Source: a candidate division FCPU426 bacterium (GTDB lineage: Bacteria; Oederibacteriota; Muellerivitia; Muellerivitales; Muellerivitaceae). Taken from it: DNA of 64,000 nucleotides. The stretch is taken from NCBI GenBank assembly GCA_963719085.1, contig CAVRAL010000004.1, forward strand, positions 150,504-214,503. Reading direction: 5' to 3'. The stretch's first letter is position 1, and each line of letters opens with the position of its first letter. The translations under genes and the position numbers were made by a program. The notes beneath the pieces are model-generated. The model saw only the letters and a program-made list of their open reading frames with translations. It had not been told where the DNA came from and searched no databases. Shown one piece after another: positions 1 to 64,000 of this stretch.

Positions 1-685
1 GCATTTTGGAAATCACGCCCGTGGAGACCGACTTACCATCGCGCAAAACCGTGACCCGGTCGGCGATTCGGGCCACTTCTTCCAATCGGTGGCTGATATA
101 AACAGCCGAAACGCCCTTTTGGCGAAGCTGACTTAAGAGATCAAGTAATCGCTTGGAATCGCTTTCGGTGAGGGCCGCCGTGGGCTCATCCAAAACCAAA
201 AGCCGGGCGTCTTTGGCGAGGGCCTTGGCGATCTCCACCATCTGCTGTTGGCCCACGCCCAAGTCCTTAACCGGTGTATGGGGATCGACCGTTAGACCTA
301 CTTTTTCTAAAGCCCGGCGGCAGTTTTGTTCCGCCACATCCTTTTGAAGAAACCCAAACCGGGAAGGTTCTTGGCCTAAGCTCATGTTTTCGATCACCGA
401 AAACTCGGGAACCAAGGCCAGTTCCTGGGCGATCAAAGCCAATCCCACTTTTTCCGAATCCTGGAGCGACTTAAAAGCGATCTTTTCCCCTGAAAGCAAT
501 ATTTCCCCGCCGTAGGAACTGGCCGGGTGGTAGCCGCATAAAATTTTGATAAGGGTGCTTTTACCCGCGCCATTTTCCCCGCAAAGCGCGTGGATCTCGC
601 CGGGGTTTAGGTCAAAGCTGACGCCATCCAGCGCGCGGACGCCGGGGAAATCTTTGGTGATGTTTTTCAGTTCAAGCAGGGCCAT
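1..685 (-). CDS. xylG: D-xylose ABC transporter ATP-binding protein, N-terminal ATPase domain only; the C-terminal half lies beyond the window start
   Basis: Reverse-strand translation MALLELKNITKDFPGVRALDGVSFDLNPGEIHALCGENGAGKSTLIKILCG...LLVLDEPTAAL...ARIADRVTVLRDGKSVSTGVISKM carries Walker A, Q-loop, signature and Walker B motifs. The N-terminus closely resembles E. coli XylG. The ATG at 683-685 checks as cat on the plus strand. Confidence 0.8.
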   Translation of the reverse strand, partial: MALLELKNITKDFPGVRALDGVSFDLNPGEIHALCGENGAGKSTLIKILCGYHPASSYGGEILLSGEKIAFKSLQDSEKVGLALIAQELALVPEFSVIENMSLGQEPSRFGFLQKDVAEQNCRRALEKVGLTVDPHTPVKDLGVGQQQMVEIAKALAKDARLLVLDEPTAALTESDSKRLLDLLSQLRQKGVSAVYISHRLEEVARIADRVTVLRDGKSVSTGVISKM

Positions 686-732
686 GGGTGAATATTATGC
701 CCTTTTTCGGGAACCGGGTCCCCAAAAACAAA

Positions 733-777
733 AAGCCCGACCCGCTCCCCCGAAGGGGGCGGGCCGGGCTTTTTTGT
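733..777. terminator. GC-rich hairpin (agcccgacccgctcccccgaagggggcgggccgggct) flanked by an A-run and a T-run; putative bidirectional rho-independent terminator
   Basis: Seen in the sequence between the end of the OMP gene (792) and the xylG start (685). On the minus strand it reads as hairpin plus TTTTTGTTTTTG. Confidence 0.5.
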
Positions 778-791
778 CCCTGATGGAATTG

Positions 792-1448
792 TTAGAGATT
801 GAGAATCAAACCCGCTTGGACCGGAACATAACGGGTAGGCATATCAACTGAATACCCCACCGTCCAATCGGCCAAAGCCGCGCCTGAAAAGACAAAGGAT
901 TCTTTGGCCTGGGCGAAAACGCTGAAATCATCCGTCATCGCGTACTCTAAACCAATTCCCGCTTGTAAAAGGAAATCAGTCGTCATGCTCTGCTCAGCAT
1001 AGTTATGGTAAGGCGGTGTGTAATAAGTGGTGTACTTGTAACCCGCCACGTCAACTGCAGCCCCAGGCCCGAAGAAAACATAGGGGCTGAACCCGCCCTT
1101 GAAAATCCGATATTTCATCAGAAGGGCGATTTCCGTGGTATTCCAGTAATACACATAACCCGACGCTGAAGTATCGTCTTTGGCATCAAACTCATGCCAT
1201 TCCAAATCGGCCAGGATGGAAAGTTGCGGGGTGATCTTATACCCAACCGCTCCCCCATAATTATAGCCGGTTTTAAAGCCCCCATCGCTGTAACCGGGAG
1301 ATCCGTCGGAAAAATTTTTACTGATCGGAAGGCTCAACCCACCCTCAACTTGAAATTCCCATTTTTTGGCATCTGCACTGGTCGAATCTTGCGCCAAGGC
1401 CAGGGAAGCGGTCGACATGAAAAGCAAGGCAAACAATAATTTTTTCAT
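792..1448 (-). CDS. Small outer-membrane beta-barrel protein (OMP_b-brl / OmpW-like), secreted
   Basis: Signal peptide MKKLLFALLFMSTASLALA. Alternating hydrophobic, Y/G-rich beta-strand pattern. ATG confirmed, with an AGGAGA ribosome-binding site. Paralog of the next gene. Confidence 0.55.
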   Translation of the reverse strand: MKKLLFALLFMSTASLALAQDSTSADAKKWEFQVEGGLSLPISKNFSDGSPGYSDGGFKTGYNYGGAVGYKITPQLSILADLEWHEFDAKDDTSASGYVYYWNTTEIALLMKYRIFKGGFSPYVFFGPGAAVDVAGYKYTTYYTPPYHNYAEQSMTTDFLLQAGIGLEYAMTDDFSVFAQAKESFVFSGAALADWTVGYSVDMPTRYVPVQAGLILNL

Positions 1449-1465
1449 TATCCCTTCTCCTTTTG

Positions 1466-2059
1466 TTAAATGTGGAAATCAACGCCGACTTGAATCGGCA
1501 CATAGGCGAGCTGTTTATCCAGCCCCCAATAATTCGCCACGTTCTTGTCCCACCAGACGAAAGAAGCCTTGGTCTGGGCAAAAACGCTCAATTGATCATC
1601 AACCGGCAGATTGACTCCTACACCGCCATCCACCAGGAACCCGCTAGAGTAGTAATCATAAAAATAACCGTCATAGTAATGCTCGTTGTACGTTAGGAAA
1701 GACACGCCCGATCCGACAAAAACATAAGGCCGAACAGGTCCCGTCGGAAGCATGTACTTCACTTCTAATCCCAACTCATTTGAAACGACTTGGTCATTGT
1801 AGTAATAGTCGTCGGTAGCGAAATTGGCGCTTACATTGTGGGATTCCAATATCGCCATCACCGAAATTTGATCATCTACCCGGTAACCAATTCCAACGCC
1901 GAAGTTATACCCATAAGTACTGTGTCTGGCGAACTGATAGCTCGTCGGGATATCGACACCCGATAACAGTTGAACCTCCAACTTTGACGTGAAGTCATCA
2001 GCAAAAGCAGCCGATGCCGCCACCATCAAGAACGAAACAAAAAACGCAATCTTTTTCAT
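1466..2059 (-). CDS. Small outer-membrane beta-barrel protein, tandem paralog of 792..1448
   Basis: True start is the internal MKKIAFFVSFLMVAASAAFA (ATG at 2057-2059, AGGGAG ribosome-binding site). The track ORF is extended upstream in frame. Same Y/G-rich beta-barrel character. Confidence 0.55.
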   Translation of the reverse strand: MKKIAFFVSFLMVAASAAFADDFTSKLEVQLLSGVDIPTSYQFARHSTYGYNFGVGIGYRVDDQISVMAILESHNVSANFATDDYYYNDQVVSNELGLEVKYMLPTGPVRPYVFVGSGVSFLTYNEHYYDGYFYDYYSSGFLVDGGVGVNLPVDDQLSVFAQTKASFVWWDKNVANYWGLDKQLAYVPIQVGVDFHI

Positions 2060-2247
2060 GTTTGCTCCCTTTCTTGTTTTCGACAACGGGCGAAAGCTTA
2101 ACAAAAATTCATTAGGAAGAAAAACGATTTTTTTAAAAAAGTTACAAAAAAAGAATATTTTCTTGACAGGATCCGAAGTGGGAAAAATTTACCCACCTTT
2201 CATCCGCCAAAAAATAAAACCGCCCAAACATTGTCAAACAGAATGCG

Positions 2248-3255
2248 TTATTTGGAATAAACGCTTTCTTTCTTTTGGTAACCGTCGGCGATTACGGTGG
2301 AATCCAGATTCGATTTATCGACTTGGATTGGGTCCAGAAGAATGGAGGGAATGTCGGCTTTGCCATTGTTGACCGTCGTGGTCTTGTCGGCCAACGGCTG
2401 TTTTTGCGCCAGAGCCACGGCCAGCTCAGCCGCTTTTTCCGCCAGTTTTTGGATCGGTTTATAAACTGTCATGCTTTGGGTCCCTGCCGCGATACGTTGG
2501 CAACCGGCCAGATCCGCGTCCTGACCCGAAACCGCGACTTTCCCGGCGAGATTCTGCTCGCCCAAAGCCTGCAGGGCGGCGCCGGCCAAGGTGTCATTGG
2601 CGGCCACCACGGCGTCGATCTTATTGTTGTTTTGGGTCAAGGCGTTCTCGGTGATTTTAAGCCCATTCACCGCCGTCCAATCGTTGGCCCATTGATCGGC
2701 CACAATTTTGATGTCTCCCCGCTTTACCGCAGGCCCTAAGATCGACATCTGACCGTCGTGGAAAAGATGGGCGTTATTGTCCGTCGGCGCGCCTTCCACC
2801 AATAAATAATTACCTTTGGGTTTTTCCTTCAGCAAATAATCCGCCTGCAGTTGGCCTACTTTGAAATTGTCGAAGGAAACGTAAAGATCCACATCGCTGT
2901 CACGGATCAACCGGTCGTAGGAAAGCACCGGAACACCCGCCTTGTGGGCGGCTTCCACAATCGTCGCCGCGCTTTTGGCGTCATGCGGAACCACGACTAA
3001 TACCTGGACGCCTTCGGTTAAAAGGTCTTCCGCCTGCGAATTTTGTCGAACCGCGTCATTGTCGGCCGCTTGTACCAGCACCTGGGCGCCGAGTTCCTTG
3101 GCCTTAGCCGTAAAAAAATCCCGGTCATGCTGCCAACGCTCTTCCTTAAGGGTATCGAGCGACAAACCGATTTTGATTTTAGCCGGGCCTGACTTAGCGC
3201 ACCCCCCCAAAAACACCATCGCCGATAAAACCAATACCCAGAACTTTACTCTCAT
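2248..3255 (-). CDS. xylF: D-xylose ABC transporter periplasmic substrate-binding lipoprotein
   Basis: Lipobox LGGCAKSG. Long stretches align to E. coli XylF (IKIGLSLDTLKEERWQHDRDFF, NKIDAVVAANDTLAGAALQAL, VSGQDADLAGCQRIAAGTQSMTVYKP). ATG and a GGGAGG ribosome-binding site confirmed. Confidence 0.85.
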   Translation of the reverse strand: MRVKFWVLVLSAMVFLGGCAKSGPAKIKIGLSLDTLKEERWQHDRDFFTAKAKELGAQVLVQAADNDAVRQNSQAEDLLTEGVQVLVVVPHDAKSAATIVEAAHKAGVPVLSYDRLIRDSDVDLYVSFDNFKVGQLQADYLLKEKPKGNYLLVEGAPTDNNAHLFHDGQMSILGPAVKRGDIKIVADQWANDWTAVNGLKITENALTQNNNKIDAVVAANDTLAGAALQALGEQNLAGKVAVSGQDADLAGCQRIAAGTQSMTVYKPIQKLAEKAAELAVALAQKQPLADKTTTVNNGKADIPSILLDPIQVDKSNLDSTVIADGYQKKESVYSK

Positions 3256-3281
3256 GAACGCCTCCCTGTTGTGAACATAAA

Positions 3282-4016
3282 TTATTTTTTCATTAGATTG
3301 TTAAACGCGTCCCCCATCAATCCCTGGGCAATACCGTAGTAGTTGTCGGTGCTTCCATCGGTCGTCGTAATTGTATTTGCCTGCCAAAGCGTGCTTCCAT
3401 CTTTCGCGGAGATAAGAAAAAATTCCAAAGCGACCGCCGCCTGCCGGCCCCGATTCTTGAACAAGTTTAGATCCTGTTCAATGATGGAGCGTCTTCCCCA
3501 ATAGTTGATGTTCTGACCATCCTGGGATTCCCGGATATCGATCGAGAAGGCGAATTCAGCATAATAATCAATGAGGACGATCAAAATATAAGGCGGGTAT
3601 CCGCAAAATTGGGAGATTTGGGGGTTGTAGAGATATTTGGCGGGGTTTAACACATGCATCAAAAGAGCCTTTTGATAGGTTTCATTGAACGCGACTGGAT
3701 TCAACGACAGATTCATTTCCGCGGCTTTTTCTTGAAGAGCTCGGTCTGTTTCGTTAACCGCCTGGCTTTTATCCGCCACGAAATAAGCCCGGTCTGTTTT
3801 CATTCCTAAAAATTCGCGCTGCGCGGGGACCAAATATCTCGTATCGGATCCGTTCGCGTGGACCCGTAAAGGGCTGAAATAGCTGCCCATATAGGCGATG
3901 GTTCCATTAGGAACGTCAAACCCCGGCGCCCGGCTGTAAAACGAATTTCCAAGGACCCGATTGGGGATAAAAGCTCCTGAAACTAAAAACGTCAATAATA
4001 CCGTCAATATCTTCAT
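3282..4016 (-). CDS. Secreted hypothetical protein
   Basis: Real start is MKILTVLLTFLVSGAFIP (ATG 4014-4016, AAGGAAA ribosome-binding site). The track ORF is extended and overlaps the cNMP-binding gene. No recognisable domain. Confidence 0.45.
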   Translation of the reverse strand: MKILTVLLTFLVSGAFIPNRVLGNSFYSRAPGFDVPNGTIAYMGSYFSPLRVHANGSDTRYLVPAQREFLGMKTDRAYFVADKSQAVNETDRALQEKAAEMNLSLNPVAFNETYQKALLMHVLNPAKYLYNPQISQFCGYPPYILIVLIDYYAEFAFSIDIRESQDGQNINYWGRRSIIEQDLNLFKNRGRQAAVALEFFLISAKDGSTLWQANTITTTDGSTDNYYGIAQGLMGDAFNNLMKK

Positions 4017-4101
4017 ACCTATTTCCTTCATTGGTTTTTTCTCAGAAAATCCAGCCTGGTTTGATTTCAAATCAAATGTCTCTAAAACGCTTTTCTTCCC
4101 G

Positions 4102-4536
4102 TCAGAGATTTTCCGCCGCGCGGGCGTCATAGGCTTTTTTGAGTTTCCCGGCGATGGCGGGATTTTTGAGAAGTATCTTTTCAAAGTCGCTCTTTTGCAG
4201 AACGAAGAGCTCAACCTGGCCTTCCGCGATGACCGTGGCATTGCGCGGCTCGTTGGAGATGAGCGCCATCTCACCGAAAAAGTCATCGGCCCTCAACTCG
4301 GCCTTTTTCACACGGCCTTTGCCCTTGTCCACCCAGACCGAGACCCGGCCGGTGGCAATCAGGTAAAAATCCTCCCCCGCGGCGCCCTGACGGATGATCT
4401 CGTACCCCTTGAAAAACCGGGCAGCCTTGAGGGCCATGACCAACTGGTCGAGTTGCTTCAGGGTCAGGTCCTGCGCGAAATAAGTCCTTTGAAGAACCCC
4501 GCGCAGGTGGGTAAAGATAGCGGATGTGGGAACCAT
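4102..4536 (-). CDS. Stand-alone cyclic-nucleotide-binding domain protein (CAP effector-domain family)
   Basis: 144 aa with FFKGYEIIRQGAAGEDFYLIATGRVSV...DFFGEMALISNEPRNATVIAEG, a typical cNMP-binding beta-barrel with the FGE(M/L)AL motif. ATG confirmed. Confidence 0.7.
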   Translation of the reverse strand: MVPTSAIFTHLRGVLQRTYFAQDLTLKQLDQLVMALKAARFFKGYEIIRQGAAGEDFYLIATGRVSVWVDKGKGRVKKAELRADDFFGEMALISNEPRNATVIAEGQVELFVLQKSDFEKILLKNPAIAGKLKKAYDARAAENL

Positions 4537-4654
4537 GGTTGAACCCCTTATTGATGAAGGCCAAAGACAGGACGACTTGCCATTTATTCTATCAGCTTTT
4601 GCCAGCTTATTGAAAAGAGCTAGATCAATTGGCTCCCCACATTAGACAAGTTTT

Positions 4655-4697
4655 ATTTTAAACAAAAATGCCGAAACGCCCAAGAGGCGCTTCGGCA
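4655..4697 (-). terminator. Rho-independent terminator downstream of the Ser/Thr-rich protein gene
   Basis: Hairpin gccgaaacgcc-caagag-gcgcttcggc, followed on the minus strand by ATTTTTGTTT. Confidence 0.5.
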
Positions 4698-4725
4698 AAG
4701 AAGCGGGAGAGAGAAAAACCAATTG

Positions 4726-5403
4726 TTAGTAGTTTGAAGTCACGCCTTCACTGCTTGATAAAAGATAGGAGCCATCCGAAGTTCCCGTAAAGGCGGACTT
4801 ATTCAAATTGTTGATGGAAGCGATGACATCATTGTTCCCAGTGGCGCCGGGCAAAGAACTATTGGGGATGCTATAAGGCGAAGTAACATTGGGCCCAAAG
4901 GTCTTGACCGTGTAAGGACTGATGCTTTCTTCCGCCGTGATGACATTTTCATTTCCCCCGCCGGTCCAAGTGCAAACCAAGTTGGAACTGCTGGTGCTGA
5001 ATACGGGCGTTCCCACGGCGGTGGTGCTCGCCGAGTAACTGTTTCCGCCAAACGAAGCCGTGAGGGTATAGGGTTGATCAGCCGTATAGGTGAAAGAAGT
5101 GTTGTCGTAATAAGCGAGGCTCAACAGAGTTACCCCGCCGCTGTATGTGACGGGATAAGAAGTACTGATGACATAAGTGAGGGGAACTTGGGTATTGCCG
5201 GAATAAGACAGGGTCACCGCCGCGTTGTTAACCGGACCACTGGAAGTGGCGATCTCAGTGAAGGCGCTCCCATTTGAGATTGCCGAAATAATGAGGGGGC
5301 CGTTCCAGCTAAAACTGCCCGACCCCAAACCGCTAGGATAGTTGCTGGAGCTACAGGAAATAGAAAAGAAAGATAAAACCAGAAAGAGAGAAACCCGTTT
5401 CAT
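4726..5403 (-). CDS. Ser/Thr/Gly/Asn-rich secreted, lipoprotein-like low-complexity protein
   Basis: Start MKRVSLFLVLSFFSISC (ATG 5401-5403, AGGAGG ribosome-binding site). Roughly 40% S/T/G/N. No catalytic motifs. Confidence 0.5.
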   Translation of the reverse strand: MKRVSLFLVLSFFSISCSSSNYPSGLGSGSFSWNGPLIISAISNGSAFTEIATSSGPVNNAAVTLSYSGNTQVPLTYVISTSYPVTYSGGVTLLSLAYYDNTSFTYTADQPYTLTASFGGNSYSASTTAVGTPVFSTSSSNLVCTWTGGGNENVITAEESISPYTVKTFGPNVTSPYSIPNSSLPGATGNNDVIASINNLNKSAFTGTSDGSYLLSSSEGVTSNY

Positions 5404-5555
5404 AACGCCTCCTAAATAAAAGTCGACAAATTTTACCACGGTTATGCCATGAATACCTTCGAGGATCCTTTTTTCGCGTAATCAGGCCATGAAATTAACC
5501 CTAATTACGCTTATTGTCTTCTCTTGCCTAACGCGGACAGACACACAAAACTGAG

Positions 5556-5588
5556 AAACAAAAAAGGCGGGCCCTTTTGAGGCCCGCC
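5556..5588 (-). terminator. Rho-independent terminator after ahcY
   Basis: Hairpin ggcgggcc-cttttga-ggcccgcc, then TTTTTTGTTTCTC on the minus strand. Confidence 0.55.
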
Positions 5589-5679
5589 TTGGAAAAAGCT
5601 ATTTCAACTGGGGTTGCTTCGTCATTGTCGGACTGCTATTCGCAGTCCATTCCTCGCAATGACCGCGATTAAATTTTGC

Positions 5680-6966
<1,287 letters not shown>

Positions 6967-6991
6967 TCAAGCGGCCAGGGTTTTTCGAGTC

Positions 6992-8161
6992 TTAACGAAG
7001 ATGAGCGGCTTTGCGGAGCGCGGCGGCCTTGTCCGTCTTTTCCCAGGTAAAGTCCTTGTCCACCCGGCCGAAATGGCCGTAAGCGGCGGTCTTCTGGTAA
7101 ATCGGGCGGCGCAAATTCAGCGCCTTGATGATGCCCCGGGGCGTCAGGTCAAACACCTTGCGCACGACCTGGGTGATCTGTTCCTCGGGCAACTTGCCCG
7201 TGCCGAAGGTGTTCACCAAAACGCTGGTGGGCTCCACCACGCCGATGGCGTAGGAAATCTGCACCTCGCATTGGTCGGCCAAACCGGCGGCCACGATATT
7301 CTTGGCCACCCAGCGCGCGGCGTAAGCGGCCGAGCGGTCCACCTTGGACGGATCCTTGCCGGAGAAAGCGCCGCCGCCGTGACGGCCATAGCCGCCGTAG
7401 GTGTCGACGATGATCTTGCGGCCCGTGAGGCCGGTGTCGCCCAAAGGTCCGCCGATTTCAAAACGGCCGGTCGGGTTGACGAAAATTTTGGTTTTGGAAT
7501 CGATCATGCTGGACGGGATCACCGGCCGGATGACATGGCGTAAAATATCCGCCTTGAGTTTGGCTTGGCTGATCGGCGCGTGCTGGGTGGACAAAACCAC
7601 CGCGTCCACGCGGGCGGGTTTGCCGCCGATATATTCCACCGAAACCTGGCTCTTACCATCGGGACGGAGGTATTTGAGCTTTCCATTCTTGCGCACCTTG
7701 GCCAATTTCTCGACCAAGCGGTGGGCCAGCATGATGGGAAGCGGCATCAATTCCGGCGTCTCACGGTTGGCGAAACCGAACATCATGCCTTGGTCGCCGG
7801 CGCCGCCGGTATCCACGCCCATGGCGATGTCAGGCGATTGGCGGTTGATGGCAACGGTCACGCCGGCCGTGTCAGCGTCGAGGCCTGCTTTGGCGTCCAG
7901 GTATCCGATTTTGCGGATGGCGCCACGGATGATTTCGGGCCAATTGACTTGAGCGTTGGTGGTGATCTCGCCGGCCACAACCACCCAGTTGCAGGTGAGG
8001 AGGGTTTCACAAGCCACACGGCTCAGGGGATCTTGTTTTAAGCAGGCGTCCAAAATAGCGTCGGAGACTTGGTCGGCGACTTTATCCGGATGACCTTCGG
8101 TGACGGATTCGGAGGTAAAGAAAAACCGCTCTCTTCCCAGCGGCGACAACGCGCTTTTCAT
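6992..8161 (-). CDS. metK: S-adenosylmethionine synthetase
   Basis: [36 protein letters not shown] and other MetK signatures. ATG confirmed. Forms a metK-ahcY methyl-cycle pair. Confidence 0.95.
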
Positions 8162-8269
8162 AGTGAAGCTCCTTAAGAATTGAAGTTGACGGCAACAACC
8201 ACAAAAAAGTCGGATAAACCGGGGGCGTGGGTTGGCTTTAAAGCGACCAGCATTTTCGCCTAGGAGGCC

Positions 8270-8310
8270 CCAAAAGAAAAGCCCTTATTCCATTTAAGAA
8301 TAAGGGCTTC
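8270..8310 (-). terminator. Rho-independent terminator after the ABC permease gene and upstream of the metK leader
   Basis: Hairpin aagcccttattc-catttaa-gaataagggctt, followed on the minus strand by TTCTTTTGG. Confidence 0.55.
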
Positions 8311-8332
8311 TTGAGGATTCCTAAAGCGACGG

Positions 8333-9277
8333 CTATTTCAAACCGGTGGTGGCAATTCCTTGGATGAAGTAGCGCTGTCCGATCAGGAACATCAAGGCGA
8401 TCGGGATCGAGATTAAAAGCGAGGCGGCCATCAACAGGTGATAGTCGCTTCCATAGAGGGACATGAAGTTTTGAAGGCCCAAGGTCAGGGTCTGTTTGTC
8501 ATCCGAGGTCAGGTAAAGCAGGGGGTTCAGGAAGTCGTTCCAGTTATAAACAAAGGAGAAGACCGCCACGGTGACCAGCGCGGGTTTGCAGAGGGGCAAA
8601 AGAATACGCCAGAAAACCCCGAAATCGGTGCAACCGTCGATCTTGGCGGCCTCGTCCATTTCGTAAGGAATGCTCATGAAAAACTGGCGCATCAAGAAGA
8701 TGTTATAAGCCCCGCCGCCCAGCCAGGCCGGGATGATCAGGGGATAAAAAGTATTGTCCCAGCCAAATCCCCGGGCGAAAAGGAAGAAGGTGGGGATCAT
8801 GGTGACCTGGGTCGGCACCATCAAGGTGGCCAGGCAAAGCATAAAAAGGAAGTTGCGGCCCGGAAACCGGAGCCGGGCGAAGGCGAAGGCCACCAGCGAG
8901 GAGGACAAGGTCGTTCCCACGCAGGAAGTGATCGTAATGATCAGCGTGTTCACCAAGTAAGTCGTGAAATTGACGCCTTGGATGGTGAAGCCCAAAAAGG
9001 TCCAGGTGTCGTCCGCGTAGACGCCCTTGCCCGTGTTGGGGTTGAGCACGTTCCAAGCGTTGGGATAATTCTGAAGCTGAAGGGGATGGGGGATCCAAAT
9101 CGGCGGGATCCGGGAAACATCCGTCGGCAGTTTAAAGGAAGTCGAGAGCATCCAAAGAATCGGAAACAGCATCAGCAAGGATCCGATAATCAGAAGAACC
9201 GAAACCACCACTTTGGTGATCGCTTCGTTGCGGCGTTTGCTAGCCCAATGGCTCATCACTTTTTCAGGCATTTCCAT
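8333..9277 (-). CDS. Carbohydrate ABC transporter permease (MalG/UgpE-like, CUT1 family)
   Basis: Six TM segments and the EAA loop DEAAKIDGCTDFGVFWRILLP. ATG confirmed. Confidence 0.8.
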   Translation of the reverse strand: MEMPEKVMSHWASKRRNEAITKVVVSVLLIIGSLLMLFPILWMLSTSFKLPTDVSRIPPIWIPHPLQLQNYPNAWNVLNPNTGKGVYADDTWTFLGFTIQGVNFTTYLVNTLIITITSCVGTTLSSSLVAFAFARLRFPGRNFLFMLCLATLMVPTQVTMIPTFFLFARGFGWDNTFYPLIIPAWLGGGAYNIFLMRQFFMSIPYEMDEAAKIDGCTDFGVFWRILLPLCKPALVTVAVFSFVYNWNDFLNPLLYLTSDDKQTLTLGLQNFMSLYGSDYHLLMAASLLISIPIALMFLIGQRYFIQGIATTGLK

Positions 9278-9325
9278 TCCACCTTAAAAAGAAGTTGATC
9301 CCCGCGGGACCTCATCCGAAAACAA

Positions 9326-10243
9326 CTATTTGCGAAGCTCACCCTCGTAATAAACCCACTTGGAATATTTAAACTGAACCCAAGTCACCGCCATGATCAC
9401 CAAAAACAACACGCAAGCCAAAGCCGAGGCGTAGCCCATTTGGTAATAATCGAAGGCCTTTTTATAAATATAGAGGACCATCACCAGGGTAGAATTGGCC
9501 GGCCCGCCCAACCCGTTGGTCATGATGAAAACTTGGTTGAAGATTTGGAACGAGGTCACGATGCCGATGATGAGCTGAAAAAAGATGACCGGGGAAAGCC
9601 CCGGTAAGGTCACGGTCCAAAACTGCTGCCACTTGTTGGCCCCGTCGATGTCGGCGGCCTCATAAAGCGTGGTCGGGATGCCCTGCAAGCCCGCCAAGTA
9701 AATGATCATGCCCGCGCCCACGCCCCAAAAGCTTTGGATGATCAGGGCCGGCTTGCTCCAGATTTCGCTGGCCAGCCATCCCGGACAATCCTTGATGGGG
9801 ATTCCGGTGAAAACCGAGATGAAATAGTTCATCAAGCCGTGGTCGGCGTCAAAGATCCATTTCCACAGCATGGCCACCGCCACGCTGGCGCCCATGACCG
9901 AAGGCAGGTAAAACACCGTGCGGAAAAAGCCGATGCCCTTCACTTTTTGGTTCATCAAAAGCGCCACGATGATCGACAAAGCCATCCCGATGGGAACGGA
10001 AAGGACGGTGAAATAAAAGGTGTTGCCCAAGGCCTTCCAAAAAAGGTTGTCATGGATCATTTGGATGTAGTTGTTCAGCCCGATGAACTTCGGCGGGACA
10101 AAAAGCCCGTCCCATTGGAAAAGCGAAAGTCCGAAAGCCGCGATAATGGGCCCCGCCATTAAAAAAATCAGCCAAACCAAAAAAGGAGAGATGAAAACAA
10201 AAGCGCTGATGGCTTCTTTTCTTTCAGCCGACGTAAAGGGCAT
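9326..10243 (-). CDS. Carbohydrate ABC transporter permease (MalF/UgpA-like)
   Basis: TM topology and the EAA motif YEAADIDGANKWQQFWTVTLP. ATG confirmed. Confidence 0.8.
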   Translation of the reverse strand: MPFTSAERKEAISAFVFISPFLVWLIFLMAGPIIAAFGLSLFQWDGLFVPPKFIGLNNYIQMIHDNLFWKALGNTFYFTVLSVPIGMALSIIVALLMNQKVKGIGFFRTVFYLPSVMGASVAVAMLWKWIFDADHGLMNYFISVFTGIPIKDCPGWLASEIWSKPALIIQSFWGVGAGMIIYLAGLQGIPTTLYEAADIDGANKWQQFWTVTLPGLSPVIFFQLIIGIVTSFQIFNQVFIMTNGLGGPANSTLVMVLYIYKKAFDYYQMGYASALACVLFLVIMAVTWVQFKYSKWVYYEGELRK

Positions 10244-10260
10244 ACGGGTCTCCTTAAAAG

Positions 10261-11556
10261 TTAGTTGGTTTGGGGTGGATTTTTATCAAGTTCGGACCTG
10301 AGGCTGTCCATGGCTTCCTTGGCCGTCTCGGTGCCGTTCCAAACCCGGTCCAGCTCCGGACCCATAATGCTGTCATGCACCTCAAACCAGTTTTTGCACA
10401 TGGGGTTGTACTTCACATATTGCATGGCGTCCAAAATCATTTTTTTGTTTTGGGGATCCTGCCCGTTCAAGAAGGTCGGCGAATTGGCCACGCTCATGAT
10501 GGCGGGCTGGGCCAATCCGGTGGCGGCCAAAGCCTGGGCGCCTTCGGCTCCGGAGATGTATTTCACCAGCTCCCAAGCCTCTTGCTTGTGTTTACAGCTC
10601 TTCAAGATGCCGTAGCCCGAGCCGCCGGTGGAAAAGCCGCGGTAGCCCTCGGGGTTTTTCGGGAACATGACCACGTCCCATTTGAAGTCCTTGATTTCGC
10701 TGAACTGGGGCACTTTCCAGAGTCCGGAGAAATACATGGCCGCGGAGCCGTTCTCGAACATATCGGCCGTACCCACGCCACCCATGGCCGCCAAACCGGC
10801 GGGCTGAGGCATGACTTTATATTTGTTCATCAGGTCGGAGCGGAATTGGATGCCCCGAAGCGAGTTGGAATCGGTGGCGAAGGTCCACTTGGTGGGCTTC
10901 TTCACGTCGTCGGCGAAACTGCCGCCCGCGTCATAAACCCAGGCGTCCCAGATGGGCCACTCGTCGATGAATCCCCAGCGGGTGACTTTGCCGGAAGCAT
11001 CGGTTTTCATGACCCGCTTGGCGTCCAAAACAAAATCATTCCAGTCCCAGTTATCGGTGGGATAAGCCACATGGGCCTCGTCAAAGGCCTTCTTGTTGTA
11101 ATAAATCACCGCGATGGGCGCGGTGTCGCGGGGGATGACATAGGTGTTTCCGTCGGCCGTGAAGCGGTCAACAACCGCGGGATAGTAGTCGGCCAGGCTG
11201 AAATTATCCTTCTGCATAAAAGGCGTCAAAGGCTCCAAGGCGCCGCGCAGGTAAAGGTCGGTGAAATTATTGACTTCCACGAAAATGACGTCCGGCGCGA
11301 TACCGCCCACCACTTCGGTCAACAATTTCGGGACATACTGGCTGAAAGGAATGCGTTCCAATTGGACATGGATGCCGGGATGGGTTTTCTCAAACTCGGC
11401 GATCAGATTAACGAGGATGACGTTTTCTTGAAGGTCGCCCCAAGAGGATATCTTGATGGTGGTTCCGTCTTCTTTGGACCCGCATCCATTCAAACCAAGA
11501 AACGATATAACGCTAAAACACGCGAGGACCAACATCGACAGACGAAAGTTTCTCAC
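10261..11556 (-). CDS. Extracellular solute-binding lipoprotein (sugar ABC, SBP family 1)
   Basis: GTG start at 11556, with AGGAGG 7 nt upstream. Lipobox LGLNGCGS. SBP_bac_1-like fold. First gene of the SBP-permease-permease operon. Confidence 0.8.
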   Translation of the reverse strand: MRNFRLSMLVLACFSVISFLGLNGCGSKEDGTTIKISSWGDLQENVILVNLIAEFEKTHPGIHVQLERIPFSQYVPKLLTEVVGGIAPDVIFVEVNNFTDLYLRGALEPLTPFMQKDNFSLADYYPAVVDRFTADGNTYVIPRDTAPIAVIYYNKKAFDEAHVAYPTDNWDWNDFVLDAKRVMKTDASGKVTRWGFIDEWPIWDAWVYDAGGSFADDVKKPTKWTFATDSNSLRGIQFRSDLMNKYKVMPQPAGLAAMGGVGTADMFENGSAAMYFSGLWKVPQFSEIKDFKWDVVMFPKNPEGYRGFSTGGSGYGILKSCKHKQEAWELVKYISGAEGAQALAATGLAQPAIMSVANSPTFLNGQDPQNKKMILDAMQYVKYNPMCKNWFEVHDSIMGPELDRVWNGTETAKEAMDSLRSELDKNPPQTN

Positions 11557-11764
11557 AAAACCTCCTGAAGCCGTCCAATTTGGGAATCTTTTTTAGAAAA
11601 CCGCGGAGAAATACTGGAAAACCGAATAAGTATGTCACAGGGCCCAGGGAGCGTCAACGTGAAAAAAACCAAAAGCCCTCCCGGCTCAAATTTTCAACCC
11701 GAACGCTGGCCCCAAGGTTAAAATCCCCCTCCTAAACAACTTTAAGTCCTTCGGAGGAATCAAA

Positions 11765-13996
11765 ATGGCGGCCCAATCCAGGGTGTTCTTTTTGCTTTTA
11801 TTTCTAAGCCTCTCGCGGACCACCGCTTGGGCGGCTCCCCTTTCCGACGCGGCGCTGGACAATAAAGTGAACGCCCTCTTGGGCAAAATGACCCTGGCGG
11901 AAAAAATCGGCCAGATGGTTCAATATAACAACTGGGCCACCGCCTCGGTGGAGGCCCAGACGGACATCGCCCAGGGCAAGGTCGGCTCCTTCCTCAATAC
12001 GGTGGGCGCCAAACAAATCAATGAGCTTCAAAAAATCGCCGTGGAACAATCCCGCCTCCATATCCCCATGCTTTTTGGATTGGACGTGATCCACGGCTAC
12101 AAAACCATCTTCCCCATTCCCTTGGCCGAGGATTGCGCTTGGAATCCGGACCTGCTGGAACAATGCGAGGGCGTGGCCGCCCATGAATCCGCCGCCGCCG
12201 GCATCCGCTGGACCTTCGCGCCCATGGTGGATGTGACCCGGGAGCCGCGCTGGGGCCGCATCGCCGAAGGCTCGGGCGAGGATCCTTTTTTGGGCTCGAT
12301 CTTGGCCGCCGCCCGGGTGAAAGGCTTCCAAGGCGCCTCGCTTTCGGATCCGGGCTCGATCGCCGCCTGCGCCAAACATTACGTGGGTTACGGCGCGGTT
12401 GAGGCGGGGCGGGAATATAACACCACCGACATGTCCGAAGTGACCTTGCGGGACATCCACCTGCCGCCCTTTAAAGCCGCCGCCGACGCCGGTGCGCGCA
12501 CCTTTATGAGCGCCTTCAACGACCTTAACGGCGTTCCCGCTTCCGGAAATGTTTACACCCTGCGGGGCATCCTCAAAGGCGAGTGGGGGTTTAAAGGTTT
12601 CGTGGTTTCGGATTGGGATTCGGTGGCCGAATTGGTCACCCACGGCTACGCGGCGGATGACAAAGACGCGGCCCGGAAAGGCCTCTTGGCCGGCGTGGAT
12701 ATGGACATGCACAGCAAGGTGTACAGCCAATATTTGGCCCAACTGGTGCAGGAGAAAAAAATTCCGGTCGCCCTCATTAACGACGCCGCCCGGCGTATTT
12801 TAAAGGTCAAGTTTGAGCTGGGTCTTTTCGAACACCCCTACGCGGATGAAAGCGCGGAAGACGCCGCCATGATGACCGACGCGAACCGGGCCCTGGCCCT
12901 TCAGGAAGCCCAACAGTCCATTGTGCTTCTTAAAAACGATAAAAATCTTTTGCCGCTGGGCAAAGACTTAAAAACCATCGCCGTCATCGGTACCCTGGCC
13001 GATTCCAAGATCGACCCCTTGGGTCCCTGGCATTGCCAAGGTGAAAAAGTTCAAGACCAAGTCATCACCGTATTAAAAGGAATCCAGGACAAACTAGGCG
13101 CTTCCACTCGTGTGCTTTACGCCCCCGGCGTGGACGTGACCCAAGCGGACGCGCCCCAATCGTTGATTGACCAGGCGGTCAACACGGCTAAACAAGCCCA
13201 AGTGGCGATTGTGGTGGCAGGCGAAAGGCAATCCATGAGCGGCGAGGCCGAAAGCCGCACCTCGCTGGATTTGCCGGGCCGGCAGGAAGAAATGATTGAG
13301 CAAATCGAAAAGACCGGCGTCCCTGTGGTGCTCGTCTTGATGAACGGCCGTCCCTTGACGATTCCCTGGGAAGCCGATCACTTGCCCGCGATCGTGGAAA
13401 GCTGGTTTTTAGGCGTGGAACAAGGCGCGGCCGTGGCCGATGTGCTCTTCGGCGACGCGGTGCCTTGCGGCAAATTGGCCGTCACCTTCCCCCGTAATTT
13501 GGGCCAGGTCCCGATTTATTACGCCCACCGCAACACGGGCCGTCCTTATAAAGGAGATCCCAACAACAAGTGGTGCTCCAAATACATCGACTCGCCCAAC
13601 ACACCCCAGTTTCCTTTCGGGTATGGCTTAAGCTACACGACTTTTGACTATTCCAATTTGGTTTTAAGCTCAGGAACTTTGGGATTGAAGGGGACGCTCA
13701 AAATAACCGCCGATGTCAAAAACAGCGGCGCCCAAGCCGGCGTTGAGATTGTCCAGCTTTATATCCAGGACAAAACAGCCAGCATCACCCAGCCGGTCAA
13801 ACGATTGGTGGACTTTAAACGGGTGGAACTAAAACCAGGTGAGACACAAACGATCGAGTTTGACCTGCCGGCCTCAAAACTGGGATTCTCGAATGAAAAA
13901 GGAAAAACCGTGGTGGAACCGGGCTCGTTCGGCCTGTGGGTGGCCCGGGATTCGGCGGATGAGACCCTGGCCGGGAGCTTTACGTTAGTCCCCTAG
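11765..13996 (+). CDS. bglX: Periplasmic beta-glucosidase, glycoside hydrolase family 3
   Basis: Signal peptide. GH3 N-terminal domain (GFVVSDWDSV with nucleophile Asp), C-terminal domain and fibronectin-like domain. ATG with a GGAGG ribosome-binding site. Confidence 0.9.
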   Translation: MAAQSRVFFLLLFLSLSRTTAWAAPLSDAALDNKVNALLGKMTLAEKIGQMVQYNNWATASVEAQTDIAQGKVGSFLNTVGAKQINELQKIAVEQSRLHIPMLFGLDVIHGYKTIFPIPLAEDCAWNPDLLEQCEGVAAHESAAAGIRWTFAPMVDVTREPRWGRIAEGSGEDPFLGSILAAARVKGFQGASLSDPGSIAACAKHYVGYGAVEAGREYNTTDMSEVTLRDIHLPPFKAAADAGARTFMSAFNDLNGVPASGNVYTLRGILKGEWGFKGFVVSDWDSVAELVTHGYAADDKDAARKGLLAGVDMDMHSKVYSQYLAQLVQEKKIPVALINDAARRILKVKFELGLFEHPYADESAEDAAMMTDANRALALQEAQQSIVLLKNDKNLLPLGKDLKTIAVIGTLADSKIDPLGPWHCQGEKVQDQVITVLKGIQDKLGASTRVLYAPGVDVTQADAPQSLIDQAVNTAKQAQVAIVVAGERQSMSGEAESRTSLDLPGRQEEMIEQIEKTGVPVVLVLMNGRPLTIPWEADHLPAIVESWFLGVEQGAAVADVLFGDAVPCGKLAVTFPRNLGQVPIYYAHRNTGRPYKGDPNNKWCSKYIDSPNTPQFPFGYGLSYTTFDYSNLVLSSGTLGLKGTLKITADVKNSGAQAGVEIVQLYIQDKTASITQPVKRLVDFKRVELKPGETQTIEFDLPASKLGFSNEKGKTVVEPGSFGLWVARDSADETLAGSFTLVP

Positions 13997-14023
13997 GAGG
14001 CCGATGCTTGGCAACCGATTGGG

Positions 14024-14090
14024 TTAAAATCCCCTCTCCCCCGCTTGTCCCCTTGCGGGATCGAGGGAGAGCGCCAGGGCGAGGGGTAAA
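14024..14090. terminator. GC-rich dyad-symmetry region between convergent genes (putative terminator)
   Basis: cccctc...gagggg outer stem with inner ccgc/gcgg pairing, flanked by A-rich runs. Sits between the bglX stop (13996) and the GT-C gene stop (14100). Weak T-run, so low confidence. Confidence 0.25.
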
Positions 14091-14099
14091 AATTAAGAG

Positions 14100-16859
14100 T
14101 TACTGAAAAACTTCCGCCGGAACGACGGCAAAATTATTGTCACCCGGCAGGGACCAAAGCAAGGAAATGGACGAATAACCATCCGAGCGGTAATAAATTT
14201 TAATCGAGTGGCGGCCCGGCAATAAATCCACGATTCCCGATCCATAACGTTCCAAGGGGATCACATCCTGGCCATCCACCACCAGCCGGCCCTGGTCGCT
14301 GGGGTCCATCGCCAGCATAAAATGGTAAAATCCGCTTTTCGTGATCCGAAGCGATCCTTCCCAGGAAGCCGATCCGCCCCGGACGGAAAAATCATTTCCA
14401 TTGGTGTAGTTCAACAAGGGTTCCTGTTGTCCCAAAATGGGTTTGCCGCTCCAATCATCGCTGTCAAAATATTTGGCCAATAAGCCTAAGGGCACTTGCA
14501 CGGGCGTGGCGTTATCCGCGTCCAATGGAACATGGATGCCGTTATCCCCGACCAATTCCAGCCTGAGCGGCGCCGCTCCCGCCGTCCGGTTCCAGCTCAC
14601 CTGGATCGGGACATAACCCGCCGTCAAAGCCGCCGCGCCCAGCACCGGGACGCCGTTGGCCTTCCAAGAAACCGTTCCATCCGAATGATTGACCAACCGG
14701 TACTTTCCCTGCACCCCGACAAAGAGGCTTCCGGTGAAAGAGGCGCGCACGGGTCCATTGGGAATCCCTTGGGGGAATTGATTCAACAGCGTCACCGCTC
14801 CCCCGTTGAACTGGGCCTTAAGTCCCTTGCACCGCGCCCACTCGGAAGCGGGCACCTCGAAGAAATAAAGGAAGGGTCGGCCGGTCGGGTCGAGCTGTTC
14901 CGTGACCTTGCCTTGCGGGTAAAGATTTTGGAGCGCTTCTAAAATTCCGGCCCGGCCCGCGTCAAAGCCGTAAAAAAGCCCGTGGTCGCCGGGAACGCTC
15001 AGCGGCATCAAGGAGTCCGGAAGTTTAAACGGCTTCAATTCCGGGAGGCATTGGTAGGCGTAAAAATTAACCGAGTAATGATTGTAATAACGCGGGGAGA
15101 TGAAGGACGCGTAGCCCGGCCCCTTTTCGCCGATGGCTTTGCCGAGCGAGGATTCGGTAATGGAATACTCGGACCAACAAGCGTAATTGGTCCCCTGCAT
15201 ATTGAAGTAAACGTTGAAATTTTCCACCGTCATAAAGATCAGGGCCAGTCCCAAAAGCGCCAAGAAAACCCTTTCGCCTATTTTCCCCGCCCAGGCCTGG
15301 GCCTGGCCCCAAAGCGCCGACAGGGGCGCCGCGATCAAAAACGCGATGAAAGGCGTCATGCCCAGCATGCGGTTGGCGTGGGCCGCGTCGATGGAAAAAA
15401 TACAAGGAATACTCATGACGAAAAAACCCACCACGGCGTAAAAATACCCGCGCTCTCGCGCGCGCGCCAAGGCGTAAACCAAGCCTAAGATGAGCAGCAC
15501 GCCCGAAACGTCATCCAACATGCGGTAGTCCTGCAGGTTGTGGCGGGGATTGGGGTCGCCCTGGCGGTTGAACATCAAGGCCGTTTTATCCAGCACGTTG
15601 AAGAAAGGCTGCAAGCTATGCGCGGCCTTCAATTGGGGCACGATGGAAAGTTCGGACTCCCGGGTGCCCATATTGTGGGTGGCCACCATGTCGTACCAAA
15701 CCGGGCCCGTCAGGGCCAAGGCTAACCCTAGGAAAAGCAGGATGTTCTTGGCGTTTTTCAACAGCGCCTTGCGGTTGGTGGCGATCTCATAAATCGCGTA
15801 CGGAATTAGAAGAACCGGGAAAACCTTGAAGGCCTGATAGGTATAGAAGCCCGCCGTGAAAAAAAGCGAGGACACCACAAAAGACCAACGTTTGTTTTGC
15901 TTCAAGCCGTAGATCAGAAAGGCCAGCGTCCCAAACATGTAAAAAGGCACCTGGACCGTGGGAAAGGCGTTGCGGCTGAAATTAATGTTCCAGCGCATGA
16001 CCGCCAAAACGAAAAGCGAAAGCAGGGCCATCCGGGGCCCGGCCAACTGCCGGAAGGTCCAATAGATCAGGGGGAAGGTGGCCATGACCATCAGCACGAA
16101 AAAAAGCTTCAGGGTGAAATCGGAAGCGCCCACCACGGCAAAAAAAGCCGCGATCTGGTAAAGCACCAGGGCGTAATTATGGTAGATATCCTCAACATAA
16201 AAGGGATGCCAGCCCTCATGCAAAATCCGAAGCGCGGAATAACCCTCGTAGCCTTGGTCGATAAAAAGCCCCGCGGGGAAATGGTTCAATTGGTAAACCC
16301 GCATAAACAGGGCGACCGCCATGACAACCCAGAAAATTATTTTTTCTTTGGTCAATACCCAGCCGGACTCGGCGGGTCCCGGCTTAAACCAAGGCCCTAA
16401 AGCGCCGAGCCAAAGCAAAACCGCCCCCAGATAATAAAAAGCGCCGATAACCAGCGTGACCGGCCTCGCGGCCTGGATCCAATAGATCTGTCCCATCACG
16501 GCCAGCATCAAAGCCGCCAAAAGGGCCAAGAGCCGGTAAAAATCCATGGCGCTAAAGAGCGGTTTGGAAACGTCCCACTTGAAGGCGGATTTGGATCCTT
16601 TGGTTTCGGAGGTTTTCGATCTTACGGCCCCGGCCTTTGTTGGCTTGAAATTAATCCGGGGGTTAAACAAATCAAAGAACCCCGCCAGCCAGATGAGGGC
16701 GACGAAAAGGGAAATCACCATGCCCAACACCGCGCTTCCCTTCAAACAAAGAACTTGCGCCGCCAGAAACAGGACCGCTAGCAAAGCAGTCCCCAGGGGG
16801 CTGGTAATGGGATTGGCGCTCTTTGAACTATTTTTGTTCCGCGGTTTGGAAGAAGCCAT
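14100..16859 (-). CDS. Membrane GT-C glycosyltransferase (PMT/ArnT-like, GT39/GT83 type) fused to a C-terminal PA14 carbohydrate-binding domain
   Basis: About 12 predicted TM helices with aromatic-rich loops in the N-terminal 550 aa. The C-terminal 130 aa (WSGKPILGQQ...GSASWEGSLRITKSGFYHFMLAMDPSDQGRLVVDG...YYRSDGYSSISLLW) matches the PA14/GLEYA fold. ATG and an AGGAG ribosome-binding site confirmed. Confidence 0.7.
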   Translation of the reverse strand: MASSKPRNKNSSKSANPITSPLGTALLAVLFLAAQVLCLKGSAVLGMVISLFVALIWLAGFFDLFNPRINFKPTKAGAVRSKTSETKGSKSAFKWDVSKPLFSAMDFYRLLALLAALMLAVMGQIYWIQAARPVTLVIGAFYYLGAVLLWLGALGPWFKPGPAESGWVLTKEKIIFWVVMAVALFMRVYQLNHFPAGLFIDQGYEGYSALRILHEGWHPFYVEDIYHNYALVLYQIAAFFAVVGASDFTLKLFFVLMVMATFPLIYWTFRQLAGPRMALLSLFVLAVMRWNINFSRNAFPTVQVPFYMFGTLAFLIYGLKQNKRWSFVVSSLFFTAGFYTYQAFKVFPVLLIPYAIYEIATNRKALLKNAKNILLFLGLALALTGPVWYDMVATHNMGTRESELSIVPQLKAAHSLQPFFNVLDKTALMFNRQGDPNPRHNLQDYRMLDDVSGVLLILGLVYALARARERGYFYAVVGFFVMSIPCIFSIDAAHANRMLGMTPFIAFLIAAPLSALWGQAQAWAGKIGERVFLALLGLALIFMTVENFNVYFNMQGTNYACWSEYSITESSLGKAIGEKGPGYASFISPRYYNHYSVNFYAYQCLPELKPFKLPDSLMPLSVPGDHGLFYGFDAGRAGILEALQNLYPQGKVTEQLDPTGRPFLYFFEVPASEWARCKGLKAQFNGGAVTLLNQFPQGIPNGPVRASFTGSLFVGVQGKYRLVNHSDGTVSWKANGVPVLGAAALTAGYVPIQVSWNRTAGAAPLRLELVGDNGIHVPLDADNATPVQVPLGLLAKYFDSDDWSGKPILGQQEPLLNYTNGNDFSVRGGSASWEGSLRITKSGFYHFMLAMDPSDQGRLVVDGQDVIPLERYGSGIVDLLPGRHSIKIYYRSDGYSSISLLWSLPGDNNFAVVPAEVFQ

Positions 16860-16900
16860 TTCATCTCCTTAAGAAGGGGTTTAAAACACTCAACCTCGGA

Positions 16901-17623
16901 TTAACGCGCGGACTCAAACCCTTTGAGCCGCAAAGCCAAGGCCCTTCCCAGGTATTTTAAAAGCGTGGAAAGGCCCAGTTTGGATTCGCCTTGGGTGCGG
17001 TCGATGAACTCGATGGGGGATTCCTGAATCCGGAGCTTCGCTTGGGTGCATCGGAATAAAATCTCAGAAACCGTGAAGGGGCCCCGGGCGTTGAGGGTTT
17101 TCACTTTAATCCGGCGCAGCGCTTCCTTGGAAAAGGCGCGGAACCCCGAAGTGGGGTCTTTGGGCTTCAGCCCTAAAACCAGCTTGAGATAGTAGCGCGC
17201 GAAATTACTGGTCATCTGCCGGTGGAAGGGGCGGTCCATGTCTTTTCCGCCGGGCATATAGCGGCTTCCAATGACCACATCGGCTTTCCCGGATAAAATC
17301 GGGGCGACTAAGTTTTTAATGAATTTCGGCTGATGGGAAAGATCGGCGTCCATCTCCACCACCACGTCCGCGCCCATGGACAAGGCCTTTACGAACCCAT
17401 CCCGGCCCGCCCAACCCCGGCCCTTGATCTCGCGGCCGCGAAGAAGCAGATGAAGTTTTTTGTCTTTTTTGGCCAGCTTGCGCACTTCCACAAAAGTCTC
17501 ATCGGGCGAGGAATCGTCCACCACCAGCACCTGGACTTGGGGGGCGTCCTTGCGGAAAAGCTTCATCAAGGGGGCGATATTTTTTCTTTCGTTATAGGTG
17601 GGCACCATGGCGATGACTTTCAT
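16901..17623 (-). CDS. Polyprenyl-phosphate mannose/glucose synthase (Dpm1/ArnC-like GT2)
   Basis: VPTYNE, DDSSPD and MDADLSH (DXD) motifs of dolichyl/undecaprenyl-phosphate sugar synthases. ATG confirmed. Overlaps the upstream GT9 gene by 4 nt (ATGA). Confidence 0.8.
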   Translation of the reverse strand: MKVIAMVPTYNERKNIAPLMKLFRKDAPQVQVLVVDDSSPDETFVEVRKLAKKDKKLHLLLRGREIKGRGWAGRDGFVKALSMGADVVVEMDADLSHQPKFIKNLVAPILSGKADVVIGSRYMPGGKDMDRPFHRQMTSNFARYYLKLVLGLKPKDPTSGFRAFSKEALRRIKVKTLNARGPFTVSEILFRCTQAKLRIQESPIEFIDRTQGESKLGLSTLLKYLGRALALRLKGFESAR

Positions 17624-18744
17624 GCCAGTTTCAATTGTCTCTCAACGGCGGCCAGCATGTCTTTTTCTTCCAGGTTGTCCATACAGGAAATTTTTTGGGT
17701 GCACTGGTTTTGGTAATAGCATTGGCAGGGCTTGCGGGGCAGCACTTTTTCGCCCCGGCCATAGAGGTCGATTTCCACGTCGGACGTGGGGCCGAAATAG
17801 GCCACCGTTCTTTTTTCCAGAGCGATGGCCACGTGCAGGGCCAGGGTATCCCCGGTCACCATCACGTCCGCCAAACCCACCAGCGAGGCGAATTGGCGCA
17901 GGGTGTTTTCCGTCCCCGTGGGCAGGACCAAACCCTTGAGTTCTTTCGAGAGCGCGGGCATCAGTTCCCGCTCTTCCGGCCCGCCGTAAAGCAGAATGCC
18001 CACCTTGGGATATTTCTTTTTCAGGGCTTTGGCCAGCCAAGCGAAACCGTCCAGGCGCCATCGCTTCATGGGCCAGCGGCCGCCGGAGCCGATGTTGAAA
18101 CCCACGATTTTTTTGAATTTGGACAACTTATTCTTTTGGGCGAATTCCTTGGCCCAAGCCAACTCTTTATTGGTCAAAGCCAATTGCGGCTCTTCGCCCT
18201 GGTAGGTGAGCCCGGCGAGTTTGAAAAGATGGGATTGATAGGTCTTTTGGTTGGCCCGCTTCACCGTATCGAACAAGCCCATCTCGAACCATTCCTCGCC
18301 CGTGGGTTCCAAAGGCACCACCGACCCTTCGGGAGACAATCCAAAACCCTTTTTCACCGAGCTGTTGGCGACGGCCAAAATGGCGGCGGCTTTGCGGCTC
18401 ATGTCAAAATTATAGGCGCGCTTGAAAGTCACCGAAGCCAAGGTGACCGGCAGAATCGCGTCCACGCCCAGCAGCACGTCGATATAGGGGTTTTTTTCTA
18501 AAAGCGGTTTCGAGGAATTTTCGGTGACCCACCAAATGGAAAGCCCCGGGTTGTTTTGTTTATAAGCCGGCAAGATGGAGGTGGAGCGCAAAACGTCGCC
18601 CGCCGCGTCCAGTTTGACGATCAGAAGCCGCTCCTGGACCTGGTCGTAACGGGGACAACCGTCGCACACCACTCCTTCCTGCTTATGGGGCAGGCAGGGT
18701 TTTTCACCCGTGAAGTGGCGGCAATCTTGATGATAAATGAGCAT
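17620..18744 (-). CDS. Glycosyltransferase family 9 (heptosyltransferase-like) with a Cys-rich N-terminal extension
   Basis: GFNIGSGGRWPMKRW, GGPEERE and VTGDTLALHVAIAL motifs of GT9. The N-terminus has C-x-C...CDGC (possible zinc ribbon). ATG confirmed. Confidence 0.7.
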   Translation of the reverse strand: MLIYHQDCRHFTGEKPCLPHKQEGVVCDGCPRYDQVQERLLIVKLDAAGDVLRSTSILPAYKQNNPGLSIWWVTENSSKPLLEKNPYIDVLLGVDAILPVTLASVTFKRAYNFDMSRKAAAILAVANSSVKKGFGLSPEGSVVPLEPTGEEWFEMGLFDTVKRANQKTYQSHLFKLAGLTYQGEEPQLALTNKELAWAKEFAQKNKLSKFKKIVGFNIGSGGRWPMKRWRLDGFAWLAKALKKKYPKVGILLYGGPEERELMPALSKELKGLVLPTGTENTLRQFASLVGLADVMVTGDTLALHVAIALEKRTVAYFGPTSDVEIDLYGRGEKVLPRKPCQCYYQNQCTQKISCMDNLEEKDMLAAVERQLKLA

Positions 18745-18894
18745 TCAGGTCCCAAAAAGAACGGCCGCGTTGAGAGAAAACGGCCTTTTTGAAAAATCAA
18801 ACCGCGCCGGACAAGATATCACTTTCATTCCCCACCGACCAGCGGGATTTGAGAATGGGCGCGGCGCATGGGTTTTTAAGCGGTGAAACGAATC

Positions 18895-19878
18895 TTAATG
18901 ACCCGCCGACACAGGCACCGGATGATAAAAGTCCACTTCCCCGCCCTTGAGGCAGGCTAAGTCGCCGCTGGGCAAAACAGTCAAAGCCCGGACGCCGTCG
19001 ATGTCTTGTCCCTTTTGGGCCGCGTTGGCCAGCGTCCCGATATATTTTCCCATCGGGTTGAAAATCTTCACGAGCCCCGTGTCCCGGAGCGCGGCGTAAA
19101 TATTTCCTTGGGCGTCCAAGGCCACATCGTTCACCGGCAGGCTCTCGTCATCCTGAACGCATTTTCCCTGGGCGTCCAAAACCTTTAAGCCATGCTCGTT
19201 GGCCACATAAATGCGCCCTTGCGCGTCGACCGCGATCGCGACGGGGTTCGATAATTTTTCTTTGCCGCCCGCCCCGTCCCAAGCGCCCAAAATTTCACCC
19301 GAAGGGGAAATCTTCACAACCCGGTGGGTGCCCGTATCGGCCACGATGTAATTGCCGTTCACCCAGCCAAGGCCGCGGGGCCCGAACATGCCCTTGTTGC
19401 CCATGTCCAAAATTCCGGTTGGTTTGCCGGTGGCCACGTTGAAATTGCGGATCATGGCGTTCCAAGTGTCTATCACGTAAAGGCTGTTGGCGCCGTCGGT
19501 GGCCATGCAGGAAATTTCCTTGAAGTCGGGTTTGCCCGCCGCCTTGGTGTCAATCATGCGCTGGTAATGGCCTTGAAGATCGAAGATCAGGATTCTTTCA
19601 CGGGGTTGGTCGGTCAAAGCGATCCAATTGGGACCGGACTTGATGTCCCAAGGAGCGAAGATTCCGCAGGCTTGATCATCACCCTTAAAAGAGCCGGTCA
19701 GCTGGGCCGGATAGTCCCGGGGAATATTAATTTGGCCCTTCATGAAAAACACCGCTTCGCCGCAAAACAAGACGGCGATGAAGAGCACGATCATGATTCC
19801 GATGGCTTTTCTTTTTTGCGCCGTGGACTTGGAAACCGGCTTGGCTTTCTTTTGGGTTTTCTTGGCGGCTTTAGGCAA
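18895..19878 (-). CDS. Membrane-anchored NHL-repeat (six-bladed beta-propeller) protein
   Basis: Lys-rich N-terminal tail, one TM helix, then repeated YVAD/YVAN/GxxxxP NHL blades. The track start is TTG at 19878 (GAGGAG 8 nt upstream). An alternative ATG lies at 19794. Confidence 0.65.
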   Translation of the reverse strand: MPKAAKKTQKKAKPVSKSTAQKRKAIGIMIVLFIAVLFCGEAVFFMKGQINIPRDYPAQLTGSFKGDDQACGIFAPWDIKSGPNWIALTDQPRERILIFDLQGHYQRMIDTKAAGKPDFKEISCMATDGANSLYVIDTWNAMIRNFNVATGKPTGILDMGNKGMFGPRGLGWVNGNYIVADTGTHRVVKISPSGEILGAWDGAGGKEKLSNPVAIAVDAQGRIYVANEHGLKVLDAQGKCVQDDESLPVNDVALDAQGNIYAALRDTGLVKIFNPMGKYIGTLANAAQKGQDIDGVRALTVLPSGDLACLKGGEVDFYHPVPVSAGH

Positions 19879-20025
19879 ATGTGGCTCCTCAACGGGTATT
19901 TATAAAACGTGGGGGTTCAAGATAACATCCGCTGTTCTTTCTGCCAATGAGGAATGAGGGGTTCCGCGGGATCCAAGAAACGCCATTGGTTTAAAAAGGC
20001 TTAAAAACTAGTCTTTTTAAAAGCC

Positions 20026-20250
20026 CTATTGGCCAAGCGGGACGATGGATAAGGCGCCCGAAGGGCACTTCCCGACTTGATCTTTTATTTCCTCAGTCGT
20101 GGCGGCCATCGGCTCAATCCAAGGCCGCTTGGCCGGGTTGAAGACTTGGGGCAAGCCTTGGGCACAGTACCCGCAATGGATGCAAAGCCCCGATTGCCAA
20201 AGCACGTTGATCTCGCCGTTGGAGTAATGTTTTTTCACGTGGCGATCCAT
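20026..20250 (-). CDS. Small divergent 4Fe-4S-type iron-sulfur protein
   Basis: 74 aa with a CIHCGYCAQ...C cysteine cluster. ATG confirmed. Confidence 0.5.
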   Translation of the reverse strand: MDRHVKKHYSNGEINVLWQSGLCIHCGYCAQGLPQVFNPAKRPWIEPMAATTEEIKDQVGKCPSGALSIVPLGQ

Positions 20251-20367
20251 TGAATACCTCCCAGGGGCCAGAAATGAATTCTTAATAGCTCGTGAAATTC
20301 AGGCCGTCGCGTCTGTCGCGGGCATTCAATTCAAATCACAAACCGCCAGAACCAGCGGGCCGCGATT

Positions 20368-21381
20368 TTACGGTTCGAGCTGCCCGCTGCTGGTCGATAT
20401 GACGTAGCCACCCGAACTAGTCGTAGGCCCCTTAACGACATTATCGTTCTCCTTGATCTCAGTGACGATCGACCCACTTTCATTTTTATTTTGAGCTGAA
20501 ATATAAAAAAACATGGAACTTAATTGATCAGATGGGATGTAATAAACCTGGGACCAGGGCAAAGATACCCCGCTTTCCTGGGTGGTGTTCCCCTTGTCAT
20601 CCCGATAGGTCAAGTCCGCGCTATCACAACCGTCATATCCCTCAACCACATATTCACACTTAACATCTGTCGTTTGATTATCGATTGCCGTTTTTTTAAC
20701 CGCGCTCGCGTTCCCCATCATCAATTTATTTTTCGAGGCCTCGTCCCCGGCCATTTTTTTATCGAGGGTATCCATGAAGTTAGCGGCGATCCACCGGAGG
20801 GTCCATCTCTGCTCCTGGGTGAGGTCGAATTGGTCCGTGCAAACGGCGACGTGGACATTATCGGCTTTGGCTAGATCCGCCAGTTGTTGCCCGCTCAAAG
20901 TAACCGTGATGAATTCATTGAGGGATCCATCCGAATTTTTCTTACTTTGGTATTCCGAGGGAAGGTCTCCCAAATCTTGGCTCCCGATGGTCACCGCCAC
21001 ATCCTTACAATCAGCGTAGCGGCCCGCGCCATCCGTGCTGTCCCAAAAAATCAGGAATCCGTGAGGAGGATTTTTAACAGTCGGGTGGTCGGGAACCAAC
21101 GCTAAAATCCGCAAGTTTTCCTTGAAAGTATTGTCGCCCACATTATCAGGGGAATATTGAAGGAGCATCTCCGAGTCCACTTGGTCCCGTTTGATGTTGG
21201 TCAGTTTATTTCCAGCATCATGCTGGACCACGAACAAGTTCGATTTCACGTGATCCGCCACAAAGTCCTCATAGCTTGCGAACTTACCCGTTGAACCGCC
21301 AGTTTGGGCGAAAAGGGAGTGGGAGAAGGAAAATAACAGGGCAACGAAAAAGACCGAAGATCTAGTCATAAATATTTTCAT
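20368..21381 (-). CDS. Secreted hypothetical protein
   Basis: Signal peptide MKIFMTRSSVFFVALLFSFSHSLFA. No recognisable domain. ATG confirmed. Confidence 0.45.
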   Translation of the reverse strand: MKIFMTRSSVFFVALLFSFSHSLFAQTGGSTGKFASYEDFVADHVKSNLFVVQHDAGNKLTNIKRDQVDSEMLLQYSPDNVGDNTFKENLRILALVPDHPTVKNPPHGFLIFWDSTDGAGRYADCKDVAVTIGSQDLGDLPSEYQSKKNSDGSLNEFITVTLSGQQLADLAKADNVHVAVCTDQFDLTQEQRWTLRWIAANFMDTLDKKMAGDEASKNKLMMGNASAVKKTAIDNQTTDVKCEYVVEGYDGCDSADLTYRDDKGNTTQESGVSLPWSQVYYIPSDQLSSMFFYISAQNKNESGSIVTEIKENDNVVKGPTTSSGGYVISTSSGQLEP

Positions 21382-21436
21382 GTTTTACCTTTCCAATACT
21401 AGCGAGCGATCAAATACGCTCCCTATTGTATCCAGC

Positions 21437-23308
21437 CTATCCTCGCTTTTTAATCTTTTGTTTCTTCCCCATCACATGCCAAAGGCCATAAGCTAAGAAC
21501 CCCGCGCAGGTGGCGAAGGCTTCGCCGGTGGCGGCTTCTCCGCTGTTCTCATCCACCGACTCGCAAGCCAGGCCGTTGTCCATGGAGGCGCGCTTAATAA
21601 AGGAAAGCGCCCGGTCTTTGTGCCCGGACAAGAGGCTGTTCACGGCGGCCAAGACCCAAGGGTGCGAGGCGTGGCGGCAGCCCACTTCCTCGAAGGGTTT
21701 GCCCGCGTAGGAATAAAGATATTCCGGGGAATGGACCCAATCCCGGGTCTTTTTCCAGGGCGGATAAGTGGCTTTGCAAAAACCCCAGTGGGGCAAAAGC
21801 AAAAGACTGCCGGGCGGCTCATCATATAAGAGGAAACTTTTGTTCAAATCCACCGACCAGGCGAACTGGCGGCCCTTGGGGCCCTTCACCAGGCATTTGC
21901 GCAAGATAGCCTTGCGGGTTTCTTCCGCCAGCGCCCGCAGGCGCCAAAAGGCTTTTTTGTCTTTTTGGTGTTTTCGGATTTCAGAAAGATCAAGCAGTGC
22001 CCGCCAAACCAATACGTTGTCATAGGTCACATAGCGCTGGGGCCAGGGATCATCGGAAGGCAAAAGCCAGGTCTCGTATAGGGCAACCTTAGGATTGCGT
22101 TTGGTCGCCAGGACCTTCTCAAACCGGACCAGGGATTCTTGAAACTCAGGCTTATCTAATAGGGAGAAATCCTTGGTGGCATCAATATATTGCTTTAAGG
22201 CGATCACCGGCGCGCAAAGCTCATCCAGCTCAAAACCCGGTTCCAAAACCGCGCCCGAAAGATAGCGGCTGTGGGTGCCAAAATTATTTCCCTGCCGGCG
22301 AAAGATGGCCGTCAGGGTTTTTTGGGCCCATTCGGGGTCCTGCGCCAAAAGCGCCGGAAAGGACCAAAGCAAGGCATCCCGGTCCCAATAGGCTCCGCTC
22401 ACGTAATAACGGGGGCTTCGGGAAGTCATCGAAACCACTTCTTCGGTATCCATGGCGAGACCGGTCGAATAAAAGCGGTTGAAGAAGGCGTTTAAATTAA
22501 GGATCGGATCCAGTTCTTTATCTTTGGTTTCCAGCCGCCTTGCCTGGAGCCATTTGCGGTTTTGATCCCGCAAAACCGCGCCGCCCGCCCTTTGCATTTC
22601 CCGGGCGGAGGCGAAAGCGCCGATTTCATCCGGGCCCAAGCCAAAATAAAAGAAGGTTTCCCAGAACTGGTTGGATTTGATGTCCCGCGATTGAAGCCAC
22701 TGCAGGGTCAGGATGTCGTCCTCGGGCACCGGCGTTTCCCGGCCCACGGGTGAGAGGGCTTTTCGGCCCAAACGGTAAAAAAAGCGGCTGGACTTATCCG
22801 GTGGATAAAGCGCCAAGGCGGCCAGGGGCTGGGGCGCGCGCCATTCAAAAACCGGAGTGCCTTCCCAGCTTTTGGAAACCAAAACCCTCTGGCCCTTGAG
22901 CGGCTTGGTCAGGTTCACGCTGTGAAGCATCTCGCCCCAGGCCGTCTCGGCCCCCACCACGCAGTAAACGGATTTTTCCGAGAGATTTTTGACCTTTATC
23001 GAAAGCACAAAGCCCCGCTCGCCCACGGGGCAAAAATAGCTTCCTTCCATCTCCACTTGCTCGTTTTTAAAATGAAAGTGCGGCATCCAATCCGCGTCCC
23101 GGTCCCAGACCAGTTGACCCAAGAAAAGAACCTCGGAATCATCCAGGAACAGGCGGGGCGTGACGAGCGGTTGGGCCTTCCCTGAAAAGGAAAGCAACCC
23201 GTTGAGCCCCATGTGGGCCACGTTCAAATTCTCAAGGGTGGCGTCTTCTTCGTTCAGGGTCGGCAGGGAAACATATTCATTTCCCGTCGGCTGGTATTTT
23301 TTTTTCAT
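21437..23308 (-). CDS. Putative glycoside hydrolase of the (alpha/alpha)6 six-hairpin superfamily (GH125/GH63/GH15-like)
   Basis: 623 aa, cytoplasmic. The C-terminal 400 aa have the aromatic/acidic pattern of six-hairpin glycosidases (YYVSGAYWDRDALLWSFPALL, TYDNVLVWRAL, CAGFLAYGLW). Family assignment is by recall only. Confidence 0.45.
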   Translation of the reverse strand: MKKKYQPTGNEYVSLPTLNEEDATLENLNVAHMGLNGLLSFSGKAQPLVTPRLFLDDSEVLFLGQLVWDRDADWMPHFHFKNEQVEMEGSYFCPVGERGFVLSIKVKNLSEKSVYCVVGAETAWGEMLHSVNLTKPLKGQRVLVSKSWEGTPVFEWRAPQPLAALALYPPDKSSRFFYRLGRKALSPVGRETPVPEDDILTLQWLQSRDIKSNQFWETFFYFGLGPDEIGAFASAREMQRAGGAVLRDQNRKWLQARRLETKDKELDPILNLNAFFNRFYSTGLAMDTEEVVSMTSRSPRYYVSGAYWDRDALLWSFPALLAQDPEWAQKTLTAIFRRQGNNFGTHSRYLSGAVLEPGFELDELCAPVIALKQYIDATKDFSLLDKPEFQESLVRFEKVLATKRNPKVALYETWLLPSDDPWPQRYVTYDNVLVWRALLDLSEIRKHQKDKKAFWRLRALAEETRKAILRKCLVKGPKGRQFAWSVDLNKSFLLYDEPPGSLLLLPHWGFCKATYPPWKKTRDWVHSPEYLYSYAGKPFEEVGCRHASHPWVLAAVNSLLSGHKDRALSFIKRASMDNGLACESVDENSGEAATGEAFATCAGFLAYGLWHVMGKKQKIKKRG

Positions 23309-23457
23309 TCCCTATTCCAGAAAATAAGTTGAAGTTTCAAAAGCCCGCCCCACAACGCTCAAAAAGCCAAAGAATCTTTTGCAATGATCAATGCCGATGA
23401 ATGCGGATTACAGGATCAAAAATTTCATGTTTTTTAAATCAGCCTTTATCGGCTTTG

Positions 23458-25506
23458 CTAAGGATGATAACCGCCGCTTTTGACCAAATAATCGAGATTC
23501 GACCGGGCCTGGGGATAGTTGGGGTCCAAGGCCAGTACCCGGCTAAAATAACCGCCCGCCCTTTGGGTTTGACCCAGATAAAAGGCCGCGATCGCCGCGT
23601 TGAAATAGGCTTCTTTGTAACGGGGATTCAGGTCCCAGGCCTTCTGGTAATAATCCAAGGCTTCCTGGTTCCGGCCCAAATGCACCAGCGCGTTGCCCAC
23701 ATTGTAAGCGTACTTGGGTTCGAGCGGGTACCATTCCTGGGCCCAGGCGTAATCCCGAAAGGCGCGGCCATAGGCCTCCTGGGCCTTTAAATAATAAGCG
23801 GCGGCCTTTTTATCTTTGGCCTGGGCCCTGAAATCATCGCCCTGATTTTCCGCGGTTAAGCCCAGCGCGTTTCGCTTGAAGGCGTAATTACTAAAGAAAA
23901 ACAGGGCCGTCCTTTCATCCACCGGATTTTCGGGCGGCCGGTTGCGAAGCCGAAGGCGATTCCAGGCTTCCATTTGTTGGGCGTCGGTTAAAAGCGACAC
24001 CGGCCCTTCGCGGTTCACCCGGTTGACGATTCCCTCGGGCGCCAAAGCCGCTCCCGGCAGGATGCGCGGGTCCAAGTCCTCGAAGCTTAAGTAAAAAGGA
24101 TGATCGGTATTTTTTTCCGCCATCCAACTCATCAAGGTGGGGATCGATTCAAGCCCCAATCTTTCATCCGTCAGGGGAACGTGTAAATCCGGGTGGGATT
24201 TGGCCAAGTCGCGCCTAATCCAATCCATCGGCAATCCGTCCACCCCGACGAAAGCCAAGTCCGGACGCTTTTTTTCGACCCATTGAAAATACCAGGCGGG
24301 AAAAACCAAGCCATCGCCCTTCGCGTAATAAAGCGAGCCCTTGGGAAGTTCCTGAAAAGCGTTAAGTCCGTAATCATAGGCGTAGGTGTAGTGGGTTTGA
24401 CGGTCCCGTAGATCCCGGAAAATTCCGAGACCTAACAAAACCAGGGCCAGGGCCAAGAAAATCAAAAGTTTCCCCTGGAGTCTTTGGAAAACGGCTTTCA
24501 GCGCGAAAGCCGTGAAGACAAGAATCAGGGTCTGGCCGGCTAAAGCGTATTCCCCCAAAAGATAAAAGCGGGCCGCAGGCAAATTAAGATAGAGCGACAG
24601 AACGACCCATAAGGATAACCATCCGGCCAATAATCCCCGGACCATCTTTGGCTCATTCTTCCAAGCGATAAAGGCGCCCGCGAGTGCCGCCAAAAAAAGT
24701 CCCGGCCATTCCATGAAATAGCGTTTCAATAAATCAAAGGCCTGCGCGGCCCAATTCAACGCGCCTCCATTGTGCTCGGCGCCGCCATATTCCGCCCGGG
24801 TCAAGTGAAACCAAAAAGAACTGAGGGAACCCGGCTCTCCCCAATTTAAAAGCGGTGAATGGACCGCGCGGAGCGGAAGAAATAAATAGAGGGACAGGCT
24901 TAAAACACCCGCCACGAATCCCAGCCAAAGTTTGGCCCTGGTTCCCCCGCCTTGGGCCTGGTCCCGCGCGAAGAGGAAAATCCCCGGCGCCAAAACCAAA
25001 AGGGTCATCCAATGGTTGGCCAAGGAAAGCCCGAAAAGAAACCCCGCCATCTCCCACTTCACTTCCACCAAGGCCAAAAGAATCCCCAGAATGAGCGCGG
25101 CGGTAAGTTGGTAAAGACCGGTCTTAGCGCTCAAAGCGCCCGGATAGGCGCTGGCCCCGGTCACCCAAAAAAGCGCCAGGACAAAGGCCCAGCTTTCGGG
25201 AAGCTTCACCCACTTTTGAAATAGTTGGAAAAGAAGCACGCAGTTGAGGGCGGCCAACAGGGCTGAAAGCAGGTTGACCCGAAAGCCGAATCCGCCCAGG
25301 GGCAAAAAAGAAAGGAAATGGCCGAGCAGGGTGAAAAAGGGATAACCGGGCGGATGGGCGACGCCTAAAAGGACCGCCGCCGTGATGGTTTCGGCGCTGT
25401 CATCGGCGTAAAAGCCGGGATTGACGCCCGTCAAAAGAAAAAGAAAGGCGGCCAAAAATAAAAGCGGGTTCCGGAAAGTTTCCCAACAGCCGGAAAAAGA
25501 GGGCAA
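23458..25506 (-). CDS. DUF2723-family GT-C membrane glycosyltransferase with C-terminal TPR repeats (TMEM260/TMTC-like)
   Basis: Multi-TM N-terminal region (AETITAAVLLGVAHPPGYPFFTLLG...) followed by TPR motifs (YYLKAQEAYGRAF, ALDYYQKAWDLNPRYKEAYFNAAIA, LALDPNYPQARSNL). Only a TTG start (25506) is available, so the start is low-confidence. Confidence 0.65.
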   Translation of the reverse strand: MPSFSGCWETFRNPLLFLAAFLFLLTGVNPGFYADDSAETITAAVLLGVAHPPGYPFFTLLGHFLSFLPLGGFGFRVNLLSALLAALNCVLLFQLFQKWVKLPESWAFVLALFWVTGASAYPGALSAKTGLYQLTAALILGILLALVEVKWEMAGFLFGLSLANHWMTLLVLAPGIFLFARDQAQGGGTRAKLWLGFVAGVLSLSLYLFLPLRAVHSPLLNWGEPGSLSSFWFHLTRAEYGGAEHNGGALNWAAQAFDLLKRYFMEWPGLFLAALAGAFIAWKNEPKMVRGLLAGWLSLWVVLSLYLNLPAARFYLLGEYALAGQTLILVFTAFALKAVFQRLQGKLLIFLALALVLLGLGIFRDLRDRQTHYTYAYDYGLNAFQELPKGSLYYAKGDGLVFPAWYFQWVEKKRPDLAFVGVDGLPMDWIRRDLAKSHPDLHVPLTDERLGLESIPTLMSWMAEKNTDHPFYLSFEDLDPRILPGAALAPEGIVNRVNREGPVSLLTDAQQMEAWNRLRLRNRPPENPVDERTALFFFSNYAFKRNALGLTAENQGDDFRAQAKDKKAAAYYLKAQEAYGRAFRDYAWAQEWYPLEPKYAYNVGNALVHLGRNQEALDYYQKAWDLNPRYKEAYFNAAIAAFYLGQTQRAGGYFSRVLALDPNYPQARSNLDYLVKSGGYHP

Positions 25507-25519
25507 AGGACCTCTTGTC

Positions 25520-26056
25520 TTATTCGGCCAGCAAATAAAGCCGGTTGTCCTCGACCCGGTAGATCATGGGCGCGATCAATATCTTGGGATAGCGGGCCCG
25601 CAGGCGGTTGGCCTCGCTGAGCGTGAAGGTTTCCTCGTCGCCGATCTCGGAGTTCGCGACGTTCTGCTCAAAATGCACGGCGGCGGCTTCCCGGGTCCAC
25701 CCGGCCTCAATCAAACCTTCGATAAACTTTTCGCGCTTCGTCGGCAGTTTCACCATGCCGCACTGGGTGTGACCGATGAGCGCCATGGCCCGCACCCCGC
25801 CCACGGCTACCGCGAAGGAAATCTTAAACTCGCTGGTGCGCATATTGGCGCCGGCGGCCCGGATGATGAAGGCGAACAGGTCGGGGGCGTTCAAATGCTT
25901 GCGGTTGTCCATGCACATGCCGATGAGAAGCTCGGCTTTGGGATAAACCTCAAAAGGCCGGCCCAGGTTGTGGTATTCCAAAAAGCGTCCCACCGGCGTG
26001 TCCCGGTATTGGGGAAAAATATCGGCGGCTTGGTTGACGGGCACGAGTCGGCTCAT
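25520..26056 (-). CDS. Beta-class carbonic anhydrase
   Basis: Zinc ligands in CMDNR and HTQCG motifs. ATG confirmed. Only 14 nt separate it from the DUF2723 gene downstream. Confidence 0.8.
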   Translation of the reverse strand: MSRLVPVNQAADIFPQYRDTPVGRFLEYHNLGRPFEVYPKAELLIGMCMDNRKHLNAPDLFAFIIRAAGANMRTSEFKISFAVAVGGVRAMALIGHTQCGMVKLPTKREKFIEGLIEAGWTREAAAVHFEQNVANSEIGDEETFTLSEANRLRARYPKILIAPMIYRVEDNRLYLLAE

Positions 26057-26244
26057 GATTTCCTGCTTTTATTTAAATTTCAAAAGACATTTTTACACTG
26101 ATGCACGCGGATAAACACCGATAAGGCCTAAACTTTTTTGAAAGAAGTCACAAAGAATCAGCGTTCATCGGCGTCCACCATTGCTAATTGCCTTTGATTT
26201 CGGTGAGTGATTTTAACAAAAAGCGGGGGCTGAAGGAACGGCTT

Positions 26245-28080
26245 TTATCCGACGATGAAAAGGTTCGAGGACTCGGGCAAACGGGAGGCCAACCGGCGGA
26301 TCAGGCGGCCCTTGATCATGCGCCAGAAGAAGGACCTTTTGGACGAACCCACCATCACGGTGCGCACGTTCAAAAGCCGGGCCGCTTCCGCGATGGAAGT
26401 GCCCGCGTCCTCGGCCATGCGCCAAATGGGGATGCCCAGCATATGATATTTTTCCAGTTCCAGGCAGGACGCCGCCAAAACCTGCACCGCCTCAGCGGTC
26501 GGTTTGACCTCCGTCGGCACGAAGAGCCCCGGAACTTCATCCACGTAAACCAGGTAAATATTATTTCGCTTGTAGCCCCGCGCGTGGATGGCCGCTTCCT
26601 CTAAAAGCCTCGGGTTCATCTGCCGCAGGGCCACCAAGACGGGCGAGGATTCCACCGGGCTGGCTTCCTCGGCCTCTTCCAGGGTCAGGATATTGGAAGC
26701 CTCGGGCAGGTCCGCCACTTGGTTTTCCGCCAACGCGAAATCTTCCGCGGCCCTTTTGTCGGCCTTGAGCCGGTGGACCATTCCCACGGCGATCAAGATC
26801 GCCGCCAATCCCCCGCCAAAAAGTAGCGCGTGGGGTTTGTTCACCATGTTGATGACCCAGGCGACCAGCAAAGCGAACGAGGTGAACAAGCCGAACCAAA
26901 ATTTACCGCCCCGCTCGCCGTCCCGCCAGCGCAGGCTGTCCACCGCGATGGAAGATAAGGTGAGGGTTCCGAGCAAACCGAAATTGTAAAGATCGCCCAA
27001 CACGTCCACGTTGCCTTGGGTCAGCAGGATGATGACCATGGGGATCAGGGCCGAGATGATGATCGACCAATAGGGCGTGCCTAAGCGCGGATGGCGTTTG
27101 CGTAAAAAGGACGGCATAAAACCAAGGTCCGACAGCCGCACGTTGACGTGATAATTCCCCGCGATGGCCGTGTTGCAAGCCATCAGTAGAAGCGCGGTGG
27201 CCGCCAAGACCACGCCCCATTCCAACACAGGCCCCCCGGTGGCAAGCCCCAGGGCCGAAAGCAAAGACTCGGGATCCGACATCTTGACCTTGTCGGGAAC
27301 AATAAAAAGGGCGGAGGCCGTGATAGTGGGCGATAAAAGGCCGACGACCAGGATGACCAGCCACATGGCCTTCCCGGCGGTTTTGCCCACCGGTTCTTTC
27401 ATGGCGCCCGAAAGCTGGGCCGCGGACTCAAGGCCCGAATAGGCCAGCCAGGTGCTGGCGTAACCGGTCAGCAGGATCGGCACCGTCAGTTGAATGCCCG
27501 GATGGAAAACCTGGAATAAGAGCGGAAGCCAGGCGTGATGAAAGGTCAGCCACCAAAAGCAGGAGCCCAACAGCACAAAGATGACGCCCATCTCAAAAGC
27601 CGCGAAGGTCGAGGTCAGGGAGGCTGATTCCCGGATTCCGATCAGGTTCAAGATCATTAATAAAAAGAAAAGCGCCAAGGCCCCGGGCACCACCCAAATT
27701 TTGGCCGGAGGATAAAGCGACGCCAGGTAAAAGAGCCCCGAGACCCCCGAAATGGCCGAGGTCAGGAAATAATCGACCGTGATCAACGCGCCGCCCATCA
27801 GGGGTAAAAAGGTGAGGTTCGAGAAGGCTTCCCGGTTGACCGAAACCACGCCCCCGCCGTCCGGACAACGGCGGCAGATTTCAACGTATTTGAGCGCGAT
27901 GGAAATAAAGACGCCCAGCGTGATGACCTGCGCCAGGGTGGCCAAATAGCCGATGCCGCCATAGAGGATTCCGGGAACATAAAAAATGGAAGTCCCGATA
28001 TCGGCGTAGACCACGGCGAAAACCAAAATCCAACCCAATTGATGCAGCTTCACGGGGGCGGACTTTTCATTGCTGGGCAT
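26245..28080 (-). CDS. APC-family amino-acid/polyamine permease fused to a C-terminal universal stress protein (Usp) domain
   Basis: About 12 TM helices with the APC pattern. The C-terminal 140 aa have a UspA-like fold (IYLVYVDEVP...VRTVMVGSSKRSFFWRMIKG). ATG confirmed. Confidence 0.75.
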   Translation of the reverse strand: MPSNEKSAPVKLHQLGWILVFAVVYADIGTSIFYVPGILYGGIGYLATLAQVITLGVFISIALKYVEICRRCPDGGGVVSVNREAFSNLTFLPLMGGALITVDYFLTSAISGVSGLFYLASLYPPAKIWVVPGALALFFLLMILNLIGIRESASLTSTFAAFEMGVIFVLLGSCFWWLTFHHAWLPLLFQVFHPGIQLTVPILLTGYASTWLAYSGLESAAQLSGAMKEPVGKTAGKAMWLVILVVGLLSPTITASALFIVPDKVKMSDPESLLSALGLATGGPVLEWGVVLAATALLLMACNTAIAGNYHVNVRLSDLGFMPSFLRKRHPRLGTPYWSIIISALIPMVIILLTQGNVDVLGDLYNFGLLGTLTLSSIAVDSLRWRDGERGGKFWFGLFTSFALLVAWVINMVNKPHALLFGGGLAAILIAVGMVHRLKADKRAAEDFALAENQVADLPEASNILTLEEAEEASPVESSPVLVALRQMNPRLLEEAAIHARGYKRNNIYLVYVDEVPGLFVPTEVKPTAEAVQVLAASCLELEKYHMLGIPIWRMAEDAGTSIAEAARLLNVRTVMVGSSKRSFFWRMIKGRLIRRLASRLPESSNLFIVG

Positions 28081-28271
28081 GAAAGAACCTTGGGAATTGG
28101 AAGAATCGGATTCTGTCAGGAATCCTTACGGCCGGGCACAATGGCGAACATCATACTGAATTCCGGGGTACTTTCAATAACACCAGCGGGGTGGATTGGC
28201 GGGGAAATGGCTGAAAAATCAGGAAGACAAACCCTGAAAAATCCTAAAACTCATTTTCAAGTTTTTAGGGC

Positions 28272-28312
28272 AAAATAAAAAGTCCCCCTCCGCTTAGGGC
28301 GGAGAGGGACTT
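28272..28312 (-). terminator. Rho-independent terminator after the small Lys-rich gene
   Basis: Hairpin agtccccctccgc-ttag-ggcggagagggact, with TTTTTATTTT on the minus strand. Confidence 0.5.
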
Positions 28313-28349
28313 CTGGCCGCGAATGCGGCGGCCCTAATCCATCAGCGTC

Positions 28350-28541
28350 TTACTTGCTGACGGGAGTCGTGGAAGGAGCGGCGGCGGCCGGCTTCACGGT
28401 CTTCTTCCCCTTCTTGTGAACCTTATGCTTCTGCGCCTTCACCACCGGCGTGCTGCCAGCCGCCGGAGTCTGAGCCAAAACCAAACCGGTCGTGGAACCC
28501 AGGAACAGCACCGTCATCAAAGCCGCGATTAACTTTTTCAT
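28350..28541 (-). CDS. Small secreted Lys/Pro/Ala-rich protein (63 aa)
   Basis: Signal peptide MKKLIAALMTVLFLGSTTGLVLA. Basic low-complexity mature part. ATG with GGAGGA upstream, and its own terminator. Confidence 0.4.
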   Translation of the reverse strand: MKKLIAALMTVLFLGSTTGLVLAQTPAAGSTPVVKAQKHKVHKKGKKTVKPAAAAPSTTPVSK

Positions 28542-28740
28542 TTGAGTCCTCCAAACCCTTTCGGGTTTTTTATTTTTCGGGTCGTTTTCACTTCCCGCTA
28601 GGTATGACGCGGGGGGGCGTTAAAAAGTTGCAGTGGGAAAATCGCGTGTTTCATGAAAGGCCCAAATAAGAAATTATTCCCAGCCGGCCTGTTCCCCTCA
28701 AATTCTCAATGAATTTAAAAAAATTATTTTTTAGTGCAAC

Positions 28741-30801
28741 TTATTTCAAGATGGGAAATTCGGTCACCCGGAGCCGGGTGGATCCGTAGGGCACTAGAAC
28801 CAAATCTTGCTCGGACGCGGGGCTTTCCACCGGGCTTTGGGGCGGCGCGTCCGCCGCGCCGTGGACAAATCCCCAGCTTTCCAAAAACTTGCCATGGGCG
28901 GTGACCGTCACCGGCGCGCCATCCAGCGTAAAGGGGTTGCCCTTCAAACTTCCGGCCTGAAAACGAAGCGACTCATCCGGATTTTTAACATTCAGATCCA
29001 GCGCGAAATTCCAGGGGCTTAAGGGAACGAGGACATATTCGCTTTTCTTTTGACCCTTGGGCTGGAACCGGAACGGAATCACCGGCTTCCACGACTCTTT
29101 CAATCCCAGGCTGTAAACCAAGGGGCCCCGCTCCACGCTGGCCGCGCCTTGGAAACCGGGACGGATTTTAAATTCCATCGGCAGATGAAGTGTCAGGGTT
29201 TCTTTTCCCTCCCACTGGCAGTCAATTTTATTGAACTGGCCCGTGGTCAAGGCTTGAACCGTGCCATCGGGCAGGGTGACGGCGGCGTTCTTGGCCCATT
29301 CGGGTACCCTCAAATAAAGGGGGAACCGGACGAGCTTCGCGCAGCTCACTTGAAAACTGAGCTGGTCGCTGAAGGGATAATCGGTTGTCAGTTCCACCGT
29401 CACCGGCGTGCCCGACAAGGTCGCGGTCACCACGGAGGGCGCGTAAAGCACCGCCGCCAATCCCCCGTCGGCGGTTTTCATCCAGAGGTGGGACACCAGC
29501 TTGGGCCAACCCTGATGCATATTGGCCGTACAGCAGCCATATTGGGGTTCGAGTCCAAAAAGGTTGGCCATGCCCCGGTTGGTGGTATAGACGGGCGCTT
29601 GATCAAACACACAGGCGACTTGGTTCGCCTGCTGGTCATATTGATGCTCCCAATAATCCGGGCTGAAGGCGGCGGGCAAGGCGTTGAAGGCGATTTTCTC
29701 AATCCGATCGGCGAATCGGACATCGCCCAAAATGGAAAGCGAGGTTTCGAGGGAAAACATCGTCTCCACCATGGCGCAAAGCTCCGTGCCTTGGGATGGG
29801 CTTTTGCCGCCCAAACACTCGTCCGCGCTGAAAAGCCCGTTGGCTTCCCCATGGTAACGGTCTAAAACTTCCGGCGCCTCGAAAGCCAGCCGCCGGAAAT
29901 CAGCTTGGCCGGTAAGGCGGTAAAGAAGCGCCGGCACCTTGAGGCCCATGGCGTTGTTCACCCCATGCGCCACCAAATTCCATTCCTGGGTTTTTTCCCG
30001 CACCGGGAAATTGGCGAAATGTTTGGGCCAATCGTAGCCTTGGGCCGCGGTTTTTCTTTCCAGGTCCAAAACCCAGGTTTCCCCGGTCTTGTCATAGATC
30101 CAATTGAGCGTCACCAAAAAATCGCCCCATCTAAAATAATTCCAATCAAATAGGGCCCGTTGATCCATCTGCCGGTTGATATTGGCCACGTCCCTTACCA
30201 TCGCGGGAATCACGCGCGGGTCGCCGGTGGCTTCCTCATATTGGGACAAAGCTTTAAGGATAATAAATTGGGGCCAGGGATCCCGAAGAACGTTGGGCGG
30301 ATTATTGAAGCCGAAATTGGAGGCGCCTTGGTTGGGCCCCAGCCAGCCGTCGGGTTGCTGGTTTTTGAGGATGGTATCGACCCAACGGGTCACTTTTTTC
30401 TCAAGACCCTTGTCATCCAGTTCGTAAGCCAAGGGGATCACCCCGTCCAGCCAGTAAGGCGCCCTTTCCCAGCCTTCGCCTTTGCCGCCGATCCAGCCGC
30501 TTTGGGAAACGTCGGGCCAAAATTCGTCCAAGTGTCCCGAGAGACCGCCGGCCTGGAGCTTGAGCTGGTCCAAAAGCCATCCCTTGGGTTTGATGCTTCC
30601 CAAGGGCAGGGGCTCAAACACGGAAGGAACCAGGGTGGTTCGAATGATTTTAATTTTCGGATTTTTTTCACGGTTTTCAAAAAAGACCCAGACGATGACA
30701 CCGATGATGAGGAGGACCGCGCCGGCCCAAAGCGGCCATTTGAAAGAAAATTTTCCCGGAGGGGGCGCGGGAATCGGTTCAGTAATGGGAGCTTCGGGCA
30801 C
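28741..30801 (-). CDS. Membrane-anchored GH127-like (DUF1680, beta-L-arabinofuranosidase family) glycoside hydrolase
   Basis: The Glu-x-Cys and Cys-Cys zinc-site signature of GH127 is present (GTELCAMVE, YGCCTANMHQGWPK). The N-terminus is a Pro-rich linker plus one TM helix. Likely start is GTG at 30801 with AGGAG 9 nt upstream. The track TTG at 30888 would overlap the upstream gene. Confidence 0.7.
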   Translation of the reverse strand: MPEAPITEPIPAPPPGKFSFKWPLWAGAVLLIIGVIVWVFFENREKNPKIKIIRTTLVPSVFEPLPLGSIKPKGWLLDQLKLQAGGLSGHLDEFWPDVSQSGWIGGKGEGWERAPYWLDGVIPLAYELDDKGLEKKVTRWVDTILKNQQPDGWLGPNQGASNFGFNNPPNVLRDPWPQFIILKALSQYEEATGDPRVIPAMVRDVANINRQMDQRALFDWNYFRWGDFLVTLNWIYDKTGETWVLDLERKTAAQGYDWPKHFANFPVREKTQEWNLVAHGVNNAMGLKVPALLYRLTGQADFRRLAFEAPEVLDRYHGEANGLFSADECLGGKSPSQGTELCAMVETMFSLETSLSILGDVRFADRIEKIAFNALPAAFSPDYWEHQYDQQANQVACVFDQAPVYTTNRGMANLFGLEPQYGCCTANMHQGWPKLVSHLWMKTADGGLAAVLYAPSVVTATLSGTPVTVELTTDYPFSDQLSFQVSCAKLVRFPLYLRVPEWAKNAAVTLPDGTVQALTTGQFNKIDCQWEGKETLTLHLPMEFKIRPGFQGAASVERGPLVYSLGLKESWKPVIPFRFQPKGQKKSEYVLVPLSPWNFALDLNVKNPDESLRFQAGSLKGNPFTLDGAPVTVTAHGKFLESWGFVHGAADAPPQSPVESPASEQDLVLVPYGSTRLRVTEFPILK

Positions 30802-30812
30802 GCGAACAACTC

Positions 30813-31361
30813 CTAGTTCTTCTCGTCCTGTTCCCGCCGTTTTTGACGCCGGGCTTTGAGGATAGGATGCAACAGGTTGCCCAACCAAGATAGCGGTAAA
30901 TGGAGGGCCTCGTCCAACTCATGGCCAAGCGTTTCAACGCCGGTCAAATTGACCTGGCTCAAATCCGCTCCCGCGAACTCCGCGTCCTCCAGAACGGCGC
31001 CGCTCAAGTCCGCCTTATGGAGATTGGCGCCGGTGAAGTTCGCGCCCACTAGGTAAGCGTCCCGGAAGCTGACGCCGGACAGGCTGGCGTTGGTAAAATC
31101 GGCCCGCAGGGCCTCAACCTGGGAAAGGTCCGCGTTGGTGAGATTCGCGCCCACGAAACGGGCGTCCGAAAGTTTGGACTCCGCCAGGTCGGTTCCCGGC
31201 AGATAGCTACCGCTGAAGTCCGCCCACTCGGCCGAAATGCCCGACAGGTCCAGTCCCGACAAATCCCGCCCGCTCAAGTTTAAACGGTCAAGATTTCGGT
31301 CCTTTTCGCTCTTGCCTTCCAGGGCGCGCCTGAGCATTTCCTCAACGTCGCGAATTTCCAT
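30813..31361 (-). CDS. Pentapeptide-repeat protein
   Basis: Tandem A(D/N)LS/FxGAxL pentapeptide repeats throughout, with a basic C-terminal tail. ATG confirmed. Confidence 0.7.
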   Translation of the reverse strand: MEIRDVEEMLRRALEGKSEKDRNLDRLNLSGRDLSGLDLSGISAEWADFSGSYLPGTDLAESKLSDARFVGANLTNADLSQVEALRADFTNASLSGVSFRDAYLVGANFTGANLHKADLSGAVLEDAEFAGADLSQVNLTGVETLGHELDEALHLPLSWLGNLLHPILKARRQKRREQDEKN

Positions 31362-31370
31362 GGATCCAGT

Positions 31371-32558
31371 TTATTTCTTCGGCTGGCCAAAGACCAAGGC
31401 CAAAAAACCCGCCAATGCGGTCGCGGCCATGATGGCCGCCGTTGGAAAAACACTGTGGGCGCTGAACAGTCCTACCAGGGCGGAAGTCAACGATCCAAAG
31501 GTAATCTGCAGGAAACCCATCAAGGCGGCGGCGCTGCCCGCGTGCTTCCCGAAGGGCGCCAAGGCCAGGGCCCCCGCGTTGGGGTTTACCAGCCCCGCGC
31601 AGGCTAAAAAGGAGAATAAAAAGACAATCGTGCCGGGAAGGTTCAACCACCCCAAGGCGGAAAAAAAGACGAACACTAGACCTACCAAGCTTTGCCCCAA
31701 TAGCGCGGTTTTTAAAATCTCCGCGCTGGAGTGCCGTTTCAAAAGCCAGATGTTGAGCTGGCTTCCCCCGATGAAACCCGAGGCCAAAAGGGCGAAGATC
31801 AGGCCGTAAATTTTGGTGTCGACTTTAAACACCTCTAGAAAAATCACCGGCGAGCCGGCGATATAGACGAAGAGTCCCGAGAAAGAAAGAGCGCAGGCGA
31901 TGACGTAAATATGAAACTGGGGTTCTTTGAGGATCATGGCGAAGTTGGACAAGCTTTGCCGGAGGCTCAAAACCGCCTTGGGGTCCGGCTTATGTCCCTC
32001 GGGCAGGTAAAGGAAAACCACGGCCAGAATCGCCAAAACGATTAAAGCCAGGAGGATAAAAATCCAGCGCCAACCCAGCGAGACCGCCACGAACCCGCCC
32101 ACCGTCGGGGCCAGCAAGGGCGAGACGCTGAGGATGAGCATGAGCAGTGAAAAAACCTTGGCGCTTTCTTTGACGGGGAAAAAATCCCGCACCATCGCCA
32201 TGGAAGCCACACCCGCCGCGCAGCCGCCCAACCCTTGCAGAAACCGAAAGCCCACCAACATTTCCAAAGAACTGGAAAAGAGGCAGCCTACCGAACAAAG
32301 TAGATAAAGCATCAGCCCAAAATAAAGCGGCCGCTTGCGGCCAAAGTGATCCAAAAAGGGACCGTACATAATCTGCCCGATGCCCATGCCGATAAAATAA
32401 CTGGAAAGCGAAAGCGATATCCGCGCCGTGGGGCAGCCCAGGGCCTGCGCGATTTGCGGGAAGGACGGCAGGTACATGTCGATGGAAAAGGGGCTGACGG
32501 TCGACAGCGCCCCGAGAATGAGGATGATGAAAGTCGTATTGAGGTGTTTCGTTTTCAT
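31371..32558 (-). CDS. MFS transporter (Bcr/CflA drug-efflux subfamily)
   Basis: 12 TM helices. MFS motif A GRKRPLYFGL. ATG confirmed. Confidence 0.8.
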   Translation of the reverse strand: MKTKHLNTTFIILILGALSTVSPFSIDMYLPSFPQIAQALGCPTARISLSLSSYFIGMGIGQIMYGPFLDHFGRKRPLYFGLMLYLLCSVGCLFSSSLEMLVGFRFLQGLGGCAAGVASMAMVRDFFPVKESAKVFSLLMLILSVSPLLAPTVGGFVAVSLGWRWIFILLALIVLAILAVVFLYLPEGHKPDPKAVLSLRQSLSNFAMILKEPQFHIYVIACALSFSGLFVYIAGSPVIFLEVFKVDTKIYGLIFALLASGFIGGSQLNIWLLKRHSSAEILKTALLGQSLVGLVFVFFSALGWLNLPGTIVFLFSFLACAGLVNPNAGALALAPFGKHAGSAAALMGFLQITFGSLTSALVGLFSAHSVFPTAAIMAATALAGFLALVFGQPKK

Positions 32559-32670
32559 GAGTGGGGCATTCTAGGAAAGGCTAGGCCCCAGAGCAAGCCG
32601 GCCAACTACCTTTCCGTCAGTTCAATGCTCCCGGTTCTTTAGGCGGCAATTGGTTGGAACTGGTCGGCCT

Positions 32671-34053
32671 TTATCCTCTCCCCATTTCTCCGGTCGCACG
32701 TTTCGCCGTCAAAATGATTTCGATTTTTTTGTTCAGGCTCCGGGAAAAGGAATATTCCCCCCGAGTGGTTCGAATCCTGGGAAAGTACATAATCCCGGCC
32801 TGTCCGGCGACAACCCTCTCAAGGTTGATGTCTAGAATATCACTCCAGGCTAACTCCAATTTGCCGGTCATCCGACACAGCACCAATCCATCCTGCCGAA
32901 TTGTCAAGGCCTTCACCTTTTTGATGTCACCGCTAAGAAGCGCCAGGAAAATAACTAACCCCAAAAAGCCCAAAACCCAAAAGACGGTTTGATCACTGTT
33001 GAAAACACCAGCGACCTTCAAACACACCAAACCGACTCCCAAAATGGCGCAAAAAGACATCAACCAGGGGTCCGGAAGGGCCCTCAAAGAACCATAAGTC
33101 ACGGGTAGAGCAGGCATCTGGATTCGCTCCATGAACTCCCGGCAAATTCGTTCCCGAATGACCTCAAAACCTTGGAATTGATAATCCACCACAACCCGTC
33201 CACCGAACTGGTCCTGGACCAGCAAGTCCTTCATCCTATTACGCAAGGTGATCCCGCATATTTCACCCCAATCCATGAAGGTTTTCCGTCCATCTTTTTC
33301 CACGCGGGCGATCCCTCCCCCGCTGATCTCAATCTTGGACCAAGGAATCCTGGACCCGCGGGTCCAGCAGTAATAAGCGATGGAACCATAAGCAATGGCG
33401 GATACCCCTCCAAGGATGATTCCAAAGATTTGACTGGTTCTTTCCGTGGGGGAACGGAAGAAAAGCTCGTGCAGAAAGAGAACCATTGACCCTGCGGAGA
33501 AAAGGGAAAAACAAATCCCGCTAAACAGGAAAGTAGCTTTAACAGAAGGAGGCATAGCGAAAACTTGCGCTTCAAGCTCCTCCTCGGGCGAATATTTTTC
33601 CCTCTCGCCTTGAACTTGGGCCTTCAATTGATCAAACCCATCAAACCACTGGTTGACCTTGATCGTTTTGGTGCCCGACTTATTCAGGATAAAAAAACCA
33701 GGTCTGTTCGACGCGCTTTCCAACGCACCCATTTCACGCCAACTAATAGAGACTCGCCTCTCTTTCCCGGACGTCCAGGAAATTCCCTCTTCGGAAACCT
33801 CAATCGTTTGGCCATAGTCTGGGCGTATCTTAATGATGAGATAGAGAAGCATCACCACGATGGCCACAGAGACCGCGAAATGGACTGGATCATTCGAGTG
33901 ATGACCCCGATTAGGAAGGGCCATCGAGAAAAGGTTAAAAGCGATCAAGAAACCAAAAAAAGACGCCACTTTGAAATAGGCCTTCCGAGCCTTCGCCCGA
34001 TTGATCAAATAAGTCCGAGGCTCCAACCCCATTGTTTTCTCCCTGAACACCAT
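32671..34053 (-). CDS. Membrane protein with repeated bacterial PH-like (YdbT-like) domains
   Basis: TM hairpins alternate with three roughly 100-aa soluble segments of PH-like character. An alternative ATG at 34032 has a better AGGGAG ribosome-binding site. Confidence 0.4.
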   Translation of the reverse strand: MVFREKTMGLEPRTYLINRAKARKAYFKVASFFGFLIAFNLFSMALPNRGHHSNDPVHFAVSVAIVVMLLYLIIKIRPDYGQTIEVSEEGISWTSGKERRVSISWREMGALESASNRPGFFILNKSGTKTIKVNQWFDGFDQLKAQVQGEREKYSPEEELEAQVFAMPPSVKATFLFSGICFSLFSAGSMVLFLHELFFRSPTERTSQIFGIILGGVSAIAYGSIAYYCWTRGSRIPWSKIEISGGGIARVEKDGRKTFMDWGEICGITLRNRMKDLLVQDQFGGRVVVDYQFQGFEVIRERICREFMERIQMPALPVTYGSLRALPDPWLMSFCAILGVGLVCLKVAGVFNSDQTVFWVLGFLGLVIFLALLSGDIKKVKALTIRQDGLVLCRMTGKLELAWSDILDINLERVVAGQAGIMYFPRIRTTRGEYSFSRSLNKKIEIILTAKRATGEMGRG

Positions 34054-34073
34054 CCGATTTTAGGACCGGACAG

Positions 34074-35759
34074 CTATTTCTCCGCCAACTCAATCACGCC
34101 TTTCCAATCCTTGGGCGGACGGCGGCGGTGCATTTCGGCCAGGGTTTTTAAATAACGGGCCGGGCGGTCGCTGGGCGGCAGGTGGTCTAAAATCTCGTAG
34201 GCGTCTTCCCAGGCGCCGAACTCGAAAGCCTTCAAGCCCGCCTCGAAAGCCTTGTCGTGCTTGTCATCCACCGGCAGGGGATGGATTTCATAAAGATCAA
34301 GCGCCACGGTCATGCCGGCGGGTTGGAAACGGCCGATGCGCCGGACCGCCGCGGTGTCGGGTGAGATTTTATCGGCGACTTCTTTGGTCACTAAAATCGG
34401 GACTTCCACCACCTTGGTGATGCCCTCAAGCCGGGAAGCTTGGTTCACCACCGGCCCCATGACCGTATAAGAAAAAAGCTGGCGCGCGCCCATGGATCCG
34501 GCCACCACTTCCCCGGTATGAAGCCCGATGCCGCAGCGCCAATCCGGCGCCACTTCCTCAAATTTTTTCACCATGGCCAGGGCGGCCCGGCAGGCCCGGT
34601 TGATATGCTCGGCGTCGGGAAAAGGCAGGTTCCAGCAGGCCAAAATGCCGTCGCCCATAAACTGAAGCACCACGCCGTTTTCCTTGAAAATTTGCTCGGT
34701 CATGGCGGTCATCACTTCCCGAAGCTCGCCCATCTTGTCCAAAATTTTCTCGGCCTTGCCTTCGGTGATCTTGGAAAAACCCCGGATGTCGAAAAACATC
34801 ACGGTGCCCTCGCTCAGGCGCGGTTCCAGGTCCTGGTTGTCGGAGGACTCGATGATCTTGGAAACCACCTGGCCGGAGAAAAAGCGTTGGAGCCTTTCTT
34901 TTAATCCTTCCAAGCGCTGGACGGACAAACTGCGGCCCACCATGTCGGCGATAAGCCCGACCAACCGGCAATTATCCTTCAGCGTTTGGTCCGCGCCGCC
35001 CTCGCCCGAGGCGTAAAAAAGCACCGGCTCCTCGCCCGTAATTTGAAAGGCCGCGCAAACCGCCCAGTCCGCGCCGACTTGCATGGTCATCTGGGCGTCG
35101 GCCGGGCTCGCGCCCGGAGCGCCGCCCGCGGCCCAACGGTAAAGGGTGGGCTGGGGGGCAATCTTGATCGACTCCTCGATCAGCTTGCGGCTGGTTTTAA
35201 ACGCCGTTCCATCCACGGCCGAATCCACCGCCAGGACTTTTCCGCTGGGCGTCAAGATTTGGGCCCAGGTGGCGCCGGTGACCGAACGAATGAGGCTGAC
35301 CACATGGGTGAAGGATTCTTGGGAGGACTTGAGCCTGAGAATCTCAGGAAGTTCCAGCAGATCTAAAATGCGCAGGCGGTCGGAAACCCCCGCCTGCTGA
35401 TACACCTCGGGCTGGCTCATGGACAGCATCAGCTCGGGGGATTTTTCCTCGCTTTTTTGCCGCACCGGCACAAAAACAAACCGGCTCTTTCCGATCACGA
35501 ACTGCTCGTCCGGCGTAAGGGCGAAGGCTTCTTTTTCAACGCCATTGTGAAAAACGGGGTTCGCCGCTCCGGAAAGTTTTTTGACGTGGAGCTGTCCGGC
35601 TTTGAGCCTGACTTCCGCGTGGCGGCGGCTCAAGAATTTCTCGTGAGGAATGACCCAATCGGCCTCATCGGTCCGGCCCAGGACCGCCGCGTGGTTTTCC
35701 CGGATCTCAAAACGCAGGGTCGCGTCGCCTTCGCGGAAAACCTCCAGGATCGCCTTCAT
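34074..35759 (-). CDS. FHA-domain / GAF-like / class III nucleotidyl cyclase (adenylate cyclase-type) signalling protein
   Basis: N-terminal FHA (GRTDEADWVIPHEKFLSRRHAEV...NGV). The C-terminal cyclase homology domain has metal Asp residues in FFDIRGFS and GDGILA, and the transition-state N/R in VVNQASRLE. ATG at 35757-35759 overlaps the kinase stop (ATGA). Confidence 0.8.
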   Translation of the reverse strand: MKAILEVFREGDATLRFEIRENHAAVLGRTDEADWVIPHEKFLSRRHAEVRLKAGQLHVKKLSGAANPVFHNGVEKEAFALTPDEQFVIGKSRFVFVPVRQKSEEKSPELMLSMSQPEVYQQAGVSDRLRILDLLELPEILRLKSSQESFTHVVSLIRSVTGATWAQILTPSGKVLAVDSAVDGTAFKTSRKLIEESIKIAPQPTLYRWAAGGAPGASPADAQMTMQVGADWAVCAAFQITGEEPVLFYASGEGGADQTLKDNCRLVGLIADMVGRSLSVQRLEGLKERLQRFFSGQVVSKIIESSDNQDLEPRLSEGTVMFFDIRGFSKITEGKAEKILDKMGELREVMTAMTEQIFKENGVVLQFMGDGILACWNLPFPDAEHINRACRAALAMVKKFEEVAPDWRCGIGLHTGEVVAGSMGARQLFSYTVMGPVVNQASRLEGITKVVEVPILVTKEVADKISPDTAAVRRIGRFQPAGMTVALDLYEIHPLPVDDKHDKAFEAGLKAFEFGAWEDAYEILDHLPPSDRPARYLKTLAEMHRRRPPKDWKGVIELAEK

Positions 35760-38700
35760 GGTTTGGAATCGCCGGGAATCCCGCCCCAAGCCTTCACCCA
35801 AGCGTCGGTCGAGAGGGGCGCCAGGTTCCCGCTGGAATCCACCGAGCAAAGCCCGGCCACGCGGGAGCGCAAAAGCAATTGATCCGGATCCAAAGGATCC
35901 ATCCAAGTGGAATCCAAAATCTTAATCCCGCCCTTTTTATCCAAGAGTTTTAAAGACTTTCCGTCGGGCGAAAATCCAAGCTCCACGGTGAGGACTCCAT
36001 CTTGGGTCTCATCGCCGATGGGCTCGCCGGTTTTCTCGTCCCACACCTGGCGCCCGCCGTCTTGGTAAGCCAACACCAGGGCCTGACCCTTGGGGCTGAA
36101 GGCCGAATCCTGCACCGGCCCCGCGTGCTGTAACGGATTGCCGGCCGGCTTGCCCGTGGCGGTGTCCCAAAGCCGCACCGTGCCATCGGACCCGAAAGTC
36201 GCCACCCGGGTGCCGTCGGGGCTGAAAAGAACATTGGAAAGCGCGTGGCCATGGGCGAAAACCCTGACCTGTTTTCCCGAGGAAGCGTCCCACAAAGTCG
36301 CGTTCAAGCCCGAGGCCGTAACGACCGCGCGGCTGTCGGGGCTGAAAGCCGCCGCCTGGACCTTGTGATCAATTTTAAGCAGGGCTTTGGCGTCGCCGCT
36401 GTCCGAGGCCGGAAAAAGCTTAAACGCGCCTCCCGCTCCGAGAACCGCCGCTCTTTTTCCATCGGGGCTGATCGAGATCTTGTCGATTTTGAAACCCACG
36501 TCCAAGGGTTTTCCCTTTGCTTGGGCGCTGGCGGCGTCCCAGAAACGCAGGGTCTGATCATCGCCGCCGGTCAAAATTGTTTTTCCGTTCTGGCTGAAGG
36601 CCCCCGCGTGGACCGCGCCATCCTGGGGCAGGCTTTGGGCCTTGCCCGAGCCCAAGTCAAAAAGTTTGGCTTCATTGGCCGAATCGCACAAAAGCACTTG
36701 TTGGTCGTCGGGGCTGAACAGGGCCCGGAAAAGGGTTCCGTCCGTCGTCAAAGGCCCGCCGATGGCCTTCCCTGAATCCGCGTCCCAAAGACAAGCGGAC
36801 TTGCCGCCATAGGTGATTAAGGTCTTCGCGTCATGGCTGAGAAGCGCGTGCGTCTGGAGCGCTTTCAAATGTTCCCGGCCGCCGGTTTTCCAAGCCAAGC
36901 CCGTTTGAGAACCCGCGCCGCGGGAAACATCCCAAAAACGGATCAACCCGTCCTGGGTCCCCGTGATCAGGCGCCGGCCATCGGGGCCAAAAGCCGCCGC
37001 GGTCACGCCCGACCCATGCCACAACATTTTCCCCAAAGGCTGGCCGGTCTCAGCGTCCCAAACCCAAGCCACGTGGTCGGAGGTTCCCGCCACAATCTCC
37101 GACCCGTCCGGGCTGAATCCCAAGCTTAAAACCTTGCCGTTGGTATGGAGCGTAAACCTTTCGGGCGAGCGGTTTTTAAAGCTCCAAACCCGCACCTCGC
37201 CCGTGGCGCCGGCGAAAATGACCGAGCTCACGAATTTTTGTCCGTTGGGGCTCAACGCCGCTTGGGCGCCCAGGCCTTCCAGATAAAGGTGCCGTCCCTG
37301 CGCGCGGCCATTGCCCGCGTCATAAAACCAGATACTGCCGTCCCAACCCGTCGCCACGATCTGGCTTCCGTTCAGGCTGTAAAAGAGGCTGGGTTTAAAG
37401 GAGGCCGCGGCGCCTTTCATCCTCAAATCCAAAGGCTTTTCCACCGGATTCCCATTGGACGCGTCCCAAATTTGCGCGGTCCCGTCTTTACTGGCGGTTA
37501 AAACCCGGTGGCCGTCGGGACTAAAGAGCGCCTGGAACAAGGACTCGGATTGTTTGAAAACGGTTTTCAAGGGCTTGCCCGTGGCGGCGTCAAATAAACG
37601 CGCCACGCCGTCCGCGCCGGCGGTCAGGACCCAGCGGCCGTCCGGGCTGAAGCAAATGGAATTGATTTGTTTGTCGGTTTCGATGGCCCCGCCGATTTGT
37701 TTTCCGGTCTCGACGTCCCAGACCCCGGCGTTGCCGTCCGCGTCGCCGCAAGCCACCTGGGAACCGTCCGAGTTAAAAGCCGCGGCCGTGGCCGCGCCGC
37801 CGGTTTTAAAAACCCGGTTTAAGGATTGGCCGTCCGCCGTAAATAACCGCGCGCCCGCGCTTCCGCCGGCGGCCAGGATTTTTTTACCCGAAGGGCTCAA
37901 GGCGACCGCCACGATGCTTCCATCCTGGGAAAAGACGGCCCCCGGAATGGGCGGCATATGCAACACCGCGTTACCCCGGGCTAAAAGGGTGGGCAAAATT
38001 TTATTGGAAGCGGCGAAATAAGCCGTGGCTGAGGCCTCGTCATCTTTATCCAAATATTCCCGGCCCCGAAGGACATAGTTGAAAGCCGTGTCCTGAACCT
38101 GGGATTGTTGGCGCTCATGGACAAAAAACCAGGCGGTTAAAGCGCCCAGGAGCGCCAACGCGGCCAACCCCACCGAGACCCGGTAAAGCATCAAAAACTT
38201 CCCCAGCCAATAACCCCAATCGTGGGAGAGCGGGCTCACCGGCTTCCCTTCCCGGCGGGCCTTGAGGTCTTTGAGCACGTCGCTCACGCTGGCGTAGCGC
38301 TCCAACGGATTGGGCTTCATGCACTTGTCGATAATGGCGGACAGGTCCCGGTCCACCCGGCCCTTGGTGATTTCAAACAGGGGCGGAACCACGTGATGGG
38401 CGATGGAATCGCGGTAAAGCCTCAACCGTTCCTCGACCTGGGGCGTGGACTCCAATTGGGTTCCAATTTCCTCATGCGGCACATGCCCGCTGAGCATGGT
38501 GTAGGCGGTACAGCCCAGCGCGTAAATGTCCCAACGGGCGTCGGGCTGAAGCGGATGGTCTTGGTCGGGGATAACCGCTTGTTCGGGCGCCATAAAAAAA
38601 AGCGTGCCGAGGGCGCTTCCGGACTCGCTCAAGACACGGGAATTGCCGAAGTCCGCCACCCGCACATGGCCTTCCTCATCCAATAAAACGTTGGCGGGTT

Positions 38701-39232
38701 TTAAATCGCAATGCACCATCTGCTTGTGATGGACATATTGAAGGGCCTGCGCGATCTGTTCCATCCAATCGGCGGCTTGTTCCACCTTGAATAAGCCCGA
38801 CTCGGAAAGTTTGGTTTTCTGGATCAACCCTTCCAAGGACCCTTCTTGGGCCAAGTCCATGACGTAATAAGGCGTCTCGCCGCCCAGGTCCGCGTCGAGC
38901 AGGGACACGATGTTGGGATGCTTGTCGAGCCGGATCAGGCGCTCCGCTTCCCGCTGCAGGAAAAACCAGTGAACGCCGCCTTTTTTGATGAAGACCTTCA
39001 CGGCCACGAAACGCCGGGTGCGAAGCTGGATGGCTTCCCAAACCTGGGCGTAAGCGCCCCGGCCCAGCGGCTTGATGATCATATAGCCGGGAATTTTCGG
39101 GGCTTCCTCATGCTGTTTGAGGTCTTGGATTTCGGAAAGCTGCTGGGAAACCCGCTGGGATTCCTCGGTTTGGGCCATGGTCTGGTAAATGTTGGAGGGT
39201 TCGGAGGATTTCGGTTCTTTTTTCTTGGCCAT
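35756..39232 (-). CDS. Ser/Thr protein kinase fused to about 14 WD40 repeats (two beta-propellers)
   Basis: Hanks kinase motifs: GRGAYAQVWEA, VAVK, HCDLKPANVLL, DFG, APE. A TM helix follows the kinase domain. At least 12 WD dipeptide repeats (VWDVETG, IWDASNG, LWDTATG...). ATG confirmed. Confidence 0.85.
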   Translation of the reverse strand: MAKKKEPKSSEPSNIYQTMAQTEESQRVSQQLSEIQDLKQHEEAPKIPGYMIIKPLGRGAYAQVWEAIQLRTRRFVAVKVFIKKGGVHWFFLQREAERLIRLDKHPNIVSLLDADLGGETPYYVMDLAQEGSLEGLIQKTKLSESGLFKVEQAADWMEQIAQALQYVHHKQMVHCDLKPANVLLDEEGHVRVADFGNSRVLSESGSALGTLFFMAPEQAVIPDQDHPLQPDARWDIYALGCTAYTMLSGHVPHEEIGTQLESTPQVEERLRLYRDSIAHHVVPPLFEITKGRVDRDLSAIIDKCMKPNPLERYASVSDVLKDLKARREGKPVSPLSHDWGYWLGKFLMLYRVSVGLAALALLGALTAWFFVHERQQSQVQDTAFNYVLRGREYLDKDDEASATAYFAASNKILPTLLARGNAVLHMPPIPGAVFSQDGSIVAVALSPSGKKILAAGGSAGARLFTADGQSLNRVFKTGGAATAAAFNSDGSQVACGDADGNAGVWDVETGKQIGGAIETDKQINSICFSPDGRWVLTAGADGVARLFDAATGKPLKTVFKQSESLFQALFSPDGHRVLTASKDGTAQIWDASNGNPVEKPLDLRMKGAAASFKPSLFYSLNGSQIVATGWDGSIWFYDAGNGRAQGRHLYLEGLGAQAALSPNGQKFVSSVIFAGATGEVRVWSFKNRSPERFTLHTNGKVLSLGFSPDGSEIVAGTSDHVAWVWDAETGQPLGKMLWHGSGVTAAAFGPDGRRLITGTQDGLIRFWDVSRGAGSQTGLAWKTGGREHLKALQTHALLSHDAKTLITYGGKSACLWDADSGKAIGGPLTTDGTLFRALFSPDDQQVLLCDSANEAKLFDLGSGKAQSLPQDGAVHAGAFSQNGKTILTGGDDQTLRFWDAASAQAKGKPLDVGFKIDKISISPDGKRAAVLGAGGAFKLFPASDSGDAKALLKIDHKVQAAAFSPDSRAVVTASGLNATLWDASSGKQVRVFAHGHALSNVLFSPDGTRVATFGSDGTVRLWDTATGKPAGNPLQHAGPVQDSAFSPKGQALVLAYQDGGRQVWDEKTGEPIGDETQDGVLTVELGFSPDGKSLKLLDKKGGIKILDSTWMDPLDPDQLLLRSRVAGLCSVDSSGNLAPLSTDAWVKAWGGIPGDSKP

Positions 39233-39441
39233 GGGAGGTTCCTTCGGACCGTCGGACTTTCAGTTCCGGCGCCCGGGATGACAAGCGCGGTCAGGTTAGC
39301 CGGGAAGGAAAACCTTTTCAAGGTACCCGCGCCTAAAATGGGTGGAATTTTTCAAAAAAATCCCGGGGACCCGGAAGGAACAACGTGGAAGTTCGTCAAA
39401 AGTTACGAAAAAATCGATCCTCTTGATCGTCGCTGAAACCG

Positions 39442-40206
39442 CTAAGCGGACGTGACCCAGCCATTTTCAACCACAGTCCGCCAAGCGCTTGGGAAAGAAC
39501 CCGGATTCGAAACGAAAATCTTTTCTTGGGCGATCGTTTCCAGCATCAAGGATCGCCTCAGGCCCTGAACCAGCGCCGCCGTCTCCATCTCGACCGGCAT
39601 CACCTGGGGTTCCCCCGCCCTGGCGAAAACCATCAGGGCCTCATTCCCCGGGACGAAAGGATTTTGGGGCAAGGCTTTCAACCCTTGGGTCGTAAAAATT
39701 TCCCAGGGACTAAAAAGATGGTGGGACGATTCGATCAAAGCAACCGAGCTTTTCAAGCGAAAGGCCGCCCCGCGGTCATGAATATCAGCCATCGACAGGC
39801 TGGTTTCCCCGGGCGCGTAAAAGGCGCGGTCCAATGCCCATTCAAGCCTCGCCACATCGGCAATATAGGGCCAAGGGCTGATCTCGGAACGCCCGGATAA
39901 AAAGTCACCCAGGCTTTCGCCGTAATGGGTCAAATCCGGGTTCGTTGAGGGATGGCGATAGATATATTCCCGGCCCAAAAAATTAAAATTGTTCTCCCCC
40001 AAAAGCGCCAGGCAAAAAGGATAGGTGTCCTTCAAAGCCTGAAGCATGCCGAAAATCAGGTTGGCGCGGTAAACCTTCATCCCGTTTCCCGGGTCCGGCT
40101 TGTCGCCGCTTAAAAAAAGACCGCGAATCTGTTGTTGCTGATCCGGCGGGACTTTAGGCGCGTAAACATAACGGATGAATTCTTTTTGGGATTGTTCAAG
40201 CGACAT
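39442..40206 (-). CDS. DUF2063-family partner protein of MNIO enzymes (BufC/MbnC-like)
   Basis: 254 aa. Overlaps the DUF692 gene by 11 nt. N-terminal LxxxFxxxVYAP pattern. Assigned mainly from the conserved DUF692-DUF2063 gene pairing. Confidence 0.6.
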   Translation of the reverse strand: MSLEQSQKEFIRYVYAPKVPPDQQQQIRGLFLSGDKPDPGNGMKVYRANLIFGMLQALKDTYPFCLALLGENNFNFLGREYIYRHPSTNPDLTHYGESLGDFLSGRSEISPWPYIADVARLEWALDRAFYAPGETSLSMADIHDRGAAFRLKSSVALIESSHHLFSPWEIFTTQGLKALPQNPFVPGNEALMVFARAGEPQVMPVEMETAALVQGLRRSLMLETIAQEKIFVSNPGSFPSAWRTVVENGWVTSA

Positions 40207-41023
40207 GGATTTTTTCTTCCAGGATGGATTGGGCCTTCCTTGACTCGGCGTAAAGCACGTCGAACTCGGGGATATTCAAGTCCCACTCAATCAGCGTCGG
40301 CACGCCTTGAAATCGCTTCACCGCGCGGCGGTAAAGATCCCACACCTCCTCGGCGATCGGCGCCCCATGGTTGTCGATCAAGATCCCGTCGGAGCGAAGA
40401 TGGCCGGCCAGATGCATTTGCTTGACCCGCGCCACGGGGATGGATTCCAGGTAGCGAACCGGGTCAAACCGTAAATTTTCCGAATTGACGAAAACATTAT
40501 TCACGTCCAACAACAGGTCGCAGTCGGCGGCTTGGGCCACCGCCGCGACGAATTCCCATTCTTCCATCTCGGCTTGGGCGAAATGGAGGTAGCCTGAAAG
40601 GTTTTCAATCAGGATCCGGCGCTTTAAAAGGTCTTGGACCCGCTGAATCCGCTCGGCGGTATGGCGGACGGCTTCTTGGGTAAAGGGCAAGGGCAAAAGA
40701 TCATGGGTTTGCAGGCCCTCCGCGCCGATCCAGCAAAGATGGTCCGAAACCCATTCGGGCTGGTAGCGGTCGATGAGTTCGGAAAGATTTTTAAAATAAT
40801 CGGCGTCGATCGGATCGATCGACCCTAGATTCATGCCCACGCCGTGGAACACCAGCGGGTATCGGGAACGGACCTGCGCCAAGGCCCGGTGCGGAACCAC
40901 ACCCGGGTTCATATAATTATCCGCCAGAACCTCGAACCAGGGAACTTCCGGCCGGGTTTCTAAAATGCGGGAAAGATGTCGGGAGCGAAGCCCCAGCCCC
41001 GCCCCCTTGATCCTGGAATCCAT
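40196..41023 (-). CDS. DUF692 multinuclear non-heme iron oxidative enzyme (MNIO; MbnB/BufB-like)
   Basis: Xylose-isomerase-like TIM-barrel family signature: N-terminal GLGLRSRHLSRI...VPWFEVLADNYM, HGVGMNLGS, WVSDHLCW. ATG confirmed, 8 nt after the precursor gene stop. Confidence 0.8.
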   Translation of the reverse strand: MDSRIKGAGLGLRSRHLSRILETRPEVPWFEVLADNYMNPGVVPHRALAQVRSRYPLVFHGVGMNLGSIDPIDADYFKNLSELIDRYQPEWVSDHLCWIGAEGLQTHDLLPLPFTQEAVRHTAERIQRVQDLLKRRILIENLSGYLHFAQAEMEEWEFVAAVAQAADCDLLLDVNNVFVNSENLRFDPVRYLESIPVARVKQMHLAGHLRSDGILIDNHGAPIAEEVWDLYRRAVKRFQGVPTLIEWDLNIPEFDVLYAESRKAQSILEEKIHVA

Positions 41024-41030
41024 ACGAAAC

Positions 41031-41360
41031 TTACATCGCCGCCGGAGTGGTGGACGGCGTGGCCGACATCATGGCGCCTTCCACATGGCCGCCCAACTTG
41101 TCGCAAACCCCGACCGGCAGGAAGATCCAGTCATTCGGATCATTGTCCACTTTGGACGTTCCCGCGCAGGCATGCGACTTGGTGGCGCAATCGTTCTTCC
41201 CGGCCTTGGCCACGCCGTAGCATTTTTCCGTCTTGACCATCTTGGTCCAAGGCTTCGCGTTGGCTTGGGTGGCCACGCTCGCCACACCGAAAGCCATCAG
41301 GCTCGCCAGGGCCGTCGTCGAGACCAGTTTCGGACGATCGGTGAAAATATTCGCTTTCAT
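41031..41360 (-). CDS. DUF2282-family Cys-containing secreted RiPP precursor (bufferin-like)
   Basis: Sec signal peptide ending ATQANA. Core EKCYGVAKAGKNDCATKSHACAGTSKVDNDPNDWIFLPVGVCDKLGG with the four-Cys DUF2282 spacing. ATG and an AAGGAG ribosome-binding site confirmed. Confidence 0.75.
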   Translation of the reverse strand: MKANIFTDRPKLVSTTALASLMAFGVASVATQANAKPWTKMVKTEKCYGVAKAGKNDCATKSHACAGTSKVDNDPNDWIFLPVGVCDKLGGHVEGAMMSATPSTTPAAM

Positions 41361-41394
41361 AACACGCTCCTTGAAATTTTTAAGGCGGCTCCAC

Positions 41395-41423
41395 TTGACG
41401 TGAACCCGGCCTGAACCAATATA
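41395..41423 (+). promoter_or_regulatory. Sigma-70-like promoter candidate (TTGACG-17 nt-AATATA) for the YceI gene, inside the divergent intergenic region shared with the bufferin-like operon
   Basis: Hexamers with a 17-nt spacer. About 140 nt of leader lies before the ATG at 41568. Unverified. Confidence 0.3.
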
Positions 41424-41567
41424 CCCCCGGGGTTTTAAAAAGTTACGTCGAAGAGCGTTAATCCGGGGCTAATTGAAATGAACCCCCGGGTAACCCTTTG
41501 GCGGCCTTCCCCGTAGTAGCATGTCAGTTGGCTGGCCGGTCATTCTCAAAATTTAAGGGAGTTTATC

Positions 41568-42164
41568 ATGAAACAATGGAAGCTATTTTTAGCCGTTTTA
41601 AGCCTGACGGCCTTTGCCGGGAGCTTCGCCCAAGCCGCCGATTACACCATCGATCCCGTTCACAGCAGCATCAACTTCAAGGTGAAACACTTGAGCATCA
41701 GCTATGTGATGGGTAAATTTTCCAAGTTTTCGGGAACCGTGAAGTTCGACCCCAAAAATGTCGCCGCCTCTAAGGTCAAGGTGACGATTGATCCGGCCAG
41801 CGTGGATACGGGCGAACCCCTAAGGGACAAAGACCTTCGCAGTGATAATTTCTTCGAGGTGGAGGACTACCCCACCGCCACCTTCGTCAGTACCAAGGTA
41901 ACGGATATGAAGGATAACCAGTTCCAAATCATGGGCAACCTGACCCTGCATGGCATCACCAAACCCGTGACACTGGACGCGACTTACGGAGGCACCATGA
42001 CGGACGCCCAAGGCCGCCACGTGGCGTTCGAGGCCTCCACCGAGATCAACCGCCAGGACTATGACGTGAGCTTTAATGTGACACTGGACCAAGGCGGCGT
42101 GTTGGTGGACGATCACGTAAAGCTGATGTTCGAGATCGAGGCTTTAGAAAACACAAAGAAGTAA
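41568..42164 (+). CDS. YceI-family periplasmic polyisoprenoid-binding protein
   Basis: Signal peptide. YTIDPVHSSINFKVKHLSISYVMGKF matches the YceI-like beta-barrel family. ATG confirmed. Confidence 0.85.
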   Translation: MKQWKLFLAVLSLTAFAGSFAQAADYTIDPVHSSINFKVKHLSISYVMGKFSKFSGTVKFDPKNVAASKVKVTIDPASVDTGEPLRDKDLRSDNFFEVEDYPTATFVSTKVTDMKDNQFQIMGNLTLHGITKPVTLDATYGGTMTDAQGRHVAFEASTEINRQDYDVSFNVTLDQGGVLVDDHVKLMFEIEALENTKK

Positions 42165-42261
42165 GTGATAACCAAACCAACCGCTCACGTCATGCCGACC
42201 TTCCATAAGAATTTAAGGAGGTCGGTATAGTGCCGATTTCCTTAACTTCAGTTTGGAGAAT

Positions 42262-42440
42262 CGGCGCAAAAACGCCAAGACGCAAAGGTAGACATAGTTT
42301 TTAAGTAAACAAAACTTAGAAACCCAAAACAAAAAAGCCCCGGGTTAACCCCCGGGGCTTTTTTGTTTTAAACATCTTTTAGATTTTAATTCTCCCGAAA
42401 AGATTCAGCCTGCCTTGGCGTCTTGGCGTGCGCCTTGGTT
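42262..42440. repeat. MITE-like palindromic element, copy A; the YceI/helicase bidirectional terminator lies between its arms
   Basis: Left arm cggcgcaaaaacgccaagacgcaaagg (42262-42288) and inverted right arm ccttggcgtcttggcgtgcgccttgg (42414-42439). Internal taagaaacccaaaacaaaaaag resembles the internal part of copy B. Confidence 0.45.
42331..42367. terminator. Bidirectional rho-independent terminator (AAAAAA-gccccggg-ttaacc-cccggggc-TTTTTT) serving yceI (+) and the DEAD-box helicase (-)
   Basis: Perfect 8-bp GC stem flanked by A6 and T6 between convergent genes. Confidence 0.65.
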
Positions 42441-42444
42441 TAGC

Positions 42445-44298
42445 TTACCGGTTCCCGAAAGAATCATCCCCCGCCGGCTGTTGCTGGTGTTCCCGGCGTT
42501 TGAAGTTGCTCGAAGGACGGCGGTCTCCGCCGCCGAATCCTTGGGGCCTTTCATTCCCGCCAAACGAGGGGCGGTGATTTCCCCCCGGACGCGACGGGCG
42601 GCCTTCGGAGCGAACCCCGAAATTACCTTCCCGGGGGGCGGGCTTTGAGTGCGGGCGGTCAAAAGAACGGCTGGGCGGACGGCCATCGCGGTTCGCGGGC
42701 CGGCCCATCGCCGGACGGTCGCTACGGGGATGGGCGCCTGGCCCATGGTCCCGGCGCTGGCGGTTAAAGGGAGCCGAGTCCGAGCGCTTTCCAAAACCTC
42801 CGCCACCCCCGCCGGGGCGGGGAGTCCATTCCCGGCGCGCCGGACGCGCGTCGGCGCGCGGCGCGAAATTGCCTTCACGCTCGGGCCTTCCGTGGGGACG
42901 GCCGGTGGAGTGCCGGTCCGGCGTGTCGCCGTGAAAAATCGCCGGATTGCCGTTGGCGTCTTTTTGGCTGGGCAGGCCGGTCCGGGATTGATGCGCTTCC
43001 GAGCGGCGCTGGTGGCGGCCATCCGGATGGCGGCGTTTGGCGGCGTGATCATCGCCGCGCGGCCAAGAAGGCCGGGGGCTCGAAAAATTACGGGCGCCGC
43101 TGGCGCCGGCGTCATTTTTTTTGAAGGCCCTTTGATGGGCGTGCTGGGGCGCGTGCGAGGAGGTTTTCGGCGTAAAATCGCCCGAGCGCGACGGCTTGGT
43201 CTTGATCGATTCCCGGGGCGCCTTGATGAGCCTTAAAATTCTTTCCCATAAGCCGCGGTCTTCCGGCGTCAAAAGGCAAAGCGACGCGCCCTCCGCCCCC
43301 GCGCGGGCGGTGCGGCCGACGCGATGGATGTAATCCTCCGGGTTGCGGGGCAGGTCGTAATTCACGACGTGCGCGATGTGATGGATGTCCAAGCCGCGGG
43401 CCGCGATATCGGTGGCCACCAGGATCCGGTAGCTGCCTTCCCGGAATTGCTCAATGGCTTGACGCCGTTGGGATTGGGTCCGTCCCCCATGCACGCGGGT
43501 GACTTTAAAACCCGACTCTTTCAACTTTTCCGCCAATCGTTCCACCCGGCTTTGGGTGCGGGCGAAAACCAACACCGATCCCTGGCGCTCATTCAACTCA
43601 GCCGTCAACTCCTCATACTTTTTGGCCTCCGAGGTATGGATGACCATTTGGACGATCTTGGCGATCGGCTGGGTCGATTCGCCCACCGCGATGCGCACGG
43701 GATCCTTCAGGTAGCGCGAACCCATGGCCTTGATGTCGTCCGGAAGCGTGGCCGAGAACAAAAGGGTTTGTCGCTGCGCCGGAAGGCGCTTGCGGATTTC
43801 TTCCAGTTGGGGAGCGAAACCCATGTCGAGCATGCGGTCCGCCTCGTCCAAAACCAAAAAACCGGCCTTGGATAAGTTAAGGCTTCCGCGGCCCAAATGA
43901 TCGATCACCCGGCCCGGGGTCCCGATGACCAAGCGGGGTTTACGGATGAGGGCCGAAATTTGGCCGCCCATATTTGCGCCGCCGATGAGAAGCACCGAGC
44001 CGCCGAGAAAATGGGTGCCGGTCAATTTTCTTAAAACTTCCAAAACCTGGGCCGCCAATTCCCGGGTCGGCGTCAAAATCAAGGCCGTCTGGTCGGGATT
44101 CTTGGATAAAAAGGTGAGGAGGGGAATGCCGAATCCGGCGGTCTTACCCGTGCCGGTTTGGGCCGAGGCGATGACGTCCTTGCCTTCCAAAGCTGCCGGG
44201 ATGGCTTGCGCCTGCACCGGGGTGGGCTTGCTGAAATTCATCTGCTTGAGGGATTTTCCTAAAAATTCCGGCAATCCCAATTCTTGAAAACTTTCCAT
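42445..44298 (-). CDS. DEAD-box ATP-dependent RNA helicase (RhlE/DeaD-like) with a roughly 200-aa Arg/Gly/Pro-rich C-terminal tail
   Basis: Q motif, AQTGTGKT, DEAD, SAT and HRVGRTARAG motifs. Start ATG at 44298 (MESFQELGL, AAGGAA ribosome-binding site). The track TTG extension was rejected. Confidence 0.9.
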   Translation of the reverse strand: MESFQELGLPEFLGKSLKQMNFSKPTPVQAQAIPAALEGKDVIASAQTGTGKTAGFGIPLLTFLSKNPDQTALILTPTRELAAQVLEVLRKLTGTHFLGGSVLLIGGANMGGQISALIRKPRLVIGTPGRVIDHLGRGSLNLSKAGFLVLDEADRMLDMGFAPQLEEIRKRLPAQRQTLLFSATLPDDIKAMGSRYLKDPVRIAVGESTQPIAKIVQMVIHTSEAKKYEELTAELNERQGSVLVFARTQSRVERLAEKLKESGFKVTRVHGGRTQSQRRQAIEQFREGSYRILVATDIAARGLDIHHIAHVVNYDLPRNPEDYIHRVGRTARAGAEGASLCLLTPEDRGLWERILRLIKAPRESIKTKPSRSGDFTPKTSSHAPQHAHQRAFKKNDAGASGARNFSSPRPSWPRGDDHAAKRRHPDGRHQRRSEAHQSRTGLPSQKDANGNPAIFHGDTPDRHSTGRPHGRPEREGNFAPRADARPARREWTPRPGGGGGGFGKRSDSAPFNRQRRDHGPGAHPRSDRPAMGRPANRDGRPPSRSFDRPHSKPAPREGNFGVRSEGRPSRPGGNHRPSFGGNERPQGFGGGDRRPSSNFKRREHQQQPAGDDSFGNR

Positions 44299-44329
44299 GC
44301 TGTGCTGTTCCTTTTGAGACAAATTAAAG

Positions 44330-44449
44330 TTTTCACCGCCAAGACGCTAAGTTCGCCAAGTTAAAAAACAACCTAGAACAGAGCCTAAGAAAACCCAAAA
44401 AGGTTTCAGGTTCGCTGTCCTTGGCGCTCTTGGCGTCTTGGCGGTGAAA
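44330..44449. repeat. MITE-like palindromic element, copy B (about 30-nt terminal inverted repeats)
   Basis: tttcaccgccaagacgctaagttcgccaag ... cttggcgctcttggcgtcttggcggtgaaa. The two arms are near-perfect reverse complements. Confidence 0.5.
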
Positions 44450-44743
44450 TAAGTTTTACAAAATCATCTTATTGCGGTTTTTGAAATGGGACGCATCCGG
44501 GGAAATAGCAGGGAGAAACAACACTCGCGATATTTCGGTTCTGATGAAGCCCTTGGCAGGAATGAGGACACTTTGAAGTCCCGCTTCCTGGACGATTCCA
44601 AACTTAAAGACCGGGGTGACCCGTCTTTATTTGGGGTTCGTATTGTCACCTTCTCCTAACTGACAGGAGGTGTTCCGCGCAAGGGGACAAACCGTGGCAT
44701 TACAGTAGCCTAAAACCCGCTCATTTGGAACCTTTCTTTTAAA

Positions 44744-45817
44744 TTAACGGCGGCTTAACCGGCTCTTGAACTCGTCGATGAGTCCGATCGGAGTGGGGTC
44801 CACACCCTTCAGGTAGGCCAAATAGACGCTGGCAAAGTCCCCGAGATAAATGAGTGAGAACAGCTGGGCCAAAAGCGATTTGCCCTTGGCCTCGATCTCG
44901 GTCACGCCGGCGGTTTTGGAGGTGATCATCTTTTTCAATAAATCAAACCGCCTCAGGATCTGGGGATGGTCGCCCTGGGGCTGGCGCAAAAGCACCACGG
45001 CCATTTGTTTGGTCAGGGGCTCGGAATAAGAATAGCCCAAAATCTCATTGTGGTTCATTTCAGGGATCAAGTTCGATAAGGCGATTTGCTTGGCGTTCTC
45101 GTTCATCTGGGTTTTCCAGCGCAGGCTCACCGAATCCAAGTGGTCCTGCCCGGCGTAAAAAAGCGGCAGACGCTTGTGAAGGAAAAGCGCCAAAAGCTTG
45201 GCGGGATTTTTTTCCGTGGGCGTCAGCGGGCCATATTGGCCGGCTTGCCGGGTCAAAATTTCCAGCGCCTCGTTAAAGTCCGCCGTGGTGGAAGGCAAAA
45301 GTTTCAAGGTTTCCAACGCCGTCAATAAAGTAAAGAAGGAATAACCCAGCGCCGCCCGGGGCGGCAATCCGCCCGACAAGGCCAATATGGGAACCTTGGC
45401 TTTGACGGCTTGCCGCATCAGTTCCCCTCCCGACGTCATGACCAATACCCTTAATCGACGCGCTACCGCCTGCTTAAAAACCGAGAGGGTTTCTTCCGTG
45501 CCGCCCGAATAGCTGGAACAGACCACCAGCGTTTCCTTGGACGCCCAACCCGGCAGGGTGTAATGCCGGTTCACCGTGAGGGAAAATTTCGATTTTTTCC
45601 AAATCAGGCTTTTGAGGATATCCCCGCCGATCGCGGATCCGCCCAATCCCGACAGGATCACTTGGCGGACACCGGAGGATTTGAGCTTCGGCGGATGGGC
45701 CAGCACCGGATAACGCGCGTTTTGGCATTGAGCCGGAAAGTCCAAAATTTTGCGGATCATATCGGAAGGATCGAGTTGGGTCAGGCGGTTGGGTTGGTCC
45801 AGGATCGGATGCGGCAC
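44744..45817 (-). CDS. Bifunctional phosphoglucose/phosphomannose isomerase (SIS-domain PGI/PMI family)
   Basis: SIS motifs QVILSGLGGSAIGGD and VVCSSYSGGTEET. Likely GTG start at 45817 (AAGGAG 6 nt upstream), giving the N-terminus VPHPILDQPNRLTQLDPSDM, which is typical of this family. Confidence 0.7.
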   Translation of the reverse strand: MPHPILDQPNRLTQLDPSDMIRKILDFPAQCQNARYPVLAHPPKLKSSGVRQVILSGLGGSAIGGDILKSLIWKKSKFSLTVNRHYTLPGWASKETLVVCSSYSGGTEETLSVFKQAVARRLRVLVMTSGGELMRQAVKAKVPILALSGGLPPRAALGYSFFTLLTALETLKLLPSTTADFNEALEILTRQAGQYGPLTPTEKNPAKLLALFLHKRLPLFYAGQDHLDSVSLRWKTQMNENAKQIALSNLIPEMNHNEILGYSYSEPLTKQMAVVLLRQPQGDHPQILRRFDLLKKMITSKTAGVTEIEAKGKSLLAQLFSLIYLGDFASVYLAYLKGVDPTPIGLIDEFKSRLSRR

Positions 45818-45858
45818 GAAAAGCTCCTTAAATTTATTAAACCAACAAAAATGGCACA

Positions 45859-45941
45859 CGCAAAGACGCTAAGACGCAAAGTTTTCAAAAACTAAAATTT
45901 TTATTTTCTTGGCGTCTTAGTGTCTTTGCCTGCGCCTTCGG
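45859..45941. repeat. MITE-like palindromic element, copy C (short version)
   Basis: cgcaaagacgctaagacgcaaag ... cttggcgtcttagtgtctttgcctgcgccttcgg. Shares the core AAGACGCTAAG / GCGTCTT with copies A and B. Confidence 0.5.
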
Positions 45942-45951
45942 TTCGATGCTT

Positions 45952-47700
45952 TCAGAATAAAATCGCCTTGAGCTCGGGCGGAACGCTTTCTTTGATCAAG
46001 TCCATCACTTCCTCGGAAGTCTTCAGCTTCAAGGCCGCTTTCGCGATCTCCTCGGCTTTTTGATGGGGCATCATGCGGATGACTTTTTTCACCTCGGGGA
46101 TCACCGACACGCTGACGGAAAACTCGTCCAATCCCATCCCTAAAAGCAGGGGCACAAATTGGGGGTCGCCCGCCATTTCCCCGCACATGCCCACCCATTT
46201 CCCGGCGCGGTGGCAGGCGTCCACCGTGATCTGGATCAAGCGCAAAATCGCCGGATGCAGGGGCTCGTAAAGATACGCCACGGACTCATTCACCCGGTCC
46301 ACGGCCAAAGTATATTGGATGAGGTCGTTGGTGCCGATCGACAGGAAGTCCACTTCCTGGATCAATAGGTCCGCCATGATGGCCGCGGAGGGGATCTCGA
46401 TCATGGCCCCCATCTCGATTTCCGAGCGGAAGACCTGGCCTTCTTTTTTCAACTGCTCGGCCGCTTCCCGGACCAAGGCTTTGGCTTCGCGGATCTCCGA
46501 CAGCGAGGAGATCATGGGGAACATGATTTTAATCGGCCCATGGGCGGCCGCCCGCAGCATGGCCCGCAGTTGGGGCATAAAAATCTCGGGACGTTTCAAG
46601 CAAAGCCGGATGGCCCGCAGCCCCAAAAAGGGGTTGCTCTCGTGCATGGTGTTCAAGTGCGAAAGAAATTTATCGCCGCCTAAGTCCAGCGTGCGGACGA
46701 TGGCCGGATGGACGCCGATCTTCTCCGCCAACTCCCGGTAAGCCTGGTACTGCTCTTCCTCGGTGGGAACGCTCTCGCGGTTGAGAAAAAGAAACTCGGT
46801 CCGGAACAACCCCACGCCCTCGGCGCCATGGATGAAAATCTCATTCAGCTCCTGGGGGATCTCGATATTGGCGGCCAGCGTGACTTGGCGGCCGTCCGGC
46901 GTGGTGGCCGGCAGGTTGCGTAATTCTTCCAGGCTTTTTTGGAAAGCCCGGTAGGACTCTTGCAGGCGCTGGTATTGCTGGAGCGTGGCCGGCGTGGGCC
47001 GAAGCACAATCAGCCCCTTATTGCCGTCCAGGATGAGGGTGTCGCCGTCCTCGATTTCAGCCCGGATGTTGGGCATCCCCACGATGGCCGGAAGGCTTAA
47101 GGAGCGGGCCACGATGGCCACATGGGAGGTGCGGCCCCCGATCTCGGTGGCGAAACCCTTGATGATGTCGGTGGGCAGGTTGACCGTATCCGAGGGGGAC
47201 AGGTCCTCCGCGATCAGGATGACCTCATGGTCCAGTTTTTTAAGATGGTCCTTTTCCCCGCCGGTCAGGTTTTTGAGCATGCGGCGGCCCACATCCTGGA
47301 TATCGTTGCCGCGTTCCCGGAAATAGGGGTCGTCGATGTCGGCGATCAGGGCTTTAAATTTTTCCAATTCCTCGTGGATCAAGGCTTCGGCGTTGAGCCG
47401 GCGTTTGCGGATCGCCTCGGGAATTTCCTGCTGAAACACGGGATCATCCAGAACCACTTGGTGGGCCTTGAAGATGGCGGCGTGCTCGTCGCCCAGTTTT
47501 TCCTTGGCCTTATCCGCGACCTCGCCGATTTGAATGCGGGTCTTGGCGATGGCGTTCAAATACCGCTGAACCTCGGATTCCGTGTCCTCGGGCTTTAACG
47601 CGCGCCGGGGAACGGTGAGGCCGGAAGGGTGGTAAAGATAAGCCGGGGCGATGGCGATACCGCCGGAAGCGGCGACCCCGTGCAGGATTTTTTCGGACAA
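45952..47700 (-). CDS. ptsI: Phosphoenolpyruvate-protein phosphotransferase (PTS Enzyme I)
   Basis: GGRTSHVAIVARSL active-site His and the PEP-utilising TIM barrel. TTG start at 47700 with GAAGGAG upstream. Confidence 0.9.
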   Translation of the reverse strand: MSEKILHGVAASGGIAIAPAYLYHPSGLTVPRRALKPEDTESEVQRYLNAIAKTRIQIGEVADKAKEKLGDEHAAIFKAHQVVLDDPVFQQEIPEAIRKRRLNAEALIHEELEKFKALIADIDDPYFRERGNDIQDVGRRMLKNLTGGEKDHLKKLDHEVILIAEDLSPSDTVNLPTDIIKGFATEIGGRTSHVAIVARSLSLPAIVGMPNIRAEIEDGDTLILDGNKGLIVLRPTPATLQQYQRLQESYRAFQKSLEELRNLPATTPDGRQVTLAANIEIPQELNEIFIHGAEGVGLFRTEFLFLNRESVPTEEEQYQAYRELAEKIGVHPAIVRTLDLGGDKFLSHLNTMHESNPFLGLRAIRLCLKRPEIFMPQLRAMLRAAAHGPIKIMFPMISSLSEIREAKALVREAAEQLKKEGQVFRSEIEMGAMIEIPSAAIMADLLIQEVDFLSIGTNDLIQYTLAVDRVNESVAYLYEPLHPAILRLIQITVDACHRAGKWVGMCGEMAGDPQFVPLLLGMGLDEFSVSVSVIPEVKKVIRMMPHQKAEEIAKAALKLKTSEEVMDLIKESVPPELKAILF

Positions 47701-47703
47701 GAG

Positions 47704-47976
47704 CTACTCCTTCTCCCCGAAACGTTTGGCCAAAAGGTCGCGGATGGCGGCCAGGGCTTCCTTGGCGTCTTCCCCGTCGGTGGCGAATTCCAGCTCCGTT
47801 CCTTTGGCCGCGGCCAGGGTCATGAGACCCATCAGGCTTTTGGCGTTCACGTTCTGCACGCCGTGATGGATGAAGATCTGGCATTTAAATTTATTGGCCA
47901 CCTTCACCAACTCGGCGGCGGCCCTTAAATGCAGCCCCAATTTATTGATGATCGGCATTTTTTCACTGGCTTTCAT
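47704..47976 (-). CDS. ptsH: Phosphocarrier protein HPr
   Basis: 90 aa. His15 context NKLGLHLRAA. Ser46 context KSLMGLM, the HprK target site. ATG confirmed. Confidence 0.85.
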   Translation of the reverse strand: MKASEKMPIINKLGLHLRAAAELVKVANKFKCQIFIHHGVQNVNAKSLMGLMTLAAAKGTELEFATDGEDAKEALAAIRDLLAKRFGEKE

Positions 47977-48008
47977 AGCTCCCTCTTCCCTCTTTATTCA
48001 CGAAGCGT

Positions 48009-48869
48009 TTACGGCAACGGCGTTGTCGACAGCCCTCCCACGGAATCCGGCGTGGCGCTCAAATCCGGCCAAAAGGCCAGCATCAGCGCGAACAGGACCA
48101 CCGCGTAAAAAATCTGGCTGGGACTGATCTTCTTGTGCAGCACGAAGGTGAACAACCCCACGATGGCGGTGAAAAAAGTCAGTTTCAGCGTGAACAGGTA
48201 AGCCCGGTGTTCCAGGTCGGACAAGTTCACGAACACGATCAAAACCCCCAAGAGCACCACGGCCGCCAGCCTTAAACCCCGGATGGCCTGTTGGAACCCG
48301 TATTGGCGCAGGGTCAACACCACCTGGTCGCTTTTGCGGTAACCCTGTAAAAAGCCCATCAGCCTGAGGCCCACATGGGCTACGTTATAAACCACCACAA
48401 ATAAAACCGGGATGACCCAATATTGCCCGCCCACCCAGAAGGATTTGGACAAAACCAGCGTCACGGCCAAAAGCCCGCAATAGGGGCGAATGGTGGCCCA
48501 AAATAAATTGTCCCCCATGGCCGCCAAGGGGCCCATCATGCCCACCTTCAGGGCGTTGATCTCATCTTCCTTTTGTTTCTGGCGGTTCTTCGGCTCCGCG
48601 GCCCGCTCGGCTTCCATGCGCGCCACCGCCCCCAAGATGAAGGAAGCCATATAGGGATGGGTGTTGAAATATTCCAAATGCCGGGACAAGGCCGCTCCCC
48701 GCGCCTCGGGCGGATAAAGTTTTTTAAAGACCGGGACCAGGATAAAGGCGACCCCGTAGTTCAGATAACGCTCAAAGTTCCACACCGTCTGCAGGAAAAA
48801 GGACCGGCCAAAAGCCGAGGCCAGGGTCCACCAGCCCAAGCGCGTCGGGTTCGTGTTTTCCGGGCTCAT
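48009..48869 (-). CDS. PTS mannose/fructose/sorbose-family IID component
   Basis: ManZ-like membrane protein. ATG overlaps the IIC stop (ATGA). Confidence 0.8.
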   Translation of the reverse strand: MSPENTNPTRLGWWTLASAFGRSFFLQTVWNFERYLNYGVAFILVPVFKKLYPPEARGAALSRHLEYFNTHPYMASFILGAVARMEAERAAEPKNRQKQKEDEINALKVGMMGPLAAMGDNLFWATIRPYCGLLAVTLVLSKSFWVGGQYWVIPVLFVVVYNVAHVGLRLMGFLQGYRKSDQVVLTLRQYGFQQAIRGLRLAAVVLLGVLIVFVNLSDLEHRAYLFTLKLTFFTAIVGLFTFVLHKKISPSQIFYAVVLFALMLAFWPDLSATPDSVGGLSTTPLP

Positions 48870-49636
48870 CGCGCGTCCCCCCGCCGCATAAAAATCAAAC
48901 TCAAAATAAAACCGGACAAAAGGGCGATCCCCACCAGCAAAACTCCCGGCACGTGTAAAAAAATCGCCAAGGTCATAAATGTGGCGATGGACAAGATGAG
49001 ATAAATCACTGTCTGCCTTTCCACCATCAGGTCAATGACCGCCGAGCAGCCCAGCGCCAAAAGAAGCCAGTAAGCGTAGTAAAGCCCTTCCATCACTTTC
49101 GGGGGCAGGATGAGGAAAAGCCGCCCGGTGAGATGCGCGATAAAAAGCCCGACCAGGGCCATTAAAAAACCTTTGGCGTAAAGCTCCAGCAAAACCACCG
49201 CGTTCAACCATCCAAAAAGGCTCGTATGCCCTTCGGTGGCCAGCTTTTGCGCGAAATGCACCCAGCGCACATGAAATTTCCGAAGCAGCATCTCGGCTTC
49301 CGTACTGAGCGCCGCCAAGGGGATGCAAATGCCGATGGCGTAAGTCATCACCGCTTCCGGCGGGAAGCTTCCCTGCTTGGCCAATTCACAGGCGAAAGCC
49401 GTCGAGATCCCCGCCAGCATCATGATGTCGATGGGCAAATGAGCCCCCACCGGCAGGTCCCCAATCCAAATAATCTCGATCAAAGCCCCCATCTCAAGTC
49501 CCAGCGCGGGCTGGCCGCAAAAAAAGCCAACCAAGGGCCCCACCACAATGGGCCGGGAAATCATGAATTGTCCCACCGCCGAAACGTCGAGGCTTAAAAG
49601 CCCCAGCAGCGCGGGAAGCATCAACCATTCGGTCAT
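48866..49636 (-). CDS. PTS mannose-family IIC component
   Basis: ManY-like multi-TM protein. Start overlaps the GH57 stop. Confidence 0.8.
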   Translation of the reverse strand: MTEWLMLPALLGLLSLDVSAVGQFMISRPIVVGPLVGFFCGQPALGLEMGALIEIIWIGDLPVGAHLPIDIMMLAGISTAFACELAKQGSFPPEAVMTYAIGICIPLAALSTEAEMLLRKFHVRWVHFAQKLATEGHTSLFGWLNAVVLLELYAKGFLMALVGLFIAHLTGRLFLILPPKVMEGLYYAYWLLLALGCSAVIDLMVERQTVIYLILSIATFMTLAIFLHVPGVLLVGIALLSGFILSLIFMRRGDAR

Positions 49637-51813
49637 GAGCCGGCCGCCTCCTTCAATCGCGTGGTGAGGGTTGTCTCAAACGATTTTTTGGGCGCCAAGC
49701 TCACTTCATGGCCGAACAAAAGGCAGGATCCTTGGTACACCCGCTCGAAACCGCCCTCGGACTGGGAAATGGTCTCCACCGGATAACGCGAAAATCGCGC
49801 GGGCTGGGAGCTTTTAAAATCAATTTCTATTTTGAGCCAGCCGTCGGTCATGGAGGCTTGCTCCACATTCATTTCGGTTCCCAGACTGTTCAGCTTTCGG
49901 TCGGTCAGCTCCCGGCCTTTCACGGTGTAAAAGCGGTCCGGCGCGTCCCCGGCCAGAAGGGTCAGGTTCCATTCGGCGAGGAACAAAAATTTCACGGGCC
50001 GGGTTCCCAGGTTCTCGAGTTTGTAGTCGGTCTCTAAATGGAAGCCGCCCGGCGAGAAAGAAAGTTTTTTGGTCAGCCGAAGGGGCACCGGCTCCCCGCC
50101 GTCCTTGAAAAGACCGTCCGCGGTCAATTGAACCTTGAGCGGCTCGCCCTTCTTTTTGGGCGGGGTAACTTTAAAATCAAAAGGCAGGCGGTGAAAGTCG
50201 CTCCACTCGTCATATTGGACCTTCCAAAGCTGCTCCACCGTGGTGCCGGGGGGGACCAACCGCTCCATCAGGCTGGTGCGGACATCCCTGTCGTAAAAAA
50301 GCTTATGCTCCAAACCCGGTTCCTTGGTGCGCACGGTGTCGTGAATGCTGGCCGGCTGGCTTTGGCCCGCGGTTTGGTTGGCCATGGCCAAAAGCTTGCT
50401 GTGGTAGGCTTCCTTGCGGCGGGTCAAGGTATCCGAAAGATTGATGGGGTTTTTAAAGTAATCCAATTCCCGAAGCGATCCGCCCCGCGCCGGTTCCAGC
50501 AAAGCGCTGAAGGCGTTGGTTTCCACCACGATCTCATCCCGGCCGTCTTTGTTGAAGTCGGCCACTTGGGCCTGGATCCCATGGGAAGGCGGCGGCAAAA
50601 GCAAGCCGGCCTCGCGCTCCGCCTCCACCAACTGGCGGTAATTGGCGAACCGCAGATGGTTCAGGTAAAGACCGCCGAAAACCCCGTGCCAATAAGGGCA
50701 ATTGCACTGGCCCCGGTACAAAGCCTGGACCGCCTTCTCCAGCAAGGCTTTTTGTTTGGGTGTGGATTTTTTAGAAAGATGCAGGCGCGCCTTTTCCACT
50801 TTATCCGAGACCCAAAGCATTTTTTTATGCATCTGGTTGCTCTCGGCGTATTTCACTTGGAAGTTGCGCCAAATGCCGCCTTTCAAGTAACGGTCATAGC
50901 GCGGCATCTCGCCCCGGTCCCGGACCTCATGGCGGATTTGCTCGTATTCCTCAGCCGCTTCCGCGGGCAGCGACCACTCGCCCATTTCGGTGTAAGAACC
51001 CGTGGGCAGGGCCAAGGGGCCTTTGGGCGGATGTTCGGCCGCGAATTCGGCGAAGGTGGAGCAGGTGAGCCAATCCGAATTATCGGAAAGCGCCGAAAGG
51101 AACCGCTCGAGCCAGCCTTCCTCGTAAACCCATTTATAGGTATCGGGCCAGCCGCCGAATTTTTCCCCGTCATCCATCAGCACCACGCAGCGGTCGCCTT
51201 CCTCGGTGGCCACCGAGCGCAGGTAATTCAGGCTTTCATTCACGTCTTGGAAGGGAACCAGGTAGCGCATCTTTTCAGAGATCGGGAAAACCCCCACCGT
51301 CTTGCCTTGTTCTTCCATCAGGTAATAGCCGAAGGTCTCGTCCTCGCGAAGGCCGGTGGCCTTGAAGTGCGCGTCATCCATCACGATGTACTTCACCCCG
51401 GCCTCGGCCAGGGGCCGGGTCAAATGGGGTTCCCAAACCCGCTCCGCCACCCACATGCCTTGGACGGGTACCTTGAACTTTTTTTCCAGGATATCGGTTA
51501 AGCGCCGCATCTGCCCCAGTTTGTCCCGGTCGGGCAAAATGGAAAGAATGGGCTCGTACATGCCGCCGGTAAAAAGCTCGATCTGCCCCCGCTTGACCAT
51601 CTCGCCCAAAAGCTTCAAATATTCCGGCTTATTTTCCTCCATCCACTCAAGCAGCGGCCCCGTGGTATGGACGGTGAATTTTACTTTGGGATAACGGTTG
51701 AGGATTTTTAAAAAAGGTTCGTAGGATTGGCGGTAAAGGGTCTCAAAAACCTGCCCGAAATTGCCCACCGGCTGGTGGTTATGAACGCCCAGAATCAAGG
51801 TGACTTTTTTCAT
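49633..51813 (-). CDS. Glycoside hydrolase family 57 (alpha-glucan-active amylase/branching-type)
   Basis: All GH57 signature motifs are present: GVHNHQP, GQIELFTGG, nucleophile-region GMWVAERVW, acid/base VVLMDDGEKFGGWP. ATG overlaps the IIB stop (ATGA). Confidence 0.85.
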   Translation of the reverse strand: MKKVTLILGVHNHQPVGNFGQVFETLYRQSYEPFLKILNRYPKVKFTVHTTGPLLEWMEENKPEYLKLLGEMVKRGQIELFTGGMYEPILSILPDRDKLGQMRRLTDILEKKFKVPVQGMWVAERVWEPHLTRPLAEAGVKYIVMDDAHFKATGLREDETFGYYLMEEQGKTVGVFPISEKMRYLVPFQDVNESLNYLRSVATEEGDRCVVLMDDGEKFGGWPDTYKWVYEEGWLERFLSALSDNSDWLTCSTFAEFAAEHPPKGPLALPTGSYTEMGEWSLPAEAAEEYEQIRHEVRDRGEMPRYDRYLKGGIWRNFQVKYAESNQMHKKMLWVSDKVEKARLHLSKKSTPKQKALLEKAVQALYRGQCNCPYWHGVFGGLYLNHLRFANYRQLVEAEREAGLLLPPPSHGIQAQVADFNKDGRDEIVVETNAFSALLEPARGGSLRELDYFKNPINLSDTLTRRKEAYHSKLLAMANQTAGQSQPASIHDTVRTKEPGLEHKLFYDRDVRTSLMERLVPPGTTVEQLWKVQYDEWSDFHRLPFDFKVTPPKKKGEPLKVQLTADGLFKDGGEPVPLRLTKKLSFSPGGFHLETDYKLENLGTRPVKFLFLAEWNLTLLAGDAPDRFYTVKGRELTDRKLNSLGTEMNVEQASMTDGWLKIEIDFKSSQPARFSRYPVETISQSEGGFERVYQGSCLLFGHEVSLAPKKSFETTLTTRLKEAAGS

Positions 51814-52292
51814 ACTTTGATCTCCGGTAAGTACTTTTCGATGGGTTCCTTCAAGTCCCCGGGCACGGCGCGGATTTCCATCTCAATGCCCCGGGCTTTT
51901 AACCGGCGGAAGGATTCCACGTCCTCGGCCGTCACGCAAAGCACCTTGCAGACCTGCCGGCGGCCTTCGGTGAAATGAAGGCCCCCCACGTTCACCGAAA
52001 CCACCCGGCCCCCTTTTTCGGCGTAAGCCAAAAGGTCCGAGGGAGTGGAAAAAAGCATCAAGGCGCGTTCCCGCTCGGAGCCCATGGACGCGGCCACCGC
52101 CTCCTCCACGGTGAAAAAGCTCACCCGGAGGTTGGAGGGAACGGCCATTTCCATCAGGGTCCGCTGCATGGCGTTCTTGGCGATAGCGTCATTGACCACG
52201 ACCAGGCGCTGGATATTCAGGCTTTTGGACCAGCCCACCACCACTTGGCCGTGGATCAGCCGGTCGTCAATTCGGATCAGTTGGATGTCCAT
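51810..52292 (-). CDS. PTS mannose-family IIB component
   Basis: Phosphorylation-site His in RIDDRLIHGQV. ATG confirmed. Confidence 0.8.
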   Translation of the reverse strand: MDIQLIRIDDRLIHGQVVVGWSKSLNIQRLVVVNDAIAKNAMQRTLMEMAVPSNLRVSFFTVEEAVAASMGSERERALMLFSTPSDLLAYAEKGGRVVSVNVGGLHFTEGRRQVCKVLCVTAEDVESFRRLKARGIEMEIRAVPGDLKEPIEKYLPEIKV

Positions 52293-52317
52293 CTTTGTTT
52301 TCCGCTTCTTCCCGAGC

Positions 52318-52722
52318 TTATTTTTTCTTGAACAGTTCCACCGAGGTCACCACCCCGTCCCGCGTGGATTGCTGGATATCCAGGCTTAACGCGTCCAAAT
52401 CGGTCTCGTCCCGGTGCGAAACCACCTTGATGAGCATGGGCAGATTAACGCCCGTAATCACCTTGACGTTGCGGGTCGTGGCCAGTTGGATGCCCACATT
52501 AAAGGGCGTCCCTCCCAGCATGTCGACCAAAATCAAGGCTCCTTGAGCCTTCGGATCAACCTGATCGACGGCCTTTTCCATTTTCATCCGCAGATTTTCG
52601 GGCGAATCCTTGGAAAGCAGGGGCACCGAAACCATCCCCTCGGTTTCCCCGATGATCATTTTCAGGGTGTCCAAAAGGGCGGTCCCAAACTCCCCGTGCG
52701 TCGCGATCAGTACCCCTATCAT
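52318..52722 (-). CDS. PTS mannose-family IIA component
   Basis: MIGVLIATHGEFG with the active-site His. ATG confirmed. Confidence 0.8.
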   Translation of the reverse strand: MIGVLIATHGEFGTALLDTLKMIIGETEGMVSVPLLSKDSPENLRMKMEKAVDQVDPKAQGALILVDMLGGTPFNVGIQLATTRNVKVITGVNLPMLIKVVSHRDETDLDALSLDIQQSTRDGVVTSVELFKKK

Positions 52723-52755
52723 AAGTCTCCCTCGGTCTTGTTCCCAGGCCCCAAG

Positions 52756-54024
52756 TTACATCACCAAAAGGCGCAGGATGGCCCGGCCCAATTTTTCACG
52801 GTCATGGCGCACGAAATCCTGCTGGTGCAAAAGATTGGCCCGGACCACCCGGGCCCCTAATTTTTTCACCTCGGCGTCGTCCACCACCACGGGCTCCTGG
52901 CCGAAGGCCGCGTAACGGGCCAAAAGCCGCGTGGGCACCTTTTCCTTGTTCACCATGACGTAATGCACGAAGTTGGGCGCGGTGTGTTTGAACAAAGCCC
53001 GCACATGGTCCGACACGGTGAAAAAATCGGTCTCGCCGGGCTGGGTCATCACATTGCAGATAAAAATTTTAACGGCCCGGGAAAGCGCGATCGTCTCGGC
53101 GACCTCCGGAATGAGCAGGTTGGGGATGATGCTGGTAAAAAGGCTGCCCGGGCCCAGGACGATGGCGTCGGCTTCCAAGATCGCTTTCAGGACTTCTTTA
53201 TTCGGCCGGATCTTGCTTTCCTTGAGCGTGATCTCGTCGATGGGGGATTTGACCAGGGGAATGGCGGACTCGCCGGTCACGATTTTCCCGTTCTTAAACC
53301 GCGCCCGCAAGGTCATGGAATCAAAGGTCACCGGCATGACGGTCCCCCGGGTGGCCAGCACCTTGCTGGATTCTTCCACGGCCTTTCCAAAGTCCCCGGT
53401 GATTTCCCCCATGACGGTGATGAAAAGGTTCCCGAAACTGTGGCCCTTCAGGTCGCCGTGGCCCTTAAAACGGTATTGGAAAAGATCGTTCAACAGGGTT
53501 TGCTGGTCGGCCAAGGCCACGATGCAATTGCGGATGTCGCCCGGCGGCGGCGTGCCGAAGTCCTTGCGCAGCCGGCCCGAGCTTCCCCCGTCGTCGGCCA
53601 CCGTCACGACCGCGGTCAGGTTGCTGGTGAATTGTTTCAATCCGTAAAGCACGTTGGGCAGGCCCGTGCCGCCGCCCACGCACACGATCCGGGGGCCGCG
53701 CTTCAAGCGGGCCTGCCGGTAGGCGATGTTCATGAATTCTTTTTCCCGGTGCGGAAGCAGCACGGTCAAAACGGCGTAAAGCGCCCGCCGGATGGCGTAA
53801 ACCCCGAGGACGATGCCGCCCAGGATCAGGATGAAATCAACGAACTTTAAATGCCGGAGGGTGTCCCCGATCTCCAGGATGATCGGCGGGTTATAGTGAA
53901 CCCCGTGGAGGCGTCGGCCGAGGATGCCGGAAAAACCCATGAGCAGGATCACGGCCGCGCCGGCCATCAAAAAAAACCAGCGTTTGAGCCGCATGCCCGG
54001 ATAAAGCCAGCGCAATCCCAGCAT
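52756..54024 (-). CDS. YvcK/UPF0052 (CofD-like) gluconeogenesis factor with an N-terminal membrane anchor
   Basis: IVCVGGGTGL...VADDGGSSGRLR family core. About 110 aa of N-terminal TM segments. ATG overlaps the hprK stop by 1 nt. Confidence 0.8.
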   Translation of the reverse strand: MLGLRWLYPGMRLKRWFFLMAGAAVILLMGFSGILGRRLHGVHYNPPIILEIGDTLRHLKFVDFILILGGIVLGVYAIRRALYAVLTVLLPHREKEFMNIAYRQARLKRGPRIVCVGGGTGLPNVLYGLKQFTSNLTAVVTVADDGGSSGRLRKDFGTPPPGDIRNCIVALADQQTLLNDLFQYRFKGHGDLKGHSFGNLFITVMGEITGDFGKAVEESSKVLATRGTVMPVTFDSMTLRARFKNGKIVTGESAIPLVKSPIDEITLKESKIRPNKEVLKAILEADAIVLGPGSLFTSIIPNLLIPEVAETIALSRAVKIFICNVMTQPGETDFFTVSDHVRALFKHTAPNFVHYVMVNKEKVPTRLLARYAAFGQEPVVVDDAEVKKLGARVVRANLLHQQDFVRHDREKLGRAILRLLVM

Positions 54025-54998
54025 TAAGGCTTCCTTCGTTTGCGCGGCGGCAGGGCCCGGCGAACGTTTTCTTCCTGCATCATGCGGCTCACCCGGTCCG
54101 CGAATTCCTGGGCCGTGAAATAACCCAGCTTCATCAACCGGTGGTTCATGGAAGCCACCTCAATGATGACCGCCAGGTTCCGTCCAGGCCGGACCGGGAT
54201 GAGAAACATCGGGATTTCCACGTCGAAAATTTTGTGCTTGGCGGGCGTCAGCCCCAGCCGGTCGTATTCTTTTTTGTTGTCCCAATCTTCCAAGCGGACC
54301 ACGAGCTCAATGCGCTTTTTGTCCCGGATCGCGCCCACGCCAAAAAGGCTTTCCACATTGATGATGCCCAATCCGCGGATTTCCATGTGGTGCTTGATGA
54401 TTTCGGACCGGGCGCCCATCAGGATGCGGTTGGCCAGGCGTTTGATATAAACCAAGTCATCGGCCACCAAGCGGTGGCCGCGTTCCACCAATTCCAGCGC
54501 GCACTCGCTTTTGCCGATCCCCGAATTTCCCAGGATGAGAACCCCGACGCCGTAAATATCCAGCAAGGTTCCATGGATGGTGGTCTCCGGCGCGAACTCC
54601 TCTTCCAGAAATACCGAAACCTCGGACACGAACTTGGTCGTGGGAGTCGGCGTGGTGAACAAGGGGATTTTATGCTCCCGGGCCTCGGCCACCATTTCCG
54701 CCGGCGGCTTCATTTTATGGGTGACGATGATGCAGGGCATGGAATAGGAAAATATCTTGTGGAAAATGGCCCGTCGCTGGGCCGGTTTGAGGGTTTGCAG
54801 GTAATGGATTTCGGTCTTGCCCAGAATTTGAAGGCGCTCATAGGCGAACCATTTGAAATAACCGGTCAGCGCCATGCCGAGCCGGTTGATGTCCACGCTC
54901 ACGATGTGCCGGGAGGCCATTCCCTCCTCCACCACGGGGGTCAGGTGAAGGCGTTCCTTGGCTTGCTGGAGGAGGGCTTCCACGGATATTTTTTTCAT
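54024..54998 (-). CDS. hprK: HPr kinase/phosphorylase
   Basis: Walker A GNSGIGKSE and C-terminal kinase domain. ATG confirmed. Confidence 0.85.
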   Translation of the reverse strand: MKKISVEALLQQAKERLHLTPVVEEGMASRHIVSVDINRLGMALTGYFKWFAYERLQILGKTEIHYLQTLKPAQRRAIFHKIFSYSMPCIIVTHKMKPPAEMVAEAREHKIPLFTTPTPTTKFVSEVSVFLEEEFAPETTIHGTLLDIYGVGVLILGNSGIGKSECALELVERGHRLVADDLVYIKRLANRILMGARSEIIKHHMEIRGLGIINVESLFGVGAIRDKKRIELVVRLEDWDNKKEYDRLGLTPAKHKIFDVEIPMFLIPVRPGRNLAVIIEVASMNHRLMKLGYFTAQEFADRVSRMMQEENVRRALPPRKRRKP

Positions 54999-55059
54999 TC
55001 GCTCGCTCCCGAAAAAGAAAATTCATCGCTTGGCTTGGCCCGGTCTTCGAAGCGCCGCC

Positions 55060-55524
55060 TCAGTGTTTGAGTTTTTCTTCCTCTTGGATGATCTTGATCA
55101 CTTCGTCGGGAGTCTTGGCGGACAGGAGGGACTTGCGGAAATACTTGTCTTTCAAAAGGCTGGAGATGCGGGCCAGGGCCTTCAAATGCGCGCCGGCCGC
55201 CCCTTCGGGCGCGACCAACAAGAAAAAAATATTCACGGGCTCCCCGTCCAACGCGTCAAAGCTGATCCCTTCCTGGGAGACCCCAAAAGCCGCCGCCAGA
55301 TCCGAGACCGTGTCCGACTTTCCGTGGGGGATCGCGATGCCTTGGCCGATTCCGGTGGAACCCAATTCTTCCCTTTCCATCAGGGTTTGGAGCATTTTCT
55401 TTTTGTCTTTCACCTTGCCGGACTTGGCCAGCAGCTCCACCAATTCCTTGATGGCATCCTTCTTGATCTTGGACTCCAGGTTCAACTTAATGGCGTCCAC
55501 GGTTAGAAAATCCAGTATCTGCAT
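55060..55524 (-). CDS. ptsN: PTS IIA-Ntr (nitrogen regulatory EIIA)
   Basis: EIIA-Fru/Ntr fold with His in GIAIPHGK. Canonical position between hpf and hprK. Confidence 0.8.
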   Translation of the reverse strand: MQILDFLTVDAIKLNLESKIKKDAIKELVELLAKSGKVKDKKKMLQTLMEREELGSTGIGQGIAIPHGKSDTVSDLAAAFGVSQEGISFDALDGEPVNIFFLLVAPEGAAGAHLKALARISSLLKDKYFRKSLLSAKTPDEVIKIIQEEEKLKH

Positions 55525-55620
55525 CGAAAATCCTCCTGGGCCTTTGCCCTTGAAGCGCTCAATTTCACCCTACCACGATCGGCCCTGTTGAAACCAGACC
55601 GCCCCGGCGTCCGGATCGCC

Positions 55621-56160
55621 TTAATATTCCGGCTCAATCAAGCCGATGTGATGGTCTTTGCGTTTATAAACCACGCCGGTCCGGCCGGTCTCGGCGTCAT
55701 AAAAAACCATGAATTCATCCTTCGACTTGGCCAGCTGGGAGGCGGCCTCTTCCACCGACATGGGTTTGGCGGAATACTGGCGGGATTGGATGATCTCAAA
55801 CTCTTCGCCCGCGGCGGAAGGCGGGATGAGCCCATGGGTGACGGACTTAAAGGGAGAGATTTCACGGCCCCGATGACGCCCCACCCGGATGTCTTTATGT
55901 TTCTTGGCTTGGGTTTCCAGTTTTTCCAAGGCCCCGTCGATGGAATTATACATGTCCCGGGAAACGGCTTTGGAGCTCATCTTCAATCCCTTGGCCGACA
56001 GGTTGATTTCGCAGGTATGGCCTTTTTTCTCGAAGTTCAGGATGACATGGGCTTCTTTGATCTTGCCTAAATAGCGCTCCACCCGCTTGATCTTGTCTTC
56101 CACCGACAAGCGCAGGCCCTCGGTCAACTTTTCATGACGGCTGGTGATGTTAATTTTCAT
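55621..56160 (-). CDS. hpf: Ribosome hibernation-promoting factor (long form)
   Basis: Start MKINITSRH (ATG 56160). The track TTG extension was rejected. S30AE/RaiA domain plus a C-terminal dimerisation extension. Confidence 0.85.
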   Translation of the reverse strand: MKINITSRHEKLTEGLRLSVEDKIKRVERYLGKIKEAHVILNFEKKGHTCEINLSAKGLKMSSKAVSRDMYNSIDGALEKLETQAKKHKDIRVGRHRGREISPFKSVTHGLIPPSAAGEEFEIIQSRQYSAKPMSVEEAASQLAKSKDEFMVFYDAETGRTGVVYKRKDHHIGLIEPEY

Positions 56161-56316
56161 TAATTTTTCCGATGACAACGAAAGTGCTGAAAAACCCGCT
56201 TATTCTAACACCCGAAAAAGGGAAGTCAATGAACACCGACCCATCGGACGGACGACGAAACCAGGCAAATGGCGAGAATAAACAAAAAGGCAAACGGGGT
56301 TTTTCGGCGGAGGTTC

Positions 56317-57837
56317 TTAATACTTTCGGCGTTGGGAGGCGGAAGGGATGCGCAATTCTTCCCGGTACTTGGCGATGGTACGCCGGGCGATAAAGATGCC
56401 CTGGTCCTTCAAGAGCTGGGTTAATTTTTGGTCCGAATGGGGTTTTTGCGGCGCTTCTTGATCCACCAGTTCTTTTATTTTTTCCTTCACCGAAAGCGAG
56501 GACACATCAAGCCCGGCCTCCGATTCCAACCCGCTGGTGAAAAAATACTTGAGCTCAAAAAGCCCCCGGGGCGTTTGCACGTACTTGTGGGTGGTCACCC
56601 GGCTCACGGTGGACTCATGCATCCCGATCATGTCCGCCACTTGTTTTAAGGTGAGGGGTTTCAGGCCGGTGAGGCCCAGTTCCAAGAAATCGCGCTGGAT
56701 GCGGAAGATGGATTCAGTCACCCGGTAGATGGTCTTGCGGCGCTGCTCGATGTTTTTGATGAGCCACATGGCCGATTGGATTTTATTGTCCAGGAAAGCT
56801 TTGGTTTCCTTGGTCTTAACGGCGTTTTTATCCTTGAGCATCTTTCGGTAATAAGAGGAAATACGCAGCCGCGGCACCGGCTCGTCGTTCAAGACCACCA
56901 CATACTCCCCCTCGATTTTACGCACGCTCACGTCCGGGGTCACGTATTTGGTGTTATTTTCCTCGAAAGAGCGGCCTGGTTTGGGCTCCAGCGTGGCCAC
57001 CAGCGCCAATATTTCGCGCAGTTCCTCGGCGGTAATTTCCAGTTTTTTTTGGATGACGGGAAAACGCCTTTTTTCCACATCCTCAAAATGCTCGGCCACC
57101 ACCCGGTAGGCCTTGCGGGCCAAGTCCCCGGTTTTATTTTCCAGTTGAAGGATGAGGCATTCTCGCAAATTGCGGGCCCCCACGCCCGGCGGGTCGAAGG
57201 TTTGGATGAGTTGGAGCACTTGTTCCATTTGCTGAAGCGTGACGCCCTGGGCCTTGGCCATTTCTTCCAGGGGATCGATCAAGTAGCCGTTCTCATCCAG
57301 GTTGCCGATGAGCGTTTTCCCGAGTTTTTTTTCGGCCTCGTCCTTGCCCGACATCAGCAGCTGCCATTCCAAATGCTCGGCCAAAGTGGTCTGACGGGTG
57401 ATGGAGGCTTCCAGGAAATCGTGCTTTTCTTGGTCGTCCCCGCCGTTATTTTCCCCCTGGCCCCCGTAATACTCGCCGTATTCCTCGCCCTCGCCGTAAA
57501 GGGCCCAGGTTTCTTTAGTCATCCGGTCGCCGTCGCGCAATTGCTCGACGACGTCGGTTTGATGCCGCTCCTTCGCGCGCTCGTAATAAAGATCGCTTTC
57601 GGTGGGGGCTCCGCTGTCGTCCACTTCGGCGGGTCCGGCGATTTCGGCCTTTTCAGCCGCGGTGGCGCCTTCGCTGGGCTCTTCCTCTTCCAGAACGGGG
57701 TTTTCGACCATTTCTTTCTCGACCCAATCCTTCAATTCCAGGGTGGAAAGTTGGAGGATCTTCATGGCCTGCTGCAGCATGGGCGTCATCACCATGCGCT
57801 GCTGCATCTTTTGATTCATCCGGAATTCTTGGCGCAT
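56317..57837 (-). CDS. rpoN: RNA polymerase sigma-54 factor
   Basis: N-terminal QQRMVMTPMLQQAMKILQLSTLEL and the C-terminal RpoN box ARRTIAKYRE. Start chosen at ATG 57837 by alignment to the canonical RpoN N-terminus. Upstream alternatives at 57849 and 57909 exist. Confidence 0.8.
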   Translation of the reverse strand: MRQEFRMNQKMQQRMVMTPMLQQAMKILQLSTLELKDWVEKEMVENPVLEEEEPSEGATAAEKAEIAGPAEVDDSGAPTESDLYYERAKERHQTDVVEQLRDGDRMTKETWALYGEGEEYGEYYGGQGENNGGDDQEKHDFLEASITRQTTLAEHLEWQLLMSGKDEAEKKLGKTLIGNLDENGYLIDPLEEMAKAQGVTLQQMEQVLQLIQTFDPPGVGARNLRECLILQLENKTGDLARKAYRVVAEHFEDVEKRRFPVIQKKLEITAEELREILALVATLEPKPGRSFEENNTKYVTPDVSVRKIEGEYVVVLNDEPVPRLRISSYYRKMLKDKNAVKTKETKAFLDNKIQSAMWLIKNIEQRRKTIYRVTESIFRIQRDFLELGLTGLKPLTLKQVADMIGMHESTVSRVTTHKYVQTPRGLFELKYFFTSGLESEAGLDVSSLSVKEKIKELVDQEAPQKPHSDQKLTQLLKDQGIFIARRTIAKYREELRIPSASQRRKY

Positions 57838-57997
57838 ATTCCATGCCATCCAGCGCGTTTCTTCCCTCCGAGGGAAAAAGAGGCGCACAAGTTTGATGCC
57901 AAAAAACAAACCTCAATCCACTGACTAAATTATACTCTTTTTCATTGGGGAAGTATCACTTTGGGAAAAAAGACAAGGCCTTTGAAAAGGGCCCGGA

Positions 57998-59230
57998 TCA
58001 AGGCTCATCCCAGGCTTTTAACTCAAACTTGGTTTTTTCCCACTGCCGGATCCAATAGTCCAAGTCGAAGGGCTGGGGAAATTCCAGCGATCCTGAGGGA
58101 AACTTTTGGCCGCCCTTAAAGACCCATTGGATGGTCCTGAAATTTTGAGCGTTCGCCATGGGGTCGTGTTGATAAATCACCAAATCGGCCCACTTCCCTT
58201 TTTCCAGGCTTCCCATCTTTTGTTCCATGCCTAAAACTTTGGCCGCTTCCAAGGTGGCCATCTTCAAGCATTGGGCCGCGGTGACGCCCACGCTTTGAAG
58301 GTCTTTCCATTCCCGGATCGACACGCCAAAGGGCATGTGGGGATTACCCGCGTCCGTGCCATAAACGATTTTTCCGCCCAGGGAAAGAAAACGCTCGGCG
58401 TTCTTCAGGCATTGCTGGTGCCCCAAATGAAACCCATGCTGGCAATGCTGTCCAAAAGGATGCTCGGAGCGGCGCTGCCATTCTTCCGCCCAACCCGCGT
58501 GCGCGTGCAGGGTGGGAACAATTTTAATTTTTCGCCGGATCGCTTCTTTCCAAAGGTCGTCCGAGATGGGCCGGGACGGCATATGGGCCACCTCGTCCAC
58601 CTTGGCCGCCACGCAGGCCTCAAAATCCCGCTCATCCGTGATATGGGCCGTCACCTTTTTGCCCAAGTCATGGGCCGCCTCGACCACGGCGTCGACCTCG
58701 GTTTGGGAAAGGCAGGGTCCCAGCTCATGCTCCAAACCCAGCTTGATCAGGTCCATCCCCAACCCCGCTAACTGCTGGACTTTTTCCTGGGCTTGGTAAC
58801 GGCCGGTCAAACGCAGCGCCAACTGGGGGCCCCAAACATTCTCCGGGTAGCCTTTGGGGCAGGTTAAAACCGGCCCGGAAGAAAAGATCCGGGGCGAGGC
58901 GATGAGTCCGGTTTGTTCCCGCGCTTTCCATTCGAGCGCGTGAAAAGGATCCGACGCCAAATCCCGGACGGCGGTCACGCCGTTATGAAGAAAGCTGGCC
59001 AGCGTGGTTTCGTTGATGAGGGCGTGCACATGCAGGTCGATGAGTCCGGGCAGGACGAAAAAATTCCGGCCGTCGATGACTTCCCCCGCCTCATACGCCG
59101 GCGCCTTCGCATGGGGGCCCACATAGTCCAGCGTCTCGCCGGTGATGAGCAGGGTGGCATCCGTCAGCACCTTTTCGGCGGCGCCGGTGTAGATCGTGGT
59201 TTTTTCAATGGCGGTGGATACCTTCAGCAT
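57998..59230 (-). CDS. Metal-dependent amidohydrolase-family protein
   Basis: HxH metal motif (LIDLHVHAL) and the amidohydrolase TIM barrel. ATG confirmed. Confidence 0.7.
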   Translation of the reverse strand: MLKVSTAIEKTTIYTGAAEKVLTDATLLITGETLDYVGPHAKAPAYEAGEVIDGRNFFVLPGLIDLHVHALINETTLASFLHNGVTAVRDLASDPFHALEWKAREQTGLIASPRIFSSGPVLTCPKGYPENVWGPQLALRLTGRYQAQEKVQQLAGLGMDLIKLGLEHELGPCLSQTEVDAVVEAAHDLGKKVTAHITDERDFEACVAAKVDEVAHMPSRPISDDLWKEAIRRKIKIVPTLHAHAGWAEEWQRRSEHPFGQHCQHGFHLGHQQCLKNAERFLSLGGKIVYGTDAGNPHMPFGVSIREWKDLQSVGVTAAQCLKMATLEAAKVLGMEQKMGSLEKGKWADLVIYQHDPMANAQNFRTIQWVFKGGQKFPSGSLEFPQPFDLDYWIRQWEKTKFELKAWDEP

Positions 59231-59258
59231 GGCTTTGATCTTTTCCCTTTTGTCCCGC

Positions 59259-60134
59259 TCATTTAAAAACTTGATTCAAGAGCCAGGCCAGCCGGATGCC
59301 GGCCTTTTCCAATTGCCGGTCCACAATAAACCGCATGGCGCCGTTGCGATAGTCCCTCGGCAAGTCCGGCGCGTCCCAGCTTGAGCGGGCGGGTCCTTGG
59401 GGCAGTTCGGAGTAGATGTCGTTTTTGGCGATTAAGTAGCTTTCAAAAGCCCAATCCGCCGCTTCGCCCTTCTGCCACTGGGCCATGTCTTGCGGGCTGA
59501 TCCGGCTTTCCAAACGGGCCGCCAAATCCCGGGGCACTTCAACGGGTTTTTCTTCAATCAGATGGTCCCAATAGCTGTGGAGCCGCACCCAGCGTCGGGC
59601 GCGGCCGTTAAAACTACGCTCCAAGACCAGGATTTTCTCGTTCCCACCCCGGTCCCCGTCATTGGCGCAATGGAGCGGTTGATGCAGGTCGCCCACAAAA
59701 TGAATGAGGAACTTAAGCGCCTCGCGTTTTTTGTCCGGTGAGTCCTCGGGATTTTTGAGGACCGCCAAATCAAACTCAATTTGGCCGACCACGCAATTGC
59801 CTTGAACGCAATAATCCGGGATGTCCGCCCGGGTGAGGTTTTTCCTCACATCCAGATCAATGTGGTGCCAATCGGCGGTTTCGGGTCTTTCTTGAACGAT
59901 GTCGTCGGCCCAGCTCGAGACCCAAGCCATGGTGTCGGGGGCCAAAAGCGCCCTCACCGCCCGGTCGGCCTTCGGGGTCAGGTGATCCTGGGCGATGTAA
60001 GCCACCGTGGCGTGCCCCACCGGTCCCCAGGCGCGGGTCGGCCGGGGAAAAGAAAAAAGAAACAAGACTAGGCAAAAATAAAAAAGCCCGGGGAAGCCCC
60101 AGGCTTTTTTATTTTTAAGCGCGATTAAAATCAG
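59259..60134 (-). CDS. Secreted S1/P1-family zinc nuclease; start codon unresolved
   Basis: Mature N-terminus WGPVGH, with Zn ligands in the [12 protein letters not shown] region. The predicted signal peptide ([29 protein letters not shown]) has no in-frame ATG or GTG and overlaps a terminator-like hairpin. The upper coordinate is approximate. Confidence 0.5.
60074..60106 (-). terminator. Terminator-like hairpin (agcccgggg-aa-gccccaggct plus T-run on the minus strand) 25 nt after the myo-inositol-1-phosphate synthase stop
   Basis: Eight-bp GC stem with one G-U pair, followed by TTTTTATTTTT on the minus strand. Lies inside the presumed nuclease signal-peptide coding region. Confidence 0.4.
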
Positions 60135-61231
60135 GCTTTTACCTTTTCCCCCACCTTGCCGTGCTGGGCGATAAATTGGTCCACGAACTCTTTGGCTTCC
60201 GCGTCGGAGTATTGGACCGGCGGCGTCTTCATAAAATAAGACGAGGGGCCTTCCAAGGATCCGCCGATTCCCGCGTTCAAAGCCAGCTTGCAGCAGCGGA
60301 TGGCGTCGATGGCCACGCCCGCGCTGTTCGGCGAGTCCCAAACTTCTAATTTCATCTCAATCGTGACCGGCACATTGCCGAATTCCCGGCCTTCCAAACG
60401 GATGTGGGCCCATTTGCGGTCGTTCAACCAAGGCACGTAATCTGAAGGGCCGATATAGATATTTTCCGGGTCGATCGGGTGCGCCAGTTGGCTCACCACC
60501 GCGCCGGTTTTGGATATTTTTTTGGACTCCAGGCGCTCGCGTTCCAGCATATTTTTAAAATCCATGTTGCCGCCGAAATTAAGCTGGGACGTGTGATCCA
60601 GCACCACGCCCCGGTCGCTGAACAGTTTGGACAAGACCCGGTGGGTGATGGTCGCGCCGAGCTGGGCCTTGATGTCGTCGCCCACGATGGGAAGCCCCGC
60701 GTCCGCGAATTTTTTGGCCCAGGCGGGATTGGACGCGATAAAAACCGGCATACAATTCACCACGCCCACGCCGGCCTTGATGGCCTCGTTCATATAAAAC
60801 TTAGTGGCTTCCTCACTGCCCACCGGCAGGTAATTGATCAGGATATCGGTCTTGGTTTCTTTTAATCGTTTGGCCACGTCCACGGGCTTCTCGGCCGATT
60901 CCTTCACCACTTCCCGGTAATATTTGCCCAGGCCGTCCAAAGTATGGCCCCGGCTGACCTTCACATTTAAAGCCGGCACGTCGGAAAATTTGATCGTGTT
61001 GTTGATCGGCGCGAAGATCGCGGCGCCCAGGTCTTTGCCGACCTTGTTTTCATCCACATCAAAAGCGCAGGAAAACTCCAGGTCACTGACATGGTATTTG
61101 CCCAAACGCGGATGCATCAGTCCCGGGATGAAACCGTCTTCTTCCGCGTCTTTGTAAAAAAAGACGCCTTGGATCAAGGAGGAAGCGCAGCATCCCACGC
61201 CGACGATCGCCACCCGAATTTTCGATGCCAT
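60131..61231 (-). CDS. myo-inositol-1-phosphate synthase (archaeal/bacterial short type)
   Basis: Start [19 protein letters not shown] (ATG 61229-61231, AGGAGG ribosome-binding site) with NAD-binding and catalytic domains. The track ORF is extended 160 aa upstream by the GC-rich frame. Confidence 0.85.
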
Positions 61232-61257
61232 ACCCAGCCTCCTGAATATTAAACGCC

Positions 61258-61857
61258 TTATTTTCGCGTCTGCTTGAACACATGGTAAATTCTTTGGAAA
61301 ACCGTGACCAGTGATAAAAGCGCCAAAATCCAAAGCATGGCCTTCGGCTGCCCCATCAAGAGACCGGCTCCCAAAATGAAAACCCGCACCGGCCGGGTCA
61401 CCCAGCCTCCCTGGTTTTGAAGGCCCAACCCTTCCGCCCGGGCCCGGGTATAAGAAATGAGTTGGGATAAAAATCCCGTCCCAAAGGCCAAAGCCGTTCC
61501 CGCCGCGTCTTGCGCTCTCCCGTAATATAGTACAAAACCCAGAAAAACGAGGGCCTCCGAGATCCGGTCCATGGTGGAATCCCAAAAAGCCCCGAAAACT
61601 CCCGGGCTTTTCAAGTGCCGGGCCAAGGCTCCGTCCAAAAGGTCGAACAGGCTGGCGGCGAAAAGCCAAAAGGCGGCCGCGACCCATTCTCCCTGCGCCA
61701 AGGTCAGGCAAACCGGGACGGAAAAAAGAACGCCCAGGAGGGTCAAAAAATCAGGCTTAACGCTTAGACGCGCCAGCCCCTTGAGAAGGGGCGCTAATAA
61801 AAGATCTAAAATTTTTTTCAGCGACTGACGGGATGAGGCTGCGGATTTTTTTTTAAT
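61258..61857 (-). CDS. CDP-alcohol phosphatidyltransferase (phosphatidylinositol-phosphate / archaetidylinositol-phosphate synthase-like); start non-canonical
   Basis: DG(x)2AR...G(x)3D(x)3D motif [31 protein letters not shown]. The in-frame ORF is open up to the lptB stop. The conserved N-terminal region [23 protein letters not shown] precedes the track TTG. Best candidate start is ATT at 61857, with AGGAG 7 nt upstream. Confidence 0.6.
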
Positions 61858-61886
61858 GGCCGGCTCCTGGCGAAGGCTAGGGACGT

Positions 61887-62621
61887 TTACAGGGAAAAAC
61901 GCTCGCCCAGGTAAATTTCACGGGCCTTTTTATTGGAAGCCAGTTTGGCGGCGGTTCCGGACAGCAGAATTTTTCCCTCAAACATGATATAGGCCCGGTC
62001 CACGATGGAAAGGGTTTCCCGCACATTGTGGTCGGTGATGAGCACCCCGATTTTTTTCTTTTTCAGATGGCGGATGATGTTTTGGATGTCCTGAACCGCG
62101 ATGGGGTCGATCCCCACAAAGGGCTCATCCAGCAACATAAAAGCCGGATCGGTCGTGAGCGCGCGCGCGATCTCCACCCGGCGCCGCTCGCCTCCCGAAA
62201 GGGTATAGGCCTTTTGCTTGGCCAAGCGGGTCACATTGAATTCTTCCAGCAGGTTTTTCACTCGCTTTTTGCGCTCCAACGGCGTAAGGGGGGTCAATTC
62301 CAGGATCGCCATCAAGTTTTCCTCAACGGTCAATTTGCGGAAAATGGAGGCTTCCTGGGGAAGATAACCGATCCCGAGCCTGGCCCTTTTGTACATGGGC
62401 ATGTGGGTGACGTCTTGAAGCTGGCCGTCTTCCTCAAAATAAACATGGCCGGCTTCGGGCGCGATGAATCCCGTGGTCATGTAAAAAGTGGTGGTCTTGC
62501 CGGCGCCATTGGGTCCCAACAGCCCCACAATTTCCCCCTGTTTCACCTCAATGGAAACATGGTCGACGACCTTCTTTTTTCCGTAGCTCTTCACCAGCTC
62601 ATGGGTCCGTAGGATTCGCAT
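61887..62621 (-). CDS. lptB: LPS export ABC transporter ATP-binding protein
   Basis: Start [16 protein letters not shown] (ATG 62621). Walker [25 protein letters not shown] and the LptB-type C-terminus. Confidence 0.85.
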
Positions 62622-62721
62622 CAAGCCCCTCAATCGGAATGGTTTCAGCGCCGCCCCAGCATACTGTAGGCCCCGGTCCCTTGAAACGAAATTTCGCAAG
62701 GGCCGGTTTATCCCAAAAAGG

Positions 62722-63681
62722 TTATAGACCCGGAATCGGAACCGGGACAGGGCCTCCCGCCGTTCCACTGGGGGCGGTTTTCACCGCGCCCATTTGCGCG
62801 CTCGAGCCGGCCGCGGGTCCTGAACCCGTTGCCGGACCGGAAGCGGCGTTGGTCGCCGTCCCCATCCCGGACGGGAGGGGCGAGGAAGTTCCCGCGCCGG
62901 GCGGCTTGGTCGGGACCGGCTGGGGCGAACTGTAAAATTCCGCCTCCGCCATCCCCTCCACAATCACTCGGTGGTCGCCGGAGAGGTTGGTGGTAATGCG
63001 CCGGCCCGCGAGAACCCCTTGGGGCGTAAAAACCATGGGATTTTCCTCCAGAATCACTTGGTCGGTTTTGCCGTCATAGGTGGCCAACTGGGCTTCCGAG
63101 CGGCCCGTGTCATGGAGAATCTCCACATCCTGATGGGCCACCACTTTTTTCTGCTGGGTATAAAGCTCCATTTGGCGGCTGCGGATGGTCATGGGCAGCC
63201 CGTTTTCATCCAGGGTGTCGATCACCGGATGATCGTGGGCGGTGATCTGGTCCATCAAATCGTGATAGTCCAGGTTGCCGCAAGTCAGGTGCATATTTGA
63301 TTTTAAGTCGTTGACCCGCACATGGCCCAAAGCCGTGGCCACACGGTTGTTGGAAGAGGCTTCCACTTGGTCGCTGTTGAGGATGACCTGGTCATGGGTC
63401 ACCTTCACGGCGCCGTTAAAAAGCGTCAACCCATTCAGTTTGTCGAAACTCAATTGGTCGGAAGTAATGTTGACCGGCTTTTCGGGCGATATGGATTTAA
63501 GCCGGTCTCCATCCAGGAGGGCTTTCTCGGTCGCCGGAGCCGACCCGCCATTCGGGGCCGCGGGACTGGTCGGCCCCTGCTGGGCGCGGGCTTGGGAAAA
63601 AAACGCGAGAAAAATCCCGAGGGCCCACAGGCCCGATTGCCGGTTAAAAAGGTTTGGGTCGGTTAAAATTCTCGACTTCAT
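62722..63681 (-). CDS. lptA: LptA/OstA-N-domain periplasmic LPS transport protein with a Pro/Gly/Ser-rich C-terminal tail
   Basis: Signal peptide. OstA-like beta-jellyroll ([36 protein letters not shown]...). ATG confirmed. Confidence 0.7.
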
Positions 63682-64000
63682 TCGTATCCCTCAATTGAGT
63701 ATGGACGTCCTTGGTGAACTGAATGTTATTGAGTTCGGTATCGGCCACCAGCCCCACCGCCGTGATATCGTCCGAGCCCTTAAAAACATGCACTTTCTCA
63801 TCGGTGTGGATCATATCCGTGTCCGGATCCCAAGCCAGTTTTTCCGTTTCCAGCTTGGACCCATTTTCGGTGATGAGTTCCACGTGGCCCGAAACCAAGG
63901 TAGCGTTGGTCTCGGTATTGATGACCGCCTCATCCGCGGTCAAGTTGGAAACCATCCGGTTGTGTTTGTAATACTCGGCGAAAATATCATCCGTATCAGC
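63644..64000 (-). CDS. lptC: LptC-like protein, C-terminal part (N-terminus beyond the window end)
   Basis: The ORF stays open upstream of the track Met to the window edge. OstA/LptC-like beta-strand pattern. Position matches lptC-lptA-lptB synteny. Confidence 0.5.
   Translation of the reverse strand, partial: ADTDDIFAEYYKHNRMVSNLTADEAVINTETNATLVSGHVELITENGSKLETEKLAWDPDTDMIHTDEKVHVFKGSDDITAVGLVADTELNNIQFTKDVHTQLRDTNEVENFNRPKPF

Follow-up and report, generated by a model that had tools for sequence, protein, structure and literature searches.

A putative lipid-linked-sugar-dependent glycosylation locus with a PA14-bearing GT-C enzyme in candidate phylum FCPU426

The locus under study (positions 14100–25506) lies in a 64 kb stretch of DNA, referred to here as the window. 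The source is a bacterium of candidate phylum FCPU426, uncultured and living in soil or peat. It is a diderm, since lptA-like and lptB genes are found in the window, as well as genes for outer-membrane β-barrel proteins. All the genes that an earlier note had described from this DNA were present, on the minus strand and with the same coordinates, and its domain calls hold. Its count of ten co-directional genes needs adjustment: eight lie within 14100–25506, all on the minus strand, and ten are reached only if a carbonic anhydrase gene and a permease gene are added. Co-direction is in any case uninformative here, because a GH3 gene (11765–13996) is the only plus-strand ORF among the Pfam-supported ORFs of at least 200 aa in the whole 64 kb.

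The gene at 14100..16859 (−) encodes a 919-aa GT-C glycosyltransferase with Pfam matches to PMT_2 (39.5 bits; cut-off 26.1) and PA14 (27.5 bits; cut-off 24). The PMT_2 match, together with the PF11028 match of the second GT-C enzyme (70.5 bits; cut-off 24.2), gave profile support to both GT-C assignments made previously. The protein consists of a four-TM N-terminal extension, a core with the multi-TM GT-C_A fold, a linker and, in place of the single C-terminal PA14 domain originally proposed, two PA14-like domains in tandem (residues ≈676–790 and ≈791–919), for which both the PA14 β-sandwich fold and the above-cut-off Pfam match are present (AF2 model, pLDDT 85). Residue D201 is invariant in an alignment of 24 sequences and is located after the fifth TM helix, in the first periplasmic loop, a placement read from the sequence and the model without residue-level superposition. 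The PA14 pair resembles the polysaccharide-binding pair of RsgI3 and sugar-binding PA14 domains, and the GT-C/PA14 family profile matched RsgI3 PA14 at 1e-24. The fusion had been thought unusual; however, 117 of the best 120 homologues carry it, with 497 clusters at E ≤ 1e-30, and it is the norm for a large GT-C family.

Identity as a GT39 protein O-mannosyltransferase (PMT/POMT or actinobacterial Pmt) was considered for this enzyme and rejected: PMT_2 and PA14 were its sole Pfam matches at E ≤ 0.01, PMT (PF02366) and MIR were absent, and the loop-1 motif is D-Q rather than D-E. In fold, ArnT, OST and ALG12 are equally near to it. The N-terminal four-TM extension matched neither GtrA nor, in any consistent way, another Pfam family at E ≤ 10, and a search of the locus only (14–26 kb of the window) found no gene for a flippase of the GtrA, SMR, MATE or DedA type. 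Carbohydrate-binding modules on GT-C enzymes hold glycan acceptors, as in the GT136 enzyme ORF12, Emb and AftD (PMC11127046). Because these other enzymes act on glycans, the acceptor of the 919-aa enzyme would, by analogy, most likely be an envelope glycan. A glycoprotein acceptor is possible, since PA14 is also found in glycoprotein-binding adhesins and toxins.

The adjoining gene (16901..17623, −) encodes a 240-aa GT2 of the DPM1 type, without a TM domain (Pfam GT2, 1.3e-23), and the VPTYNE, DDSSPD and DAD motifs reported earlier could be seen in its translation. Residues 1–228 matched the archaeal Dol-P-Man synthase PfDPMS (PDB 5MLZ) at 2e-29. In the alignment to 5MLZ, PfDPMS residues Y10, E12, D39, D89-A-D91, H94, R117, R131, S135, R202 and K208 are kept; with roles taken from the published structure (PMC5526996), these include residues that bind the donor and the metal, the lipid-phosphate site (R117/R131/S135) and the A-loop (R202/K208). 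Fold, DAD motif, lipid-phosphate site and the A-loop Arg and Lys are thus all present. Two positions are altered, Q93 to Ser and L69 to Arg. The best NCBIfam matches were AglJ, PgfS and PpgS, each below its cut-off. In view of these two substitutions, and with no NCBIfam equivalog cut-off reached, mannose as the sugar and GDP-mannose as its source are tentative assignments.

The earlier note had asked whether this protein might be an ArnC orthologue in an arn (L-Ara4N) operon, and this identity was rejected. The ArnC match in the PDB was ≈1e-4, compared to 2e-29 for PfDPMS, and on the NCBIfam ArnC model, which has a cut-off of 529 bits, the protein scored 26.8 bits. A scan of 40 ORFs from the window turned up no homologue of arnA, arnB or arnD. 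We take the DADLSH motif and the absent TM domain to recall human DPM1. Human DPM1 and mycobacterial Ppm1 are dolichyl- or polyprenyl-phosphate mannose synthases. From its sequence, the GT2 is predicted to be a polyprenyl-phosphate hexose synthase, and the hexose is probably mannose.

The GT2 gene overlaps that of a 374-aa GT9 glycosyltransferase (17620..18744, −; Pfam 65.1 bits, cut-off 22). The ATGA coupling of the two genes was read directly from the sequence, and the Cys-rich N-terminus ascribed to the GT9 is accounted for by Cys8, Cys17, Cys27 and Cys30. These four residues are invariant across phyla, along with C340, C348 and C354, and the GD and GDT motifs are conserved. The AF2 model (pLDDT 88.7) has a GT-B fold and superimposes on 3TOV, a GT9 from Veillonella, with a TM score of 0.74–0.80. 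WaaF and WaaC were matched at E-values of 1e-14 to 1e-17. Against the NCBIfam models for LPS heptosyltransferases I, II and III, however, the GT9 scored 65.4, 57.6 and 54.9 bits, respectively, where the cut-offs are 185.3, 134.6 and 170.2. Being below all three equivalog cut-offs, it was rejected as an orthologue of WaaC, WaaF or WaaQ. No similarity to the protein heptosyltransferase TibC was detectable.

The second GT-C enzyme, of 682 aa (23458..25506, −), starts at a TTG codon with AAGAGG ahead of it and belongs to PF11028, formerly DUF2723. Its GT-C part covers residues ≈19–444, and TPR families match residues ≈560–680. The TMEM260 structure 9RQL matched at 1e-18 and bird TMEM260 at 8e-24 by BLASTP, with D36 at the motif Asp. 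The identity to TMEM260 is 28% over 450 residues, and the GVAHPPGYP motif is present. In human TMEM260, the catalytic residue is D52 (PMC10214176). A literature search found no characterised bacterial member of the family. The homology makes this protein a candidate protein O-mannosyltransferase, and it is a better candidate for protein O-mannosylation than the PA14 enzyme. Its gene is located 6.6 kb upstream here, and 11–33 kb from the GT9 gene in other genomes. Since the entire backbone (PTS, GH3, ABC and metK) is syntenic, this proximity may not reflect function.

The NHL β-propeller protein (18895..19878, −; Pfam NHL and SGL) matched the TRIM71, Thin and PknD propellers in the PDB and is predicted to be periplasmic because of its N-terminal membrane anchor. 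NHL homologues adjoin GT9 or GT-C/PA14 genes in most FCPU426 loci. The small Fer4_19 iron-sulfur protein (20026..20250, −; Pfam 1.1e-23) is retained only in L001 and L020, both closely related genomes, and probably lies outside the glycosylation system. Two secreted proteins had been put forward as Ser/Thr-rich candidate substrates. This description fits the protein at 4726–5403, which has a lipobox and 32% Ser+Thr, but not the 337-aa protein at 20368..21381 (−), which has a signal-peptide-like N-terminus, 17% Ser+Thr and no Pfam or NCBIfam match. The latter is already replaced in a relative of 75–90% identity; in L001, its slot is occupied by an unrelated 378-aa membrane protein. Conservation supports neither protein as a substrate, and nothing ties the one at 4726–5403 to the locus.

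What had been called a cytoplasmic six-hairpin glycosidase is a GH125-like (α/α)6 protein without a signal peptide (21437..23308, −). Its Pfam GH125 match (71 bits, cut-off 23.4; 1.1e-19) is restricted to the C-terminal half, covering profile positions 205–408 of 414 and residues 408–604 of 623 only, and GH125 matches in the PDB ranged from 4e-10 (BT3781) to 1e-3; the protein is a distant relative of the exo-α-1,6-mannosidases. L001 and L039 also have this gene next to the one for the TMEM260-like enzyme. In L003 and L040, no GH125 gene accompanies the module. Beyond the locus, a weakly β-carbonic-anhydrase-like gene (25520..26056, −; Pfam Pro_CA, 30 bits) lies upstream of the TMEM260-like gene, at a distance of 13 nt rather than 14 nt. 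The two may be co-transcribed, as was suggested, given this gap, but their adjacency is not conserved in other genomes: the carbonic anhydrase gene lies inside a lineage-specific insertion, and in L039 and L040 a PTS enzyme I gene is directly ahead of the TMEM260-like gene.

The region had been viewed as one glycosylation island, but only the GT9–GT2 pair and the GT-C/PA14 paralogues recur across FCPU426, usually with an NHL gene. The pair is 65–90% identical, and at least 11 loci in FCPU426 have it adjacent to GT-C/PA14 paralogues. Each genome has a single GT9–GT2 pair and several GT-C/PA14 paralogues, an arrangement that fits one donor and many transferases. In two Deltaproteobacteria, a Cys-rich GT9 and a DPM1-like GT2 are followed by a PMT_2 GT-C, with PAP2, DedA and LPG_synthase_TM genes adjoining; no similarity between this GT-C and that of FCPU426 was detectable by tblastn. 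In further genomes, the GT9 is found in polysaccharide clusters with Wzx, ABC-2 or GT4 genes. Outside FCPU426, the neighbourhoods of the GT9 gene thus indicate a polysaccharide or membrane-lipid context.

In the reading that we favour, and to which we would give about an even chance, the locus serves lipid-linked-sugar-dependent extracytoplasmic glycosylation, with the PA14 GT-C acting on an envelope glycan and the TMEM260-like enzyme on proteins. At the cytoplasmic face, the soluble DPM1-type GT2 would load polyprenyl phosphate with a hexose, for which mannose donated by GDP-mannose is the likeliest candidate, and the glycolipid would be flipped by a flippase encoded outside the locus. The 919-aa GT-C, through D201 in its first periplasmic loop, would then move the sugar onto an acceptor held by the tandem PA14 lectin pair; this acceptor may be LPS core or O-chain, a capsule or exopolysaccharide, or a glycolipid. 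The Cys-rich GT9, with its gene coupled to that of the GT2, would work on the cytoplasmic side of the same glycoconjugate pathway, and the anchored NHL propeller would be a periplasmic partner or substrate specific to this lineage. The TMEM260-like GT-C–TPR protein would be a separate enzyme, probably drawing on the same lipid-linked mannose pool for O-mannosylation of periplasmic or outer-membrane proteins, while Fer4_19, the 337-aa secreted protein and the carbonic anhydrase would be bystanders. Folds, family memberships, conserved catalytic residues, topology and the conservation of gene neighbourhoods are observed; which sugar and acceptors are used, what the GT9 does and whether one donor pool is shared are inferred. 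The original wording, which left room for protein or glycan acceptors, stands. The machinery is of a known kind in a variant form, and ten genes devoted to protein mannosylation are not what the region contains.

A dedicated protein O-mannosylation island, in which both GT-Cs would act on Ser/Thr with polyprenyl-P-mannose from the GT2, and in which the NHL protein or Ser/Thr-rich lipoproteins would be the substrates, seems unlikely to us. Such an island would account for the DPM1-like GT2, the homology of the TMEM260-like enzyme to a proven protein O-mannosyltransferase, the NHL proteins that repeatedly adjoin GT-C genes and the Ser/Thr-rich lipoprotein at 4726–5403. It would also suit the C-terminal Cys cluster of the GT9, which falls approximately where the iron finger of TibC sits, although the GT9 has no detectable relationship to TibC and its subfamily is found elsewhere in polysaccharide or lipid clusters. 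Furthermore, the 919-aa enzyme lacks PF02366 and MIR and is equally near to ArnT, OST and ALG12, and its carbohydrate-binding pair is better suited to a glycan acceptor. Of the proposed substrates, the 337-aa protein is lost even in the closest relative and the 4726–5403 protein is unlinked.

Decoration of lipid A or the inner core of LPS, as carried out by ArnT, FlmK and Rgt, we consider distinctly improbable. On this view, the GT9 would glycosylate the core, and the GT2 would make an undecaprenyl-P-sugar for the GT-C, which in the periplasm would attach the sugar to lipid A or Kdo and so alter the surface charge. LPS heptosyltransferases belong to the GT9 family, Lpt genes are present in the window, and the deltaproteobacterial GT9–GT2–PMT_2 triad, with its PAP2, DedA and LPG_synthase_TM neighbours, looks like lipid remodelling. 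There is also a precedent for mannose, which FlmF1 and FlmK are reported to add to lipid A in Francisella (PMC2233673). However, arnA, arnB and arnD are missing from the ORFs scanned, the GT2 is far from ArnC, and the GT9 falls under every WaaC, WaaF and WaaQ cut-off. Neither ArnT (≈550 aa) nor the deltaproteobacterial GT-Cs (546–558 aa) have lectin domains, and the latter lack detectable tblastn similarity to the FCPU426 enzyme, in which the PA14 pair, along with the several paralogues per genome, suggests polymeric and varied acceptors. By analogy with mycobacteria, where Ppm1 supplies MptA, MptB and PimE with polyprenyl-P-mannose, the GT-C/PA14 paralogues might instead be polymerising or branching mannosyltransferases that build an α-mannan or lipomannan-like glycolipid in the periplasm or on the surface, the GH125-like protein recycling α-1,6-mannosides. 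A soluble synthase of the Ppm1/DPM1 type, the many GT-C paralogues and a nearby GH125-like gene, which adjoins the TMEM260-like gene in three genomes, would fit, but the protein matches GH125 only in part and distantly, it is cytoplasmic, and L003 and L040 have no such gene close to the module. The neighbourhood also showed no genes for phosphatidylinositol-mannoside synthesis or for a primer glycosyltransferase. This reading, drawn wholly by analogy, seems very unlikely.

The favoured reading, extracytoplasmic glycosylation from a lipid-linked sugar, has its closest parallels in three-component systems (GtrA/GtrB/Gtr*; Citrobacter ORF15/ORF14/ORF12, GT136; O-antigen modification in Klebsiella and Shigella), which likewise combine a GT2-type synthase with a periplasm-facing GT-C. 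GT136 ORF12 also has a C-terminal carbohydrate-binding module on the GT-C, which in ORF12 binds the glycan acceptor (PMC11127046). Unlike these systems, the FCPU426 locus has no flippase gene within 14–26 kb, its synthase is of the TM-less DPM1 type rather than GtrB or ArnC and always comes coupled with a Cys-rich GT9, and the lectin module is a tandem PA14, with several GT-C paralogues per genome. The ArnT/ArnC, FlmK/FlmF and Rgt systems share the GT-C_A fold near ArnT, a GT2 lipid-sugar partner and a diderm host; here, in contrast, the window ORFs scanned include no arn operon, the resemblance of the GT2 to ArnC is remote and the GT-C is a lectin-bearing protein of 919 aa.

The GT2 corresponds to PfDPMS (5MLZ) over the entire catalytic domain, with the DAD motif, lipid-phosphate site and A-loop kept, and departs from it in having Arg for L69 and Ser for Q93. 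The GT9 has the GT-B fold and the GD and GDT motifs of WaaC, WaaF and 3TOV, and its C-terminal Cys cluster lies approximately at the place of the TibC iron finger (Cys339/342/358/370), but it differs from all of these in its extra N-terminal Cys4 motif and its constant DPM1-like GT2 partner. TMEM260 is the metazoan protein O-mannosyltransferase for IPT domains. The FCPU426 enzyme shares with it PF11028, GVAHPPGYP, an Asp at the D52 position and a C-terminal TPR region; it differs in being bacterial, and its donor would be an undecaprenyl-type lipid.

It is conceivable, if rather improbable, that the translationally coupled pair formed by the Cys-rich, metal-finger-like GT9 and the TM-less DPM1-type GT2, conserved from FCPU426 to Deltaproteobacteria, is the mark of an undescribed glycoconjugate pathway, in which, for example, the GT9 would extend or use a polyprenyl-monophosphate sugar before the GT-C acts. 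In FCPU426, this pathway would have diversified into many lectin-guided GT-C genes with tandem PA14 domains. The homologue of TMEM260 would in parallel be a genuine protein O-mannosyltransferase of bacteria, a prokaryotic counterpart or ancestor of the metazoan pathway.

The general picture of lipid-linked glycosylation is unchanged by these findings. A lectin-guided class of bacterial GT-Cs, together with a conserved GT9/DPM1 pair, would nevertheless extend the known routes of periplasmic glycosylation. TMEM260 is the gene of human SHDRA syndrome, and a tractable bacterial homologue could serve studies of substrate recognition. For FCPU426 itself, the locus gives a first view of how the cell surface is built in an uncultured, glycan-degrading phylum of soil and peat.

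Eight genes, all on the minus strand, lie within 14100-25506. Running from the low to the high coordinate, they encode a 919-aa GT-C glycosyltransferase with PMT_2 and PA14 domains (14100-16859), a 240-aa GT2 with VPTYNE, DDSSPD and DAD motifs (16901-17623), a 374-aa GT9 with a Cys-rich N-terminus (17620-18744), a membrane-anchored NHL propeller of 327 aa (18895-19878), a 74-aa Fer4_19 protein (20026-20250), a 337-aa signal-peptide protein belonging to no family (20368-21381), a 623-aa protein without a signal peptide, whose C-terminal half matches GH125 (21437-23308), and a 682-aa TMEM260-like enzyme (PF11028, formerly DUF2723) with TPR repeats (23458-25506). These domain assignments, made with Pfam and NCBIfam profiles, upheld those of the earlier note, which had counted ten co-directional genes and read them as a protein O-mannosylation-type island. 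The shared direction is nearly universal in the window: among Pfam-supported genes of the 64 kb, only a GH3 gene (11765-13996) is on the plus strand, and co-direction is therefore uninformative. The ATGA coupling described between GT2 and GT9 is present, the GT9 stop overlapping the GT2 start. With gaps of 41, −4, 150, 147, 117, 55, 149 and 13 nt between successive genes from 14100 to 26056, only GT9, GT2 and GT-C look like a tight unit. A promoter and terminator scan for operons gave 11 hits versus 7.1 ± 2.5 and 33 versus 28 ± 6.8 in shuffled sequence, respectively; since neither showed an excess, the scan was uninformative on operon limits. Overall, the observation was confirmed, while its interpretation was partly supported.

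The best solved relative of the GT2 is the Pyrococcus Dol-P-Man synthase (2e-29, residues 1-228). Read against the residue roles established for that enzyme (PMC5526996), the alignment showed equivalents of Y10, E12, D39, D89-A-D91 and H94, of the lipid-phosphate site residues R117, R131 and S135, and of R202 and K208 in the A-loop; the deviations were Q93 to Ser and L69 to Arg. The GT2 lacks a TM domain. By homology, it is predicted to be a DPM1-type polyprenyl-phosphate hexose synthase, and the sugar is likely to be mannose. The alternative named in the earlier note, an ArnC ortholog in an arn operon, was rejected: the match to ArnC was only ≈1e-4, the ArnC model score fell far under its cut-off, and arnA, arnB and arnD are absent among the 40 window ORFs scanned.

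In the 919-aa GT-C, D201, located in the first loop past the fifth helix, was invariant in an alignment of 24 family members. Clusters of Lys and Arg at residues 1-20, 62-103 and 154-172 place the D201 loop in the periplasm, and this, combined with a GT-C_A topology, predicts that the PA14 pair at residues ≈676-919 is also periplasmic. The PA14 fusion had been called unusual. However, 117 of the 120 best homologues carried the core together with one or more PA14-like domains, and a full HMMER scan with a cut-off of E ≤ 1e-30 yielded 497 representative clusters, many with alignments extending across the PA14 region. Judging from these sequences, the fusion is the norm for the family, whose members come nearly all from MAGs labelled candidate division FCPU426. 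Residues 1-165 form a conserved N-terminal extension of two helical hairpins with a basic disordered loop between them, found in most family members. We considered the possibility that this 4-TM extension was a fused GtrA-like flippase, and discarded it when four family members gave no Pfam signal at E ≤ 10. Fold ranking was no guide to the acceptor class, as OST, PMT, ArnT and ALG enzymes scored alike.

An AF2 model of the GT9 (pLDDT 88.7) matched Veillonella GT9 3TOV (TM 0.74-0.80), WaaF and WaaC; the sequence scored far under the NCBIfam equivalog cut-offs for WaaC, WaaF and WaaQ. Residues C8, C17, C27, C30, C340, C348 and C354 were kept in relatives from other phyla at 42-48% identity. These seven invariant cysteines, arranged as an N-terminal C-x8-C-x9-C-x2-C and a C-terminal cluster, are conserved across phyla in the subfamily (the window and loci L041-L046, outside the phylum). 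TibC, a protein heptosyltransferase, carries its iron finger at Cys339/342/358/370 (PMC4358343), but its likeness to the GT9 cysteine cluster is positional only: there was no sequence match, the 50 best Foldseek matches did not include TibC, and a TibC-type assignment was rejected. Foldseek also matched the model to a subunit of the plant chloroplast NDH-PSI supercomplex (9GRX chain 1, 7F9O chain 6, 7WFF chain a; TM ≈0.6), which appears to represent GT9-like folds in a non-glycosylation setting.

Window proteins were compared by tblastn with 43 related loci, and the gene tables were read. In at least 11 FCPU426 loci, the GT9-GT2 pair (65-90% identical) has at least one GT-C/PA14 gene (35-75% identical) no more than 10 kb away. 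Each genome has several GT-C/PA14 paralogues, some in tandem, and a single GT9-GT2 pair. The NHL protein usually adjoins GT9 or GT-C, and an NPCBM protein occupies its slot in one locus (L003). Fer4_19 was retained only in L020 and in the closest relative, L001. In L001, a MazE/PIN toxin-antitoxin pair is inserted at 4094-5066 with GH125 and Fer4_19 on either side, and after the GT-C gene, at 12782-22695, come genes for three YfhO-type GT-Cs, one more NHL protein, a sulfotransferase and an additional GT2. GH125 comes next after the TMEM260-like gene in the window and in L001 and L039; in three other contigs, the TMEM260-like gene lies ≈11, ≈18 and ≈33 kb from GT9. A backbone of PTS-Man, GH57 and EI through GH3, ABC, metK and ahcY is syntenic as a whole, so that proximity alone is weak evidence for shared function.

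The TMEM260-like enzyme matched the solved TMEM260 (9RQL) at 1e-18 over residues 19-444 and bird TMEM260 at 8e-24, sharing the motif D-x-x-E-x-ITAA...GVAHPPGYP. Its D36 occupies the position of D52 in human TMEM260, an Asp that is needed there (PMC10214176). With its TPR region, it is on homology the best candidate for a protein O-mannosyltransferase at the locus; a literature search found no characterised bacterial member of the TMEM260 family. A weakly matching beta-carbonic-anhydrase gene ends 13 nt (not 14, as previously given) ahead of its TTG start, with AAGAGG in the gap. The linkage proposed on this basis is not conserved, and a functional link was rejected, because the adjacency occurs in the window only. 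In the FCPU426 loci L039 and L040, EI lies immediately ahead of the TMEM260-like gene, and the window's 25.5-45.9 kb, carbonic anhydrase included, thus looks like a lineage-specific insertion. This ≈20-kb block (25507-45950), flanked by the genes for PTS enzyme I and the TMEM260-like enzyme, encodes the carbonic anhydrase, a permease, GH127, an MFS transporter, an FHA-cyclase, a Ser/Thr kinase with WD40 propellers, a RiPP pair, a DEAD helicase and a PGI/PMI-type SIS protein. The predicted RiPP-modification pair consists of an MbnB/TglH/ChrH-family enzyme (PF05114, 2e-107) beside a DUF2063 partner (39442-41023, minus strand); the precursor peptide or peptides are probably encoded just upstream, at 41023-42400.

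Outside FCPU426, the Cys-rich GT9 overlaps a DPM1-like GT2 that is 40-45% identical to that of the window; in four lineages this TM-less GT2 overlaps or follows the GT9. Two Deltaproteobacteria (L041 7001-14660 and L044 600-13251) share the order GT9, GT2, PMT_2 GT-C, LPG_synthase_TM, radical SAM and DegT aminotransferase, their GT-C being a PMT/PMT_2 protein of 546-558 aa without PA14. L044 has PAP2, DedA and PEMT genes upstream. Both give the appearance of an uncharacterised cluster for remodelling membrane lipids or lipid A. A link to hopanoid genes was dismissed, as squalene-hopene cyclase is near the triad in L041 and not in L044. In one further lineage the GT9-GT2 pair stands opposite a divergent GT2-PMT_2 pair, and elsewhere the GT9 is found within polysaccharide clusters with Wzx, ABC-2, GT4, B12-radical-SAM or YfhO genes. 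These contexts are glycan or membrane-lipid ones, not protein-glycosylation ones. The host itself is a diderm with LPS transport, as indicated by an lptA-like gene and by lptB, which cluster with rpoN and hprK, and by two outer-membrane beta-barrel genes (54024-63681 and 792-2104, both minus strand).

The locus would belong, by analogy, to lipid-linked sugar-dependent periplasmic glycosylation, like the three-component systems (PMC11127046), from which it differs in that no flippase gene was found within 14-26 kb; the N-terminal 4-TM extension of GT-C is not GtrA-like. In three-component systems, Emb and AftD, the carbohydrate-binding module of the GT-C binds the glycan acceptor (PMC11127046). 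These analogies, together with the genomic settings of GT9 and a diderm host, lead us to prefer an envelope glycan or glycolipid for the putative acceptor of the PA14 enzyme and proteins for those of the TMEM260-like enzyme; the DPM1-like synthase would feed both. That the whole locus serves protein O-mannosylation is unlikely. Of the two Ser/Thr-rich substrates proposed earlier, the lipoprotein at 4726-5403 (minus strand; lipobox SISC, no family assignment) is indeed rich, with 32% Ser+Thr, and had no homologue in the searchable related loci. The 337-aa protein has 17%, and its candidacy as a conserved substrate was rejected, since none of the related loci has it; its place in L001 is taken by an unrelated membrane protein of 378 aa.

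Decoration of the lipid A-core, which the deltaproteobacterial clusters and the WaaC and WaaF folds bring to mind and the GT9 equivalog scores do not, is somewhat less probable still. Synthesis of a mannan or lipomannan is the most doubtful of the three. Three features stand out as the most interesting: the conserved pairing of the Cys-rich GT9 with a DPM1-like GT2, the family of GT-C enzymes bearing lectin domains, and a bacterial homologue of TMEM260.

Follow-up and report, generated by a model that had tools for sequence, protein, structure and literature searches.

Repeats of the REP type are as a rule confined to particular lineages and associated with a cognate RAYT transposase, and the effect classically ascribed to them is that of a 3′-end barrier or termination aid. 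Cyanobacteria carry the STRR, which are short tandemly repeated repetitive heptamers, and in transposons the termini are normally the most conserved part. REP/BIME elements and REPINs, the latter being REP doublets that form hairpins, are mobilised by RAYT tyrosine transposases (PMC3116915, PMC3337134, PMC3733652), and a REP is defined as an imperfect palindrome of 20–40 nt with a GTAG/GTGG (or CGTC) tag at its foot (PMC3733652). For the intergenic TAACTGA repeats of Beggiatoaceae, a related motif is described in two distantly related bacterial lineages (PMC4679880). Three palindromic elements, copies A, B and C, were analysed here in the window, by which the whole 64-kb stretch of DNA is meant; they and their surroundings are as follows:

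42263..42435, no strand assigned: copy A, between the convergent helicase and YceI genes, its loop carrying a bidirectional terminator
42263-42302: left arm of copy A, units CGCAAAAA CGCCAAGA CGCAAAGG
42399-42435: right arm of copy A, CCTTGGCG TCTTGGCG TGCGCC
42265-42287 and 42414-42428: core units of copy A
42326..42369, no strand assigned: bidirectional intrinsic terminator within copy A, a perfect 19-bp stem, AAAACAAAAAAGCCCCGGG / CCCGGGGCTTTTTTGTTTT
42445..44298, minus strand: DEAD-box RNA helicase (Pfam DEAD 1.8e-50, Helicase_C 1.4e-35) with a long Arg/Gly-rich C-terminal extension
44330..44450, no strand assigned: copy B, clamp TTTCACC, then CGCCAAGA CGCTAAGTT CGCCAAG, a 59-nt loop and the mirrored arm
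44331-44360 and 44420-44449: arms of copy B, 30 nt, 90% complementary
44470..44720, minus strand: conserved structured non-coding block of about 240 nt, directly upstream of copy B
44744..45820, minus strand: bifunctional phosphoglucose/phosphomannose isomerase, PGI/PMI (Pfam bact-PGI_C 1.1e-53; P0001 100% identical)
45853..45936, no strand assigned: copy C, clamp GGCACA, then CGCAAAGA CGCTAAGA CGCAAAG, a 26-nt A/T loop and the mirrored arm
45853-45881 and 45908-45936: arms of copy C, 29 nt, 86% complementary
45952..47700, minus strand: ptsI, PTS enzyme I (Pfam PEP-utilizers_C 1.4e-118)

Three long inverted repeats had been noted here in a preliminary description, and on computation all are present with slightly shifted limits; they rank as the top three inverted repeats of the whole window. 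The shared 15-nt core also recurs, as CGCNAAGACGCNAAG with at most one mismatch is found eight times in the window against 0.19 expected, with 8/8 inside loci A, B and C, but the arms are better described as tandem 8–9-nt units of the form CGC-N-AAG-R. The elements measure 84–173 nt with arms of 29–40 nt, and their predicted folds have energies of −41 to −88 kcal/mol, with z-scores that lie between −7.7 and −11.3 whichever strand is folded. The internal similarity reported for A and B comes down to 10 identical nt, AAACCCAAAA, within loops rich in A, and does not exceed chance (p about 0.07). Coding function is evident for none of the ORFs overlapping the copies, and no further family copies were found within the 64 kb. 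An Rfam search of the window returned no match at the gathering threshold, only chance-level matches with E up to 5, and a search of 18 other loci gave nothing at element positions; the repeat family was found neither in Rfam nor in the literature searched.

The helicase gene is flanked by B on its 5′ side and A on its 3′ side, and the PGI/PMI gene by C on its 5′ side and by the non-coding block and B on its 3′ side. Copy B lies upstream of the helicase, its end 31 nt from the ATG (44298), and is probably within the 5′ UTR; copy C stands between the ptsI stop (45952), 15 nt from which it starts, and the PGI/PMI start (about 45820), and on the sense (minus) strand its stem is followed by CCAUUUUUG, U5. 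The G+C-rich stem, short loop and U-tract of an intrinsic terminator are all found in the hairpin at 42326-42369, the perfect bidirectional terminator that had been recognised between the arms of A; copy C has part of this set in its U5, and copy B has no U-tract. The non-coding block at 44470..44720 shows 74% mean column identity over five relatives and a consensus fold of 56 pairs with compensatory changes in 3, has no Rfam match, and may be a leader of the helicase gene or a small RNA; it adjoins the repeat family and is not a member of it. The genes flanking A, B and C are housekeeping genes whose synteny is conserved in all relatives; no transposase lies within about 10 kb of the copies, in agreement with what had been seen. 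A Logan contig of the same organism terminates inside copy B; the elements break assemblies.

The distribution of the family was followed with the pattern AAGACGCNAAG-N20-50-CTTNGCGTCTT, to which copy C is a match, over 185,579 species genomes. It matched at least 120 loci, compared with about 17–34 estimated under uniform base composition, and the matches span at least 15 phyla, mostly diderm, including Acidobacteriota, Planctomycetota, Verrucomicrobiota, Bacteroidota, Chloroflexota, Myxococcota and Pseudomonadota; matched loci carry extra units and paired clamps beyond the limits of the pattern. A covariance model, R1, built from 33 foreign copies only, detects B at E=1.2e-13 and C at E=7.5e-11, together with orthologous copies in relatives, and finds nothing else in the window; copy A is missed there, the inner terminator being picked instead, and the orthologous copy A of relative L001 (14761-14929) scores E=1.4e-11. 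A second copy is present in 11–13% of 8-kb loci, that is, about 1 extra per 50–80 kb in carrier genomes, which would amount to tens of copies per carrier genome. Tandem arrays also occur: L093 has at least 6 copies so arranged, L026 has 3.

In plan, each element begins with a clamp of 4–7 bp and variable sequence (TTCAC, TCTCG, GAACC or TTAAC in different members), continues with 2–4 tandem octamers C-G-C-N-A-A-G-R spaced by 8 and sometimes 9 nt, passes into a loop without sequence conservation, from 10 to over 100 nt long, and closes with the mirror-image arm; the outermost bases are the least conserved part, and the internal units are conserved. The octamer arm always stands 5′ of the loop on either strand, coming first in 123 hairpins as against 12 apparent reversed cases, all but one or two of which are visibly junctions between adjacent elements. 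The free N of the octamer forms a Watson-Crick pair with the opposite arm in 72% of cases, and paired cells reach 84%, compared with 68% in shuffles and 35–50% in slid controls. Unit, phasing and polarity are the same from Sorangium to Akkermansia to Pyrinomonadaceae. This breadth, and the fixed polarity of the octamer arrays, had been overlooked in the preliminary description. On the 5′ side the flanks are moderately rich in A, and on the 3′ side in T. Elements are intergenic and beside unrelated genes; by crude ORF calling, neighbours present their stop codon to the element in 125 cases and their start in 85, convergent contexts outnumber divergent ones by 26 to 11, and the core lies mostly 15–70 nt past a stop codon.

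In comparing the family with REPs and REPINs, both are short, non-coding, extragenic palindromic repeats, in both inverted halves and a variable spacer give a long hairpin, positions are biased downstream of genes and between convergent genes, tandem clusters are occasional, target-site duplications are lacking, and roles in mRNA 3′-end protection and termination are proposed; REPs number tens to hundreds of copies, with which the present family would be comparable if its rate of about 1 extra copy per 50–80 kb holds across carrier genomes, the window itself having three. Unlike REPs, the present family has variable foot clamps in place of a GTAG/GTGG or CGTC tag, its arms are 8-nt direct-repeat arrays and not small palindromes, and its sequence is common to many phyla. 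No RAYT was seen next to copies within the 8-kb loci, and the octamer unit is absent from all REP consensus sequences tabulated in PMC6006769. Intrinsic, Rho-independent terminators are likewise stable stem-loops just past stop codons, and copy C resembles them in its U5; however, stems of 25–35 bp, loops that run from 10 to over 100 nt and sequence conservation set the family apart, and copy A merely encloses a canonical terminator. The STRR and TAACTGA repeats share with it intergenic arrays of 7–8-nt direct repeats of variable unit number, but are mainly direct arrays with unrelated unit sequences, whereas the present family is obligately made of mirrored hairpins.

We put at roughly 60% the probability that A, B and C are dispersed non-coding palindromic repeats of the REP/REPIN kind, spread as DNA by a trans-acting enzyme. 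They do form one family of non-coding, non-autonomous palindromic repeats, as had been proposed, and the REP-like label offered as an alternative fits, since the elements are extragenic, favour the 3′ ends of genes, can stand in tandem arrays and turn over at orthologous sites. Such a family would multiply as DNA by duplication, presumably driven by an enzyme acting in trans, its spread would leave no target-site duplication, and its elements would land or persist chiefly just past stop codons, beside existing terminators, any one site being open to gain, loss, decay or replacement over evolutionary time. A transcribed element is predicted to form a stem of 25–35 bp at −40 to −60 kcal/mol; copies C (ptsI/PGI) and A (helicase/YceI terminator) would probably act as 3′-end barriers or termination aids, and copy B would be a large structure in the helicase 5′ UTR that may have been co-opted. 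Counting against a REP/REPIN origin, the window's three copies all lie inside 3.7 kb, which is odd for random dispersal, no mobilising enzyme was recognised near the copies, and a purely selfish model leaves one octamer kept across phyla unexplained. As no recent insertion with clean junctions was observed, part of the turnover could be due to evolution in situ or to hairpin-hairpin gene conversion.

That turnover is seen at the orthologous sites of relatives, where B is mostly kept and the A and C sites are in part empty, decayed or swapped. The A site holds a closely similar terminator alone, without arms, in L180, a terminator with another stem sequence in L179, and a similar terminator between the arms of another repeat flavour in L160; judged from these sites, the terminator at 42326..42369 is older than the copy A arms around it. 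Hairpins of CACGAAG units (L159) and of CACAGATG units (L001) occur at the C site, as do the window type and a B-like copy (L127); in L179 the site has decayed, and in L160 and L180 nothing occupies it. Copy B alone of the three is persistent, being kept in most relatives, down to 70% PGI identity. Compared with L159 and L160 its arms are 88–93% identical and its loops 47–53%, and paired changes occur in L001 (CCGCC/GGCGG to CCACC/GGTGG) and L160 (GCGCC/GGCGA to GCACC/GGTGA). Conserved arms, a randomised loop and compensatory changes suggest selection or arm-to-arm conversion, not neutral junk, and so also count against the REP/REPIN reading.

A broader proposal, which we regard as possible but doubtful, is that hairpins built of a clamp and mirrored (CGC-N-AAG-R)n arrays constitute an undescribed superfamily of interspersed elements in at least 15 mostly diderm phyla, in which octamer, phasing at 8 nt and polarity are fixed because an enzyme or binding protein of wide conservation recognises them. 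The recogniser could be part of a new system for mobilising hairpin DNA or a host factor making use of the arrays, and sister flavours, such as those with CACAGATG or CACGAAG units, would share the architecture.

A related explanation holds that the oriented octamers are bound by a conserved DNA- or RNA-binding protein, for which a nucleoid, recombination, termination or RNA-decay factor common to the carrier phyla would be a candidate, and that the hairpins are host-functional and not selfish. The recurrence of octamer, spacing and polarity across phyla, the near absence of the reversed arrangement, internal units conserved within freely varying clamps and the conserved arms of B over diverged loops all favour it, and the absence of Bacillota and Actinomycetota among the 120 matches listed suggests a lineage-restricted factor. 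It is nevertheless unlikely, as sites easily disappear, decay or come to carry hairpins of other units instead, the arrays have no associated gene family, R1 found no copy in 241 kb from 30 unselected genomes, and common descent of a mobile element predicts fixed polarity equally.

It is quite improbable that the three copies are locus-specific regulatory RNAs that co-regulate a ptsI-PGI-helicase transcription unit, for instance in cold-shock control of the DEAD-box helicase. All copies of the 64 kb are confined to this 3.7-kb stretch, most relatives have hairpins at the same three intergenic sites, and B occupies the helicase leader beside the conserved structured block; yet members elsewhere adjoin unrelated genes, and the bracketing of the helicase, earlier thought meaningful, loses its force, since 210 flanking genes compared with Pfam gave 119 and 189 families, none with more than 2–3 members. 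The strand asymmetry expected from selection on RNA is also absent (folding energy, 24 versus 22 elements; G-U pairs, 161 versus 151), close relatives have C and A sites that are empty or hold hairpins of unrelated sequence, and L179 has lost B and kept the leader block. The hairpins at the window's loci are generic repeats and are not evidence for a cold-shock regulon.

Growth of immobile palindromes in situ, by unit slippage and fold-back template switching around terminators with convergent likeness across genomes, appears very improbable. It would account for the A arms around an older terminator, for unit numbers between 1 and 5 or more, with as many as 7 in Sorangium, for units that are more alike within an element than across orthologous elements, and for the small G+C hairpins within the loops of L024, L059, L073 and L114; however, it is implausible that one octamer, spacing, polarity and set of clamp subtypes should have arisen convergently in many phyla unless the elements have a common origin or a common factor acts on them. 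Copies from one genome also have loops and flanks in common (L073 and L114; L028 and L109), and the CACAGATG family is found in L001 at other sites than in L160.

The MITE label, which would make the copies deletion derivatives of a DDE-transposase IS that bear terminal inverted repeats, move when the enzyme is supplied in trans and duplicate their target site, is largely refuted. Like Correia/NEMIS and the cyanobacterial Nezha, the family is small, non-autonomous and intergenic, with inverted arms, RNA hairpins and the capacity to carry or affect terminators; long arms, sizes of 80–180 nt, no ORF, multiple copies, polymorphic presence at the C site and direct repeats (AAAACTTA / AAAAC(T)TTA-like) flanking B in the window and in L160 also point that way. 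Over 118 elements, however, the duplications anticipated at element ends are no commoner than in shuffled controls (flanking direct repeats of at least 3 nt, 28 versus 27.5; of at least 4 nt, 10 versus 7.7), and the empty and filled C sites of L160 and L159 differ without one; the ends vary where the arm interior is conserved, A encloses a pre-existing terminator, no transposase (including Y1) is among the top-listed Pfam families of the 210 neighbours, and we know of no parent IS. Integron attC sites (R''/R' RYYYAAC / GTTRRRY, with extrahelical bases and an integrase) were considered and rejected, as AAC/GTT-like clamps are in the minority, most being TTCAC, TCTCG or GAACC, and the flanks are syntenic housekeeping genes.

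If the same unit, phasing and polarity span phyla, either a very broad copying or binding machinery or surprisingly good transfer between phyla would be implied. As hairpins of −40 to −60 kcal/mol stand at the ends of genes and, in one case, in a 5′ UTR, they should influence transcript termination, the stability of mRNAs and polarity within operons across many phyla that have received little study, and the elements are a marker for genome dynamics in uncultured lineages. Within the window, experimental attention is best directed to copy B and the conserved leader of 240 nt beside it.

A repeat finder run over the whole 64-kb window confirms the three long inverted repeats that had been claimed around the DEAD-box helicase and PGI/PMI genes: designated copies A, B and C, they take ranks 1-3 among all inverted repeats of the window. 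The core CGCNAAGACGCNAAG, with at most one mismatch, occurs eight times against 0.19 expected, and all eight occurrences lie inside the three loci; the signal is genuine and clearly exceeds chance expectation. The features are as follows.

41568-42164, plus strand: YceI gene, convergent, beyond copy A
42263-42302 and 42399-42435: arms of copy A (repeat finder and reading of 42000-46200)
42326-42369: perfect bidirectional terminator, enclosed by copy A
42445-44298, minus strand: DEAD-box helicase
44331-44360 and 44420-44449: arms of copy B, 30 nt, 90% complementary (repeat finder)
44744 to about 45820, minus strand: PGI/PMI
45853-45881 and 45908-45936: arms of copy C, 29 nt, 86% complementary (repeat finder)
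45952-47700, minus strand: ptsI

The order on the minus strand is ptsI, copy C (beginning 15 nt past the ptsI stop), PGI/PMI, an ORF-free block of ~240 nt, copy B (its end 31 nt ahead of the helicase ATG), the helicase gene and copy A. On one side the neighbourhood holds rpoN-type PTS genes, HPr and ptsI, on the other a bufferin-like BufA1/MbnB/HvfC cluster, and the earlier statement that no transposase is present holds for about 10 kb either side of the A/B/C stretch.

The arms of the three copies are built of two to three tandem 8-9-nt units (CGC-N-AAG-R) following a short outer clamp, which is TTTCACC in B and GGCGCA or GGCACA in A and C. The shared core of the preliminary description stands in its eight occurrences, all in the three loci, but the arms are not a single 15-mer. 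Folding of each copy, one of the checks proposed there, predicts a long stem on either strand (-41 to -88 kcal/mol, z-scores -7.7 to -11.3); on the sense strand of copy C the stem is followed by CCAUUUUUG. The internal similarity reported between A and B comes down to a 10-nt exact match in A-rich loops, which is not significant (p about 0.07).

One genome per species (185,579 species) was scanned for the pattern AAGACGCNAAG-N20-50-CTTNGCGTCTT, the loop range of which covers C-type spacing and not B- or A-type. At least 120 loci match, where about 17-34 are estimated for random sequence of uniform composition. The matches listed include Acidobacteriota (many Pyrinomonadaceae), Planctomycetota, Verrucomicrobiota including Akkermansia, Chlamydiota, Bacteroidota (Flavobacterium, Prevotella, Chitinophagaceae), Chlorobiota, Chloroflexota, Myxococcota (Sorangium), several Pseudomonadota classes, Nitrospinota, Methylomirabilota, Armatimonadota, Poribacteria and Thermodesulfobacteriota; none of the 120 listed is from Bacillota or Actinomycetota, though these make up large parts of the species collection. 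Carriers among the matches listed are overwhelmingly diderm environmental phyla, which, like the absence of those two groups, is no more than a strong hint. Named carriers include Sorangium So ce134, Pyrinomonadaceae MFD09206 and Flavobacterium cupreum.

The extracted matches exceed the search pattern, with extra units on both arms (up to seven in Sorangium) and paired outer clamps that vary between copies and match within a copy (TTCACGC/GCGTGAA, GAACCGCC/GGCGGTTC, TCTCGCG/CGCGAGA, TTAACGC/GCGTTAA). Across 119 elements there are most often 2-4 units per arm, spaced by 8 nt in 172 of 224 intervals and by 9 nt in 22, with the composition C(95%)-G-C-N-A-A-G-A(63%), where N is A in 58%, C in 24%, G in 14% and T in 4%. 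In 72% of cases the free N forms a Watson-Crick pair with the opposite arm, and in 33 anchored elements, whose clamps were pre-selected for at least 5/7 pairs, 84% of cells are paired, compared with 68% in shuffles and 35-50% with a slid partner. Polarity is fixed: 123 hairpins lead with the octamer arm (local count, 120 loci), and all but one or two of 12 apparently reversed cases are visibly junctions of adjacent elements; the reversed-polarity control in viral contigs (2 vs 1) gave counts too small to read.

R1, a covariance model built from 33 foreign copies only, detects copy B (E=1.2e-13) and copy C (7.5e-11) and no other element copy in the window, as well as orthologous copies in relatives, including an A-type copy in the relative L001 at 1.4e-11. 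The model is unable to span window copy A, where it picks out the inner terminator, so that A is assigned to the family by its units, clamp and orthologue. Copies A, B and C belong to a widely distributed, apparently undescribed family of octamer-armed hairpins; literature searches with exact sequence strings returned unrelated primers only.

Comparison with related genomes, as the preliminary description had suggested, found the C and A sites empty, decayed, swapped or terminator-only in some, with B mostly retained.

State of the three intergenic sites in relatives assembled from PGI homologues and their contigs, ranked by PGI identity to the window
Window and L158 (PGI 100%): C, CGCAAAG type; B, present; A, CGCNAAG arms around terminator
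L127 (95%): C, near-exact copy of B-type element; B, contig ends; A, contig ends
L001 (88%): C, ~230-nt hairpin with CACAGATG-type units; B, degenerate, paired changes; A, CGCNAAG arms around terminator
L159 (85%): C, CACGAAG-unit hairpin; B, present; A, CGCNAAG arms, loop without terminator
L160 (81%): C, empty, 34-nt spacer; B, present; A, CACAGATG-flavour arms around same terminator
L179 (72%): C, decayed window-type copy; B, remnant only; A, terminator only
L180 (70%): C, empty; B, present, one arm with deletion; A, terminator only

As L179 and L180 have the terminator only and L160 has it within arms of another flavour, the A-site terminator is older than its flanking arms. For copy B, arm identity between the window and either L159 or L160 is 88-93%, with loop identity (47-53%) at the level of alignment noise. 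Where the arms do differ, both sides change together: CCGCC/GGCGG reads CCACC/GGTGG in L001, and GCGCC/GGCGA reads GCACC/GGTGA in L160. The CACAGATG hairpins (units CCACARATG / GGATRRACACAGATG) occupy the C site in L001 (11140-11370), surround the A-site terminator in L160 (3640-3940) and are absent from the window, and are therefore a second discrete dispersed family of the same architecture with different units. The CACGAAG units at the C site of L159 represent a third flavour. L158, a Logan contig of the same organism, stops at its 3' end partway through the left arm of copy B, as would fit an assembly interrupted by the palindromic repeat.

Several other features of this region were seen. 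The bufferin-type RiPP cluster (BufA1 precursor, MbnB/TglH/ChrH-family enzyme, DUF2063/HvfC; window 39442-41360, L001 15766-17684) adjoins the YceI gene and is kept in every examined relative with synteny beyond the helicase gene. Just 3' of YceI and outside copy A, a hairpin with a 15-bp stem, TTAAGGAGGTCGG...CCGATTTCCTTAA (window 42213-42245), is conserved in L160 (about 3855-3915), enclosed there by the outer arms of the other repeat family. In the mannose-family PTS operon of this lineage, EIIB and EIIC are separated by a GH57 glycoside hydrolase / amylopullulanase-like gene (L001 5268-7448; L179 1-2177; L181 95-2254), an unusual arrangement for the operon. The ORF-free block from the PGI stop to copy B (44470-44720, minus strand, ~240 nt) has 74% mean column identity across five relatives with PGI proteins no more than 81-95% identical to the window's; its consensus fold has several helices with 56 pairs (three with compensatory changes), a variable-length hairpin insert and the hairpin CACCUCC...GGAGAAGGUG. 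Rfam gives no match to it at E values up to 5. The block is a candidate for a novel small RNA or helicase leader.

The setting of the family is extragenic and biased towards 3' ends, as 125 stops and 85 starts face the 120 elements, there are more convergent than divergent contexts (26 vs 11) and the core lies mostly 15-70 nt past a stop codon. The element flanks are moderately A-rich 5' and T-rich 3'. A second copy is present in 11-13% of 8-kb loci, about one per 50-80 kb, and R1 found none in 241 kb from 30 unselected loci of other bacteria, which together imply that carrier genomes probably hold tens of copies and that many genomes may hold none. Head-to-tail arrays resembling BIME clusters occur in an Ardenticatenaceae MAG (L093 3590-4050, at least six copies repeating every ~93 nt) and in an Opitutales MAG (L026 950-1200, three copies), and the copies L073 and L114, both from a single Pyrinomonadaceae genome, have loop and flanks in common, the pattern expected from recent duplication. 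The proposed check for target-site duplications at the element ends gave nothing above control, with flanking direct repeats of at least 3 nt numbering 28 vs 27.5.

This anatomy and behaviour are read as those of REP/REPIN-like interspersed palindromes, since the elements are non-coding, extragenic, 3'-end-biased, sometimes clustered, duplication-free, symmetric at the DNA level and gained or lost between relatives; the REP-like alternative offered in the preliminary description was essentially right. Its MITE label is not upheld: small size and inverted arms are held in common with classical MITEs, but target-site duplication, a MITE feature, is missing, and no parent IS was found among the top-listed families of flanking genes. 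Compared with the REP/REPIN-RAYT definitions (PMC3733652, PMC3116915), the family has the doublet-hairpin architecture and genomic distribution but lacks the GTAG or CGTC tag, its arms are direct-repeat arrays rather than small palindromes, and no RAYT was seen beside the elements among the same top-listed families. A survey of HUH/Y1 genes (PMC6006769) describes 'atypical secondary structures' around class 2.6 (Bacteroidetes) and class 3 (Planctomycetes, Acidobacteria, Proteobacteria) genes, a taxonomic pattern resembling that of the present family; the CGCNAAG unit is absent from its supplementary REP table, making this a lead and not a match. The GTAG/CGTC REP superfamilies, the TIRYT inverted repeats (GGGGWSAS) and the class 2.6 and class 3 'atypical' REPs were set aside on mismatched definitions and the absence of the unit from that table.

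A less probable rival reads the octamer arrays as sites recognised by a conserved protein. It is sustained by the constancy of octamer, phasing and polarity across phyla, the conservation of the arms of B and the placement of all three window copies within 3.7 kb, all of which fit poorly with a simple selfish repeat. Selection acting on a transcript should show as a preference for the sense strand and is rejected, as among 54 elements flanked by genes of one orientation folding is better on the sense strand in 24 and on the antisense strand in 22, with 161 vs 151 G-U pairs. A gene-specific leader or riboswitch is likewise rejected: in a Pfam scan of the genes adjoining the 120 elements, the 85 facing by their start carry 119 families and the 125 facing by their stop 189, with no family above 2-3 members and no transposase among the top-listed families. 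The same lack of enrichment leaves the suggested cold-shock connection unsupported. Phage or plasmid origin is rejected on only 16 matches in 2.9 million viral contigs and one solo arm in PLSDB, in a Nostoc megaplasmid (L177 1500-1530, Nostoc sp. UHCC 0926 plasmid pn1). This arm, TTCTTGGCGTCCTTGGCGTCTTGGCGGTTCG, lacks a mirrored partner and lies within another inverted repeat, GGACTTACGCA...TGCGTAAGTCC; the plasmid record has four matching places. A known RNA family is rejected, with no Rfam match in the window at gathering thresholds or permissive E-values, none at element positions in 18 foreign loci, and nothing found by ARAGORN. Likenesses of the clamps or units to sigma-54 promoters, parS halves, attC and the tRNA T-loop, judged by eye, were set aside, as they apply to a subset of clamps only or have the wrong spacing.

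On the REP/REPIN-like reading, A, B and C would be three members of a family propagated as DNA by a putative trans-acting activity. Copies C and A would likely act as 3'-end barriers or termination aids. Copy B, which has been retained and may have been co-opted, would form a large structure in the helicase leader.

Follow-up and report, generated by a model that had tools for sequence, protein, structure and literature searches.

[quoted passage not shown] Published precedents include infC, pcnB and the dnaA gene of Deinococcus, which starts with ATC (PMC2830850). In one E. coli reporter AUU and AUC initiated at 1–2% of AUG (bioRxiv 063800), and in another system AUU was 6–8 times below AUG or GUG (PMC3592434).

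Inositol lipids are regarded as rare in bacteria, being found largely in Actinobacteria and in some Spirochaetes and Bacteroidetes (PMC9246714). In Bacteroides thetaiotaomicron, the cluster BT_1522–BT_1526 encodes a phosphatidylinositol phosphate (PIP) synthase (PIPS; BT_1523), a PIP phosphatase (BT_1525) and a myo-inositol-1-phosphate synthase (MIPS; BT_1526) (Heaver et al. 2022, PMC9246714). Residues S132, K135, P153, R155 and R195 of the Mycobacterium tuberculosis PIPS (MtPIPS) have been functionally tested; in PIP synthases, juxtamembrane helices before the first transmembrane helix (TM1) line the groove for CDP-diacylglycerol (CDP-DAG), and the acceptor phosphate is held by two arginines that are absolutely conserved in these enzymes but missing from eukaryotic PI synthases (PMC4634129).

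Here we describe a 64,000-nucleotide stretch of DNA (the whole of which we will henceforth call the window) from an uncultured, FCPU426-related soil diderm. This organism probably carries a MIPS–PIPS operon for making phosphatidylinositol (PI), with the PIPS translated at a low level from an AUU codon at 61857. The enzymes of the operon are themselves ordinary; the novelty lies in their conserved placement between lptB and rpoN and in an AUU/AUC start shared across the lineage.

Gene order between lptB and rpoN

On the minus strand of the window, the gene order is lptC-lptA-lptB-transferase-MIPS-terminator hairpin-S1/P1-amidohydrolase-rpoN-hpf-ptsN (Table 1), with 29 nt between the lptB stop and the transferase start, and 26 nt between the transferase stop and the MIPS start. 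The preliminary description of this DNA had the transferase and MIPS genes inserted between lptB and rpoN; the position is right, while the inserted genes number four rather than two (i.e., also the S1/P1-like and amidohydrolase genes). The hairpin after MIPS folds as RNA at -28.8 kcal/mol (z = -5.84; 0 of 200 shuffles were equally stable), and a terminator scan recovered the same stem-loop on the plus strand. Given that the pair lies directly downstream of lptC-lptA-lptB and is closed by this strong terminator, it is most likely transcribed with the LPS-transport genes or just after them. Sigma-70-like sites found by a promoter scan of 56000–64000 were not above shuffles (4 vs 3.4). No Rfam family reached its gathering threshold anywhere in the window, and so no known leader or riboswitch accounts for the lptB–transferase junction.

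Table 1 Features of the lptB–rpoN region, in window coordinates.
Feature	Position	Strand	Evidence or detail
lptB, LPS export ABC ATPase	61887..62621	-	PF00005 123.8 bits; TAA stop 61889-61887
Shine-Dalgarno (SD) AGGAG	61864..61868	-	direct reading; 6-nt spacer ccggcc before ATT
ATT, proposed AUU initiation codon	61855..61857	-	followed by AAA AAA AAA
PIP synthase-like CDP-alcohol phosphatidyltransferase, 199 aa	61258..61857	-	PF01066 60 bits; HMM and fold matches
myo-inositol-1-phosphate (inositol-3-phosphate) synthase (MIPS), 366 aa	60131..61231	-	PF01658, TIGR03450, 1gr0
intrinsic terminator-like hairpin	60073..60117	-	GC stem 60104-60086 between A tract and U tract
S1/P1-nuclease-family protein	59259..60065	-	PF02265 189.4 bits; context gene
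amidohydrolase-family protein	57998..59230	-	PF01979 91.3 bits; context gene
rpoN (sigma-54)	56317..57849	-	three sigma-54 Pfam domains; then hpf, ptsN, hprK

The order lptB-PIPS-MIPS-(S1/P1)-amidohydrolase-rpoN is kept in FCPU426 metagenome-assembled genomes. In every related locus an LptB (76–97% identical to LptB of the window) precedes the transferase, and kdsD, kdsC and lpxL-like genes are seen further upstream in relatives; the S1/P1-like gene stands beside MIPS in most relatives, the amidohydrolase gene is kept upstream of rpoN, and MIPS is 98–99% identical among close relatives. This fixed place beside LPS-export genes suggests an envelope role for the lipid. Across the clade, the lptB stop lies from ~13 nt to more than 200 nt before the ATT or ATC described below, the lptB-to-transferase spacer being 150–230 nt in L011 and L014, and a hairpin follows lptB in L011 and L093; co-transcription with lptB thus shows no obvious conservation. 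Envelope-linked regulation, proposed from the position of the genes, is only a hint, to which the clade-wide gene order lends weight and from which the hairpins and long spacers of some relatives detract.

The start of the transferase gene

Followed upstream from the ATT, the transferase frame stays open for 20 codons, as far as 61917 in the 3′ end of lptB. Between the in-frame stop at its upstream end and codon 38 there is no ATG, GTG or TTG; the first canonical start in the frame is the TTG at 61746 (codon 38), which is the gene-finder choice and would drop the helices at residues 7–30 as well as the nearly invariant D18 and P23. This bears out the earlier reading that the frame runs to the lptB stop with neither ATG nor GTG, and that the family-conserved N-terminus precedes the only TTG. 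The AGGAG described as preceding the ATT by 7 nt is also in place, with the ATT beginning at the seventh nucleotide after it. A protein made from this start would begin MKKKSAASS. Whatever the frame, there is no ATG, GTG or TTG among the 32 nt from the lptB stop to the run of nine A residues (A9), and the idea that an indel in the A9 run hides a normal start was rejected on this ground.

In-frame ATT or ATC codons occur 5–8 nt after SD-like 5-mers at a chance rate of 3.6%, meaning that a single SD–ATT pair could be fortuitous and that its significance comes from recurrence in relatives. When the 64-kb window was scanned for an SD followed by ATT, ATC, ATA or CTG at long open reading frames (ORFs), every other candidate either stood next to a canonical start or fell far within an ORF. 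Within the window, the non-canonical start is gene-specific.

Among the loci examined, 13 distinct ones (the window, L006, L001, L005, L094, L008, L010–L014, L095 and L097) carry an SD core of 4–7 nt that is followed, after 5–8 nt, by an in-frame ATT or ATC occupying the same position. The 12 relatives are 41–92% identical and come from independent assemblies of other samples; as these loci are phylogenetically related, binomial figures overstate their independence. The ATT or ATC sits 69–71 codons before the first motif aspartate (in L008, by N-terminal alignment). About 67 PIP-synthase loci from other phyla start with ATG or GTG, 60–66 codons before that aspartate, and a stand-alone SD with ATT or ATC was found in 0 of these ~67 outgroup loci. 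In L001, L010, L011, L012 and L013, an in-frame stop lies just 4–8 codons upstream of the ATT or ATC, and in L010, L012 and the window no canonical alternative preserves the N-terminal helix. Judging from the changes relative to L006 (4 synonymous and 1 nonsynonymous) and L001 (5 and 3, respectively), codons 1–12 evolve as coding sequence. The codon is kept across lineages that are just 41–48% identical, with the catalytic residues all invariant. As predicted, 3 of 3 database proteins picked for their N-terminally truncated annotation do have an in-frame ATT or ATC where the family places its N-terminus; two have a 5-nt core at 6 nt, and the third (L096) has only AAGG at 9 nt, a weak SD also seen in L093. 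This recurrence at one codon position, followed by coding-type changes, upholds the AUU start put forward in the preliminary description.

Some clade members have a canonical start at this position or close to it: L090 and L007 have TTG, L019 and L020 have ATG, and L091 and P0007 have a GTG that overlaps the stop of lptB (in P0007 by gene coordinates, with a 4-nt overlap). In L092 an ATG lies 4 codons upstream of the ATC, and in L001 and L094 an in-frame ATG 9–12 codons downstream of the ATT or ATC could also serve.

With regard to the survey itself, the alignment-based genome scan was far more productive than a single-protein metagenome scan, which gave 4 loci. Outgroup loci L059, L069 and L076 also appear start-less, as does L022 (Rubrobacteraceae), where this looks like a long-read frameshift.

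The position of the gene behind lptB raises an explanation that is compatible with AUU as the start and differs only in why it is used, namely that termination–reinitiation from lptB drives the transferase and that AUU is tolerated through this coupling, not selected as a throttle or as a sensor of initiation factor IF3. The lptB stop is as close in L006 as in the window, nearer in L008 and L012, and directly overlapping (GTGA) in the sub-lineage of L091 and P0007; in E. coli reporters, reinitiation accounted for ~40% of the initiation events 20 nt past a stop (PMC3592434). However, the stop-to-start distance varies widely across the clade, and the SD with ATT or ATC persists in L011 and L093 despite the intervening hairpin; we see this account as possible, if somewhat unlikely.

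We consider it quite unlikely that translation instead begins downstream (at CTG codon 13, ATT codon 16 or TTG codon 38), the upstream SD and ATT being fortuitous or a stand-by site. Such a start would agree with the ATG of L001 and the TTG of L004 at the position of CTG codon 13 in the window, with the ATG at codon 10 of L094, with the starts that gene callers picked in many database entries, and with the NCBIfam models for PIPS and archaetidylinositol phosphate (AIP) synthase (AIPS), which begin to match only at about residue 12–15. On the other hand, codons 13, 16 and 38 of the window all lack a preceding SD, the SD is always spaced for the upstream ATT or ATC, changes in codons 1–12 are mostly synonymous, and a Lys/Arg-rich N-terminal extension is also found in L090 and L091, whose TTG or GTG start occupies that very position; codon 38 additionally carries the cost in helices and conserved residues given above.

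Initiation at AUU or AUC, which we favour, has a practical side. Since gene finders cannot call such starts, they are missed, and many clade entries in databases are short by about 25–35 residues and lack the juxtamembrane helix; clones built on these truncated annotations are predicted to yield an inactive enzyme.

Enzyme identities and the predicted lipid pathway

The preliminary assignment of a short-type MIPS holds: the protein matches PF01658 (120.7 bits), TIGR03450 (545.7 bits over residues 5–354, below the mycothiol-specific cut-off of 638) and, over residues 3–354, M. tuberculosis Ino1 (PDB 1gr0; E=1.2e-145). An N-terminal Rossmann GxGxxxS motif can be read in its sequence, and the gene has an ATG start behind AGGAGG.

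Upstream of it, the reported CDP-alcohol phosphatidyltransferase with a D-G-x2-A-R...G-x3-D-x3-D motif was recovered both as a Pfam match (Table 1) and by reading the motif, which in full is D72-x2-D75-G76-x2-A79-R80...G89-x3-D93-x3-D97, the class I signature of TM2–TM3; D72, D75, G76, A79, R80, G89, D93 and D97 are invariant in a 20-sequence clade alignment. The preliminary description had left its place among the PIP, AIP and di-myo-inositol-phosphate-phosphate (DIPP) synthases and phosphatidylglycerophosphate synthase (PgsA) to be checked, and HMM, PDB sequence and fold matches all put it with PIPS/AIPS. Its NCBIfam scores were 132.6 bits (PIPSynth), 131.4 bits (AIP synthase), 36.7 bits (DIPPS) and 28.3 bits (pgsA), i.e., the PIPS/AIPS models were best by about 100 bits, and the ranking was the same in all 20 clade members scored. 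As the transferase falls under the equivalog cut-offs of both NF045883 (170 bits) and NF040950 (AIP synthase; 180 bits), its sequence marks it as a divergent, distinct branch of the PIP-synthase/AIP-synthase clade, an equivalog of neither.

The best PDB sequence match was the mycobacterial PIP synthase 6h53 (E=2e-25). In the phmmer alignment, S135, R138 (a K-to-R change) and P156 of the window protein align to MtPIPS S132, K135 and P153, and R158 and R189 fall on MtPIPS R155 and R195; these acceptor-pocket residues are invariant or nearly so across the clade. An AF2 model (pLDDT 88.9) has eight helices, with residues 7–30 helical and TM1 at 35–54, and agrees with the expected fold of an N-terminal juxtamembrane helix and six TM helices. 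In Foldseek searches with this model the top 14 matches were all PIP synthases (TM 0.76–0.80), the best being mycobacterial (TM 0.77–0.80), DIPPS scored TM 0.71 (4mnd at rank 19) and PgsA 7drj scored TM 0.56–0.57 (ranks 23–24).

Two other identities were rejected. For PgsA, model TIGR00560 gave 28.3 bits (cut-off 109) and NF008090 gave 20.8 bits (cut-off 304), in the shared motif region only, with TM ~0.56, and DIPPS gave 36.7 bits against a cut-off of 580. The name 'glycerol-3-phosphate 3-phosphatidyltransferase' that homologues carry at JGI is generic.

In the predicted pathway, MIPS would convert glucose-6-phosphate to L-myo-inositol-1-phosphate, which the PIP synthase would join to CDP-DAG, yielding phosphatidylinositol phosphate (and CMP), and a phosphatase would then release PI. 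We found no PIP phosphatase in the operon, and domain scans covered part of the remaining window. The earlier suggestion of inositol lipids or inositol solutes is thus retained in its first half, as the route expected from MIPS and a PIPS-type transferase. The solute di-myo-inositol phosphate (DIP) is an unlikely product because a domain scan of eight neighbouring genes detected no nucleotidyltransferase (IPCT) domain and the DIPPS score is so low.

That the transferase makes something other than PI (DIP, an archaetidyl-type lipid or phosphatidylglycerophosphate) appears very unlikely to us. The archaeal AIPS and bacterial PIPS models score it almost equally, both under their equivalog cut-offs, which would allow this, and sequence cannot discriminate between CDP-DAG and CDP-archaeol as the donor lipid. 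Against it stand the low DIPPS score together with the lack of a cytidylyltransferase domain in the ORF and its neighbours, the poor score and fold match to PgsA, the presence of the arginine pair specific to inositol-phosphate acceptors, and an LPS-transport system typical of ester-lipid bacteria.

Finally, a decaying gene (an ancestral ATG turned into ATT or ATC) or a sequencing or assembly error, leaving no functional transferase, is extremely improbable: one ATG-to-ATT transversion would suffice for the window alone, the adjacent A9 homopolymer is error-prone and related contigs L008 and L022 have apparent frameshifts, but the ORF is intact, its partner MIPS is nearly identical among close relatives, ATT or ATC and the catalytic residues persist in distant lineages, an indel restores no canonical start, and the sequencing-artefact concern raised in the preliminary description is answered by five independent assemblies from different samples with ATT (window, L006, L001, L002 and L003), which exclude a read error or indel.

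A probable weak start and its relation to known systems

In the reading we favour, the initiator tRNA would read AUU at 61857, helped by the good SD at 6 nt and by A-rich codons 2–4. Because AUU and AUC are weak start codons (several-fold to about 100-fold below AUG) and are proofread by IF3, the membrane enzyme would be held low relative to lptB and MIPS, and its output may be sensitive to IF3 availability. The clade-wide use of AUU/AUC suggests that the cell may deliberately throttle the transferase, and a lipid synthase that keeps such a start over deep divergence offers a clean, testable case of dosage control at the level of the start codon. A doubtful further step is that, phylum-wide, the codon acts as an IF3-sensed valve on the committed enzyme of inositol-phospholipid synthesis, tying envelope PI to the translation apparatus or growth state, with the corollary that the PIP phosphatase lacking from the operon may be its conserved neighbour, the phosphoesterase of the S1/P1 family. 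If true, this would be the first conserved non-canonical start in a gene that serves neither translation, RNA nor replication, and would for the first time tie IF3 fidelity to membrane-lipid composition, with a PIPS gene hard-wired between lptCAB and the rpoN-hpf-ptsN stress/nitrogen module. Whatever its regulation, a conserved MIPS–PIPS operon in an LPS-bearing candidate phylum of soil and peat widens the predicted distribution of inositol lipids.

The lptC-lptA-lptB-rpoN-hpf-ptsN cluster is conserved in Proteobacteria, where it is the E. coli yrbG–npr region. It has the same flanking genes in the same order as the window, whereas the window clade has four genes (PIPS, MIPS, S1/P1-like and amidohydrolase) intercalated between lptB and rpoN.

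Actinobacterial PIPS (M. tuberculosis PgsA1/PIPS, 6h53/6h59; Renibacterium salmoninarum, 5d91) share with the window enzyme the fold (TM 0.77–0.80), the motif and the acceptor-pocket S, K/R, P and two arginines, at 33–35% identity; the MIPS partner corresponds to Ino1 (1gr0), and the same PIP-then-PI route is predicted. By contrast, the window host is an LPS-containing candidate-phylum bacterium, its PIPS gene starts with AUU/AUC instead of ATG/GTG and adjoins MIPS between lptB and rpoN, and its neighbours include no PIM-type mannosyltransferase genes. Archaeal AIP synthase (NF040950) matches almost as well over its full length and uses the same acceptor, inositol-1-phosphate, but takes CDP-archaeol, whereas the window host is a bacterium with Lpt, Kds and LpxL-type genes. 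The B. thetaiotaomicron cluster likewise combines MIPS and PIPS in a non-actinobacterial diderm, and the same PIP-intermediate pathway is expected; the window protein nevertheless matches the BT_1523-type model more weakly (95 bits; cut-off 350), and its operon, in another genomic context, lacks the PgpA-like PIP phosphatase and the PI-ceramide synthase.

As regards the start, infC, E. coli pcnB, Deinococcus dnaA and Enterococcus ebpA have AUU or AUC behind a good SD at an N-terminus required by homology, as in the window, and E. coli infC presumably begins AUU AAA, like the window transferase. In infC/pcnB-type genes the non-canonical codon is kept in orthologues, and limited, IF3-sensitive expression would be expected of them as of the window gene. 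Unlike these, the window gene encodes a membrane lipid synthase unconnected with translation or RNA metabolism, and within a single candidate phylum its proposed start codon is now AUU, now AUC, with an occasional UUG, GUG or AUG.

Gene order between lptB and rpoN

We found that the lptCAB-rpoN-hpf-ptsN cluster of the window is intact apart from four genes intercalated between lptB and rpoN. The preliminary description had placed two genes there, a CDP-alcohol phosphatidyltransferase and a myo-inositol-1-phosphate synthase (MIPS); both are present, and they are joined by an S1/P1-nuclease-family gene and an amidohydrolase, the latter with a top NCBIfam match (Caulobacter-type Xaa-Pro dipeptidase, 126 bits) well under cut-off. 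A 26-nt gap separates the transferase stop from the MIPS ATG, and a perfect A-tract/GC-stem/U-tract hairpin (-28.8 kcal/mol, z = -5.84) comes after MIPS, so that the lptB-transferase-MIPS unit appears to form the end of the lpt operon. There were no matches to Rfam families across the entire window, and a promoter scan of positions 56000-64000 returned 4 sigma-70-like sites vs 3.4 in shuffles.

Features of the window around the transferase gene
Feature	Position	Strand	Remark
lptC	63955-63647	-	N-terminal end overlaps that of lptA
lptA-like	63681-62725	-	319-aa protein; ORF ends ~100 nt short of lptB start
LptA-like C-terminal tail	62725-62950	-	~75 residues, rich in Pro/Ala/Gly/Ser
lptB	62621-61887	-	
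AGGAG	61868-61864		6 nt ahead of ATT
transferase	ATT 61857 to stop 61258	-	directly after lptB; 199 aa from ATT, 162 aa from TTG
A9 run	61840-61854	-	codons 2-4
first in-frame canonical codon (TTG)	61746		codon 38
MIPS	61231-60131	-	366 aa
hairpin	60117-60073		
S1/P1-nuclease-family gene	60065-59259	-	PF02265, 189 bits; short hydrophobic N-terminus
amidohydrolase	59230-57998	-	
rpoN	57849-56317	-	
block 3' of rpoN	44747-56178	-	hpf, ptsN (EIIA-Ntr), hprK (HPr kinase), CofD/YvcK-like gene, PTS mannose-family IIB/IIC/IID with GH57 amylase/glucanotransferase in between, enzyme I, bacterial-type phosphoglucose isomerase; unusually complete sigma-54/PTS regulatory block

Among named genomes, the nearest are metagenome-assembled genomes (MAGs) carrying the label of a candidate phylum, candidate division FCPU426, with identities to the window of 41-48% for the transferase (hereafter PIPS), 76-84% for LptB and 49-73% for RpoN; closer metagenome contigs reach 68-92% PIPS identity. 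The order lptC-lptA-lptB-PIPS-MIPS-(S1/P1)-amidohydrolase-rpoN was seen in the related loci L011-L014, L019 and L020 (the S1/P1 gene is missing from the last two), and most FCPU426-type loci keep both S1/P1 and amidohydrolase genes between MIPS and rpoN. Gene order agrees to the contig ends in L001, L006 and L010 and over the contig stretch available in L090-L097, the exception being L093, where three genes, one encoding a 1321-aa cellulase-domain protein, lie between MIPS and S1/P1. Upstream of lptC, relatives carry kdsD, kdsC and lpxL-like genes. PIPS genes of other phyla (Chloroflexota, Actinomycetota, Nitrospirota and others) frequently lie close to MIPS and never adjoin lptB, which argues that the insertion is, judged by gene order, old and specific to the FCPU426-type lineage.

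Family and predicted pathway of the transferase

Among NCBIfam models, the transferase scored highest with phosphatidylinositol-phosphate (PIP) synthase (132.6 bits) and archaetidylinositol-phosphate (AIP) synthase (131.4), followed by BT_1523-type PIPS of Bacteroides (95), DIPP synthase (36.7) and phosphatidylglycerophosphate synthase (PgsA; 28.3), a ranking identical in 20/20 clade members. Given that the top two scores lie under the respective equivalog cut-offs (170 and 180), its sequence points to a separate branch within the clade of PIP and AIP synthases. In sequence, the transferase is closest to mycobacterial PIP synthases among solved structures (6h53, E=2e-25). Similarly, when an AlphaFold model built from 20 homologues (pLDDT 88.9) was compared with the PDB, the top 14 matches were all PIP synthases (TM 0.76-0.80), followed by AF2299 and the di-myo-inositol-phosphate pathway synthase (0.71); PSS and PgsA were far lower (~0.55), and a PgsA identity was rejected on both bit score and structural match. 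Nor do family scores support the JGI name 'CDP-diacylglycerol--glycerol-3-phosphate 3-phosphatidyltransferase' given to clade proteins.

Clarke et al. (PMC4634129) showed for MtPIPS that the phosphate group of inositol-1-phosphate is bound by R155 and R195, with contributions from S132, K135 and P153; the two arginines are described as absolutely conserved among PIP synthases, unlike in the eukaryotic PI synthases. A phmmer alignment equates these residues with R158, R189, S135, R138 and P156 of the window, respectively, all invariant or almost so across the clade. All eight residues of the CDP-alcohol signature are present, and the MIPS, which the preliminary description had called short-type, matches M. 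tuberculosis Ino1 (1gr0) over its full length (E=1.2e-145). The predicted pathway is the bacterial two-step route from glucose-6-phosphate through inositol-1-phosphate and PIP to PI, in which the donor lipid and the end product are putative. The alternative of an inositol solute, di-myo-inositol phosphate, is unsupported, since a domain scan found no cytidylyltransferase domain in the genes around the transferase; its DIPP synthase score is also low. No PIP phosphatase was identified in a domain scan taking in part of the window. S1/P1 enzymes have phosphomonoesterase activity too, and the S1/P1-family protein is a speculative candidate for this step.

Proposed start codon of the transferase across the lineage

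Beginning at 61917, within the 3' end of lptB, the transferase frame stays open through to its stop, and the ATT is followed by AAA AAA AAA. The ATT, the AGGAG, the lone TTG and the open frame were all correctly reported in the preliminary description, which had also raised a sequencing frameshift as an explanation. Homopolymers such as the A9 run favour polymerase slippage and sequencing errors. In this case the bases stay in frame and encode Lys-Lys-Lys/Arg; L006 also has A9, L001 has A7 (1420-1426) and L004 at least A8. All frames lack a canonical start from the stop of lptB to the A9 run, so a homopolymer indel would be unable to restore one. No other gene in the 64-kb window needs a non-canonical start.

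We then anchored loci on the first Asp of the DxxDG motif and tabulated in-frame candidate starts together with Shine-Dalgarno (SD) sequences.

Candidate start contexts of PIPS genes (SD core, spacer in nt, start codon, second codon)
Locus (identity)	Context	Remark
Window	AGGAG-6-ATT AAA	canonical start absent upstream of codon 38
L006 (92%)	AGGAG-6-ATT AAA	
L001, L002, L003 (78%)	GGAGGAG-6-ATT AAA	in-frame TAG 9 codons upstream
L094 (71%)	AAGGAG-5-ATT CCC	
L005 (68%)	AAGGAG-5-ATT CCC	
L008 (55%)	AGGAG-7-ATC AAA	placed by N-terminal alignment; motif anchor lost to apparent frameshift
L010	GGGAG-5-ATT AAA	no canonical start
L011	GGAG-6-ATC	
L012	AAGGAAG-6-ATC AAA	
L013	AAGGAG-8-ATC AAA	
L014	GAGGAG-7-ATT	
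L095	AGGAG-6-ATC AAG	shortened annotation
L097	GGGAG-6-ATC AAG	shortened annotation
L096	AAGG-9-ATT AAA	shortened annotation; weak SD, grouped with ambiguous loci
L093	AAGG-9-ATC	ambiguous
L092	ATG 4 codons upstream	ambiguous; its GGAG serves ATC too
L090	GGGAG-6-TTG	canonical
L007	TTG	canonical
L019, L020	ATG	canonical
L091	GTG	overlaps lptB stop as GTGA (460-464)
P0007 contig	GTG	overlaps lptB stop, from gene coordinates alone (4642-5376 and 5373-5999)

ATT or ATC behind an SD recurs at the equivalent position in related loci, and their spacers and flanks are fully diverged. Nine of 13 such loci continue with AAA or AAG, and in L001 and L010-L013 the frame opens just 4-8 codons ahead of the ATT/ATC. 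The canonical starts of L007, L019, L020, L090, L091 and the P0007 contig fall at this position or close to it. Nearly all of the ~67 outgroup loci have ATG/GTG 60-66 codons ahead of the anchor; an SD with ATT/ATC and no adjacent canonical start was found in none of them. In all fetched DNA, 3.6% of SD-like 5-mers have an in-frame ATT/ATC at 5-8 nt; at least 11 matches in 18 loci would thus have a probability of ~1e-12 if loci were independent, which is an upper bound on significance because they are related.

Within codons 1-12, the window shows 4 synonymous codon differences and 1 nonsynonymous difference from L006, and 5 synonymous and 3 nonsynonymous differences from L001 (all Lys/Arg/Gln exchanges). 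This pattern indicates that the stretch is translated and, together with the recurrence of SD and ATT/ATC, supports the proposed ATT start. The AlphaFold model has helices at residues 7-20 and 22-30, followed by TM1 at 35-54. In PIPS structures, a juxtamembrane helix builds the CDP-DAG groove (PMC4634129), and a start at codon 38 would, according to the model, give a protein without it.

Many clade proteins in databases are just 162-178 aa long and begin near TM1 (P0022, P0037, P0049-P0051, P0057, P0058, P0066, P0074, P0083 and P0088), and it is likely that these annotations are systematically shortened because gene callers are unable to use ATT/ATC. In a test of this prediction, an in-frame ATT/ATC preceded the annotated start by 24-28 codons, at the family N-terminus, in 3/3 shortened proteins (L095-L097); being chosen for their shortened annotation, they test the prediction and not its frequency.

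Some MAGs seem to derive from long-read assembly and could contain indels. In L022 (Rubrobacteraceae), PIPS has no in-frame start codon (~6970-7010), a TTG at the stop being shifted by one frame, and PIPS of L008 (1146-1732) falls into two separate tblastn segments; assembly indels, and not biology, seem to explain both irregularities. The distant relatives L011 (~6945-6978; GCTGAAAAAGTCC-N7-GGACTTTTTCAGC) and L093 (~8024-8050; GAAAAAGTCC-N7-GGACTTTTTC) carry similar hairpins between lptB and the transferase start, followed by CTGTTAA ~20-30 nt ahead of the ATC. This hairpin, which is not present in the window, might act as a terminator or attenuator for lptB, or else represent a conserved element with a regulatory role.

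Possible translational control and known systems

We propose that initiator tRNA would begin translation of the transferase at AUU, with AUC taking this role in sister lineages. AUU and AUC reach 1-2% of AUG in E. coli reporters (bioRxiv 063800), AUU is 6-8 times below AUG or GUG in another system (PMC3592434), and IF3 discriminates against such codons, a property underlying infC autoregulation (PMC2830850; PMC3592434). The strong SD, optimal spacing and AAA second codon may compensate, making the weak codon usable. Lineage members not using AUU/AUC have mostly UUG or lptB-coupled GUG, and rarely AUG, a distribution consistent with selection that keeps the output of this membrane enzyme low and fixed in comparison with lptB and soluble MIPS. 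In the sub-lineage of L091 and P0007 (60-63% identical), the GTGA overlap is a direct translational coupling replacing the AUU/AUC arrangement. Some initiation may also come from ribosomes terminating at lptB, 29 nt upstream, a route that accounted for ~40% of initiation at 20 nt in a reporter study (PMC3592434). AUU/AUC might either just set a low level or work as an IF3-dependent valve.

The titles and abstracts of a part of the FCPU426 literature make no mention of inositol lipids, a scope that does not prove absence. By sequence, the transferase and MIPS are new members of known families, and Bacteroides likewise pairs MIPS with PIPS outside Actinobacteria (PMC9246714). Conserved non-canonical starts are known for Deinococcus rpsL and Enterococcus ebpA, as well as for infC, pcnB and Deinococcus dnaA (PMC2830850). 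Alongside these systems, the proposed lineage-conserved AUU/AUC start on a lipid-synthesis gene and the fixed location of a predicted inositol-lipid operon between lptB and rpoN, for neither of which we found a report in the literature searched, appear to be new.
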